Source: Nemertoderma westbladi (Eukaryota; Animalia; Xenacoelomorpha). From it: 64,000 nucleotides of DNA. The position numbers were made by a program, and so were the translations under genes. The stretch covers positions 62,001 to 126,000 of the forward strand of contig JAUCBJ010008661.1 in assembly GCA_032718475.1 (NCBI GenBank). The letters run 5' to 3'. How positions within the stretch are numbered: position 1 is the first letter of the stretch; every line of letters begins with the position of its first letter. Below the pieces are notes generated by a model. The model ran no database searches. It was not told the origin of the DNA and worked only from the letters and a program-made list of their open reading frames with translations. Positions 1 to 64,000 of this stretch are shown here, piece by piece.

Positions 1-1
1 A

Positions 2-1902
2 TGGCCTCCTCACCTTACTACGGCGGAAATTAGACAAGCCAAGGGAGCGGAGACCGTCAAACCTAAAACCCGGGCGAGTAAATCGAAGTTATTTAAACCG
101 ACTATCGATCTATCTGTATTACATGTTTCCGAAAACGATGATTTGGATCCACAATCCCTCGCTATAAATAAGTCTGTTGCGGAAATTCGAGATAGAGATT
201 GGAAATCTGGAATACCAGACGTCTCGCAAGGAATCTCACCCCTGCTGCAGAGAGCGATGCATCACTACAGTTCCTGGAATCGGCTCTGTAAAGCCGTCAC
301 ATATTTAAAGAGATGCTTTCATCATCAATACTCCAGGGCGAAGACCACTAGTGATAACGCTCCATTGACATCTGCACAAGTTCATGTTATTAAAAACTTA
401 CCTAAATATAAGGTGTCTGACAGTTTTCTAAAGTGAAAATTAGTCACCAGGAGCATGAAGAGACTAATAAACAGATACTGAGACTCCTGCAATGCTATGA
501 GGATTCCGAAAAGTATTTCCTGTTGTTGAGAAATCCGCAGATGCGCTTAAGGGATCGATTCTCTAGCACAATGATAGATGGGTTAATACGTGTTGTAGGA
601 AGGCTAACCAATGCACCCTTATCCTTTGACACTAAATTCCCCATACTCATTAGAAATCTTGAAGTACAAATCAAGATGATTGTAGATGTTCACAGTAAGC
701 TTTATCATGCTGGAAGAGAACGAGTTCTTAGCGAAATTCGAACTCGCTATTATTTTGATAAACCCCGTAGGGCTCTGAACCAAGTTCTTAGGAACTGCAT
801 ACCCTGTAGGAAAGCATTCAGTAGGCCTTTAACACAGCGAGAGGCAGAATTACCTAGGGAACGAGTAAGCTTCTATGAACCACCTTTTACTAATACTGGT
901 GTAGATTTATTTGGCCCTATTGAAGTATATCGTGCGAGGACTATAGTCAAGAGATGGTGTGTCATCTTCGTGTGCATGACTTGCAGAGCCATCCATCTCG
1001 ATATGGTGAACGATCTATCTACCAACAGTTTCGTCTTAAGTTTACGACGACAGATCGCTCGCTTCGGTACGAGTAATACCATGAGATCGGACAAGGGAAC
1101 GAACTTCATTGGTGCCAACAACGAAATACAGGCCTACGTAAAGGACTGGAACCAAAGACAGGTGGATGACCAGCTAAGGATAACAGCGTCTAGCTGGACC
1201 TTCAACGCCGCCGACGCCCCTTGGTGGGGAGAAAGTTGGGAGAGATTAATTAGAAGTGTTAAGACCGCATTTCACTTTATAGTGCCATGCCGTGCGTATC
1301 TCACCGACGAACTTTTGCGGACGTTAATGGAGGAAATAGCTGCCTATCTCAACGAGAGACCGCTTATGCCAGTCTCATCGAGTCCCGATTCCCTGGAAGC
1401 GCTAACACCTGCGCACTTCCTACTGAAGAAACCGGTAGCCATGCTCCCACGATCGGAGATTGCCGACGGAGACGAATACTGCCGTCGAACTTGGCAACTT
1501 ATGCAGTTGCTATCCCGTCGTTTCGCTGACCATTTCGAGAAACATTACCTGCCCACGCTACAACTTCGAACTAAGTGGTTTGCGCAGCAGGAAAACGTCA
1601 GCGCCGGAGATATGGTACTTATTGTAGATCCAGACCTCCCACGTAAACGGTGGCAGACTGGTCGTATCATCGAGACCCATATCTCGGAGGATGGTTTAGT
1701 GCGTTCAGTAGAACTCATCGTTATGCGGCGTAACTTCAAGAAGCCTGGCATAATCTTTGAGACGCAACAACTCAATCGCCCAGTTGGTCGTTTATGTTTA
1801 CTGGAAAGAGACAGAGAACTCTCTGGAAACTATGGAAGACAAGACACTCTTCCCACGACCACCTCCCTAATTCCTCAAACATCTAGGGACTCCCAAACCT
1901 GA
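2..1902 (+). pseudogene. pol: BEL/Pao pol C-terminus (integrase Zn-binding HHCC, DDE core, C-terminal domain), frameshifted near 433
   Basis: Motifs H-x4-H...CIPC, GVDLFGP, SDKGTNF, APWWG.SWERL, LNERPL, LTPAHFL, W..GRI....DG.VR are typical of BEL/Pao. Compared with copy B there is a 1-nt loss at ~433, and conserved glycines are substituted (VGGRL>VVGRL, WWGG>WWGE). Confidence 0.93.
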
Positions 1903-1906
1903 TACG

Positions 1907-1920
1907 TCTGGAGTGGGTGT
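1907..1920 (+). promoter_or_regulatory. PPT-like motif directly after the pol stop (TCTGGAGTGGG-TGT)
   Basis: Resembles the true 3' PPT/LTR junction TCTGGGAGCGG-TGT (7843-7856) and is conserved in copy B (13595-13608, - strand). Confidence 0.45.
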
Positions 1921-2089
1921 ATGACTATGTTATTTATCTATTTTATTACATTTTATATGCGAACTTTATTATGTACTTTATTATAATCGTTTTTATTCAA
2001 TTTTTATTTAGTAGAATGTTATTTTAGGGATTATTTAGTAGATTAGTGCAATATATTAGTGTTTATTACGTACATAATTACTATAATAT

Positions 2090-3480
2090 ATATTTAGTGC
2101 GACGGCGAGAAATAATTATTTTTCTCTTCCCTTACTGTCCGTATCATATTATAAATACGTGACTACAGTAAGATGAAATGTCCGTACTTCTTAAAGTACA
2201 ATAAAGCCACTACTATATTTAAGTATTATTGGTAGGCAGAGTATTAGGAATGCAAAGTTCAGATCCTCGTGTCTCGGCTAAACCAAGCTCTGGGTAGACC
2301 TTGGAAACGACTTGCCTCTTCACACTGACATTGCTTCGTGCGATATTGCTCTTCTACCTTATAACAAATAATACATATAGTAGCGTGATGTCCCTCTAAC
2401 AGTAGCGTAAATCGCAAATAAATCTGTTAAACTTTTTGACCATCTGTAATTCTAGTCGATTAAGATATCGTGGCACCCACCGATATACTTGAAAGACAAA
2501 TTCTAGAATCAGTGGTTAACGTCCCCAGACAAGTTCTGGAATAAATCGGTGCTCATCCTAAATATTAATTTAATATTTATTAAAATCTGTAAAATCCCGA
2601 TCCTTTAAAATTTCTAGTCAATTAAGATATCGCAGTATTTACCGATATTCTTAGGAGGACTATTTTATAGAATTAAGGATCCTAAGTCCCCAGATATGCT
2701 CTGGAATAAAATTTGTCAATTTAACATCAAATAATAAAATTCACGGGAATAAATTTAAATTCATATTCAAATGAATTTCATAAATTGTCATTTTGTGCAA
2801 TTTATAACATTCCCAAAATTCCAGTAATTAATAGATCATGGGAGCGGAGATTCATATTGAGTGTACTAGAGTGCGAGAATCTCCAACATATAGTCAATAG
2901 CCGATAAAATTTATAAAATCATGCATAAAGAGGATATTGACAATTAAAGAATTACTATTAAATAGCATCCCAGATCTGTATGCATGAGAATTACCCTAAT
3001 TCTACCGCTAGTTTTCCATAATGTCACCATGGCAACACCCACGCTAGAATTAGAAGCAAGTTAAAGGAACAATAAAAAGCTTGCCCCATTGCGTAGCATA
3101 AGAGTATACATAGCGCACTATTAGTATCCAAGGATACATAGTAATAACGTGACATTCTGGAAGACACTGATTAACGGACAAATGGCCTGCATGTGTGCAG
3201 TAAGTAATGATTGTATGGAATTTGTGCGTTTATAGGTGAATGTTACTACTAAAGTGTGTTTACAGTAGCTAATCGCAATTGTAAAGTAGCCCTAACTCTA
3301 CCGAGATAACCTCAAGTGGATTCAAGCCTTTGGGACGGACAGTGGTGGGACTTGTGCCGGTTATCGTTGTCGTGCTGTTGCTACATGTTGGCGTAAACAC
3401 CGCGACGACGGTACATCGGCGCTGAGAAACCCACTGTCCGGGGGCAAAGCCTAGTAGGCAGCGACGCCCGCTTGCCTAAA
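2090..3480 (+). ncRNA. Conserved structured RNA region (pol-accessory ORF spacer), function unknown
   Basis: Many inverted repeats are retained in copy B: 2131-2172, 2466-2486, 2846-2883, 2996-3052, 3117-3143, 3336-3440 and 3455-3478. There is an 84-bp block identical between copies and compensatory substitutions in the 3336-3440 stem. Confidence 0.62.
2420..2710 (+). repeat. Two-copy ~162-bp diverged tandem duplication inside the spacer
   Basis: TCTAGTC(G/A)ATTAAGATATCG...CGATAT...GTCCCCAGA...CTGGAATAAA occurs at ~2451 and ~2613; both copies are also present in element B (~12735-12860 and ~12965-13090). Confidence 0.85.
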
Positions 3481-3520
3481 TATTAACTCATATTGATATT
3501 AATAAACTCAGATAGCAGAT

Positions 3521-6500
3521 ATGACGGAATTGATAGAAGATGACCTTGGTATCAGGGAGCGATATACTCTACCTTTACAAGCGTTTGTGGATAGCTTGAT
3601 ACGCGGTGAAGCCGATCCGACTATTACGGAGGACGATGGTCGTTATATCGAACCGCCGATGTCCCAGGAACAACTTACGCATGAATTGGACTATAGAAAA
3701 TTCACCGCTCGCTATACGAATCGTAATGGTACGTATATGGACTTCTTAACTACCGGCCATCCTACCGATTTACATGATACGGAAGATGTAGACACCGAAA
3801 GGGAAATGGTTTTATTTAAATATCATGCCCAGCGGAATCGTAATGATAAACCGAGAATAGAACACGAGAACTCTATTCGCAACCTACTCGACAGAGAAAA
3901 CGTTGAAGAACCCGATAAGCGCATCAACTTCAACGACTACTTGGAATTTTTGAGAGAAACCTATCTCAATATTGCCAGTCAACAGAACCTAGAGACTCGA
4001 TATCCTCAAGGTATACATCACGATCCCATGGTAGAACTCAAACGACTCTATTTCACCATGATGTATCTTACCTCAGATCGTCCACTGCCTGTTGTCCCAG
4101 ACAGCTTTGAACAAATGGAAGAGTATTGCAAAACTGGAGAACGATCACCCGCGTTTCCTCTGCAGGATGTACGTCTTTGGTATTATTGTGACTCATGCCC
4201 TAGACCTAACCAGCAAACGGAAAGACATAAACATCTGCGAAGACGTTGTGTTAAACACAGTTTTACGCGTTATACTTACGGGAGTTGCGAGCGAAACCTG
4301 TTCGACGTATCACCTACGATCGCCCGTCTAAAACGATCGCTAAATAAACCCATGATCAGAGTTCCGGAATACTCGGTCAGGCCTCCTCATTCCCCAGTGA
4401 GACCTCAAACTCTTGATCCTAACAGTATCACTGATCCTCCCGAGTTATACTCACTGTTCAAAGATTTGGTGTTACCCGAGCAGTTAATCGGTGGTGTTCC
4501 AGCGGTAGGTTCGTTAGATATTCGACCATCCTATTTAACCGGATTGGGACGCGGGCATCTAACATCGCCATTTAATCCTTACAATCGGCCAGGATTAACT
4601 CCGATACAACCTGCCACGGAAGTCGAGGAGAGTGTCATCAGAAACGCTTTAGACGCCATCCGACAGAAAATCGGAAAGGGAACACAGGATTTTCTAGAGA
4701 AACGTAAATTACAGCAGCAGGTCCAATCGGTGAAAGAGTTAGCCTTGCCGCAGTTTGATAGAGAAATCCAAAACCTCGAAGAGGACATCGAGCTTGGACG
4801 TACGTATTCTCTACAGGAGTTTCTAGAAGAACGCTTACAGAAACAAGCGGAGGAAAATCAACTAGAGGAGAAACATACGGAAATGGATGAGAGAGAAGAA
4901 GCCGCTTTAGCCCAACCCGAAGCTCAGATACTCATAACCGATCTCTACTCTAAAACCGTCCGTCATCCATCGATGGTTCCGCATTTCGGAGACAAACTTT
5001 TTGCAAAGATACAACCCCAACCGGTTGATATCAGCATAAGATCGCAAAATCTTATCGCTGACGCTCCTATGTTACAGCGTCCGCCAATCGAGGCCGCTCG
5101 AGTTGACGGTATACTCGTTGAACCTCCGGACAATCGAGCGGATCTTATCCGTCGTATGGTACACGATGTCAACATACGCGCTAGACCTTTACAGAACTCT
5201 TTTTATGGAATTAAAGACCACCCTTATTACGTTAATCTGACTCAATATTATATGGTAAAACCAGAAGATCCGACGCATAATTTAAAGTTTCTACCACTAA
5301 TAAATCCTCTGGACATTGTCGAACTCGAACAATTGCAAAAACATCTGGATCAGTTAGTAAAGGTAAACTCATTTCGAAAACCATATAACGTTTCTCGAAT
5401 AGAGAAGGATACAGAACCTCCTTATAATCTCGATGGATTTATTAAAACTCGATTAGTCCATTGGAATCTAGACGTATTATTCGAGGAGGAGAAAATACAA
5501 AGATATGGAAATGTGGAGACGTATACCACTCGATACATGAAGTATAGTGATCTCCCTGACGCTAATCAATGCGCCACCTTGTGGCATCCAGTAGGGATGA
5601 CCCTCGAGAACGCCACCAAAGAGTGGAATGAAACTCTTAATATCATTGAGATGTATGGCGTTGTTACTTACGATAACGAAGGTAGCGTTCCAATCGGAGA
5701 ATTAGGAACTACGCGCATGATACACATACGCGGATTAGCTGGTTCCACTCACGTGTTTACGCGAGCGTGTTCAGACGTGATCGATTATTCCTTTGAAACT
5801 CTCACCGAAACGCAAAAGAATCTCCGACATGGACAATTCGAACTGGCGCAGCGTTACGTCATTGACACCGAACGCAAACCGGCCATGGGTATCGATGGAT
5901 CGATGTTACCCCAGCCCGTTCTCGAGATGTTATTCAACGAAAGAATCATTAAAATCGGCTCAGCTGTTTACGGAGATCTCCAAAACGACTTTCGGAATAT
6001 GGAAAATATCCCCTATCCTTTCGTGGATACTCAGCTGATAGCTCCTTGGGCCGAAGGTCGAGGTTTCTTTCGCACCATGTATGCTAATGCATCTAGCAAC
6101 ATTACAAAGGTGCAACGAACTTCCATCGGACATCTTGCTTTTCAGGAATACGGATGGAATTTCAAGGTCGGAAATCCCATCAACTATCAACAAGTATACG
6201 GAGACCATTATTCTCGATTATACTTTGACGGACCGTTGACCGCACCTGGCGCTGTGTATAGCTTCATGAGTGTTCCACTCCGCCCCTCCTTAGCTATCTA
6301 CACGATCTTCGAAAACACCGCACTTTCCGGTTGGCTAGCCGATGTGTGCAGTCGTACTATACGCGCCCATCCATTAATCCTTGGGACCAAACTCGCTAAG
6401 CTAGATGAACATAATAAATTCATCCGCTTTGAATGTTTCCGACGATTTTTAACCCCGTTTCGCAACGTGGATAGCCAATTCAAAGACCGCGCTTTGACCA

Positions 6501-6811
6501 AGCTCAGCTTAAGAGATTCGGCTGTGGAGAAGTTAGATAGCGCTGGATTTGCTATTTTCAAAGACATTTGTATAATAAACCTGCACTCCTCTGTTATCCA
6601 AAGACCTCGAATCCCCACAGGTTATTCTGTCGTGGAAATTCAGACGGTAGGTCCACTTGAGGAGACGGCCATGCCTACCTCAACTATACAAGGGGAAGAC
6701 GAACCCATATGTTTAGAATCTGAAGAGATTCAGCCCCCCACGTCTCGGAGTAGCGATAGCGACTACATATTGGAATGGTATCAAGGTCCACATGTGTCTT
6801 ACTGCGTATGA
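3521..6811 (+). CDS. Retrotransposon accessory protein, N-terminal part: putative CxxC..H..C Zn finger, coiled coil, DEDDy-type (WRN/EXD/RNase D-like) 3'-5' exonuclease domain (~5600-6340)
   Basis: 1096-aa ORF. ExoI-like VVTYD718NE720G; LPQPVLEMLFNERIIKIGSAVYGD819L (ExoII); FVDTQL; SIGHLA..YG; ExoIII-like PLRPSLAIY927TIFE931. Differences from copy B are mostly synonymous in the stretch checked (4331-4430). Confidence 0.78.
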   Translation: MTELIEDDLGIRERYTLPLQAFVDSLIRGEADPTITEDDGRYIEPPMSQEQLTHELDYRKFTARYTNRNGTYMDFLTTGHPTDLHDTEDVDTEREMVLFKYHAQRNRNDKPRIEHENSIRNLLDRENVEEPDKRINFNDYLEFLRETYLNIASQQNLETRYPQGIHHDPMVELKRLYFTMMYLTSDRPLPVVPDSFEQMEEYCKTGERSPAFPLQDVRLWYYCDSCPRPNQQTERHKHLRRRCVKHSFTRYTYGSCERNLFDVSPTIARLKRSLNKPMIRVPEYSVRPPHSPVRPQTLDPNSITDPPELYSLFKDLVLPEQLIGGVPAVGSLDIRPSYLTGLGRGHLTSPFNPYNRPGLTPIQPATEVEESVIRNALDAIRQKIGKGTQDFLEKRKLQQQVQSVKELALPQFDREIQNLEEDIELGRTYSLQEFLEERLQKQAEENQLEEKHTEMDEREEAALAQPEAQILITDLYSKTVRHPSMVPHFGDKLFAKIQPQPVDISIRSQNLIADAPMLQRPPIEAARVDGILVEPPDNRADLIRRMVHDVNIRARPLQNSFYGIKDHPYYVNLTQYYMVKPEDPTHNLKFLPLINPLDIVELEQLQKHLDQLVKVNSFRKPYNVSRIEKDTEPPYNLDGFIKTRLVHWNLDVLFEEEKIQRYGNVETYTTRYMKYSDLPDANQCATLWHPVGMTLENATKEWNETLNIIEMYGVVTYDNEGSVPIGELGTTRMIHIRGLAGSTHVFTRACSDVIDYSFETLTETQKNLRHGQFELAQRYVIDTERKPAMGIDGSMLPQPVLEMLFNERIIKIGSAVYGDLQNDFRNMENIPYPFVDTQLIAPWAEGRGFFRTMYANASSNITKVQRTSIGHLAFQEYGWNFKVGNPINYQQVYGDHYSRLYFDGPLTAPGAVYSFMSVPLRPSLAIYTIFENTALSGWLADVCSRTIRAHPLILGTKLAKLDEHNKFIRFECFRRFLTPFRNVDSQFKDRALTKLSLRDSAVEKLDSAGFAIFKDICIINLHSSVIQRPRIPTGYSVVEIQTVGPLEETAMPTSTIQGEDEPICLESEEIQPPTSRSSDSDYILEWYQGPHVSYCV

Positions 6812-7775
6812 TTATCGCTATGCCAATTATGTTTCTCGACAACATTGTCGGCTGTGCGCATCGAGAGACCATATTACGTCTATGGACACCAACGATCTCT
6901 GTTCCTATTTCCACGAGCAACCGTCGATGGAAATCTATTGTGCATATTGTCGGCTTAATAATTTGCACATTTTTGCTGTCTGCCCCCAATTTATGACTCA
7001 ATGCCATCATTGTCAATTAAAAGGACACGCCAGCTTTGATTGTCCCTTTAATCATGATTTAGAGAGCGTAGATGAAATGATTGTACTACGTTATATCAGA
7101 GCTTGGGAAGCGAACGCTGATTTACATTGTGATTCACGCCATCGCTATTACCCTGGACGCGCTTACGAAGGAGTTTATGCGTTCCATCCTTATTTGTTTG
7201 CCTCCGTCGAGCAGAAATCACGCCTATCAAGTTATGAACTACTGAAGCGCGTTGGAGAATGTATTTCAACCAAATATGTACGCAAATTTCTCAGGAGCAT
7301 TAATCCGAGTGACATCTATTCTTACAACTTAATAAACTTTATCCGTCAAGATCCTGCCTATGGAGACTTATTTGTCAACTCACACCCCGAGTTACAGGAA
7401 GTATATCGACGGCCTTACGAGTACCGAGCCCGCGAACGCGAGTTGGAAAGAACCATTAAACCAAGGAAGTTTCTAACTGCCTATGGTCCACCCACGGCCC
7501 TCGTTCAGACCTCTCGTAAAGGACCCGTAAGAGCGGCTGTCTTGAAACGAGCTCTCAAAGCCGTTAGACCCCTCTCCCCGGACGTTGATGTCAATCAACC
7601 CGGTACTTCTACCGGCGGATATACCGATCGTAATCCCATACCTTCTGATGCAATCATATTGCACCCTTCACCCAGGAGTTATAGCCCTCCTCGTAAAGTG
7701 GCTCGCCCCAAAGAGAAAAGGACTCTTGCTAGCTTTAAAAAACTGCGTAAACGCCGTCCGCACAAGAAAGACTAA
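6792..7775 (+). CDS. Accessory protein C-terminal part: three CCHC-type zinc motifs and a basic (NLS-like) tail; probably continuous with 3521-6811
   Basis: Motifs CRLCASRDH..C, CAYCRLNNLHIFAVC and CHHCQLKGHASFDC; ends KKLRKRRPHKKD. This frame is open from 6717, and removing one C from the C6 run at 6734-6739 fuses both ORFs into ~1417 aa. Confidence 0.75.
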   Translation: MCLTAYDYRYANYVSRQHCRLCASRDHITSMDTNDLCSYFHEQPSMEIYCAYCRLNNLHIFAVCPQFMTQCHHCQLKGHASFDCPFNHDLESVDEMIVLRYIRAWEANADLHCDSRHRYYPGRAYEGVYAFHPYLFASVEQKSRLSSYELLKRVGECISTKYVRKFLRSINPSDIYSYNLINFIRQDPAYGDLFVNSHPELQEVYRRPYEYRARERELERTIKPRKFLTAYGPPTALVQTSRKGPVRAAVLKRALKAVRPLSPDVDVNQPGTSTGGYTDRNPIPSDAIILHPSPRSYSPPRKVARPKEKRTLASFKKLRKRRPHKKD

Positions 7776-7842
7776 CTGTTTAGAGTATTTTTATATTTTA
7801 GAAACTGTGATTTTGTATATTTTATAGACTTAAATCCCATTT

Positions 7843-7853
7843 TCTGGGAGCGG
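7843..7853 (+). promoter_or_regulatory. Polypurine tract of copy A
   Basis: TCTGGGAGCGG lies immediately before the TGT LTR start; identical in copy B (10302-10312, - strand). Confidence 0.75.
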
Positions 7854-9060
7854 TGTAAAAGCTTTTGTGGGATAACTGATTCGTTTGCCTTGCTGGCCAG
7901 TTCCCCCCCGGTCGCTAGAATACTCTAAAAGGGATCTATAGCTAAAATAGTGCAAGCTACCAGCTTATTGGCTGATATGCTGTACGAAGGTATCTGGGTT
8001 CTGTTCGATCGGCCAACCAGCTTAGGGAGGTTGCCTCAGCCCTGCTGTCCGTATCGGCCAATAGAATTTGAGTGGGCGTTGATTTTGACCTATCCCAGAG
8101 CTACTGAACTGAATTTCCTATCTGTATGCTCATCCTCTGTGTTGGACGGGAGCTTCGGGGAATAAGGGTAGTTGGTATCCTCGTATAGTCAGGTAGTCAT
8201 ATGATTCTTTATATGATTCTGTTGTTGTGTTCCCATTTTTCGCCAGACCACCGGCTTTGGGAAGAACTCTAGTAAAACTGCTTAAATTATCGAAAGTATA
8301 ACTGTTATCTAACTGGTCTAATTAACTCACTATTAATCATATAATTCTCCCGAACTTTACTTATTAATTATATTGTTTGTACTGCTATTTACCGTCAGTT
8401 ATTAATTGTATCGATTTGTTGAGGAAATATTGCTCTTTGGAGAATACTGATAAATCACCCAAAATTCCCAATTTTCTTGATACACTACAGGTTAGAGAGA
8501 CAGGCTATACATAACAATTGCGATTTATATCAATGTGGTGTGTATTGAATCTAATGTTATTTAGCAGACCCTACATGAGTCAATTGCTGCTCTCTTTATG
8601 TGTGATCAAATTTACTGACGGTCGGCAGAATAGTGTGCATGATTGTGATTGGTAACAAAGCATTTCCTAAAGAATGCGCCTTATACTTTAATCATAAGCA
8701 GTATCGTTGCGTTTAGTATAAGTCCTAGCTCTGTTTAAATAGATAGAGCGCCACGTCCTAAAGGAACTGTTAATATTTCCCGAAAGCTAATAATATCTGT
8801 CAGAAATTACATATTAGTGATCAATCGAATAATACAGTAGGTTTACACTGCAATCTTACACTGCAATAATAATAATTTAAGCATCCGAATTCAGCCTCCC
8901 GGGTGTATCCATCGGGTGAATGATCGCGCATGGGCTGGCTTCGGTTAATGTTTTGTTTATTAGCATAAAATATTGTCGTATGCTAAAGGTGTTTTAATGA
9001 ACTAAAAGACATATAAATTTTGGCAGGTTAAACTGCTAAAGGTCTTCAAAAGCGCGAACA
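7854..9060 (+). repeat. 3' LTR of copy A (~1.2 kb, TG...CA)
   Basis: Starts TGTAAAAGCTTTTG and ends AAAGCGCGAACA. Homology with 18600-19460 (reverse complement) stops exactly at the CA. Confidence 0.88.
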
Positions 9061-9201
9061 GCACTGATTTGCTTCGCTTGTAAAACGAAGTCACTATACC
9101 ACGACAAAGTTTTCAATGCCAACTACTACTTAACACGCAATGCTGTCAATAGTTATAGCGGCTGGTTTTTTCAAACTCCTCGCCTCCTGTAAAAATGTAT
9201 A

Positions 9202-9242
9202 AATGGAACATGTTTTACATTAAATGTAAAACATGTTCCATT
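9202..9242. repeat. 41-bp palindrome (20-bp perfect arms, 1-nt centre)
   Basis: AATGGAACATGTTTTACATT-A-AATGTAAAACATGTTCCATT. Confidence 0.9.
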
Positions 9243-9265
9243 CATTTAAATTAAATAAAGCAGAT

Positions 9266-9550
9266 GGGGGGGGGGGGGGGGGAACTGGACGCAATAAAAA
9301 TTCATCCCTCACTGGGGGAAATTCGACGCAAATAACAGCTGATTACTCTCAAATATAAAACTGTAACCTGTTCTATTGTGTTTAGTTTATTGTTTTGATT
9401 AAAATAACGTGCCACTGTAACCTGGTCCTTTCCCTAAATTGAGAAATTAACATTGAGGCGGGATATTAATTCGCCAAGGCGAGTTTTGCGTCCACCCCCC
9501 CCCCCCCCCCCCCCCCCCCTGTGCGTGACATAATTTATGAATGCCCCCTA
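9266..9550. mobile_element. Probable MITE remnant with G-run and C-run inverted ends
   Basis: G17..TGGACGCAA pairs with TTGCGTCCA-C25, followed by GCGTGACATAATTTATGAATGCCCCCTA, which resembles a common MITE terminus. The inner ~45 bp (9355-9398) recur inverted at ~28416-28458. Confidence 0.4.
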
Positions 9551-10083
9551 GGCACCTTTTATGGGGAGATACTCGTATCTATACCGCCTTAAAACGACTC
9601 GACCTGGTATCTTATAAACTGCTAGATCGGTATATCACAAATAATAAATAACAAGAATATAATAAAACGTATGACAATATTTGAGTATTTCACTTACATT
9701 AAAGTACGGCCAAAATTATAGATTCATCTTGATGTTTCATTAAAAATTGGAAGAATATAACACCCGTACAGTCACCATATATTCCGAAGTCAATACAATT
9801 TTATATTTTCAAATTACATGGTTGAGACGTACTAATCTTTCTAAGTGCCTCCTTAAAACTTGGTATACCCTCTAAAACTAAGTAGTTGTACATATAAATA
9901 CATTCAAAGCCCTTGCTAGAAACTTTCTAAGCTTTCAAAGTATATGCATAAAACTTGCTATACTTAGTAGAACTACGTAGTTGCACTTAGAGATATGTTA
10001 AGTACTTACAACATACTTGGTCCACACCATTGCTAAAACTTAAAAGGCTAGCTTTGCAAATATCGCAAGTTATTTAAATAGGG

Positions 10084-10301
10084 AGATTTCGTCATCTAAG
10101 CCACACTGTATTAAGAGTATTTTGGCGTATTGCGGCATAAAATGGCTTGTTATGTCCGCTAAAGTAAACATACAGAAAAATGGCTTTTTATTTCCGCTAA
10201 AACACCTACACAGTAAGAAAAACGGCTTTTTATGTCCGCTAAAACACCTACAGAGTACAGAGCGGGGAAAATGACTAGTTATATCCGCAAAAGCCTTTAC
10301 A
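10084..10301 (-). repeat. Truncated 3' LTR of copy B (first 218 bp)
   Basis: Matches 19580-19797 with ~5 mismatches counted by eye; preceded by the PPT. Confidence 0.92.
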
Positions 10302-10377
10302 CCGCTCCCAGAAAATGTGATTTAATTCTATAATATAAAAAATCACAGTTTCTAAAATATAAAAATACTCTAAACAG

Positions 10378-11912
10378 TTAGTCTTTCTTATGCGAACGGC
10401 GTTTACGCAGTTTTTTGAGGCTAGCAAGAGTCCCTTTCTCTTTGGGGCGAGCCACTTTACTAGGAGGGCTATAACTCCTGGGTGAAGGGTGCAATACAAT
10501 TGCGGTCGGTGTATCGGTCGGTCGAGGTACCCGGTTGATCGGTATCAACCTCAGTGGAACGAGGTCGAACAACCTTTAGAGCGCGTTTTAAGACAGCAGC
10601 TCTTACTGGTCCCTGACGGGTCGTTTGCACGAAAGCGGTAGGTGGACCGTGTGTAGTGAGAAATTTCCTCGGTTTGATGATTCTTTCCAACTCGCGTTCT
10701 CGGGCTCTATCGGAATCGATATGCCTCTCCTCGAGCTGATTTTCCTCCGCTTATCGTTGGAAGCATTCGTCCAAAACTCTTGCAGAAAGTAGAGTCGTCC
10801 AAGTTCGATATCTTCTTAGAGATTCTGGATTTCCTGATCGAACTTAGATAACGCTAATTCGTTTACCGCTTGGACTTGCTGCTGCAATTTACGTTTTCCT
10901 AAACAATTGTAGGTTCCTTTTCCGATCTTTTGACGAATAGTGTCCAACGCGTTTCGTACAACTCTCTCCTCCACCTCGGTGACAGGTTGTATCGGGTTAA
11001 ACCGGGACGATGATACGGTTGAATGGCGATATTAGATGTCCGCGTCCCAATCCGGCTAGGTAAGATGGGCGAATATTTAGGGAGCCCACAACCGGAGTGC
11101 CACCGACTAATTGTTCGGATAACACTAGATCTTTGAACAGTGAGTACAGTTCGGGAGGATACGTGATACTATTAGGATCAAGAGTCTGAGGTCTCACTAG
11201 GGAGTGAGGAGGTCTGACCGAGTATTCCGGAACTCTGATCATAGGTTTATTTAAGGATCGTTTGAGTCAAGCGAGCGTAGGTGATACATCGAACAAGTTT
11301 CACTCGAAACTCCCGTAAATATAGCGAGTAAAACTGTGCTTAGAGCAACGTCTCCGCGGATGTTTATGTCTTTCCGTTTGTTGGTTGGGTCTTGGGCATT
11401 CATCGCAATAATACCAAAGACGCAGGGGATACCGTAGCGGAAACGCGGGTGATCTTTCTTCAGTTTTACAATGTTTCTCTCAAGAATTCCAAATAAATGT
11501 TGGAGTCACCGCGTTTATCCGGTTCTTTAAAGTCTTCTCTTTCGAGTCGATTTCGAATAGAATTTTCGCATTCGATTCTCAGTTTATCGTTCCGACTCAG
11601 ATGGGTATGATATTTAAATAGGACTATTTCCCTTTTGGTGTCGACATCGTCCATATCGTGTAAATCGATAGGATGACCAGTAGTTAAGAAGTCCATATGC
11701 GTATCATTACGATGCGTATAGCGAGCAGTGAATTTTCGATAGTCCAATTCACGAGTGAGTTGCTCCTGGGACATTGGCGGTTCGATATAACGACCATCGT
11801 TCTCCGTAGTAGTTGGACTAGCGTCGCCGCGTATTAAGCTATCAATAAACGCTTGCAACGGTAGAGTATATCGCTCCCTGATACCAAGATCATCTTCTAT
11901 CAACTCAATCAT
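10378..11912 (-). pseudogene. Decayed accessory ORF of copy B
   Basis: Fragments MIELIEDDLGIRERY..., MIRVPEYSVRPPH... and ...KKLRKRRSHKKD match copy A. A ~2.5-kb deletion at ~10707 removes the exonuclease and zinc-knuckle regions, and there is a smaller deletion at ~11465. Confidence 0.92.
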
Positions 11913-11949
11913 AGCTGCTATATGAGTTTATCAATATTATAATTAGTTA

Positions 11950-13420
11950 TAATTAGGCTAGCGGGCGTCGCTGCCTACCCCTCACGGCCCCCGGACAGTG
12001 CAAGATCCTCAGCGCTGATGTACTGTCGCCGCTGTGCCTATCGCCAACATAGTAGCTGCACAACGACAACAACAACTAGCGCGAGTCACTCCACTGTCCG
12101 TCCCAAGGGCTTAGATTTACTTCAGGTTCTTACTGCAGAGGTAGAACTACTTTCACAACTGCGACTCGCTACTGTAAACACACTTTAGTAGTAACATTCA
12201 CCTATAAACGCACAAATTCCACACAACTGTCACAAACCGCACACATTCGGGCCATTTGTCCTTTAGTCAAGTGCCTTCCAGAATGCCACGTTATTATTAT
12301 GTATCCTTGGATACTAGCAGTGTGCTATTTATTCCTTATGCTATTCAATGGGGCAAGCTTTATTGTTCTTTTAACTCACTTCTAATTCTAGCATGGTTGT
12401 TGCCATGGTGACATTATGTAAAGCTAGCAGTAGAATTAGGGTAATTCCCATGCATACAGATCTGGGATGCTATTTAATAGTAATTCTTTAATTGTCAATA
12501 TTCCTCTTTATACATGATTTTATGAATTTTATCGGCTATTGACTATATATTGGAGATTCTCGCACACTAATATACTTAATAGGGTGAATCTCCGCTCCCA
12601 TGATCTATTAATTAATGGAATTTTGGGAATGTTATAAATTGTATAAAAATGACAATTTATCAAATTCATTAAAAGAGATGAATTTAAATTTATTCCCGTA
12701 AATTTTATTATTTAATGTTGGAATAAGCACAATTTTATTCCAGAGCATGTCTGGGGACTGGGATCCTTGATTCTAGGGAATTTGTCCTTTTAAGAGTATC
12801 GGTAAGTGCTACGATATCTTAATCGACTAGAAATTTAAAGGATCTAAATTTTAACAGATTTTAATTTATATATTTTCTAGAGTTAACTTGTAAGTATTTA
12901 CTCTATTGTATTTGTTTGACAGATTTTATAAATATTAATAGTTAATATTTAAGATGGGCACCGATTTATTCCAGAACATGTCTGGGGACGTTAGCCACTG
13001 ATTCTAGAATTTTGTCTTTCAAGTATATCGGTGGGTGCCGCGATATCTTAATCGACTAGAATTGCAGATGGTCAAAGGGTACAACAGATTTATTTTGCGT
13101 TTTACGCTACTGTTAAAGGGACATCACGCTACTATATGTATTATTTAATATCCGGTAGGAGAGCAATATTGTAAGAAGCAATGTCAGTGAGAAGAGGCAA
13201 GTCGTTTCCAAGGTCTACCCAGAGCTTGGTTTAGCCGAGACACGAGGATCTGAACTTTGCATTCCTAATACTCTACTTACCAATAATACTTGAGTATAGT
13301 AGGAGCTTTATTGTACTTTAATAAGTACGGATATTTCATCTTACTGTAGTCACGTATTTATAATATGATACGGACAGTAAGGAAAGAGAAAAAGAATTAT
13401 TTCTCGCCGTCGCACTAAAT
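11950..13420 (-). ncRNA. Copy B version of the conserved structured spacer
   Basis: Colinear with 2090-3480; stems are retained while loops vary. Confidence 0.6.
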
Positions 13421-13613
13421 ATATATAATATAAGTAATTAAGTAATAAGACTAATATATATTGCACTAATCTACTAGATAATCACTAAAACAGCATTCTA
13501 CTAAATAAAATTAAAGAAAACGATTATAATAAGAGTACATAATAATACATACATAAATATAAAATAATAAAAATATATGAAATAATATATTCACACACCC
13601 ACTCCAGACGCTG

Positions 13614-16600
13614 TTACGTTGGGGAGTCCCTGGATGTTTGTTGGATTAGGGAGGTGGTCGTGGGAAGAGTATCTTGCCTTCCATAGTTTCCGGACAGTTC
13701 TCAGTCTCTTTCCAGTAAACATAAACGACCAACTGGGCGATTGAGTTGTTGTGTTTCGAACACAATTCCAGGTTTCTTAAAGTTACGTCGCATGATGACG
13801 AGTTCTACCGATCGCACCAAACCATCATCTGAGATATGAGTCTCGATGATACGACCTGTCTGCCACCGCTTACGTGGAAGATCTGATTCCACAATAAGGA
13901 CCATGTCTCCGGCGCTGACGTTTTCTTGCTGCGCAAACCACTTGGTTCAAAGTTGTAGCGTAGGCAGATAATGTTTTTCGAAATGGTCAGCGAAACGACG
14001 GGATAATAACTGCATAAGTTGCCAAGTTTGTCGGCAGTATTCGTCTCCGTCCGTGATTTCCGATCGTGGGAGCATGGCTACAGGTTTCTTCAGTAGGAAG
14101 TGCGCGGGTGTTAGCGCTTCCAGGGAGTCGTGACTCAATGAGACTGGCATAAGCGGTCTTTCGTTAAGATAGGCGGCGATTTCTTCCATTAACGTCCGCA
14201 AAAGTTCGTCGGTGAGATACGCGCGGCACGGCACTATAAAGTGAAATGCGGTCTTCACGCTTCTTATTAATCTCTCCCAACTTCCTCCCCACCAAGGGGC
14301 GTCGGCGGCGTTGAAGGTCCAGCTAGAAGCTGTTACCCTTAGCTGATCGTCCACCTGTCTTTGGTTCCAATCTTTGACGTAAGCCTTGATTTCATTGTTG
14401 GCGCCAATGAAGTTCGTTCCCTTATCAGATCTCATCGTGTTGCTAGTTCCAAAGCGAGCGATCTGTCGGCGTAGACTCAGTATAAAACTGTTGGTAGATA
14501 GATCGTTCACCATATCTAAATGGATCGCTCTACAAGTCATACAGACAAAGATGACACACCATCGCTTGACTATAGTCCTGGCACGATATACTTCAATAGG
14601 GCCAAATAAATCCACACTGGTATTAGTAAAGGGTGGTTCATAGAAGCTTACTCGTTCCCTAGGTAATTCTGCCTCTCGCTGTGTTAAAGGCCTACTGAAT
14701 GCTTTCCTACAGGGTATACAGTTCCTAAGAACTTGGTTCAGAGCTCTACGGGGTTTATGAAAATAATAGCGACTTCGAATTTCGCTAAGAACTCGTTCTC
14801 TACCAGCATGGTAAAGCTTACTGTGAACATCTACAATCATCTTGATTTGTATTTCAAGATTTCTAATGAGTATGGGAAACTTAGTGTCAAAGGATAATGG
14901 AGCATTAGTTAGTCTCCCTCCAACGCGTATTAACCCATCTATCATTGTGCTAGAGAAACGATCCCTTAAGCGCATCTGTGGATTTCTCAACCACAGGAAA
15001 TACTTATCGGAATCCTCATAGCATTGCAGGAGTCTCAGTATCTGCTTATTGGTTTCTTCATGCTCCTGGTAACTGATCATCTCCTTCAGAAATCTGTCTG
15101 ATATCTTGTATTTGGGAAGATCTTTAACAACATGGACCTGCGCAGATGTCAGTGGAGCGGTATCACTAGCGATCTTCATCCTGGAGTAGTGATGATGAAA
15201 ACATCGCTTTAAATAAGCAACGGCCTTACAAAGCCGATTCCAGGAGCTATAGTGATGTATCGCTCTCTGCAGGAGAGGTGAGAGTCCTTGCGAGACGTCT
15301 GGTGTTCCAGATTTCCAATCTCTCTCCCTGATTTCCACAACAGACTTATTTGTGGCTGGGGATTTTGGATCCAAAGCGTCGTCTCCGGAAGTGTGTAGTA
15401 CAGACAGATCTATCACGGGTTTAAATAACTTCGATTTACTCGCCCGGGTTTTAGGTTTGACTTTCTCCGCTCCCTTGGCTTGTCTAATCTCCGCCGTGGT
15501 AAGATGAGGAGGCCATTCATCTTCTTCCTTGCTTAGGAAGTCGGGTCCACCTAACCAGTCTGGAGTATCTATCAGTTCTTGTGGAGTTGCTCCCCTGGAG
15601 GCGATGTCGGCTGGATTAATCGTCCCAGGGCAATGTCTCCATTGATCTATCTTCGTGCGACTGTGGAAGTATAATGGCTACTCTGTTGGTAACGAAGACG
15701 CTGAACTGACAGACTTCATTGGTTATATACTCCAACACGAGTAAAGCATCGGTCCAATAGACAGTTTTCTCCAGTGGATAGTCGATCTGTTCTGTTACAT
15801 TCCGGCCGATGGCTGTAGCGTATAGAGCCGCTTTTAACTCCGCTCGAGGAACTTTCAACTTGTTGTTTATCAAGGCCTTAGAGGTAACCAAGGCGACCTT
15901 AATTCCATCCGGAGTTTCAACCCTCAGGTAGGCTACTATACCTATTCCCATGTCGCTGGCGTCTCCAAACACATGGAGTTGATAGGAATACATAAGGAGA
16001 ACGTGACCAAAATAAGAACGGGAAATCGTAAAATTCTCGATGGATGGTAGAGAATCTTCCCATTTCATCCACTTCTTTAATAGTTCTCCCTTAAGTGGAT
16101 TGTCCCACGAGTGGTTTTCAAGCCACATTTGTTGTACTAGACTCCGAGCAATCAATATAACTGGGCTAATAAATCCCAATGGATCGAAATAAGTGCTCAG
16201 GATACTTAGACAAATCCGTTTAGTTCGAATTGGATTATCTCGCTGTTTTAGCTGGAAAAACAGGATATCTCTCTCCGTGTCCCATTTCAAACCAAGCGTC
16301 TTGGTTTCTGGAAGATCGTCCTTGATAAGGTCTAGATCTTTAACTCCTCGGTCTTCTACCGGGATCGATTCCAGAAATTCACGGGAGTTACTGGTGAATT
16401 TAGTTAATCGAAATCCACCTCTTTTCAAGCACTCTACCGTTCCCTTGGCGACATCAATGGCTTCTTCCACCGATGGGAGGGACTTTAAATTGTCGTCCAT
16501 GTATATATCCCGTTTGATGTTGTCGATAACCTCTTTGGAGAAGGCGTCCCGGTGGTCATCAGCAGTGGTGCGCACTACTGAGCAGGCGTTTGAAGGGCTC

Positions 16601-18552
16601 GAGATGATCCCAAAAGCTTGGATGGTCATCCAGTACTCCACCGGTTTCTGGTTGAGGTCTCCTTCAGGCCACCACAGAAATCGTAGGCTGCCCGATCCCT
16701 ATCCAGCGCCTTAACTTGTAAGAACATGCCTTCTATATCGGAGGCGAAAGCGATCGAATATTGTCGTAATCTTAAGAGTATTCCCAACAAGGATTGGAGT
16801 AAGTTGGGTCCCGGCAACAACTCGGAGTTAAGGGATTGGCCCATGTAGAGGGCGGAGCCGTCAAATACTACCCGGACTTCGTTGGGTTTACCGGGTTTGG
16901 GAACGTAATGATGTGTTAAATAGTACGTTCTCTCAGTTATAGGTGTTTCTTCCGGTACTCGCTCCGCATATCCCTTGTCAATGAATTTCTTCAGCTGGGT
17001 CTTGTACATCTCCTTAGCTGAAGCATTTGCCGTAAGGTGTCGATGTAGTTGCGCAATTCTCTTCTCCGCCAAGGGTCGGTTGTTTATAAAATTGGGTTCT
17101 CACCGTCGGAAAGGCCGACCAATCTCATACCTACCTTGATCTTTAAGAAAACGGGTAGTCGTTTCCTGTATCTGCTTGGCTCTTTCCTCTTCTACCGATA
17201 GGGCCTTATCGTAGGAATTGGGCTCTACAGCCTCTTGAGTAAAGAATCGTACGCCGTGTTCATCGCGAGTCTTCGCATTGTAACGATCTATCACTTCATT
17301 CAGTTCGTCGTTGTAATCGACTTGTCCCGCTGGATGGATGAGGTGACACAGGTTCACTTGGTTTTGCCAAGTTTCATTTTCCGTAAGGAGGTTGATGGTA
17401 TTCTCCTCTTCGAATAGTTGATGTATATCGTCATTATCTGAGGAGTATGGTGTTCCCTCAGGTGTGTCGTCTCCCTCACTGATTTCCTCTTCCCATTCAC
17501 TCACCTGGTAGACCTGTTCTTTAGGTAGCCTTTCCATGAGAGTTCTACGGGAAGGTCCAGTAAAGTACCAACCTACTCTAGTTCTTCCCGCATAGGTTTG
17601 CAATGGTTGCGGTTGAGCAGGCCGTTTCTCTAATGTCTCAAGCGCCTCATGCGCATTTTGGCTGATGAGTATTTGTACCCCTGGGTAGTCGGTGTTGAAT
17701 CTAGGTATCTCATGCTGCTGGGTGAAATCGTCTTCATCCCAGTTATAAGGTTCCACTTGGCTGGTAACGAAGTTCTTTATCGCCACCATTTTTACTGACC
17801 TTATACTGTGTTCTCCTAGTTCATCCTGGGGGGTGGACAACGCGCCTACATAGTAGTCTGTAGCTACTGTAGATTTCCAAACCTGCATAATTCCTGAAAG
17901 GTTCAACTTAGTTCGGAACTTGGGTTGTCCAGCAAATATGTCTTCGGCTAGTTCTTTGTCGATGAATGTTCCTGTGCTGCCAGAGTCAAGGAGGGCGTTC
18001 ACTTTATAGCTCCTTTTTAACCCATGGACTCTCAACTGCACTACGGGAAATTCTCGGATTCCTACGTTGGAAGTTGGCGCTTTCCAAGATGGTTGTCGGT
18101 CAGGAATAGTTAGGGGGAGCTCACTATCGGTTTCAGTCTCATACGTAAGTGCTCGATACACTGCGGTGTTTATTAGATAACAGGATTCGTTTTCGTCGGA
18201 GAATTCATCCGTGTAGAATCCTTCCATCTCAGAACTGTGGTCAGTGTCGTTCACATCACTGAATTGGACATGTAGTTCGGACTCACTTACCTGACTCGGG
18301 CTGTTTCTTTCGAATTCGGTCTGCAATAAGATATGATGTTTCGCGCCGCACTTAGCACACCTTGCGTCGGAGTAACAGGTTCGCCGTTGGTGTCCTTGTC
18401 TGAGACAATTATAACACAACCGCTTCGCGTCTGTCTTTTAAGGATTTCTTTAAGAATTCCTCACACACACTTAAACGGTGGGGCCCGTCGCACAACGCAC
18501 ATTTTGGTTTGATGTTACTTACTTTACCTTGGGTAGTGTTGTGCACACTCGT
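13614..18552 (-). pseudogene. pol: BEL/Pao gag-pol remnant (three Zn knuckles, aspartic protease, RT, RNase H, integrase)
   Basis: Knuckles CALCDGPHRLSVC, CYNCLRQGHQRRTC and CAKCGAKHH; protease ALLDSGSTGTFI; RT RVVFDGS, SDIEGMFLQV and YMDD; RNase H HVFGDAS, PRAELKAA and YWTD; integrase as in copy A. Broken by several frameshifts and stops, and most of gag is missing. Confidence 0.93.
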
Positions 18553-18599
18553 TCACTTTATTGCCTACGTTGCAATAAAGAAACTAGAATAACTGTTAT

Positions 18600-19797
18600 T
18601 GTTCGCGCTTTTAGACCTTTAGCAGTTTAACCCGCTAATTTTAGGTGTCTTCTAGTTTATAAATCGACTTTAGCCTATAACAAGTATTCGTTGCATATAA
18701 GATATAAAGTTACATTAGCCGAAGCCAGCCTATGCGCGACCATTCACCCACAGTTAAGGGAGACTGGATTCGGAGGCTCTGACCTTATTGCGGTGTAGAC
18801 TTACTGTACTATTCGATTGATCGTTAATATATAATCTCTGACAAATATTATTTACTTTCGGGAAATATTAACAGTTCCTTTAGGACGTGGCGCTCTAAGT
18901 ATGTAAACAGAGTTATGACTTACACTAAACACAACGGGATGGCTAATGATTTTCGTATAAAGCGTATTCTTTAGGAAATGCTTTGTTATCTGTCACACTC
19001 ATGCACACTACCGCACACTGCTGCACACTGATCTGCCGACCTTCACTAAATTTGATCATATATAAGGAGAATAGCAACTGACACATGTAGGGATTATGAA
19101 ATAGCATTCAATTCACTCCAAAACCACTATAATGTAAGTCGCAGTTGCTACAGGTAACTGGTCCCTCTTACCTTCAGTATATCAAGAAGATTGGGGTTTT
19201 ATGATTATTTATCGATATTCTCCAAATATAACAACATATCCATCAACTTATCACAATTAATAACCGACAGTAAATAGCAGTAAAATAATGCGGTGAAAGG
19301 TATGTATAGTATGATATGGGCTGCGCCGTGTGTGCTGAGCCGTGATAACAGTTATACGTTCCTATAATCAAAGCCGTCGAATGTTTGGCTAAAGTCTGAA
19401 ACTAAGAATAATTCCAAAGCCGATGTTCTGGGCTCAGGAAAAGGTAAACAAAGACCGTCATGCATTGCGCGATTTCCCGTAGGCTTCTGTGCAAATAAAA
19501 TGAAAATCGCTCTGATTGGTCGAGTGAGCTGAACAAAGAGAGTTAAGAAAGCTCCACATCGACATCAAAATGAGCTGATAGATTTCGTCATCTAAGCCAC
19601 ACTGTATTAAGAGTATTTTGGCGTATTGCGGCATAAAATGGCTTGTTATGTCCGCTAAAGTACACATACAGAAAAATGGCTTTTTATGTCCGCTAAAACA
19701 CCTACACAGTAAGAAAAACGGCTTTTTATGTCCGCTAAAACACCTACAGAGTACTTTGCGGGGAAAATGACTAGTTATATCCGCAAAAGCCTTTACA
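18600..19797 (-). repeat. 5' LTR of copy B (1198 bp, TG...CA) with ~43-bp tandem repeats in U3 (~19635-19752)
   Basis: Element strand starts TGTAAAGGCTTTTGCGG and ends AAAGCGCGAACA. It contains three copies of AAAA(T/C)GGCTT(G/T)TTATGTCCGCTAAA. Confidence 0.9.
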
Positions 19798-19822
19798 CTA
19801 CCGGTAGGCGGGGTATAGCTAT

Positions 19823-21660
19823 TTTTATTTTTTTTTTTAAATATACACCCCAAGCGGGGTAAACTGGCTTTTTAATTAATCATTCAATATATAAAATAAA
19901 TAAAACTGAGGCATTATTTGGTAGTCTATAAATTACTAAAACAATCACCGGTATATATAATAGAATCACTCAGAGGCTAATTGTGCAGCAGAAGGGGAGG
20001 TTGGACAGTTAATAATATGGAGGCGGTCTTGGCAGCACTCGCCACAGAATATGCAAATACACTGCGGTGATAGGTCGTGGAATGAAGTTTTGGTCGTACA
20101 TAGTTTATGGTGGAACCCATGACAGGTTGCTCGCGTAATTACGTGTCGGTTTCGCTGGCCCGGGGCTGTCCAGCCCATTGATGTGAACGCCGGCCCTCTC
20201 CGATATCCCTCAGACTCGAATTTTGCAATCCTTTCCCTTCGAAAGGCAAAATATTGGTCAAGAACATCAGGCTTGAAACTAGCTTTTGTGTTGTTTTTCA
20301 GTATGTCCTCTATCTGTGTTCCTTCTCCTATAATATTCAGTGCCAAGGTTGACGAAGCGGTTTTGTGAAGGCCGAGTAAACGTTTTGCATATGTAGCTTT
20401 GATTTTGTCCAACTCCTGTAAATTATGTAGTTTTAGAAATCTGCTATAGGTAGGAAATGCGTATAGTACCATAGGTGAGATTTTGCCATTGTATATTTTC
20501 ATTGCTGTAGAAACTGAAAGTAATTGTAAATTCTTTAGGGATCCAATAATCTGGTAAGCGTTTTATTTTTTGGATTTAATGTGGTTTGTAAAGCATAGGC
20601 TCGATAGTATTGTTAATCCAAGGTATTCATATTCGTTTGCTAACAACACTGGGTTTCCGTTATAAGTGAACTTGTCAGTTTCCGATAGCCGACCGCCCTT
20701 TCTAAATTTAACTATTTTTGTTTTTTTCAGGTTAAGCTGCATTCCATTTGTTTGGCACCATTCGTATATAGCATCGAGAGATAGTTGAATTCCTTCTTTG
20801 CTCTTCGAATACACCACAAGGTCGTCAGCGAAAAAGATAAATTTAATCATGTGGTAGATATTTCTGAGGATATCAGCGAGATCGGCAACGTATAGTACAA
20901 AAGGCAGAGGAGATAAGCAGTCCCCCTGTAGGACGCCTCGGAGCTGGCGAATAACCTTGGACAGTTGGAGTCCGTCGTAGATCCGTATATAGTTATGAAG
21001 CAAGTCTTTTATGAGCTCGAATGTCTTCCCTTTGATTCCTAGATTATGTATCTTGCACAGAAGTTTCGCACGGGAAAGCATGTCAAATGCCTTCCTAAAG
21101 TCAATAAAAAGTGCATAGATTACCCGTTCTTTGCGCCTATTTGATTGCAATGCAGTGTATATGTCATCTAGAAATTTGGTGATCGCTTGTATAGTAGACT
21201 TTCCGGGTTGAAATCCAAACTGCTCGGGTGGAATGCCGTTTGAGAGAAATAATCGGATGCGTTTACTTAAAATCGATGTGAGTATCTTTAGACAAACGGA
21301 TATTAGCGCTATTCCACGGTAATTATCTGGGTCGGCAGTCGCACCTTTCCCCTTGTAGAGGATTTTGATAATGCTAACTCTCCACTTATCAGCAATCTTA
21401 CCACTATTTAGGCAGACATTGTATATAAGAGTGAGGTAGACAAGGATATAGGGTATTGCCTGCTTCAAGTGTTCGTAATAGACTCCATCATAACCTGCTG
21501 CCTTCTTTGTAGAGCTGTGATAAACCGACTCTATTACATCTTCACTATCTATTGGAGAGTTATACCATGCTTGTTCAAGCTTATCTTGTTCGGTTGTTTC
21601 AGGGATTTCTGGACAGTTTCCCGGAATGTTGTCTTCACCTAGTAGTGTGTTAAAATGTTT
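19823..21660 (-). mobile_element. 5'-truncated non-LTR retrotransposon (LINE; RT plus C-terminal CCHC), clade not determined
   Basis: RT motifs NYRGIAL, QFGF, FIDFRKAFD, QGDCLSP and FADD; C-terminal CIFC...HIINC; frameshift at the T-run near 20565; poly(A) at 19823-19838; 3' hairpin ACCCC-GCTT-GGGGT; TSD GTATAGCTAT at 19813-19822 and 21661-21670. Confidence 0.92.
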
Positions 21661-21869
21661 GTATAGCTATTAATAACCAGTAGGGCCTAGCTATATTATT
21701 ATAACATGGCTCCAAACGCCACCATAAATATAAGCTAACTTTTATATAACATAATTTATGTCATTTTTACATTTATTTTCACAGCAACTAATTTAATTTG
21801 TGCAGTTTCTATCACTTATAATATATATACAATAATTTCGTAATGTTACAATTTTGGAATAAAACTACA

Positions 21870-22006
21870 TACGTACTTGTTGCAAAGTACTCTACAGTGT
21901 TCTGATCCTCGTGGCTTTATTTTCACTCACTCACTAACGTTCGTTCGTGTAACAAAGCCACTCGGATCATCACACTGTAAAGTGCTACTTTACACACAAG
22001 TATGTA
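21870..22006. mobile_element. Small fold-back element (MITE-like hairpin)
   Basis: Arms TACGTACTTGT..ACAGTGT..TGATCC..GTGGCTTT and AAAGCCAC..GGATCA..ACACTGT..ACAAGTATGTA surround CACTCACTAACGTTCGTTCGTG. Confidence 0.6.
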
Positions 22007-22133
22007 AATAGGTATTACCCACGGTCTGCACTACATATTATACATACATACTGCACTGCACTTCAATGCAAATAAATGTATTACTAAAATGTATTACTGC
22101 GCTGTCAATCAACAAATCAACCAATCAATCATT

Positions 22134-22288
22134 CCCTATCCCCCACCCCCACCCCCCCTCCATCCCCCCACCTCCCTCACCCCCTATCCCCCAACCCCCA
22201 CCCCCCACCACCCCATCCCCCATCCTCCATCCCCCATCCGCCCCCCATTACCCCACCCCCTATCCCCCATCCCCCCACCTTCACCCCA
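22134..22288 (-). repeat. C-rich low-complexity tract (G-quadruplex potential on - strand)
   Basis: Dense CCCC(A/AT) runs over ~150 bp. Confidence 0.8.
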
Positions 22289-24041
22289 CGATTGAGGTTA
22301 AACACTTACCCCTTTCGGCAGTCGGCACCAGTAAAATTATATCTCAGTACAGGCAAATTGAACGCAACGGGAACTCCATTGTCTCCATTCAGACAGTGTC
22401 TCGCTTCAATCTTATGTTAAGAGAAGCAGAAATGATCGTTGTGACTTATTTGACAACTGTCAGAACTTCCTTCGACTATTGGCGTAGAAATAAATAATAA
22501 ATCTAAGATTTTGTGAGGCATTCATGCAGAACAATAGACATATATTAGTTTCTTTCAATGATTTTAATGAGCAGACAGATAAGCAAAGAAAATTATGACA
22601 GAACTTATATTCGGTTTGTTAACACTATCTAGTGTGACACTTAGAAATCAACCAAGTGCGAACATAAATAGACACGAGTTTCTATTTATCGCCACTCTTC
22701 CGCATTCGTTATTTATTTAGTTGTAGACGAGTGTAGATTTCCTTGTGCAAATGATTACGAAGTGGTGGAAAATTATTAGAAAAACGTGTCCAACGGTCTA
22801 ATTCTAGTCGATATGAATAAATGTTATCAACCAAACAACACATTACATTTTTTACGTATTTGCAAATGTTATATTTTTTAAGAAGAAATCAATTATTTAG
22901 TTATATTTTTGTTAATAAATTGTGACAATAATTAAATAAATTATTTACTAAGCTGTTTTTTTTCTCACATTACAAGTTACGTAGTTGAACGCGGTTGTGA
23001 ACGGTTATATAAGAGTACATTTTACAGGCACCTATTTTTCGACTCACAAAAAATTATAAAATTTCCACAAAAATTTATAAGAGTTTCACTAAAAATAATG
23101 ATTTTCACTAAATATAAACGCTTATCACTAAAAGTAATCATTTATCTATAAAAAAAATCATTTTATTATTAAAAAAACTATATTTATCAATAAAACTAAT
23201 CTTTTCTTCACTAAATGTAATAATTATTAGCGAAAACAGGTTAAAACTTGTGGAAAATGAATAAATTTAGTGGAAAGTGATAAAGTTTAGTGAATGACTA
23301 TATTTGGTGGATACAAAATTAGACATAATTAAAACATAATTATGTTTAGTGGAAATCCAATTATAAATAAACACCATGTCCCGTAATATAGTGTCATTTT
23401 CTGATGACACGGACCCCCCCCCCCCCCCAGATTGTTCTACAAATCTTTATCATATTTCTTGAAATTTGAAACACCACTAGTTCCACTCACCGTCGATGAC
23501 CCCATGAAGCCGGAATTTTCGATATTGCCTCTAAATTTTTTTTATAAGCGTTTTAAAAAAGTGTCTTTTGCGAAATCGCACCCTCCGTATCGTGGACATT
23601 AGTCATAATTTTTTCATATCATTAAAAAGCGTGCCTTGCAAGGATTCGAAATATGTAACAATATCTGAATTTCGTTGAGAAACAGCTGAGATATAGGCGT
23701 TCAAAGATTGCAAGAAGTATTGTTAGCTGAAGGCCACTTATTCTATTTAATAAATAAACGATGTTCTGTAACATTTTGTTTAAGTATGAATAGCTACGCA
23801 ATAGATATATTGGATAGGAATACCGCTGTTGCCAACCTATAAAATAAATAACACATTCTAGAATTTTGTGTATTTATTAAATAAAATAAATGGGTGGACA
23901 GCTAACGATAATATATGTATAATATATTATATAATATATATAATATATATATATATACATATAACATGTCCATCCAAAGCCATTTCAGTATATTTACGTT
24001 TGGCTTTTAAGGGACACGATTATATACAACATAGGCTTTAA

Positions 24042-25595
24042 CCCTATTAAACCCGGGGGGGGGTCAATATGACCCCTCCCGTGGTTTTTTTATTATAATT
24101 CTGAAACTAACGCAGTTGGGAATCTGAAATTTTGTGACTTTTCCTAAAAATCTATTGTCTTCCTAGTAGTGAAAACCGTTTTCAAAAATATTGGGTACTT
24201 TTCGAGTTATAGCACCATTTTTTAACCCTACTTTTGGCACTTTTTTTGAGACGTTTTTTGAAAATTACATTTCATTAAATATTAATTGTAACATCTCTAT
24301 TTTTGATTTACACCGGTTTTTTGGTGTTAGAAATTTGATGGAATTCATATAAATTGATTTAGAAATTTCAAACTTGTTTTTTTCGGTGGGTGCCAAATTT
24401 TGGTGCCAGCACCAAATTTTGAAATAAGTCAATTTTGTAAATTGATCGTTTGAAACTTGTTTTTTACGCAATTGGGGTTTTTTGGGTTTCTGGATTCGAT
24501 GAAATATATACGAGTTGCACCAAGCGTATCAAAATTGTATTTTTCGGTGCTGTGTGCAAATTTTGGTGCTAGCACGAAATTTTGAAAATCTGTTCAATAG
24601 ATAAAATTGCTTGTGACAATTTATTTCTAGAGGTTTTAGAGGTTTATGGCTGTTCTGAATTCAATGGAAAATACAATTATCGAACTAGACATCTCAAACT
24701 TGTATTTTTCGGATGTGGGTGCAAAATGTGGTGCTAGCACCACATTTTGAAAACCATCAAATATATCAATTGATTGTGTCACCTTGTTTCTTGCGTTATA
24801 CGGGTTTGTGATGGTTCTGAATTCAATGGAATCAGTAAAAACTTCATAAGAGTTCTCAAACTTGTATTTTTCGCCGGTGGGTGAAAATTGTTGTGCCAGC
24901 ACCAAATTTTGGAAAATATGCAAATTAATAAGTAGATAGTATCACCTTGTTTCTTGCGTTATACGGGTTTATGAGGGTCCTGAATCCGATGGAATCAATA
25001 AAAACAGCACTGGACATCGCAAACTTGTACTTTTTGGTGATGGGTACGAAATTTGGTGCTAGCACCAAAATTTGCCAAATTACGCCGAAAAATACAAGTA
25101 GCAATGATCTGGCGTATTAGAAATATATTCCATTAGAATCAGCGCCCTCGAAAACCTGAAAATGTGAATTTATAGCATCGTATAAGTGAATTAAAAATTT
25201 TGTGTTCTAACTGAAAAGTGCTGGTTACTTGTTTTTTTCATTTTTTTTCCTACGCAGAGAGGACTAAACAGCCATTTATAGTAATCATATCATTTTTTAA
25301 TATTTTGCAATGTATTTTGCACCCCAGAAAACCTGTATTGAAAAATAATTAGCCGAAAATGTAACTTTCAAATTTTGTGAAAATTGTGCACTACTTGTAA
25401 TTTTGGTGCTGCAATATAACCACCCCAGTACATTTTTTCGAAAATTTTTTTTTTCGGTCGGATCCAGACAAGTGATACCTACGCACAAACAAAAAATCAG
25501 CCGTTTTCGTAAATATTTGTAGATTTTAGAGGGGGGGGTCAATATGACCCCCTCCCGGTATTTGTACAACATTTTATAGCCCGGTACTAATAGGG
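24042..25595. mobile_element. Non-autonomous piggyBac-type DNA transposon (MITE)
   Basis: TTAA (24038-41) CCCTATTA...TAATAGGG TTAA (25596-99); imperfect 16-bp TIRs; subterminal palindromes GGGGTCAATATGACCCC at both ends; no transposase. Confidence 0.88.
24290..25160. repeat. About five diverged ~165-bp tandem units inside the MITE
   Basis: AAACTTGTATTTTTCGG...AAATTTTGGTGC(T/C)AGCACCAAATTTT recurs at ~24370, 24531, 24697, 24858 and 25021. Confidence 0.82.
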
Positions 25596-25931
25596 TTAAA
25601 GGGCCATTTTTGGCTTTTGAGGGACATGTCCTCTGGAAGCCATGGTGGCTCTTTGGGGGACACAGTAAGGATTGCATTTTGCGATACATGGCTCTTGGGG
25701 TACATATGTCCTAGCGAAGCCACTTACAATGGAACCCATGTTTGGTTTGTATTGAATTGCTTATCATTTTCTTATTAAATTGTCTCTTGCTTGTTAATTA
25801 ATAACGTTTTCAGTGTTATTTTGTTTTAATTAATATTCGTTTCAATTTTTTTTAATTTAATTTTAATTTAAAAACTTAGTTTTGGTCGAAGTTATTCAAA
25901 ACTCTTTCACACATTTTAACTACATACATAT

Positions 25932-28225
25932 ATATAGACTGTAATGCATTTACACTTCGACCCTTCTCCAGTGATCACCGCCTTATTGTGGCCAAGGTAA
26001 GACTTAGTCTGCGTGCTAGCAGAACAACGAAATCTGCCTTTCCGCGGCATGACTGGTCCTCTCTGTTGCAACAGCCAAGTGTGAGATCCAGCTTCACACT
26101 ACAGCTGAGCAACAGGTATGAGGCTCTTGCCTCTGAGGCGGCAGATCACTGTGAGGGCTATACTGCCTTTACAGAAGCGGTTAAGTTAGCAGCTGCAGAA
26201 ACAGTTCCTGTATACCCTCGAAACAGGAAAAGGGCCCCCTGGACTGACAACAAAATTCAGAAGTGCCGAAATGACCTTCATAAGGCGCAGAAAGAGTCCC
26301 GACTCAAACAGACTACAGCGGCCAAGAATGCAGTTAAGGCTGCATCTAGGTCCCTGAACAGGCAGTACTCTGTTAATCTACAGGAGCTAATAAACCAACA
26401 GGTTGATGCCATCAATGATGCTGACGACAGCAGGCAATCATCCCAGGCATGGAAATCAATCAATCTGCTTACTGGGCGGAAAAGCCAACCAACCACCAAG
26501 GTTAAGGCTGAATCACCAGCCGATCGCCTCAATGGTTGGAAAGCCCACTTTGAAAAGCTCCTCAATAATGACAGGGTATTGCCTGATAACTTTATAGAAG
26601 TAAAAGTGTCTGAGTCTGTACTCCCAGATATTCCCATTGGCGATATCTCCTTTGCAGAAGTGAAGGCTGCTGCAAAGAGCATTAAGACCAATCGTGCCAG
26701 TGGAGTAGATGGTGTTCCCCCTGAGGTCTTTAAAATACCTGAGTGTTTAAAGCTCATCTATCCCATCATAGTAGACATGTACCGAACAACAAGAGTCCCA
26801 CAAGAAATGAAAACAAATAAGTTGGTGCCAGTTCCCAAGAAGGGCAACTTAACACTCTATGGTTCTTTTCGGGGAATCTCATTGATCTCGATTGCTGCAA
26901 AGATATACAATAGGATTCTATTAAATCGCATCAGGGATCCCATTGAGAGACTGCTCCGTGGAAATCAGAATGGGTTCCGTAAAGGTCGTGGGACCATGGA
27001 GCCCATTTTGGCACTGAGAAGGATAATTGAAGAATTATCAAAAAAGAAAGACAGGCATCTGGCTGTTATCTTTGTTGACTTCTTCAAGGCCTTTGATTCA
27101 GTCTCTCGCTCACGTATGTTCAGCATACTTTCATTATATGGGATTCCTGATGAAATTATTGCAGCAATCAGATCAGTATACGATGGTTCGACAACATTTG
27201 TGTCTACTGTTGACGGTGACACAGAACCATTTGAAGTGTTATGGGGCGTCCTCCAAGGAGACACACTTGCACCATTCTTGTTCATTATTGTGGTTGACTA
27301 TGTTCTACGCATGTCCTTAGATCATCATAATGATGATGGGGTGATGATAACTCCATCTACTGGCTCCAGAAGTCGAGGAAATCCTGCAAAGTACCTAACT
27401 GATCTAGACTTTGCTGATGACTTAGGAGTACTTTCAGAATCATTAGAGGGAGCCCAACGGCTCCTCAGCTCATTAGAACATGCTGCTTCTAGTGTTGGTC
27501 TTTTTATTAACTCCAGAAAGACCAAAATTCTGACCGTTAACTTTGAAAGTCCTCAGCAAGTCTCTGATCGGATGAGCATAAGCTCAAAGGATGGTATGCT
27601 TGAGCATGTGGACGACTTCTGTTACCTGGGATCATGGATCCGGAAGTCAGGTGAGGACCTTCGAATACGTAAGGGAAAGGCCTGGGTAGCCTTGAATAGG
27701 CTTTCCAGGATTTGGAAGTCACCGAGAATTAATCGGAAACTTAAGGTCCGATTATTTAGAGCAGCAGTAGTTCCAGTACTCCTCTACGGGAGTCCATGCT
27801 GGGCTCTAACTGCTGAGGACACCAAATCTCTGGATGGCACATTCACAAGAATGCTACGCCGGGTTCATTGTGTCAAGTACAATGCACACATATCCAACCA
27901 GACACTATATAACATTGGAGGTGTCTCATTGGTTCCCCCAAGCTTGACACTAGAACAAAATCGCCTCCGCTTTGCAGGACATTGCTTTCGCCGTGAGGAC
28001 CAGCCAGTGCATAATCTTGTACTTTGGCAGCCTCATGGAGTGAATAAGCATGGTGGACAGCCCATGACTTTCTTGAGACGCATCTTAAAGGTCACTGGCC
28101 TTAAAGATGCGGATGATCTAGCAAATGTCATGGGTGATAGGGAGTTGTGGCGGTGCAATTTTGTTGACAAGCCGGCACAGCATTCTTAAAAATGCAGCTG
28201 CAATGCAGCATGCCGATCCTAGTAG
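25932..28225 (+). mobile_element. 5'-truncated RTE/RTE-X-like LINE
   Basis: Begins in the endonuclease tail (SDH motif); short 3' UTR ending in TAGTAG; TSD TACATACATAT at 25921-25931 and 28226-28236. Confidence 0.9.
25934..28189 (+). CDS. LINE reverse transcriptase ORF (N-terminally truncated, uninterrupted)
   Basis: Motifs FRGISL, NQNGFRKGR, FVDFFKAFDSV, VLQGDTLAPFLF, LDFADD, YLGS and RLRFAGHC; no internal stops. Confidence 0.92.
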   Translation: MDCNAFTLRPFSSDHRLIVAKVRLSLRASRTTKSAFPRHDWSSLLQQPSVRSSFTLQLSNRYEALASEAADHCEGYTAFTEAVKLAAAETVPVYPRNRKRAPWTDNKIQKCRNDLHKAQKESRLKQTTAAKNAVKAASRSLNRQYSVNLQELINQQVDAINDADDSRQSSQAWKSINLLTGRKSQPTTKVKAESPADRLNGWKAHFEKLLNNDRVLPDNFIEVKVSESVLPDIPIGDISFAEVKAAAKSIKTNRASGVDGVPPEVFKIPECLKLIYPIIVDMYRTTRVPQEMKTNKLVPVPKKGNLTLYGSFRGISLISIAAKIYNRILLNRIRDPIERLLRGNQNGFRKGRGTMEPILALRRIIEELSKKKDRHLAVIFVDFFKAFDSVSRSRMFSILSLYGIPDEIIAAIRSVYDGSTTFVSTVDGDTEPFEVLWGVLQGDTLAPFLFIIVVDYVLRMSLDHHNDDGVMITPSTGSRSRGNPAKYLTDLDFADDLGVLSESLEGAQRLLSSLEHAASSVGLFINSRKTKILTVNFESPQQVSDRMSISSKDGMLEHVDDFCYLGSWIRKSGEDLRIRKGKAWVALNRLSRIWKSPRINRKLKVRLFRAAVVPVLLYGSPCWALTAEDTKSLDGTFTRMLRRVHCVKYNAHISNQTLYNIGGVSLVPPSLTLEQNRLRFAGHCFRREDQPVHNLVLWQPHGVNKHGGQPMTFLRRILKVTGLKDADDLANVMGDRELWRCNFVDKPAQHS

Positions 28226-29054
28226 TACATACATATTATTATTAATAAAGGAAGGTTTTTCTGTTTACATGTAGTTTGATGATGCTGTTTGATGCAGTTA
28301 ATGAATTTAACTGCCAGTTAGCAGTTTAACTATTGCATATCTTGACATCTACAATTTCTATTAAAACATTAAAATTTGCAACACTTGCATGTAAACAACA
28401 CTTGAATGTGGTAACCAAAACAATAAACTAAACACAATAGAACAAGTTACAGTTTTATTTTTGGTGGTGATAACCCATTTACTGTAAATTATTAACATAA
28501 TAATTATTAATATGTAGCCTACAGTAGTGAATAGCTACTGTGACGAAAATGGCTTTAGTAGGACCTACGTCCCTCAAGAGCCACTGCTAATTAGACCAAT
28601 TGTTGAGTACATACAATTTTTTATTCGCCAAAGTGTGTTCATCTAGAGCCAATATTCGAGAACCAATGAGATAGTGTTTTAGGTTTTTCTCCGTCACCTC
28701 GGAATGTCGGAAAGGTATAATCATCTCGGAAAGGAAAGGCATATTTTTCTTGCAAGCATACAGTACTCATCCCGGAAAGGATACTCATCTTAGTTGACAT
28801 GCACATCTCCGAAGACATTACACATCTCAGAGAGCATAGATAATCTGTGTGACATAGACCTATATATCCTGCCCCGACTTTTCTATTTCATCTGTCCGAC
28901 TGACGACATCCTTCCGTGAGTTTTGTGTATCGCTAATTAAAGGTATTCATTAAAGACTTACTGTAAAATCGGACATCTGTATGTCCATTCGTCAATTCGT
29001 AATCTGATGCGAGGAAACATAAATATTAATAGAGTATGTCTAAAGTTTATCTAA

Positions 29055-29491
29055 GTTTAAGGGGTGCTAATTTCATTTCTGGTGTCAGTTTTCACTTTTA
29101 CATAAATCTAGTCTGTCGGTCTGTCGGTCTTTGTGTCAATCAGTCTGTCAAAACTTAAAAAACAATACAAACTAACTAACATTCTCGCTATGGGGGTTTT
29201 AAGGGGTGCTGATTTCATTTCTGATATCAGTTTTCTTGTTTACAAAAATCTAGTCTGTATGTCTGTCGGTCTTTGAGTGAGTCAGTCTGTCAAAACTTAA
29301 AAAAAAATACAAACTAACTAACATTCTCGCTATGTGAGTTTTAAGGGGTGCTGATTTCATTTCTGATGTCAGTTTTCACGTTGACATAAATCTAGTATGT
29401 CTGTCTGTCGGTTTGTGACCCATGATGTATACGCCTGCATCATAGCCCATATAGTGGTGACGCATACGCCTGCGTCATAGGTGCGAAAGGG
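29055..29491. mobile_element. Fragment of a second piggyBac-type MITE: three 142-bp units plus one terminus
   Basis: AAGGGGTGCT(G/A)ATTTCATTTCTG at 29059, 29201 and 29343; repeated TGA(T/C)G(T/C)ATACGCCTGC(A/G)TCATAG; ends AAAGGG-TTAA (TTAA at 29492-95). No matching left end was found. Confidence 0.6.
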
Positions 29492-30386
29492 TTAATGCAT
29501 ATTCTGATTTAGAAGGTTAGAAAAATATATTTTTTTGGTAACTGATTGTTCAATATAACTACTCTAAGCACAGATAGTAAATATGGGAAAAAAGAGAAGC
29601 ATTGAAGTTTCAAGCACAAAATTCCGAATTTTAGTGAAACCCAAATTACCCCATTTTTACTGCACTGTTCAGTACAATGTGATGTGTCCAATGCGCAGCC
29701 ATACATTATACAAGTTTATAAATCGTGCTATTCGAAAATATCAAACTTATTAAACACTGTCTTTTTCTACTCAAAAGTCATATATATAATCGTGTGTCCC
29801 TAAAAAGCCACTTTTTTGTTCGAAAAATCGAAAATACAAATTTTAGTAAATTTATATTTTCTGAATAGCTGTAACAACAAATTAACAACTTTAAATGTTC
29901 AATATAGTAAGTATGGCAAAAATTAGAAACATTGAAACAGTTTCAAGCGCAAAAAATGAAATTATGTATACGTGAAAATCCATTATTCTTGATAATCCTA
30001 GAAAGTTCCCCAAATGGTATGAAATATGTAGAGTACTGCTATGTTTGTCATGATAACGAAAGATATATTAGAAAAAAAATTAACGTTCCTGGAACAAAAT
30101 TTATCACATATTTTAGATATTAATATTATTATTAACTATTATATTATCTATTAATATTTGATTCCAATATCTGAAGTTTTAAGATTCGTCTTTTAAAAAA
30201 TGATATATATTTTTGGCTCTATAGGGACATTGGATATACATCTTTTGGGGTCCAGAAAAGCCACTGCTCCCCTTGGGATATATTATGTTATAAATACTTT
30301 TGAAAATATAACATGCAAAATATATTTCTTTGGGTGAATCTTTTCTCTATTCTTTTTTTCTCTTTTTTTCTTGATGCAAAAAAAAA

Positions 30387-33300
30387 ATGGAGTTCGTGGA
30401 TCTCTGGATGGGTTCTTGTGTATGGAGTTCGTGGATCTGTGGATCCGTGGATGGGTTCTCGTATATGGAGTTCGTGGACCCGTGGATGGGTTCTCGTGTA
30501 TGGAGTTCGTGGATCTGTGGATGGGTTCTCGTGTATGGAGTTCGTGGATCTGTGGATGGGTTCTCGTATATGGATTTTGTGGATCCGTGGATGGGTTCTC
30601 GTGTATGGAGTTCGTGGATCTGTGGATGGGTTCTCGTGTATTGTGTTTGTGGATCTGTGGATGGGTTCTCGTGTATGGAGTTCGTGGATCCGTGGATGGG
30701 TTTTCGTGTGTGGAGTTCGTGGATCTGCGGATGGGTTCTCGTGTATGGAGTTCGTGGATCTGTGGATGGGTTCTTGTGTATGGAGTTCGTGGTTCCGTGG
30801 AAGGTTTCTCGCGTTGGAGTTCGTGGATCTCTGGATGGGTTCTTGTGTATGGAGTTCGTGGATCTGTGGATTGGTTCTCGTGTATGGAGTTCGTGGTTCC
30901 GTGGAAGGTTCCTCGTGTTGGAGTTCGTGGATCTGTGGATGGGTTCTCATGTATGGAGTTCGTGGATCAGTGGATAGGTTCTCGTGTATGGAGTTCGTGG
31001 ATCTGTAGATGGGTTCTCGTGTATGGAGTTCGTGGATCTGTGGATGGGTTCTCGTGTATTGTGTTCGTGGATCTGTGGATGGGTTCTCGTGTATGGAGTT
31101 CGTGGATCCGTGGATGTGTTCTCGTGTATGGAGTTCGTGGATCCGTGGATGTGTTCTCGTGTATGGAGTTCGTGGATCCGTGGATGTGTTCTCGTGTATG
31201 GAGTTCGTGGATCCGAGGATGGGTTCTCGTATATGGAGTTCGTGGATTCGTCGATGGGTTCTCGTGTATGGATTCGTGGATCCGTGGATGTGTTCTCTTG
31301 TATGGAGTTCGTGGATCTGTGGATGGGTTCTCGTGCATGGAGTTCGTGGATCTGTGGATGGGTTCTCGTGTACGGAGTTCGTGGATCTGTGGATGGGTTC
31401 TCATGTATGGAGTTCGTGGATCCTTCTCGTGTATGGAGTTTGTGGATCTGTGGATGGGTTCTCGTGTATTGTGTTCGTGGATCTGTGGATGGGTTCTCGT
31501 GTATGGAGTTCGTGGATCCGTGGATGGGTTCTCGTGTATGGAGTTCGTGGATCTGTGGATGGGTTCTCGTGTACGGAGTTCGTGGATCTGTGGATGGGTT
31601 CTCGTGTATGGAGTTCGTGGTTCCGTGGAAGGTTTCTCGTGTTGGAGTTCGTGGATCTGTGGATGGGTTCTCGTGTACGGAGTTAGTGGATCTGTGGATG
31701 GGTTCTTGTGTATGGAGTTCGTGGTTCCGTGGAAGGTTTCTCGTGTTGGAGTTCGTGGATCTGTGGATGGGTTCTCGTGTATGGAGTTCGTGGATCTGTG
31801 GATGGGTTCTCGTGTATGGAGTTCGTGGTTCCGTGGAAGGTTTCTCGTGTTGGAGTTCGTGGATCTGTGGATGGGTTCTCGTGTATGGAGTTCGTGGATC
31901 TCTGGATGGGTTCTCGTGTATGGAGTTCGTGGATCTCTGGATGGGTTCTCGTGTACGGAGTTCGTGGATCTGTGGATGGGTTCTCGTGTATGGAGTTCGT
32001 GGTTCCGTGGAAGGTTTCTCGTGTTGGAGTTCGTGGATCTGTGGATGGGTTCTCGTGTACGGAGTTAGTGGATCTGTGGATGGGTTCTTGTGTATGGAGT
32101 TCGTGGTTCCGTGGAAGGTTTCTCGTGTTGGAGTTCGTGGATCTGTGGATGGGTTCTTGTGTATGGAGTTCGTGGTTCCGTGGAAGGTTTCTCGTGTTGG
32201 AGTTCGTGGATCTGTGGATGGGTTCTCGTGTATGGAGTTCGTGGTTCCGTGGAAGGTTTCTCGTGTTGGAGTTCGTGGATCTGTGGATGGGTTCTCGTGT
32301 ATGGAGTTCGTGGTTCCTTGGAAGGGTTCTCGTGTTGGAGTTCGTGGATCCGTGGATCCGTGGATGGGTTCTCATGTATGGAGTTCGTGGATCTGTGGAT
32401 GGGTTCTCGTGCATGGATTCGTGGATCCGTGGATGGGTTCTCGTATATGGAGTTCGTGGATCCGTGGATGGGTTCTCGTGTATGGAGTTCGTGGATCCGT
32501 GGATGGGTTCTCGTGTATGGATTCGTGGATCCGTGTATGGGTTCTCGTGTATGGAGTTCGTGGATCCGTGGATAGGTTCTCGTATATGGAGTTCGTGAAT
32601 CTGTGGATCAGTGGATGGGTTCTCGTGTATGGAGTTCGTGGATCCGTGGATGTGTTCTCGTGTATGGAGTTCGTGGATCCGTGGATGTGTTCTCGTGTAT
32701 GGAGTTCGTGGATCCGTGGATGTGTTCTCGTGTATGGAGTTCGTGGATCCGAGGATGGGTTCTCGTATATGGAGTTCGTGGATTCGTCGATGGGTTCTCG
32801 TGTATGGATTCGTGGATCCGTGGATGTGTTCTCTTGTATGGAGTTCGTGGATCTGTGGATGGGTTCTCGTGCATGGAGTTCGTGGATCTGTGGATGGGTT
32901 CTCGTGTACGGAGTTCGTGGATCTGTGGATGGGTTCTCATGTATGGAGTTCGTGGATCCTTCTCGTGTATGGAGTTTGTGGATCTGTGGATGGGTTCTCG
33001 TGTATTGTGTTCGTGGATCTGTGGATGGGTTCTCGTGTATGGAGTTCGTGGATCCGTGGATGGGTTCTCGTGTATGGAGTTCGTGGATCTGTGGATGGGT
33101 TCTCGTGTACGGAGTTCGTGGATCTGTGGATGGGTTCTCGTGTATGGAGTTCGTGGTTCCGTGGAAGGTTTCTCGTGTTGGAGTTCGTGGATCTGTGGAT
33201 GGGTTCTCGTGTACGGAGTTAGTGGATCTGTGGATGGGTTCTTGTGTATGGAGTTCGTGGTTCCGTGGAAGGTTTCTCGTGTTGGAGTTCGTGGATCTGT

Positions 33301-36300
33301 GGATGGGTTCTCGTGTATGGAGTTCGTGGATCTGTGGATGGGTTCTCGTGTATGGAGTTCGTGGTTCCGTGGAAGGTTTCTCGTGTTGGAGTTCGTGGAT
33401 CTGTGGATGGGTTCTCGTGTATGGAGTTCGTGGATCTCTGGATGGGTTCTCGTGTATGGAGTTCGTGGATCTCTGGATGGGTTCTCGTGTACGGAGTTCG
33501 TGGATCTGTGGATGGGTTCTCGTGTATGGAGTTCGTGGTTCCGTGGAAGGTTTCTCGTGTTGGAGTTCGTGGATCTGTGGATGGGTTCTCGTGTACGGAG
33601 TTAGTGGATCTGTGGATGGGTTCTTGTGTATGGAGTTCGTGGTTCCGTGGAAGGTTTCTCGTGTTGGAGTTCGTGGATCTGTGGATGGGTTCTTGTGTAT
33701 GGAGTTCGTGGTTCCGTGGAAGGTTTCTCGTGTTGGAGTTCGTGGATCTGTGGATGGGTTCTCGTGTATGGAGTTCGTGGTTCCGTGGAAGGTTTCTCGT
33801 GTTGGAGTTCGTGGATCTGTGGATGGGTTCTCGTGTATGGAGTTCGTGGTTCCTTGGAAGGGTTCTCGTGTTGGAGTTCGTGGATCCGTGGATCCGTGGA
33901 TGGGTTCTCATGTATGGAGTTCGTGGATCTGTGGATGGGTTCTCGTGCATGGATTCGTGGATCCGTGGATGGGTTCTCGTATATGGAGTTCGTGGATCCG
34001 TGGATGGGTTCTCGTGTATGGAGTTCGTGGATCCGTGGATGGGTTCTCGTGTATGGATTCGTGGATCCGTGTATGGGTTCTCGTGTATGGAGTTCGTGGA
34101 TCCGTGGATAGGTTCTCGTATATGGAGTTCGTGAATCTGTGGATCAGTGGATGGGTTCTCGTGTATGGAGTTCGTGGATCCGTAGATGGGTTCTCGTGTA
34201 TGGATTCGTGGATCCGTAGATGGTTTCTCGTGTATGGATTCGTGGATCCGTGGATGGGTTCTCGTATATGGAGTTCGTGGATCCGTCGATGGGTTCTCGT
34301 GTATGGATTCGCGGATCCGTGGATGGGTTCTTGTATATGGAGTTCGTGGATCAGTGGATGGGTTCTCGTGTATGGAGATCGTGGATCCGTCGATGGGTTC
34401 TCGTGTATGGATTCGTGGATCCGTGGATGGGTTCTTGTGTATGGAGTTCGTGGATCCGTAGATGGGTTCTCGTGTATGGATTTCGTGGATCCGTGGATGG
34501 GTTCTCGTGTATGGAGTTCGTGGATCAGTGGATGGGTTCTCGTGTATGGAGTTCGTGGATCCTTCGATGGGTTCTTGTGTATGGAGTTCGTGGATCTGTG
34601 GATCCGTGGATGGGTTCTCGTGTATGGAATTCGTGGATCCGTAGGTGGGTTCTCGTGTATGGAGTTTGTGGATCTGTGGATGGGTTCTCATGTATGGAGT
34701 TCGTGGATCAGTGGATGGGTTCTCGTGTATGGATTCGTGGATCCGTCGATGGGTTCTCGTGTATGGATTCGTGGATCCGTGGATGGGTTCTCGTGTATGG
34801 AGTTCGTGGATCCGTGGATGGGTTCTCGTGTATGGAGTTCGTGGATCTGTGGATCCGTGGATGGGTTCTCGTGTATGGAGTTCGTGGATCCGTCGATGGG
34901 TTCTCGTGTATGGATTCGTGGATCCGTAGATGGTTTCTCGTGTATGGATTCGTGGATCCGTGGATGGGTTCTCGTATATGGAGTTCGTGGATCCGTCGAT
35001 GGGTTCTCGTGTATGGATTCGCGGATCCGTGGATGGGTTCTTGTATATGGAGTTCGTGGATCAGTGGATGGGTTCTCGTGTATGGAGATCGTGGATCCGT
35101 CGATGGGTTCTCGTGTATGGATTCGTGGATCCGTGGATGGGTTCTTGTGTATGGAGTTCGTGGATCCGTAGATGGGTTCTCGTGTATGGATTTCGTGGAT
35201 CCGTGGATGGGTTCTCGTGTATGGAGTTCGTGGATCAGTGGATGGGTTCTCGTGTATGGAGTTCGTGGATCCTTCGATGGGTTCTTGTGTATGGAGTTCG
35301 TGGATCTGTGGATCCGTGGATGGGTTCTCGTATATGGAGTTCGTGGATCCGTGGATGGGTTCTCGTGTATGGAGTTCGTGGATCCGTGGATGGGTTCTCG
35401 TGTATGGATTCGTGGATCCGTGTATGGGTTCTCGTGTATGGAGTTCGTGGATCCGTGGATAGGTTCTCGTATATGGAGTTCGTGAATCTGTGGATCAGTG
35501 GATGGGTTCTCGTGTATGGAGTTCGTGGATCCGTAGATGGGTTCTCGTGTATGGATTCGTGGATCCGTAGATGGTTTCTCGTGTATGGATTCGTGGATCC
35601 GTGGATGGGTTCTCGTATATGGAGTTCGTGGATCCGTCGATGGGTTCTCGTGTATGGATTCGCGGATCCGTGGATGGGTTCTTGTATATGGAGTTCGTGG
35701 ATCAGTGGATGGGTTCTCGTGTATGGAGATCGTGGATCCGTCGATGGGTTCTCGTGTATGGATTCGTGGATCCGTGGATGGGTTCTTGTGTATGGAGTTC
35801 GTGGATCCGTAGATGGGTTCTCGTGTATGGATTTCGTGGATCCGTGGATGGGTTCTCGTGTATGGAGTTCGTGGATCAGTGGATGGGTTCTCGTGTATGG
35901 AGTTCGTGGATCCTTCGATGGGTTCTTGTGTATGGAGTTCGTGGATCTGTGGATCCGTGGATGGGTTCTCGTGTATGGAATTCGTGGATCCGTAGGTGGG
36001 TTCTCGTGTATGGAGTTTGTGGATCTGTGGATGGGTTCTCATGTATGGAGTTCGTGGATCAGTGGATGGGTTCTCGTGTATGGATTCGTGGATCCGTCGA
36101 TGGGTTCTCGTGTATGGATTCGTGGATCCGTGGATGGGTTCTCGTGTATGGAGTTCGTGGATCCGTGGATGGGTTCTCGTGTATGGAGTTCGTGGATCTG
36201 TGGATCCGTGGATGGGTTCTCGTGTATGGAGTTCGTGGATCCGTCGATGGGTTCTCGTGTATGGATTCGTGGATCCGTCGATGGGTTCTCGTGTATGGAG

Positions 36301-39300
36301 TTCGTGGATCAGTGGATGGGTTCTCGGTATGGAGTTCATGGATCCGTCGATGGGTTCTCGTGTATGGATTCGTGGATCCGTGGATGGGTTCTCGTGTATG
36401 GAGTTCGTGGATCCGTAGATGGGTTCTCGTGTATGGAGTTCTTGGATCTGTGGATGGGTTCTCATGTATGGAGTACGTGGATCAGTGGATGGGTTCTCGT
36501 GTATGGAGTTCGTGGATCCGTCGATGGGTTCTCGTGTATGGATTCGTGGATCCGTGGATGGGTTCTCGTGTATGGAGTTCGTGGATCCATGGATGGGTTC
36601 TCGTGTATGGAGTTCGTGGATCCGTAGATGGGTTCTCGTGTATGGAGCTCGTGGATCCGTGGATGTGTTCTCGTGTATGGAGTTCGTGGATCCGAGGATG
36701 GGTTCTCGTATATGGAGTTCGTGGATTCGTCGATGGGTTCTCGTGTATGGATTCGTGGATCCGTGGATGTGTTCTCTTGTATGGAGTTCGTGGATCTGTG
36801 GATGGGTTCTCGTGCATGGAGTTCGTGGATCTGTGGATGGGTTCTCGTGTACGGAGTTCGTGGATCTGTGGATGGGTTCTCATGTATGGAGTTCGTGGAT
36901 CCTTCTCGTGTATGGAGTTTGTGGATCTGTGGATGGGTTCTCGTGTATTGTGTTCGTGGATCTGTGGATGGGTTCTCGTGTATGGAGTTCGTGGATCCGT
37001 GGATGGGTTCTCGTGTATGGAGTTCGTGGATCTGTGGATGGGTTCTCGTGTACGGAGTTCGTGGATCTGTGGATGGGTTCTCGTGTATGGAGTTCGTGGT
37101 TCCGTGGAAGGTTTCTCGTGTTGGAGTTCGTGGATCTGTGGATGGGTTCTCGTGTACGGAGTTAGTGGATCTGTGGATGGGTTCTTGTGTATGGAGTTCG
37201 TGGTTCCGTGGAAGGTTTCTCGTGTTGGAGTTCGTGGATCTGTGGATGGGTTCTCGTGTATGGAGTTCGTGGATCTGTGGATGGGTTCTCGTGTATGGAG
37301 TTCGTGGTTCCGTGGAAGGTTTCTCGTGTTGGAGTTCGTGGATCTGTGGATGGGTTCTCGTGTATGGAGTTCGTGGTTCCTTGGAAGGGTTCTCGTGTTG
37401 GAGTTCGTGGATCCGTGGATCCGTGGATGGGTTCTCATGTATGGAGTTCGTGGATCTGTGGATGGGTTCTCGTGCATGGATTCGTGGATCCGTGGATGGG
37501 TTCTCGTATATGGAGTTCGTGGATCCGTGGATGGGTTCTCGTGTATGGAGTTCGTGGATCCGTGGATGGGTTCTCGTGTATGGATTCGTGGATCCGTGTA
37601 TGGGTTCTCGTGTATGGAGTTCGTGGATCCGTGGATAGGTTCTCGTATATGGAGTTCGTGAATCTGTGGATCAGTGGATGGGTTCTCGTGTATGGAGTTC
37701 GTGGATCCGTAGATGGGTTCTCGTGTATGGATTCGTGGATCCGTAGATGGTTTCTCGTGTATGGATTCGTGGATCCGTGGATGGGTTCTCGTATATGGAG
37801 TTCGTGGATCCGTCGATGGGTTCTCGTGTATGGATTCGCGGATCCGTGGATGGGTTCTTGTATATGGAGTTCGTGGATCAGTGGATGGGTTCTCGTGTAT
37901 GGAGATCGTGGATCCGTCGATGGGTTCTCGTGTATGGATTCGTGGATCCGTGGATGGGTTCTTGTGTATGGAGTTCGTGGATCCGTAGATGGGTTCTCGT
38001 GTATGGATTTCGTGGATCCGTGGATGGGTTCTCGTGTATGGAGTTCGTGGATCAGTGGATGGGTTCTCGTGTATGGAGTTCGTGGATCCTTCGATGGGTT
38101 CTTGTGTATGGAGTTCGTGGATCTGTGGATCCGTGGATGGGTTCTCGTGTATGGAATTCGTGGATCCGTAGGTGGGTTCTCGTGTATGGAGTTTGTGGAT
38201 CTGTGGATGGGTTCTCATGTATGGAGTTCGTGGATCAGTGGATGGGTTCTCGTGTATGGATTCGTGGATCCGTCGATGGGTTCTCGTGTATGGATTCGTG
38301 GATCCGTGGATGGGTTCTCGTGTATGGAGTTCGTGGATCTGTGGATCCGTGGATGGGTTCTCGTGTATGGAGTTCGTGGATCCGTCGATGGGTTCTCGTG
38401 TATGGATTCGTGGATCCGTCGATGGGTTCTCGTGTATGGAGTTCGTGGATCAGTGGATGGGTTCTCGGTATGGAGTTCATGGATCCGTCGATGGGTTCTC
38501 GTGTATGGATTCGTGGATCCGTGGATGGGTTCTCGTGTATGGAGTTCGTGGATCCGTAGATGGGTTCTCGTGTATGGAGTTCTTGGATCTGTGGATGGGT
38601 TCTCATGTATGGAGTACGTGGATCAGTGGATGGGTTCTCGTGTATGGAGTTCGTGGATCCGTCGATGGGTTCTCGTGTATGGATTCGTGGATCCGTGGAT
38701 GGGTTCTCGTGTATGGAGTTCGTGGATCCATGGATGGGTTCTCGTGTATGGAGTTCGTGGATCCGTAGATGGGTTCTCGTGTATGGAGCTCGTGGATCCG
38801 TAGATGGGTTCTCGTGTATGGAGTTCGTGGATCCGCCGATGGGTTCTCGTGTATGGAGTTCGTGGATCCGTGGATGGGTTCTCGTGTATGGAGTTCGTGG
38901 ATCCATGGATGGGTTCTCGTGTATGGAGTTCGTGGATCCGTAGATGGGTTCTCGTGTATGGAGCTCGTGGATCCGTAGATGGGTTCTCGTGTATGGATTC
39001 GTGGATCCGTGGATGGGTTCTTGTGTATGGAGTTCGTGGATCAGTGGATGGGTTCTCGTGTATGGAGTTCGTGGATCCGTCGATGGGTTCTCGTGTATGG
39101 ATTCGTGGATCCGTGGATGGGTTCTCGTGTATGGAGTTCGTGGATCCATGGATGGGTTCTCGTGTATGGAGTTCGTGGATCCGTCGATGGGTTCTCGTGT
39201 ATGGATTCGTGGATCCGTGGATGGGTTCTCGTGTATGGAGTTCGTGGATCCATGGATGGGTTCTCGTGTATGGAGTTCGTGGATCCGTGGATGGGTTCTT

Positions 39301-42300
39301 GTGTATGGAGTTCGTGGATCAGTGGATGGGTTCTCGTGTATGGATTCGTGGATCCGTGGATGGGTTCTCGTGTATGGAGTTCGTGGATCCATGGATGGGT
39401 TCTCGTGTATGGAGTTCGTGGATCCGTAGATGGGTTCTCGTGTATGGAGCTCGTGGATCCGTAGATGGGTTCTCGTGTATGGAGTTCGTGGATCCGCCGA
39501 TGGGTTCTCGTGTATGGAGTTCGTGGATCCGTGGATGGGTTCTCGTGTATGGAGTTCGTGGATCCATGGATGGGTTCTCGTGTATGGAGTTCGTGGATCC
39601 GTAGATGGGTTCTCGTGTATGGAGTTCGTGGATCCATGGATGGGTTCTCGTGTATGGAGTTCGTGGATCCGTAGATGGGTTCTCGTGTATGGAGCTCGTG
39701 GATCCGTAGATGGGTTCTCGTGTATGGAGTTCGTGGATCCATGGATGGGTTCTCGTGTATGGAGTTCGTGGATCCATGGATGGGTTCTCGTGTATGGAGT
39801 TCGTGGATCCGTGGATGGGTTCTCGTGTATGGAGTTCGTGGATCCGTGGATGGGTTCTCGTGTATGGAGTTCGTGGATCTGTGGATCCGTGGATGGGTTC
39901 TCGTGTATGGAGTTCGTGGATCCGTCGATGGGTTCTCGTGTATGGATTCGTGGATCCGTAGATGGTTTCTCGTGTATGGATTCGTGGATCCGTGGATGGG
40001 TTCTCGTATATGGAGTTCGTGGATCCGTCGATGGGTTCTCGTGTATGGATTCGCGGATCCGTGGATGGGTTCTTGTATATGGAGTTCGTGGATCAGTGGA
40101 TGGGTTCTCGTGTATGGAGATCGTGGATCCGTCGATGGGTTCTCGTGTATGGATTCGTGGATCCGTGGATGGGTTCTTGTGTATGGAGTTCGTGGATCCG
40201 TAGATGGGTTCTCGTGTATGGATTTCGTGGATCCGTGGATGGGTTCTCGTGTATGGAGTTCGTGGATCAGTGGATGGGTTCTCGTGTATGGAGTTCGTGG
40301 ATCCTTCGATGGGTTCTTGTGTATGGAGTTCGTGGATCTGTGGATCCGTGGATGGGTTCTCGTATATGGAGTTCGTGGATCCGTGGATGGGTTCTCGTGT
40401 ATGGAGTTCGTGGATCCGTGGATGGGTTCTCGTGTATGGATTCGTGGATCCGTGTATGGGTTCTCGTGTATGGAGTTCGTGGATCCGTGGATAGGTTCTC
40501 GTATATGGAGTTCGTGAATCTGTGGATCAGTGGATGGGTTCTCGTGTATGGAGTTCGTGGATCCGTAGATGGGTTCTCGTGTATGGATTCGTGGATCCGT
40601 AGATGGTTTCTCGTGTATGGATTCGTGGATCCGTGGATGGGTTCTCGTATATGGAGTTCGTGGATCCGTCGATGGGTTCTCGTGTATGGATTCGCGGATC
40701 CGTGGATGGGTTCTTGTATATGGAGTTCGTGGATCAGTGGATGGGTTCTCGTGTATGGAGATCGTGGATCCGTCGATGGGTTCTCGTGTATGGATTCGTG
40801 GATCCGTGGATGGGTTCTTGTGTATGGAGTTCGTGGATCCGTAGATGGGTTCTCGTGTATGGATTTCGTGGATCCGTGGATGGGTTCTCGTGTATGGAGT
40901 TCGTGGATCAGTGGATGGGTTCTCGTGTATGGAGTTCGTGGATCCTTCGATGGGTTCTTGTGTATGGAGTTCGTGGATCTGTGGATCCGTGGATGGGTTC
41001 TCGTGTATGGAATTCGTGGATCCGTAGGTGGGTTCTCGTGTATGGAGTTTGTGGATCTGTGGATGGGTTCTCATGTATGGAGTTCGTGGATCAGTGGATG
41101 GGTTCTCGTGTATGGATTCGTGGATCCGTCGATGGGTTCTCGTGTATGGATTCGTGGATCCGTGGATGGGTTCTCGTGTATGGAGTTCGTGGATCCGTGG
41201 ATGGGTTCTCGTGTATGGAGTTCGTGGATCTGTGGATCCGTGGATGGGTTCTCGTGTATGGAGTTCGTGGATCCGTCGATGGGTTCTCGTGTATGGATTC
41301 GTGGATCCGTCGATGGGTTCTCGTGTATGGAGTTCGTGGATCAGTGGATGGGTTCTCGGTATGGAGTTCATGGATCCGTCGATGGGTTCTCGTGTATGGA
41401 TTCGTGGATCCGTGGATGGGTTCTCGTGTATGGAGTTCGTGCATCCGTAGATGGGTTCTCGTGTATGGAGTTCTTGGATCTGTGGATGGGTTCTCATGTA
41501 TGGAGTAGGTGGATCAGTGGATGGGTTCTCGTGTATGGAGTTCGTGGATCCGTCGATGGGTTCTCGTGTATGGATTCGTGGATCCGTGGATGGGTTCTCG
41601 TGTATGGAGTTCGTGGATCCATGGATGGGTTCTCGTGTATGGAGTTCGTGGATCCGTAGATGGGTTCTCGTGTATGGAGCTCGTGGATCCGTGGATGTGT
41701 TCTCGTGTATGGAGTTCGTGGATCCGAGGATGGGTTCTCGTATATGGAGTTCGTGGATTCGTCGATGGGTTCTCGTGTATGGATTCGTGGATCCGTGGAT
41801 GTGTTCTCTTGTATGGAGTTCGTGGATCTGTGGATGGGTTCTCGTGCATGGAGTTCGTGGGTCTGTGGATGGGTTCTCGTGTACGGAGTTCGTGGATCTG
41901 TGGATGGGTTCTCATGTATGGAGTTCGTGGATCCTTCTCGTGTATGGAGTTTGTGGATCTGTGGATGGGTTCTCGTGTATTGTGTTCGTGGATCTGTGGA
42001 TGGGTTCTCGTGTATGGAGTTCGTGGATCCGTGGATGGGTTCTCGTGTATGGAGTTCGTGGATCTGTGGATGGGTTCTCGTGTACGGAGTTCGTGGATCT
42101 GTGGATGGGTTCTCGTGTATGGAGTTCGTGGTTCCGTGGAAGGTTTCTCGTGTTGGAGTTCGTGGATCTGTGGATGGGTTCTCGTGTACGGAGTTAGTGG
42201 ATCTGTGGATGGGTTCTTGTGTATGGAGTTCGTGGTTCCGTGGAAGGTTTCTCGTGTTGGAGTTCGTGGATCTGTGGATGGGTTCTCGTGTATGGAGTTC

Positions 42301-45300
42301 GTGGATCTGTGGATGGGTTCTCGTGTATGGAGTTCGTGGTTCCGTGGAAGGTTTCTCGTGTTGGAGTTCGTGGATCTGTGGATGGGTTCTCGTGTATGGA
42401 GTTCGTGGTTCCTTGGAAGGGTTCTCGTGTTGGAGTTCGTGGATCCGTGGATCCGTGGATGGGTTCTCATGTATGGAGTTCGTGGATCTGTGGATGGGTT
42501 CTCGTGCATGGATTCGTGGATCCGTGGATGGGTTCTCGTATATGGAGTTCGTGGATCCGTGGATGGGTTCTCGTGTATGGAGTTCGTGGATCCGTGGATG
42601 GGTTCTCGTGTATGGATTCGTGGATCCGTGTATGGGTTCTCGTGTATGGAGTTCGTGGATCCGTGGATAGGTTCTCGTATATGGAGTTCGTGAATCTGTG
42701 GATCAGTGGATGGGTTCTCGTGTATGGAGTTCGTGGATCCGTAGATGGGTTCTCGTGTATGGATTCGTGGATCCGTAGATGGTTTCTCGTGTATGGATTC
42801 GTGGATCCGTGGATGGGTTCTCGTATATGGAGTTCGTGGATCCGTCGATGGGTTCTCGTGTATGGATTCGCGGATCCGTGGATGGGTTCTTGTATATGGA
42901 GTTCGTGGATCAGTGGATGGGTTCTCGTGTATGGAGATCGTGGATCCGTCGATGGGTTCTCGTGTATGGATTCGTGGATCCGTGGATGGGTTCTTGTGTA
43001 TGGAGTTCGTGGATCCGTAGATGGGTTCTCGTGTATGGATTTCGTGGATCCGTGGATGGGTTCTCGTGTATGGAGTTCGTGGATCAGTGGATGGGTTCTC
43101 GTGTATGGAGTTCGTGGATCCTTCGATGGGTTCTTGTGTATGGAGTTCGTGGATCTGTGGATCCGTGGATGGGTTCTCGTGTATGGAATTCGTGGATCCG
43201 TAGGTGGGTTCTCGTGTATGGAGTTTGTGGATCTGTGGATGGGTTCTCATGTATGGAGTTCGTGGATCAGTGGATGGGTTCTCGTGTATGGATTCGTGGA
43301 TCCGTCGATGGGTTCTCGTGTATGGATTCGTGGATCCGTGGATGGGTTCTCGTGTATGGAGTTCGTGGATCCGTGGATGGGTTCTCGTGTATGGAGTTCG
43401 TGGATCTGTGGATCCGTGGATGGGTTCTCGTGTATGGAGTTCGTGGATCCGTCGATGGGTTCTCGTGTATGGATTCGTGGATCCGTCGATGGGTTCTCGT
43501 GTATGGAGTTCGTGGATCAGTGGATGGGTTCTCGGTATGGAGTTCATGGATCCGTCGATGGGTTCTCGTGTATGGATTCGTGGATCCGTGGATGGGTTCT
43601 CGTGTATGGAGTTCGTGGATCCGTAGATGGGTTCTCGTGTATGGAGTTCTTGGATCTGTGGATGGGTTCTCATGTATGGAGTACGTGGATCAGTGGATGG
43701 GTTCTCGTGTATGGAGTTCGTGGATCCGTCGATGGGTTCTCGTGTATGGATTCGTGGATCCGTGGATGGGTTCTCGTGTATGGAGTTCGTGGATCCATGG
43801 ATGGGTTCTCGTGTATGGAGTTCGTGGATCCGTAGATGGGTTCTCGTGTATGGAGCTCGTGGATCCGTAGATGGGTTCTCGTGTATGGAGTTCGTGGATC
43901 CGCCGATGGGTTCTCGTGTATGGAGTTCGTGGATCCGTGGATGGGTTCTCGTGTATGGAGTTCGTGGATCCATGGATGGGTTCTCGTGTATGGAGTTCGT
44001 GGATCCGTAGATGGGTTCTCGTGTATGGAGCTCGTGGATCCGTAGATGGGTTCTCGTGTATGGATTCGTGGATCCGTGGATGGGTTCTTGTGTATGGAGT
44101 TCGTGGATCAGTGGATGGGTTCTCGTGTATGGAGTTCGTGGATCCGTCGATGGGTTCTCGTGTATGGATTCGTGGATCCGTGGATGGGTTCTCGTGTATG
44201 GAGTTCGTGGATCCATGGATGGGTTCTCGTGTATGGAGTTCGTGGATCCGTCGATGGGTTCTCGTGTATGGATTCGTGGATCCGTGGATGGGTTCTCGTG
44301 TATGGAGTTCGTGGATCCATGGATGGGTTCTCGTGTATGGAGTTCGTGGATCCGTGGATGGGTTCTTGTGTATGGAGTTCGTGGATCAGTGGATGGGTTC
44401 TCGTGTATGGATTCGTGGATCCGTGGATGGGTTCTCGTGTATGGAGTTCGTGGATCCATGGATGGGTTCTCGTGTATGGAGTTCGTGGATCCGTAGATGG
44501 GTTCTCGTGTATGGAGCTCGTGGATCCGTAGATGGGTTCTCGTGTATGGAGTTCGTGGATCCGCCGATGGGTTCTCGTGTATGGAGTTCGTGGATCCGTG
44601 GATGGGTTCTCGTGTATGGAGTTCGTGGATCCATGGATGGGTTCTCGTGTATGGAGTTCGTGGATCCGTAGATGGGTTCTCGTGTATGGAGTTCGTGGAT
44701 CCATGGATGGGTTCTCGTGTATGGAGTTCGTGGATCCGTAGATGGGTTCTCGTGTATGGAGCTCGTGGATCCGTAGATGGGTTCTCGTGTATGGAGTTCG
44801 TGGATCCATGGATGGGTTCTCGTGTATGGAGTTCGTGGATCCATGGATGGGTTCTCGTGTATGGAGTTCGTGTATCCATGGATGGGTTCTCGTGTATGGA
44901 GTTCGTGGATCCGTGGTTGGGTTCTCGTGTATGGAGTTCGTGGATCCGTGGATAGGTTCTCGTATATGGAGTTCGTGAATCTGTGGATCAGTGGATGGGT
45001 TCTCGTGTATGGAGTTCGTGGATCCGTAGATGGGTTCTCGTGTATGGATTCGTGGATCCGTAGATGGTTTCTCGTGTATGGATTCGTGGATCCGTGGATG
45101 GGTTCTCGTATATGGAGTTCGTGGATCCGTCGATGGGTTCTCGTGTATGGATTCGCGGATCCGTGGATGGGTTCTTGTATATGGAGTTCGTGGATCAGTG
45201 GATGGGTTCTCGTGTATGGAGATCGTGGATCCGTCGATGGGTTCTCGTGTATGGATTCGTGGATCCGTGGATGGGTTCTTGTGTATGGAGTTCGTGGATC

Positions 45301-48300
45301 CGTAGATGGGTTCTCGTGTATGGATTTCGTGGATCCGTGGATGGGTTCTCGTGTATGGAGTTCGTGGATCAGTGGATGGGTTCTCGTGAATGGAGTTCGT
45401 GGATCCTTCGATGGGTTCTTGTGTATGGAGTTCGTGGATCTGTGGATCCGTGGATGGGTTCTCGTGTATGGAATTCGTGGATCCGTAGATGGGTTCCCGT
45501 GTATGGAGTTCGTGGATCTGTGGATGGGTTCTCATGTATGGAGTTCGTGGATCAGTGGATGGGTTCTCGTGTATGGATTCGTGGATCCGTCGATGGGTTC
45601 TCGTGTATGGATTCGTGGATCCGTGGATGGGTTCTCGTGTATGGAGTTCGTGGATCCGTGGATGGGTTCTCGTGTATGGAGTTCGTGGATCTGTGGATCC
45701 GTGGATGGGTTCTCGTGTATGGAGTTCGTGGATCCGTCGATGGGTTCTCGTGTATGGATTCGTGGATCCGTGGATGGGTTCTCGTGTATGGAGTTCGTGG
45801 ATCCATGGATGGGTTCTCGTGTATGGAGTTCGTGGATCCGTGGATGGGTTCTTGTGTATGGAGTTCGTGGATCAGTGGATGGGTTCTCGTGTATGGAGTT
45901 CGTGGATCCGCCGATGGGTTCTCGTGTATGGAGTTCGTGGATCCGTGGATGGGTTCTCGTGTATGGAGTTCGTGGATCTGTGGATGGGTTCTCGTGTACG
46001 GAGTTCGTGGATCCGTGGATGGGTTCTCGTATATGGAGTTCGTGGATCCGTCGATGGGTTCTCGTGTATGGAGTTCGTGGATCCGTCGATGGGTTCTTGT
46101 GTATGGAGTTCGTGAATCTGTGGATCAGTGGATGGGTTCTCGTGTATGGAGTTCGTGGATCCGTCGATGGGTTCTCGTGTATGGAGTTCGTGGATCAGTG
46201 GATGGGTTCTCGTGTATGGAGTTCGTGGATCCTTCGATGGGTTCTTGTGTATAGAGTTCGTGGATCAGTGGATGGGTTCTCGTGTATGGAGATCGTAGAT
46301 CAGTGGATGGGTTCTCGTGTATGGAGATCGTAGATCAGTGGATGGGTTCTCGTGTATGGAGTTCGTGGATCCGTCGATGAGTTCTCGTGTATGGATTCGT
46401 GGATCCGTGGATGGGTTCTCGTGTATGGAGTTCGTGGATCCGTGGATGGGTTCTCGTGTATGGAGTTCGTGGATCCGTGGATGGGTTCTCGTGTATGGAG
46501 TTCGTGGATCCGAGGATGTGTTCTCGTGTATGGAGTTTGTGGATCCGTAGATGGGTTCTCGTGTATGGAGTTCGTGGATCCGAGGATGGGTTCTCGTGTA
46601 TGGAGTTCGTGGATCTGTGGATGGGTTCTCATGTATGGAGTTCGTGGATCAGTGGATGGGTTCTCGTGTATGGAGTTAGTGGATCTGTGGATGGGTTCTT
46701 GTGTATGGAGTTCGTGGATCTGTGGATGGGTTCTCGTGTATGGAGTTCGTGGTTCCGTGGAAGGTTTCTCGTGTTGGAGTTCGTGGATCTGTGGATGGGT
46801 TCTCGTGTATGGAGTTCGTGGATCTGTGGATGGGTTCTCGTGTATGGAGTTCGTGGTTCCGTGGAAGGTTTCTCGTGTTGGAGTTCGTGGATCTGTGGAT
46901 GGGTTCTCGTGTATGGAGTTCGTGGTTCCTTGGAAGGGTTCTCGTGTTGGAGTTCGTGGATCCGTGGATCCGTGGATGGGTTCTCATGTATGGAGTTCGT
47001 GGATCTGTGGATGGGTTCTCGTGCATGGATTCGTGGATCCGTGGATGGGTTCTCGTATATGGAGTTCGTGGATCCGTGGATGGGTTCTCGTGTATGGAGT
47101 TCGTGGATCCGTGGATGGGTTCTCGTGTATGGATTCGTGGATCCGTGTATGGGTTCTCGTGTATGGAGTTCGTGGATCCGTGGATAGGTTCTCGTATATG
47201 GAGTTCGTGAATCTGTGGATCAGTGGATGGGTTCTCGTGTATGGAGTTCGTGGATCCGTAGATGGGTTCTCGTGTATGGATTCGTGGATCCGTAGATGGT
47301 TTCTCGTGTATGGATTCGTGGATCCGTGGATGGGTTCTCGTATATGGAGTTCGTGGATCCGTCGATGGGTTCTCGTGTATGGATTCGCGGATCCGTGGAT
47401 GGGTTCTTGTATATGGAGTTCGTGGATCAGTGGATGGGTTCTCGTGTATGGAGATCGTGGATCCGTCGATGGGTTCTCGTGTATGGATTCGTGGATCCGT
47501 GGATGGGTTCTTGTGTATGGAGTTCGTGGATCCGTCAATGGGTTCTCGTGTATGGATTCGCGGATCCGTGGATGGGTTCTTGTATATGGAGTTCGTGGAT
47601 CAGTGGATGGGTTCTCGTGTATGGAGATCGTGGATCCGTCGATGGGTTCTCGTGTATGGAGTTCGTGGATCCGTAGATGGGTTCTCGTGTATGGATTTCG
47701 TGGATCCGTGGATGGGTTCTCGTGTATGGAGTTCGTGGATCAGTGGATGGGTTCTCGTGTATGGAGTTCGTGGATCCTTCGATGGGTTCTTGTGTATGGA
47801 GTTCGTGGATCTGTGGATCCGTGGATGGGTTCTCGTGTATGGAATTCGTGGATCCGTAGATGGGTTCTCGTGTATGGAGTTCGTGGATCTGTAGATGGGT
47901 TCTCGTGTATGGAGTTCGTGGATCTGTGGATGGGTTCTCATGTATGGAGTTCGTGGATCAGTGGATGGGTTCTCGTGTATGGATTCGTGGATCCGTCGAT
48001 GAGTTCTCGTGTATGGATTCGTGGATCCGTGGATGGGTTCTCGTGTATGGAGTTCGTGGATCCGTGGATGGGTTCTCGTGTATGGAGTTCGTTGATCTGT
48101 GGATCCGTGGATGGGTTCTCGTGTATGGAGTTCGTGGATCCGTCGATGGGTTCTCGTGTATGGATTCGTGGATCCGTCGATGGGTTCTCGTGTATGGAGT
48201 TCGTGGATCAGTGGATGGGTTCTCGTGTATGGAGTTCATGGATCCGTCGATGGGTTCTCGTGTATGGATTCGTGGATCCGTGGATGGGTTCTCGTGTATG

Positions 48301-51300
48301 GAGTTCGTGGATCCGTAGATGGGTTCTCGTGTATGGAGTTCTTGGATCTGTGGATGGGTTCTCATGTATGGAGTACGTGGATCAGTGGATGGGTTCTCGT
48401 GTATGGAGTTCGTGGATCCGTCGATGGGTTCTCGTGTATGGATTCGTGGATCCGTGGATGGGTTCTCGTGTATGGAGTTCGTGGATCCATGGATGGGTTC
48501 TCGTGTATGGAGTTCGTGGATCCGTAGATGGGTTCTCGTGTATGGAGTTCGTGGATCCGTGGATGGGTTCTCGTGTACGGAGTTCGTGGATCCGTGGATG
48601 GGTTCTCGTATATGGAGTTCGTGGATCCGTCGATGGGTTCTCGTGTATGGATTCGTGGATCCGTGGATGGGTTCTTGTGTATGGAGTTCGTGGATCAGTG
48701 GATGGGTTCTCGTGTATGGAGATCGTAGATCAGTGGATGGGTTCTCGTGTATGGAGATCGTAGATCAGTGGATGGGTTCTCGTGTATGGAGTTCGTGGAT
48801 CCGTCGATGGGTTCTCGTGTATGGATTCGTGGATCCGTAGATGGGTTCTCGTGTATGGAGTTCGTGGATCCATGGATGGGTTCTCGTGTATGGAGTTCGT
48901 GGATCCGTAGATGGGTTCTCGTGTATGGATTCGTGGATCCGTAGATGGGTTCTCGTGTATGGATTCGTGGATCCGTAGATGGGTTCTCGTGTATGGAGTT
49001 CGTGGATCCGTAGATGGGTTCTCGTATATGGAGTTCTTGGATCTGTGGATGGGTTCTCATGTATGGAGTTCGTGGATCAGTGGATGGGTTCTCGTGTATG
49101 GAGTTCGTGGATCCGTCGATGGGTTCTCGTGTATGGATTCGTGGATCCGTAGATGGGTTCTCGTGTATGGAGTTCGTGGATCCATGGATGGGTTCTCGTG
49201 TATGGAGTTCGTGGATCCGTAGATGGGTTCTCGTGTATGGATTCGTGGATCCGTAGATGGGTTCTCGTGTATGGAGTTCGTGGATCCGTCGATGGGTTCT
49301 CGTGTATGGAGTTCGTGGTTCCGTGGAAGGTTTCTCGTGTTGGAGTTCGTGGATCCTTCGATGGGTTCTTGTGTATAGAGTTCGTGGATCAGTGGATGGG
49401 TTCTCGTGTATGGAGTTCGTGAATCTGTGGATCAGTGAATGGGTTCTCGTGTATGGAGTTCGTGGATCTGTGGATCAGTGGATGGGTTCTCGTGTATGGA
49501 GTTCGTGGATCCGTCAATGGGTTCTCGTGTATGGAGTTCGTGGATCCGTCGATGGGTTCTTGTGTATGGAGTTCGTGAATCTGTGGATCAGTGGATGGGT
49601 TCTCGTGTATGGAGTTCGTGGATCCGCCGATGGGTTCTCGTGTATGGAGTTCGTGGATCAGTGGATGGGTTCTCGTGTATGGAGTTCGTGGATCCTTCGA
49701 TGGGTTCTTGTGTATAGAGTTCGTGGATCAGTGGATGGGTTCTCGTGTATGGAGATCGTAGATCAGTGGATGGGTTCTCGTGTATGGAGATCGTAGATCA
49801 GTGGATGGGTTCTCGTGTATGGAGTTCGTGGATCCGTTGATGGGTTCTCGTGTATGGATTCGTGGATCCGTGGATGGGTTCTCGTGTATGGAGTTCGTGG
49901 ATCCGTGGATGGGTTCTCGTGTATGGAGTTCGTGGATCCGTGGATGGGTTCTCGTGTATGGAGTTCGTGGATCCGAGGATGTGTTCTCGTGTATGGAGTT
50001 TGTGGATCCGTAGATGGGTTCTCGTGTATGGAGTTCGTGGATCCGAGGATGGGTTCTCGTGTATGGAGTTCGTGGATCTGTGGATGGGTTCTCATGTATG
50101 GAGTTCGTGGATCAGTGGATGGGTTCTCGTGTATGGAGTTCGTCGATCCGTGGATGGGTTCTCGTGTATGGAGTTCGTGGATCAGTGGATGGGTTCTCGT
50201 GTATGGAGTTCGTGGATCCGTAGATGGGTTCTCGTGTATGAATTTGTGGATCCGTGGATGAGTTCTAGTGTATGGAGTTCGTGGATCAGTGGATGGGTTC
50301 TGGTGTATGGAGTTCATGGATCCGTCGTTGGGTTCTCGTGTATGGATTCGTGGATCCGTGGATGGGTTCTCGTGTATGGAGTTCGTGGATCCGTAGATGG
50401 GTTCTCGTGTATGGAGTTCTTGGATCTGTGGATGGGTTCTCATGTATGGAGTACGTGGATCAGTGGATGGGTTCTCGTGTATGGAGTTCGTGGATCCGTC
50501 GATGGGTTCTCGTGTTGGAGTTCGTGGATCCGTGGATCCGTGGATGTGTTCTCGTGTATGGAGTTCGTGGATCCATGGATGGGTTCTCGTGTATGGAGTT
50601 CGTGGATCCGTAGATGGGTTCTCGTGTATGGAGCTCGTGGATCCGTAGATGGGTTCTCGTGTATGGAGTTCGTGGATCCGTCGATGGGTTCTCGTGTATG
50701 GAGTTCGTGGATCAGTGGATGGGTTCTCGTGTATGGAGTTCGTGGATCCGTCGATGGGTTCTCGTGTATGGATTCGCGGATCCGTGGATGGGTTCTCGTG
50801 TATGGAGTTCGTGGATCCATGGATGGGTTCTCGTGTATGGAGTTCGTGGATCCGTAGATGGGTTCTCGTGTATGGAGTTCGTGGATCCGTGGATGGGTTC
50901 TCGTGTACGGAGTTCGTGGATCCGTGGATGGGTTCTCGTATATGGAGTTCGTGGATCCGTCGATGGGTTCTTGTGTATGGAGTTCGTGGATCCGTAGATG
51001 GGTTCTCGTGTATGAATTCGTGGATCCGTGGATGGGTTCTCGTGTATGGAGTTCGTGGATCCGTAGATGGGTTCTCGTGTATGGATTTCGTGGATCCGTG
51101 GATGGGTTCTCGTGTATGGAGTTCGTGGATCAGTGGATGGGTTCTCGTGTATGGAGTTCGTGGATCCTTCGATGGGTTCTTGTGTATGGAGTTCGTGAAT
51201 CTGCGGATCAGTGGATGGGTTCTCGTGTATGGAGTTCGTGGATCCTTCTCGTGTATGGTTTGTGGATCCGTAGATGGGTTCTCGCGTATTGTGTTCGTGG

Positions 51301-54300
51301 ATCTGTGGATGCGTTCTCGTATATGGAGTTCGTGGATCCGTGGATGGGTTCTCGTGTATGGAGTTCGTGGATCTGTGGATGGGTTCTCGTGTATGGAGTT
51401 CGTGGATCTGTGGATGGGTTCTCGTGTATGGAGTTCGTGGATCCGTGGATGGGTTCTCGTGTATGGAGTTCGTGGATCTGTGGATAGGTTCTCGTATATG
51501 GAGTTCGTGAATCTGTGGATCAGTGGATGGGTTCTCGTGTATGGAGTTCGTGGATCCGTAGATGGGTTCTCGTGTATGGATTCGTGGATCCGTAGATGGT
51601 TTCTCGTGTATGGATTCGTGGATCCGTGGATGGGTTCTCGTATATGGAGTTCGTGGATCCGTCGATGGGTTCTCGTGTATGGATTCGCGGATCCGTGGAT
51701 GGGTTCTTGTATATGGAGTTCGTGGATCAGTGGATGGGTTCTCGTGTATGGAGATCGTGGATCCGTCGATGGGTTCTCGTGTATGGATTCGTGGATCCGT
51801 GGATGGGTTCTTGTGTATGGAGTTCGTGGATCCGTCAATGGGTTCTCGTGTATGGATTCGCGGATCCGTGGATGGGTTCTTGTATATGGAGTTCGTGGAT
51901 CAGTGGATGGGTTCTCGTGTATGGAGATCCTGGATCCGTCGATGGGTTCTCGTGTATGGAGTTCGTGGATCCGTAGATGGGTTCTCGTGTATGGATTTCG
52001 TGGATCCGTGGATGGGTTCTCGTGTATGGAGTTCGTGGATCAGTGGATGGGTTCTCGTGTATGGAGTTCGTGGATCCTTCGATGGGTTCTTGTGTATGGA
52101 GTTCGTGGATCTGTGGATCCGTGGATGGGTTCTCGTGTATGGAATTCGTGGATCCGTAGATGGGTTCTCGTGTATGGAGTTCGTGGATCTGTAGATGGGT
52201 TCTCGTGTATGGAGTTCGTGGATCTGTGGATGGGTTCTCATGTATGGAGTTCGTGGATCAGTGGATGGGTTCTCGTGTATGGATTCGTGGATCCGTCGAT
52301 GAGTTCTCGTGTATGGATTCGTGGATCCGTGGATGGGTTCTCGTGTATGGAGTTCGTGGATCCGTGGATGGGTTCTCGTGTATGGAGTTCCTGGATCTGT
52401 GGATCCGTGGATGGGTTCTCGTGTATGGAGTTCGTGGATCCGTCGATGGGTTCTCGTGTATGGATTCGTGGATCCGTCGATGGGTTCTCGTGTATGGAGT
52501 TCGTGGATCAGTGGATGGGTTCTCGTGTATGGAGTTCATGGATCCGTCGATGGGTTCTCGTGTATGGATTCGTGGATCCGTGGATGGGTTCTCGTGTATG
52601 GAGTTCGTGGATCCGTAGATGGGTTCTCGTGTATGGAGTTCTTGGATCTGTGGATGGGTTCTCATGTATGGAGTACGTGGATCAGTGGATGGGTTCTCGT
52701 GTATGGAGTTCGTGGATCCGTCGATGGGTTCTCGTGTATGGATTCGTGGATCCGTGGATGGGTTCTCGTGTATGGAGTTCGTGGATCCATGGATGGGTTC
52801 TCGTGTATGGAGTTCGTGGATCCGTAGATGGGTTCTCGTGTATGGAGCTCGTGGATCCGTAGATGGGTTCTCGTGTATGGAGTTCGTGGATCCGCCGATG
52901 GGTTCTCGTGTATGGAGTTCGTGGATCCGTGGATGGGTTCTCGTGTATGGAGTTCGTGGATCCATGGATGGGTTCTCGTGTATGGAGTTCGTGGATCCGT
53001 AGATGGGTTCTCGTGTATGGAGCTCGTGGATCCGTAGATGGGTTCTCGTGTATGGATTCGTGGATCCGTGGATGGGTTCTTGTGTATGGAGTTCGTGGAT
53101 CAGTGGATGGGTTCTCGTGTATGGAGTTCGTGGATCCGTCGATGGGTTCTCGTGTATGGATTCGTGGATCCGTGGATGGGTTCTCGTGTATGGAGTTCGT
53201 GGATCCATGGATGGGTTCTCGTGTATGGAGTTCGTGGATCCGTAGATGGGTTCTCGTGTATGGAGTTCGTGGATCCGTGGATGGGTTCTCGTGTACGGAG
53301 TTCGTGGATCCGTGGATGGGTTCTCGTATATGGATTTCGTGGATCCGTCGATGGGTTCTCGTGTATGGATTCGTGGATCCGTGGATGGGTTCTTGTGTAT
53401 GGAGTTCGTGGATCAGTGGATGGGTTCTCGTGTATGGAGATCGTAGATCAGTGGATGGGTTCTCGTGTATGGAGATCGTAGATCAGTGGATGGGTTCTCG
53501 TGTATGGAGTTCGTGGATCCGTCGATGGGTTCTCGTGTATGGATTCGTGGATCCGTAGATGGGTTCTCGTGTATGGAGTTCGTGGATCCATGGATGGGTT
53601 CTCGTGTATGGAGTTCGTGGATCCGTAGATGGGTTCTCGTGTATGGATTCGTGGATCCGTAGATGGGTTCTCGTGTATGGATTCGTGGATCCGTAGATGG
53701 GTTCTCGTGTATGGAGTTCGTGGATCCGTAGATGGGTTCTCGTGTATTGAGTTCTTGGATCTGTGGATGGGTTCTCATGTATGGAGTTCGTGGATCAGTG
53801 GATGGGTTCTCGTGTATGGAGTTCGCGGATCCGTCGATGGGTTCTCGTGTATGGATTCGTGGATCCGTAGATGGGTTCTCGTGTATGGAGTTCGTGGATC
53901 CATGGATGGGTTCTCGTGTATGGAGTTCGTGTATCCGTAGATGGGTTCTCGTGTATGGATTCGTGGATCCGTAGATGGGTTCTCGTGTATGGAGTTCGTG
54001 GATCCGTCGATGGGTTCTCGTGTATGGAGTTCGTGGTTCCGTGGAAGGTTTCTCGTGTTGGAGTTCGTGGATCCTTCGATGGGTTCTTGTGTATAGAGTT
54101 CGTGGATCAGTGGATGGGTTCTCGTGTATGGAGTTCGTGAATCTGTGGATCAGTGAATGGGTTCTCGTGTATGGAGTTCGTGGATCTGTGGATCAGTGGA
54201 TGGGTTCTCGTGTATGGAGTTCGTGGATCCGTCGATGGGTTCTCGTGTATGGAGTTCGTGGATCCGTCGATGGGTTCTTGTGTATGGAGTTCGTGAATCT

Positions 54301-57300
54301 GTGGATCAGTGGATGGGTTCTCGTGTATGGAGTTCGTGGATCCGTCGATGGGTTCTCGTGTATGGAGTTCGTGGATCAGTGGATGGGTTCTCGTGTATGG
54401 AGTTCGTGGATCCTTCGATGGGTTCTTGTGTATAGAGTTCGTGGATCAGTGGATGGGTTCTCGTGTATGGAGATCGTAGATCAGTGGATGGGTTCTCGTG
54501 TATGGAGATCGTAGATCAGTGGATGGGTTCTCGTGTATGGAGTTCGTGGATCCGTTGATGGGTTCTCGTGTATGGATTCGTGGATCCGTGGATGGGTTCT
54601 CGTGTATGGAGTTCGTGGATCCGTGGATGGGTACTCGTGTATGGAGTTCGTGGATCCGTGGATGGGTTCTCGTGTATGGAGTTCGTGGATCCGAGGATGT
54701 GTTCTCGTGTATGGAGTTTGTGGATCCGTAGATGGGTTCTCGTGTATGGAGTTCATGGATCCGAGGATGGGTTCTCGTGTATGGAGTTCGTGGATCTGTG
54801 GATGGGTTCTCATGTATGGAGTTCGTGGATCAGTGGATGGGTTCTCGTGTATGGAGTTCGTCGATCCGTGGATGGGTTCTCGTGTATGGAGTTCGTGGAT
54901 CTGTGGATTGGTTCTCGTGTATGGAGTTCGTGGATCCGTAGATGGGTTCTCGTGTATGAATTCGTGGATCCGTGGATGGGTTCTCGTGTATGGAGTTCGT
55001 GGATCAGTGGATGGGTTCTCGTGTATGGAGTTCATGGATCCGTCGATGGGTTCTCGTGTATGGATTCGTGGATCCGTGGATGGGTTCTCGTGTATGGAGT
55101 TCGTGGATCCGTAGATGGGTTCTCGTGTATGGAGTTCTTGGATCTGTGGATGGGTTCTCATGTATGGAGTACGTGGATCAGTGGATGGGTTCTCGTGTAT
55201 GGAGTTCGTGGATCCGTCGATGGGTTCTCGTGTTGGAGTTCGTGGATCCGTGGATCCGTGGATGTGTTCTCGTGTATGGAGTTCGTGGATCCATGGATGG
55301 GTTCTCGTGTATGGAGTTCGTGGATCCGTAGATGGGTTCTCGTGTTGGAGTTCGTGGATCCGTGGATCCGTGGATGTGTTCTCGTGTATGGAGTTCGTGG
55401 ATCCATGGATGGGTTCTCGTGTATGGAGCTCGTGGATCCGTAGATGGGTTCTCGTGTATGGAGTTCGTGGATCCGTCGATGGGTTCTCGTGTATGGAGTT
55501 CGTGGATCAGTGGATGGGTTCTCGTGTATGGAGTTCGTGGATCCGTCGATGGGTTCTCGTGTATGGATTCGTGGATCCTTGGATGGGTTCTCGTGTATGG
55601 AGTTCGTGGATCCATGGATGGGTTCTCGTGTATGGAGTTCGTGGATCCGTAGATGGGTTCTCGTGTATGGAGTTCGTGGATCCGTGGATGGGTTCTCGTG
55701 TACGGAGTTCGTGGATCCGTGGATGGGTTCTCGTATATGGAGTTCGTGGATCCGTCGATGGGTTCTTGTGTATGGAGTTCGTGGATCCGTAGATGGGTTC
55801 TCGTGTATGAATTCGTGGATCCGTGGATGGGTTCTCGTGTATGGAGTTCGTGGATCCGTAGATGGGTTCTCGTGTATGGATTTCGTGGATCCGTGGATGG
55901 GTTCTCGTGTATGTAGTTCGTGGATCAGTGGATGGGTTCTCGTGTATGGAGTTCGTGGATCCTTCGATGGGTTCTTGTGTATGGAGTTCGTGAATCTGCG
56001 GATCAGTGGATGGGTTCTCGTGTATGGAGTTCGTGGATCCTTCTCGTGTATGGTTTGTGGATCCGTAGATGGGTTCTCGCGTATTGTGTTCGTGGATCTG
56101 TGGATGCGTTCTCGTATATGGAGTTCGTGGATCCGTGGATGGGTTCTCGTGTATGGAGTTCGTGGATCTGTGGATGGGTTCTCGTGTATGGAGTTCGTGG
56201 ATCTGTGGATGGGTTCTCGTGTATGGAGTTCGTGGATCCGTGGATGGGTTCTCGTGTATGGAGTTCGTGGATCTGTGGATGGGTTCTCGTGTATTGTGTT
56301 TGTGAATCTGTGGATGGGTTCTCGTGTATGGAGTTCGTGGATCCGTGGATGGGTTCTCGTGTGTGGAGTTCGTGGATCTGTGGATGGGTTCTTATGTATG
56401 GAGTTCGTGGATCCTTCTCGTGTATGGAGTTCGTGGAACTGTGGATGGGTTCTCGTGTATTGTGTTCGTGGATCTGTGGGTGGGTTCTCGTGTATGGAGT
56501 TCGTGGATCCGTGGATGGGTTCTCGTGTATGGAGTTCGTGGATCTGTTGAAGGGTTTTCGTGTACGGAGTTCGTGGTTCCGTGGTAGGTTTCTCGTGTTG
56601 GAGTTCGTGGATCTGTGGATGGGTTCACGTGTATGGAGTTCGTAGATCTGAGGATGGGTTTTCGTGTATGGAGTTCGTGGATCTGTGGATGGGTTCTCGT
56701 GTATGGAGTTCGTGGTTCCGTGGAAGGTGTCTCGTGTTGGAGTTCGTGGATCTGTGGATGGGTTCTCGTGTATGGAGTTCGTGGATCTGTGGATGGGTTC
56801 TCGTGTATGGAGTTCGTGGATCCGTGGATGGGTTCTCGTGTATGGAGTTCGTGGATCTGTTGATGGGTTTTCGTGTACGGAGTTCGTGGATCTGTGGATG
56901 GGTTCTCGTGTATGGAGTTCGTGGTTCTGCGGATGGGTTCTCGTGTTGGAGTTCGTGGATCCGTGGATCCGTGGATGTGTTCTCGTATATGGAGTTTGTG
57001 GATCTGTGGATGGGTTCTCGTGTATGGAGTTCGTGGTTCCGTGGAAGGTTTCTCGTGTTGGAGTTCGTGGATCTATGGATGGGTTCTCGTGTATGGAGTT
57101 CGTGGATCTGTGGATGGGTTCTCGTGTATGGAGTTCGTGGATCCGTGGATGGGTTCTCGTGTATGGAGTTCGTGGTTCCGTGGAAGGTTTCTCTTGTTGG
57201 AGTTCGTGGATCTGTAGATGGGTTCTCGTGTATTGTGTTTGTGAATCTGTGGATGGGTTCTCGTGTATGGAGTTCGTGGATCCGTGGATGGGTTCTCGTG

Positions 57301-60300
57301 TGTGGAGTTCGTGGATCTGTGGATGGGTTCTTATGTATGGAGTTCGTGGATCCTTCTCGTGTATGGAGTTCGTGGAACTGTGGATGGGTTCTCGTGTATT
57401 GTGTTCGTGGATCTGTGGGTGGGTTCTCGTGTATGGAGTTCGTGGATCCGTGGATGGGTTCTCGTGTATGGAGTTCGTGGATCTGTTGATGGGTTTTCGT
57501 GTACGGAGTTCGTGGATCTGTGGATGGGTTCTCGTGTATGGAGTTCGTGGATCTGTGGATGGGTTCTCGTGTATGGAGTTCGTGGTTCCGTGGTAGGTTT
57601 CTCGTGTTGGAGTTCGTGGATCTGTGGATGGGTTCACGTGTATGGAGTTCGTAGATCTGTGGATGGGTTTTCGTGTATGGAGTTCGTGGATCTGTGGATG
57701 GGTTCTCGTGTATGGAGTTCGTGGATCTGTGGATGGGTTCTCGTGTTGGAGTTCGTGGATCTGTGGATGGGTTCTCGTGTATGGAGTTCGTGGTTCCGTG
57801 GATGGGTTCTCGTGTATGGAGTTCGTGGTTCCGTGGAAGGTTTCTCGTGTTGGAGTTCGTGGATCTGTGGATGGGTTCTCGTGTATGGAGTTCGTGGTTC
57901 CGTGGAAGGTTTCTCGTGTTGGAGTTCGTGGATCTGTGGATGGGTTCTCGTGTATGGAGTTCGTGGATCTGTGGATGGGTTCTCGTGTATGGAGTTCGTG
58001 GATCCGTGGATGGGTTCTCGTGTATGGAGTTCGTGGATCTGTTGATGGGTTTTCGTGTACGGAGTTCGTGGATCTGTGGATGGGTTCTCGTGTATGGAGT
58101 TCGTGGTTCCGTGGTAGGTTTCTCGTGTTGGAGTTCGTGGATCTGTGGATGGGTTCACGTGTATGGAGTTCGTGGATCTGTGGATGGGTTTTCGTGTATG
58201 GAGTTCGTGGATCTGTGGATGGGTTCTCGTGTATGGAGTTCGTGGTTCCGTGGAAGGTTTCTCGTGTTGGAGTTCGTGGATCTGTGGATGGGTTCTCGTG
58301 TATGGAGTTCGTGGATCTGTGGATGGGTTCTCGTGTATGGAGTTCGTGGATCCGTGGATGGGTTCTCATGTATGGAGTTCGTGGTTCCGTGGAAGGTTTC
58401 TCTTGTTGGAGTTCGTGGATCTGTAGATGGGTTCTCGTGTATGGAGTTCGTGGTTCCGTGGAAGGTTTCTCGTGTTGGAGTTCGTGGATCTGTGGATGGG
58501 TTCTTGTGTATGGAGTTCGTGGATCTGTGGATGGGTTCTCGTGTATGGAGTTCGTGGTTCCGTGGAAGGTTTCTCGTGTTGGAATTCGTGGATCTGTGGA
58601 TGGGTTCTCGTGTATGGAGTTCGTGGATCTCTGGATGGGTTCTCGTGTATGGAGTTCGTGGTTCCGTGGAAGGTTTCTCGTGTTGGAGTTCGTGGATCTG
58701 TAGATGGGTTCTCGTGTATGGAGTTCGTGGATCTGTGGATGGGTTCTCGTGTATGGAGTTCGTGGTTACGTGGAAGGTTTCTCGTGTTGGAGTTCGTGGA
58801 TCTGTGGATGGGTTCTCGTGTATGGAGTTCGTGGTTCCGTGGAAGGTTTCTCGTGTTGGAGTTCGTGGATCTGTGGATGGGTTCTCGTGTATGGAGTTCG
58901 TGGATCTCTGGATGGGTTCTCGTGTATGGAGTTCGTGGTTCCGTGGAAGGTTTCTCGTGTTGGAGTTCGTGGATCTGTGGATGGGTTCTCGTGTATGGAG
59001 TTCGTGGATCTCTGGATGGGTTCTCGTGTATGGAGTTCGTGGATCTGCGGATGGGTTCTCGTGTATGGAGTTCGTGGTTCCGTGGAAGGTTTCTCGTGTT
59101 GGAGTTCGTGGATCTGTGGATGGGTTCTCGTGTATGGAGTTCGTGGATCTGCGGATGGGTTCTCGTGTATGGAGTTCGTGGTTCCGTGGAAGGTTTCTCG
59201 TGTTGGAGTTCGTGGATCTCTGGATGGGTTCTCGTGTATGGAGTTCGTGGATCTGCGGATGGGTTCTCGTGTATGGAGTTCGTGGTTCCGTGGAAGGTTT
59301 CTCGTGTTGGAGTTCGTGGATCTGTGGATGGGTTCTCGTGTATGGAGTTCGTGGATCTCTGGATGGGTTCTCGTGTATGGAGTTCGTGGTTCCGTGGAAG
59401 GTTTCTCGTGTTGGAGTTCGTGGATCTGTGGATGGGTTCTCGTGTATGGAGTTCGTGGATCTCTGGATGGGTTCTCGTGTATGGAGTTCGTGGATCTGCG
59501 GATGGGTTCTCGTGTATGGAGTTCGTGGTTCCGTGGAAGGTTTCTCGTGTTGGAGTTCGTGGATCTGTGGATGGGTTCTCGTGTATGGAGTTCGTGGATC
59601 TCTGGATGGGTTCTCGTGTATGGAGTTCGTGGATCTGCGGATGGGTTCTCGTGTATGGAGTTCGTGGATCTGTGGATGGGTTCTCGTGTATGGAGTTCGT
59701 GGATCCGTGTATGGGTTCTCGTGTATGGAGTTCGTGGATCTGTGGATGGGTTCTCGTGTATGGAGTTCGTGGATCTCTGGATGGGTTCTCGTGTATGGAG
59801 TTCGTGGTTCCGTGGAAGGTTTCTCGTGTTGGAGTTCGTGGATCTTTGGATGGGTTCTCGTGTATGGAGTTCGTGGATCTGTGGATGGGTTCTCGTGTAT
59901 GGAGTTCGTGGTTCCGTGGAAGGTTTCTCGTGTATGGAGTTCGTGGATCTGTGGATGGGTTCTCGTGTCTGGAGTTCGTGGTTCCGTGGAAGGTTTCTCG
60001 TGTTGGAGTTCGTGGATCTTTGGATGGGTTCTCGTGTATGGAGTTCGTGGATCTGTGGATAGGTTCTCGTGTATGGAGTTCGTGGATCTGTGGATGGGTT
60101 CTCGTGTATGGAGTTCGTGGATCTGTGGATGGGTTCTCGTGTTGGAGTTCGTGGATCCGTGGATCCGTGGATGTGTTCTCGTATATGGAGTTTGTGGATC
60201 TGTGGATCCGTGGATGGGTTCTCGTGTATGGAGTTCGTGGTTCCGTGGAAGGTTTCTCGTGTATGGAGTTCGTGGATCTGTAGATGGGTTCTCGTGTATG

Positions 60301-63300
60301 GAGTTCGTGGATCTGTGGATGGGTTCTCGTGTATGGAGTTCGTGGATCTGTGGATGGGTTCTCGTGTATGGAGTTCGTGGTTCCGTGGAAGGTTTCTCGT
60401 GTTGGAGTTCGTGGATCTGTGGATGGGTTCTCGTGTATGGAGTTCGTGGATCTCTGGATGGGTTCTCGTGTATGGAGTTCGTGGTTCCGTGGAAGGTTTC
60501 TCGTGTTGGAGTTCGTGGATCTGTAGATGGGTTCTCGTGTATGGAGTTCGTGGATCTGTGGATGGGTTCTCGTGTATGGAGTTCGTGGATCCGTGTATGG
60601 GTTCTCGTGTATGGAGTTCGTGGATCTGTGGATGGGTTCTCGTGTATGGAGTTCGTGGTTCCGTGGAAGGTTTCTCGTGTTGGAGTTCGTGGATCTGTAG
60701 ATGGGTTCTCGTGTATGGAGTTCGTGGATCTGTGGATGGGTTCTCGTGTATGGAGTTCGTGGATCTGTGGATGGGTTCTCGTGTATGGAGTTCGTGGATC
60801 CGTGGATGGGTTCTCGTGTATGGAGTTCGTGGATCTGTGGACGGGTTCTCGTGTATGGAGTTCGTGGTTCCGTGGAAGGTTTCTCGTGTTGGAGTTCGTG
60901 GATCTGTGGATGGGTTCTCGTGTATGGAGTTCGTGGTTCCGTGGAAGGTTTCTCGTGTTGGAGTTCGTGGATCTGTGGATGGGTTCTCGTGTATTGAGTT
61001 CGTGGTTCCGTGGAAGGTTTCTCGTGTTGGAGTTCGTGGATCTGTGGATGGGTTCTCGTGTATGGAGTTCGTGGATCTGTGGATGGGTTCTCGTGTATGG
61101 AGTTCGTGGATCCGTGGAAGGGTTCTCGTGTTGGAGTTCGTGGATCCGTGGATCCGTGGATGTGTTCTCGTATATGGAGTTTGTGGATCCGTGGATGGGT
61201 TCTCGTGTATGGAGTTCGTGGATCTGTGGACGGGTTCTCGTGTATGGAGTTCGTGGATCTGTGGATGGGTTCTCGTGTATGGAGTTCGTGGATCCGTGGA
61301 AGGGTTCTCGTGTTGGAGTTCGTGGATCCGTGGATCCGTGGATGTGTTCTCGTATATGGAGTTTGTGGATCCGTGGATGGGTTCTCGTGTATGGAGTTCG
61401 TGGATCTGTGGACGGGTTCTCGTGTATGGAGTTCGTGGTTCCGTGGAAGGTTTCTCGTGTTGGAGTTCGTGGATCTGTGGACGGGTTCTCGTGTATGGAG
61501 TTCGTGGTTCCGTGGAAGGTTTCTCGTGTTGGAGTTCGTGGATCTGTGGATGGGTTCTCGTGTATTGAGTTCGTGGTTCCGTGGAAGGTTTCTCGTGTTG
61601 GAGTTCGTGGATCTGTGGATGGGTTCTCGTGTATGGAGTTCGTGGATCTGTGGATGGGTTCTCGTGTATGGAGTTCGTGGATCCGTGTATGGGTTCTCGT
61701 GTATGGAGTTCGTGGATCTGTGGACGGGTTCTCGTGTATGGAGTTCGTGGTTCCGTGGAAGGTTTTTCGTGTTGGAGTTCGTGGATCTGTGGATGGGTTC
61801 TCGTGTATGGAGTTCGTGGTTCCGTGGAAGGTTTCTCGTGTTGGAGTTCGTGGATCTGTGGATGGGTTCTCGTGTATTGAGTTCGTGGTTCCGTGGAAGG
61901 TTTCTCGTGTTGGAGTTCGTGGATCTGTGGATGGGTTCTCGTGTATGGAGTTCGTGGATCTGTGGATGGGTTCTCGTGTATGGAGTTCGTGGATCCGTGT
62001 ATGGGTTCTCGTGTTGGAGTTCGTGGATCTGTGGATGGGTTCTCGTGTATGGAGTTCGTGGATCTGTGGATGGGTTCTCGTGTATGGAGTTCGTGGATCC
62101 GTGTATGGTTTCTCGTGTTGGAGTTCGTGGATCTGTGGATGGGTTCTCGTGTATGGAGTTCGTGGATCTTTGGATGGGTTCTCGTGTATGGAGTTCGTGG
62201 ATCTCTGGATGGGTTCTCGTGTATGGAGTTCGTGGTTCCGTGGAAGGTTTCTCGTGTTGGAGTTCGTGGATCTGTGGATGGGTTCTCGTGTATGGAGTTC
62301 GTGGATCTGTGGATGGGTTCTCGTGTATGGAGTTCGTGGTTCCGTGGAAGGTTTCTCGTGTTGGAGTTCGTGGATCTGTGGATGGGTTCTCGTGTATGGA
62401 GTTCGTGGATCTGTGGATGGGTTCTCGTGTATGGAGTTCGTGGTTCCGTGGAAGGTTTCTCGTGTATGGAGTTCGTGGATCTGTAGATGGGTTCTCGTGT
62501 ATGGAGTTCGTGGATCTTTGGATGGGTTCTCGTGTATGGAGTTCGTGGATCTGTGGATGGGTTCTCGTGTATGGAGTTCGTGGTTCCGTGGAAGGTTTCT
62601 CGTGTATGGAGTTCGTGGATCTGTAGATGGGTTCTCGTGTATGGAGTTCGTGGATCTGTGGATGGGTTCTCGTGTATGGAGTTCGTGGATCTGTGGATGG
62701 GTTCTCGTGTATGGAGTTCGTGGTTCCGTGGAAGGGTTCTCGTGTTGGAGTTCGTGGATCCGTGGATCCGTGGATCCGTGGATGTGTTCTCGTATATGGA
62801 GTTTGTGGATCTGTGGATGGGTTCTCGTGTATGGAGTTCGTGGTTCCGTGGAAGGGTTCTCGTGTTGGAGTTCGTGGATCCGTGGATCCGTGGATGTGTT
62901 CTCGTGTATGGAGTTCGTGGATCTGTGGATGGGTTCTCGTGTATGGAGTTCATGGTTCCGTGGATGGGTTCTCGTGTATGGAGTTCGTGGATCTGTGGAT
63001 CCGTGGATGGATTCTCGTGTATGGAGTTCGTGGATCTGTGGATGGGTTCTCGTGTATGGAGTTCGTGGATCTGTGGATGGGTTCTCGTGTATGGAGTTCG
63101 TGGATCTGTGGATGGGTTCTCGTGTATGGAGTTCGTGGATCTGTGGATGGGTTCTCGTGTATGGAGTTCGTGGATCTGTGGATGGGTTCTTGTGTATGGA
63201 GTTCGTGGTTCCGTGGAAGGTTTCTCGTGTATGGAGTTCGTGGATCTGTGGATGGGTTCTCGTGTATGGAGTTCGTGGATCTGTGGATGGGTTCTCGTGT

Positions 63301-63956
63301 ATGGAGTTCGTGGTTCCGTGGAAGGTTTCTCGTGTATGGAGTTCGTGGATCTGTGGATGGGTTCTCGTGTATGGAGTTCGTGGTTCCGTGGAAGGTTTCT
63401 CGTGTATGGAGTTCGTGGATCTGTGGATGGGTTCTCGTGTATGGAGTTCGTGGATCTGTGGATGGGTTCTCGTGTATGGAGTTCGTGGATCTGTGGATGG
63501 GTTCTCGTGTATGGAGTTCGTGGATCTGTGGATGGGTTCTCGTGCATGGAGTTCGTGGATCTGTGGATGGGTTCTCGTGTATGGAGTTCGTGGTTCCGTG
63601 GAAGGTTTCTCGTGTATGGAGTTCGTGGATCTGTGGATGGGTTCTCGTGTATGGAGTTCGTGGATCTGTGGATGGGTTCTCGTGTATGGAGTTCGTGGAT
63701 CTGTGGATGGGTTCTCGTGTATGGAGTTCGTGGATCTGTGGATGGGTTCTCGTGTATGGAGTTCGTGGATCTGTGGATGGGTTCTCGTGTATGGAGTTCG
63801 TGGATCTGTGGATGGGTTCTCGTGTATGGAGTTCGTGGATCTGTGGATGGGTTCTCGTGTATGGAGTTCGTGGTTCCGTGGAAGGGTTCTCGTGTTGGAG
63901 TTCGTGGATCCGTGGATCCGTGGATGTGTTCTCGTATATGGAGTTTGTAGATCCGT
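30387..63956 (+). repeat. ~33.6-kb satellite array of a 35-bp monomer (consensus ATGGAGTTCGTGGATC(C/T)GTGGATGGGTTCTCGTGT), roughly 960 copies
   Basis: Continuous head-to-tail units in a single orientation, with 34-bp, 43-bp and shorter variants; both edges are inside the window. Confidence 0.98.
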
Positions 63957-64000
63957 TATGAATGAGAAATATCGAATATTGGGGAACGCGTTGGATAGGA

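Follow-up and report, generated by a model that had tools for sequence, protein, structure and literature searches.

A predicted DEDDy-like exonuclease domain in the selected third gene of BEL/Pao retrotransposons from Nemertoderma westbladi

BEL/Pao elements are 4.2-10 kb long (PMC8742986), and the third gene described for them is env-like and optional (PMC8742986; available part of PMC3118150). A DEDDy ORF3 is carried by the Juno and Vesta LTR retrotransposons and by Terminons of bdelloid rotifers, according to the available part of PMC5408684, which bears out the rotifer precedent for DEDDy cargo mentioned in an earlier note on the present DNA. For the rotifer ORF3s the same portion of that paper reports no departure from neutrality and no coiled coils, and proposes 3' end processing; it also states that DEDDy enzymes act on DNA as well and that inactive DEDD derivatives retaining RNA binding exist. 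Exonuclease cargo is already published, then, for another LTR family, and a BEL/Pao carrier extends it. Searches of the open literature turned up no exonuclease gene in a BEL/Pao element; such cases may exist in Repbase, in subscription journals or in the supplements of PMC5408684 and of PMC3118150, the latter containing the sequences of all BEL/Pao elements.

The window analysed here, 64,000 nt of contig JAUCBJ010008661.1 (positions 62,001 to 126,000), contains two diverged copies of an element that belongs to a multi-copy BEL/Pao LTR retrotransposon family. Pfam pol domains, LTR, polypurine tract (PPT) and gag knuckles all agree with this identity, which had been assigned beforehand. Pfam and motif searches of copy 2 recover Asp_protease_2 (E=0.001), YMDD, Peptidase_A17 (E=4.8e-37), then integrase and DUF5641, i.e. 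the PR-RT-RNase H-IN order with a Pao-type RNase H region typical of BEL/Pao. Copy 1 pol gives Integrase_H2C2 (E=1.1e-7) and DUF5641 (E=1.9e-20) by Pfam, its reading frame being disrupted near 421-436. The 1207-base LTR and 8-base purine tract are in keeping with the 0.2-1.2 kb and ~10 nt of BEL/Pao elements, and the 3' half of the copy 1 3' LTR matches the copy 2 5' LTR at 535 of 657 bases, with similarity stopping at CA. Triple Cys/His knuckles are a feature of BEL/Pao Gag; in copy 2 three such motifs lie at ~18350-18500 on the minus strand with a frame break between them, within ~100 bases of the LTR end, the primer-binding-site part being deleted. Element order is the same in both copies, the LTRs of copy 2 enclose pol and a third-gene remnant, and the element exceeds 13 kb. 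The window does not reach the 5' end of copy 1. The features, in window coordinates, are as follows.

1..1902, plus strand: 3' part of copy 1 pol, end of the RNase H region and integrase (Pfam, two overlapping ORFs)
1908..1920, plus strand: purine run like a PPT, then TGT, just after pol in both copies and similar in appearance to the true PPT/LTR junction
2081..2420, plus strand: conserved non-coding block with TATA-like (2150), donor-like (2167) and AATAAA (2200) motifs, present in both copies
3521..6811, plus strand: third gene, first ORF, 1096 aa, with an N-terminal region, a Cys/His cluster, a charged, helical part and the predicted exonuclease
4187..4288, plus strand: Cys/His cluster C223, C226, C243 and C256 (sequence), a possible zinc site with no family match
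4643..4915, plus strand: charged, proline-poor stretch, residues ~375-465 (composition)
5618..6355, plus strand: predicted 3'-5' exonuclease domain, DEDDy-like, bearing D718, E720, D819, Y927 and E931 (D-E-D-E)
6717..7775, plus strand: third gene, second ORF, with three Cys/His knuckles, a helical region and a Pro/Ser-rich and basic tail
6846..7043, plus strand: three CCHC-type motifs (pattern scan)
7846..7853, plus strand: polypurine tract of 8 bases, identical in both copies and abutting the LTR TG
7854..9060, plus strand: copy 1 3' LTR, 1207 bases, TG...CA (similarity to the copy 2 LTR)
10084..10301, minus strand: copy 2 3' LTR, truncated, with 97.7% identity to the 5' LTR of this copy across 219 bases
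10378..11912, minus strand: copy 2 third-gene remnant, deleted and broken, lacking exonuclease and knuckles
13700..18510, minus strand: copy 2 gag knuckles, protease, RT, Pao RNase H and integrase, broken, most of gag missing
18600..19797, minus strand: copy 2 5' LTR (LTR comparison)

The earlier note had described a ~4.25-kb sense ORF region inside the element. Orientation and location stand: two overlapping sense ORFs lie between the integrase end and the PPT and LTR, and no terminal repeats belonging to the gene were found. The single open frame does not, as there is one break within the 6717-6811 overlap; this break of copy 1 is absent from contigs of other runs. In other copies the second ORF probably continues the protein as its C-terminal part, and unbroken copies would encode one protein of ~1400 aa. 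Searches of the first ORF against Pfam, PHROGs and PDB sequences gave nothing significant, and no related loci were found in JGI metagenomes, IMG/VR, phage or plasmid collections. It is practically certain that the third gene is real, under selection and inside the element.

Sequence comparison identifies the middle domain as a DNA_pol_A_exo1/RNase D-like exonuclease homologue. Its best ESM Atlas matches are PF01612 clusters (score 0.94; 174-178 of 256 features in common), and an HMM of 48 bacterial PF01612 domains scores it at 14.6 bits, a value reached by 0 of 1000 shuffles (maximum 4.8), the alignment placing D819 on the ExoII Asp. The hhalign probability is 90.8%, against at most 1.56% among 60 column shuffles; run locally and with the window protein as master, hhalign covers 48 columns, ExoII only, and ExoIII stays outside its alignment. 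These three results uphold the DEDDy-type homology suggested at first reading, and a DEDDy fold is very probable. A match to the NCBIfam RNase D model spans residues 798-843 (E=0.0017) and falls far short of the family cut-off; the exonuclease also lies below the Pfam cut-offs, and the window protein has no Pfam match. AlphaFold models built without an alignment have pLDDT values of 30.0 and 29.5 and speak neither for nor against the fold, the best VIA-align Z is 4.3 on a model of pLDDT ~30, and Foldseek on a pLDDT 29 model returned nothing at E<=0.001 (Egalitarian at rank 1, E=2.1, and WRN exonuclease, E=5.4, are given no weight). The Atlas neighbours are labelled NCLDV, a label that is not read as viral origin.

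One distant homologue, the 648-aa ENA protein P0003, encoded on a 9.4-kb contig, was found at E=6e-6 among 1.84 billion proteins and is 31% identical to the window protein over 150 aa; word-based homologue searches (length-limited) found no other relatives. Like the window protein, P0003 has a D-E-D-E exonuclease followed by three CCHC knuckles, but it lacks the 650-aa N-terminal part. Its knuckles match HIV nucleocapsid (E=1e-4) and, weakly, those of the window protein (pairwise E=7e-4).

All five residues, D718, E720, D819, Y927 and E931, are found at the positions first reported. D819 is aligned as the ExoII Asp, and the ExoI D-x-E of D718/E720 is placed by its pattern, by hand anchoring and via P0003, less firmly than ExoII. 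In two of the alignments ExoI is misplaced, and no motif claim relies on them. Another D-x-E, at 782-784, is not taken for ExoI, being 37 residues away from ExoII and matched in glocal mode to strand three of RNase D. ExoIII reads Y927-x3-E931 rather than Y-x3-D, with Glu in P0003 too. The pattern PL-x6-Y-x3-acid is present in the window protein, P0003 and 30 of the 48 references (chance, 0.5%), and the acid is Asp in all 30 of these references and Glu in none. The domain is DEDDy-like (D-E-D-E-y), not canonical. While the motif positions held, the RNase D-type spacing claimed for them did not when set against bacterial RNase D/PolA references: ExoI and ExoII are 101 aa apart (reference median, 57) and ExoII and ExoIII 112 aa apart (70 in the references), the domain having two insertions of ~40 residues. 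The K-I-G form ahead of ExoII is WRN/Mut-7-like; Pfam detected no HRDC or helicase domain in the window protein. With Glu in place of Asp in ExoIII, catalysis is putative, and the exonuclease is somewhat more likely than not to be active.

The three Cys/His motifs and basic tail proposed for the C-terminal part were recovered by pattern scan and charge count. The knuckles of the second ORF span C43-C61, C74-C88 and C95-C108 and match Pfam zf-CCHC_3 at E=0.014, below the cut-off; the tail has a net charge of +13 across 50 residues. The charged stretch of the first ORF is likely a coiled coil, judged by composition only (48% E/K/R/Q in residues 401-450). As had been remarked, no env-type features are seen: the highest 19-residue Kyte-Doolittle window is 1.37 with no TM segment predicted, the N-terminus is acidic, and there is no Pfam env match.

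Purifying selection is strong on all tested parts of the gene, including the nuclease domain. The two stretches of the first ORF that copies 1 and 2 have in common give dN/dS values of 0.23 and 0.10, and the second ORF gives 0.15 over 108 common codons, against wrong-frame controls of 1.18 and 2.08; the values near 1 that would speak for neutrality did not appear, the range being 0.10-0.23. At 4331-4430, 7 of 8 copy differences are synonymous, as first counted. Among the exonuclease variants listed, 35 of 40 are synonymous against 12 expected (there are 118 others), none of the 40 falls on the four acidic positions or the Tyr, and no indel at >=5% occurs in the domain in four runs. The claim that both copies contain the gene holds for 1615 of 4340 aligned bases and fails for the exonuclease and all knuckles, which are missing in copy 2. 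This copy lacks 3961-4124 and ~4880-7425 and carries stops and frameshifts; having lost the exonuclease, it lends the nuclease none of the support drawn from it earlier. At least four distinct deletions remove the nuclease, namely that of copy 2 and those with joints 3883-6693, 4453-6899 and 5261-7616. The nuclease is therefore not needed in cis; no silencing role follows from these deletions.

Pol and the third gene are separated by a 1.6-kb spacer, in which copy identity is 86-97% per 100 bases (1903-3302). Within the block at 2081..2420, 22 of 337 bases differ between the copies, compared with a dS of 0.40-0.47 in pol. The TATA-containing spacer suggests an internal promoter and a separate third-gene mRNA. 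The purine run at 1908..1920 may be a fossil LTR start or an internal PPT. Spacer-LTR similarity is undetectable (scores of 946 and 951 against shuffle maxima of 971 and 967), so the fossil-LTR idea comes from motifs only. The PPT-like motif and TGT after pol make it probable that the gene came in as a single block.

The preferred reading, held tentatively and as a whole chain at somewhat under even confidence, is an RNA-binding 3' exonuclease, made from its own mRNA, that counters small-RNA silencing in trans. The third-gene protein would be translated from a subgenomic mRNA arising in the conserved spacer with its TATA-like motif, D718/E720/D819/E931 would carry out two-metal catalysis, and the nucleocapsid-like knuckles and basic tail would grip an RNA substrate. 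The protein would act in trans, letting nuclease-deleted copies ride along, and its targets may be piRNA/siRNA precursors or slicer products, RNA 3' trimming blunting host silencing. Small RNAs are trimmed by Mut-7 and Nibbler, and among viruses the arenavirus NP and the coronavirus ExoN are DEDD nucleases directed against RNA immunity. Counting against this reading, DEDDy enzymes act on DNA as well, and the 2'-O-methylated ends of mature piRNAs resist such enzymes. The Asp-to-Glu change in ExoIII of both the window protein and P0003 would also fit a pseudo-nuclease scaffold of Egalitarian/EXD1 type, which would bind element RNA and, by way of the coiled coil, link that RNA to transport or to RNP granules, germ-cell routing replacing env. 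Egalitarian has a transport role, and the knuckles, coiled-coil-like stretch, basic tail and env position agree with such a scaffold, as do the inactive RNA-binding derivatives known from the available part of PMC5408684. However, the four acidic positions and Tyr are kept in two proteins only ~30% alike and are free of variants among the 40 listed, and the Egalitarian match in Foldseek, with its E of 2.1 and a model of pLDDT 29, carries no weight; a scaffold is fairly unlikely. The fullest form of the preferred reading, in which env was replaced by a D-E-D-E exonuclease with knuckles, expressed from a fossil-LTR promoter, acting as a catalytic piRNA/siRNA suppressor and representing a fourth independent carrier type, is unlikely.

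A replication helper, packaged with the genome via its knuckles so as to trim or proofread the ends of cDNA or RNA in reverse transcription, would suit an element beyond the 4.2-10 kb family range (PMC8742986), the nucleocapsid-like knuckles of P0003, the action of WRN and PolA relatives on DNA and the 3' end processing suggested for rotifer ORF3 (available part of PMC5408684). Yet the gene is separate, beyond a 1.6-kb spacer, rather than fused to Pol, and such a gene is not described for BEL/Pao elements (PMC8742986; available part of PMC3118150), and this role is rather unlikely. Service to the host, by antiviral defence or self-limitation of element activity, has been proposed for accessory retrotransposon domains (available part of PMC6338049); here the selection seen when diverged lineages of the multi-copy mobile family are compared points to the element level and the window copies are broken, making it very improbable. 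The PPT-like motif and TGT after pol could be an older 3' end and many copies have deleted the gene, as might be expected of a neutral passenger or separately nested element, but dN/dS far below the wrong-frame controls, the lack of own terminal repeats, a spacer unlike the LTR and the match of the LTR after the gene to the 5' LTR ahead of gag largely refute this extremely improbable explanation.

The present case bears on how retrotransposons of animals counter piRNA/siRNA defence. Standard Pfam annotation misses the subfamily defined by the shared Asp-to-Glu change, which is small and nearly orphan (a single relative among 1.84 billion representatives), and such genes may therefore be undercounted. 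Copy 1 has an unbroken exonuclease domain that is directly assayable.

Compared with PF01612 (RNase D, PolA, WRN/EXD2/Mut-7/Egalitarian), the window protein shares ExoI D-x-E, ExoII K-x7-D-L then DTQ, and ExoIII PL-x6-Y-x3-acid, and differs in its ExoIII Glu, its two ~40-aa insertions and scores below all curated cut-offs. With Belpaoviridae the element shares PR-RT-RH-IN, Pao RNase H, DUF5641, a ~1.2-kb LTR, a short PPT and an optional third gene; unlike theirs, its third gene is nuclease-like without a TM segment, and its length exceeds 13 kb. Dada DNA transposons are likewise mobile elements with a DEDDy exonuclease, but there it lies inside a DDE transposase and all four DEDD residues are canonical (available part of PMC3706591). 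Compared by description only, from the available part of PMC5408684, Juno and Vesta also have an RNase D-like DEDDy gene after pol, in the env position and with an altered acidic motif, whereas the carrier lineage differs and the motif is DEED there and D-E-D-E here. Those rotifer third genes were reported without evidence of selection or function, whereas the nuclease domain here is strongly selected; the present gene is further set apart from them by its ~1400-aa product, coiled-coil-like part, three CCHC knuckles and clear purifying selection.

The window's first 20 kb contain a diverged pair of copies of a single LTR retrotransposon, arranged tail to tail. Copy 1 carries the third gene; copy 2 is its minus-strand relative.

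Entry in pol, (+): copy 1, integrase with Integrase_H2C2 and DUF5641
1.6 kb between integrase and third gene: copy 1 spacer
3521-6811 and 6717-7775 (+): overlapping third-gene ORFs, copy 1
7846-7853 (+): copy 1 purine tract
7854-9060 (+): copy 1 LTR, 1207 bases
19797-10084 (-): copy 2

Copy 2 comprises, in order, a 5' LTR, gag knuckles, protease, RT, a Pao RNase H region (Peptidase_A17, E=4.8e-37), integrase, spacer, third-gene remnant, PPT, and a truncated 3' LTR 97.7% identical to its own 5' LTR over 219 bases. The spacer, third gene (as a remnant) and PPT of copy 1 recur there. Because the LTRs of copy 2 enclose both pol and the remnant, the third gene lies inside the mobilised unit, as the earlier note had placed it. 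BEL/Pao elements are metazoan, which points to an animal host. Judged by domain content and order, the retroelement is BEL/Pao (PMC8742986); its summed parts (>13 kb) exceed the 4.2-10 kb range of the family (PMC8742986). Between the two copies, the LTRs match over their opening ~25 bases and again through the 3' half (535/657), with unalignable sequence in the middle (region 7854-8371 vs 19289-19797), which reads as two LTR subfamilies with a swapped or fast-evolving U3. Lying ~1 kb apart (9060-10084), the tail-to-tail copies form a large imperfect inverted repeat, and read-through transcription across them would yield double-stranded RNA. Elsewhere in the window are two non-LTR-type reverse transcriptase ORFs (19966-21666 (-), RVT_1 E=3e-37; 25880-28189 (+), RVT_1 E=8e-29), tandem repeats of 163 bases (24281-25099) and 142 bases (29056-29418), and a satellite of 35-base units, strongly skewed for G/T between strands and organised in higher-order repeats, that fills more than half of the window (30300-64000) and yields many long spurious ORFs.

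Re-inspection of the third gene returned D718, E720, D819, Y927 and E931 at the positions first assigned, together with the three Cys/His motifs and the basic tail; the absence of a hydrophobic segment was borne out, and a recount at 4331-4430 again gave 7 of 8 differences between copies as synonymous. The description as an ORF region holds for two overlapping sense ORFs, but the frame is broken once in copy 1, at the 6717-6811 overlap. This break is absent from the covering contigs of all four public runs compared (10, 4, 1 and 1 contigs); a single protein of ~1400 aa is thus the likely product of other copies. The gene had also been placed in both copies; copy 2 keeps 1615 of 4340 bases but has lost the entire exonuclease and the knuckles.

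Sequence searches of Pfam, PHROGs and PDB gave no match to the exonuclease domain. In the ESM Atlas, whose thresholds are not calibrated for partial proteins such as residues 670-1040, this segment matched clusters that carry PF01612 (score 0.94, 174-178 features in common), and the best family-bearing matches (10/10) have a common family or clan. NCBIfam RNase D matched residues 798-843 (E=0.0017). A single relative was found among 1.84 billion representatives: P0003, an unnamed 648-aa ENA protein (E=6e-6) with the same layout of exonuclease and three CCHC knuckles, the latter matching HIV nucleocapsid. Against an HMM of 48 PF01612 domains from bacteria, most of them RNase D, the window domain scored 14.6 bits, with 0 of 1000 shuffles above 4.8, and D819 aligned to the ExoII Asp. 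A two-sequence profile of the window protein and P0003 matched the PF01612 reference alignment at 90.8% probability, whereas none of 60 column shuffles exceeded 1.56%. When P0003 served as profile master, the match reached over ExoI, the pair's ExoI having been anchored by hand. The window protein and P0003 share the ExoIII pattern PL-x6-Y-x3-acid with 30 of the 48 references. Its final acid is Asp in all 30 of these and Glu in the window protein and P0003, hence a D-E-D-E site. These weaker tests, only partly independent, concur in suggesting exonuclease homology. Of the DEDDy assignment, the RNase D/PF01612 homology and the aligned ExoII Asp stand, but the ExoIII residue does not conform; nor does the motif spacing match that of the bacterial references, both intervals being ~40 residues longer than theirs. 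The active site, as read from the alignments, is DEDDy-like, not canonical.

The proposed dN/dS check, comparing the two copies, gave 0.10-0.23 in three shared parts of the third gene: 0.23 (146 codons, CI 0.12-0.39), 0.10 (243 codons, CI 0.06-0.16) and 0.15 (108 codons, CI 0.08-0.29). Comparison values were 0.06 and 0.20 for pol, and 1.18 and 2.08 for wrong frames. Since copy 2 has lost the nuclease, selection on it was examined in contigs of the four runs aligned to 5620-6340. Among the best-supported 40 of 158 variant places, 35 were synonymous vs 11.9 expected (p=5e-14) and none touched the five active-site codons; no indel at or above 5% was present in the domain in the four runs. In run X1, 62,870 contigs align to 9.3 kb of the element, which is no measure of copy number and fits a very polymorphic multi-copy family. 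At least three joints removing the nuclease (3883-6693, 4453-6899, 5261-7616) occur among 15 of 66 joints, and the copy 2 deletion likewise removes it. Given the selection signal and recurrent deletions, some lineages maintain the nuclease and others have lost it repeatedly, a pattern that a trans-acting protein would be expected to show. Contigs of all four runs also carry a 1.7-kb skip within pol (53-1765), a widespread deleted subfamily. Contigs of run X5 join mid-LTR 8482-8490 to 3304-3323, a short way before the third gene begins; this hints that some derivatives lack gag-pol and retain no more of the third gene than its ends.

Directly after pol, both copies have a PPT-like run and TGT (1908-1920). 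Spacer identity between copies is 86-97% per 100 bases up to 3302, and the block 2081-2420 differs at 22 of 337 positions, below synonymous-site divergence. Common to both copies are a TATA-like motif (2150), a donor-like motif (2167) and AATAAA (2200). No similarity between spacer and present LTR was detected. We infer an internal promoter for the third gene, perhaps from an older LTR; the run at 1908-1920 and the block 2081-2420 together may be a fossil LTR so reused. Further along the spacer, 2420-2710 holds a duplicated unit of ~165 bases, with an extra partial unit in copy 2.

The best-supported reading would be an accessory, non-envelope RNA-binding protein with its own mRNA and a 3'-end-trimming exonuclease. 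The third gene would be transcribed separately, the knuckles and basic tail would grip RNA, and the exonuclease domain would trim RNA 3' ends. Mut-7/Nibbler and viral DEDD nucleases are analogues, and through this analogy host small-RNA defence would be the likeliest target. The whole chain through to anti-silencing is tentative, with somewhat less than an even chance; that the protein is a catalytic suppressor of small-RNA silencing is less likely still. Among the rivals, an RNA-binding pseudo-nuclease serving transport, on which both the non-canonical site and its undisturbed codons bear, is rather unlikely. A helper processing cDNA or RNA ends within the particle is less probable again. Benefit to the host is very improbable, and neutral or nested cargo, set beside the low dN/dS and the enclosing LTRs, scarcely credible.

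BEL/Pao third genes are mentioned only as env-like in PMC8742986 and in the accessible part of PMC3118150, where 'exonuclease' occurs 0 times; the word is absent from PMC2774666 and PMC13524379. The literature searched (Repbase and supplements outside scope) yielded no BEL/Pao element with an exonuclease gene. Elsewhere, Dada transposases contain DEDDy domains (PMC3706591, in part). The DEDDy cargo of bdelloid rotifer retroelements is documented in the sections available of PMC5408684: there, Terminons and the LTR elements Juno and Vesta are described as having DEDDy ORF3s that resemble RNase D; excerpts of PMC5718144 and PMC6338049 cite this work. As described in those sections of PMC5408684, the rotifer ORF3s, of untested function, have a DEED motif, no coiled coil and no departure from neutrality. 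The third gene of this BEL/Pao family is genuine and under selection, exonuclease-like and almost without relatives.
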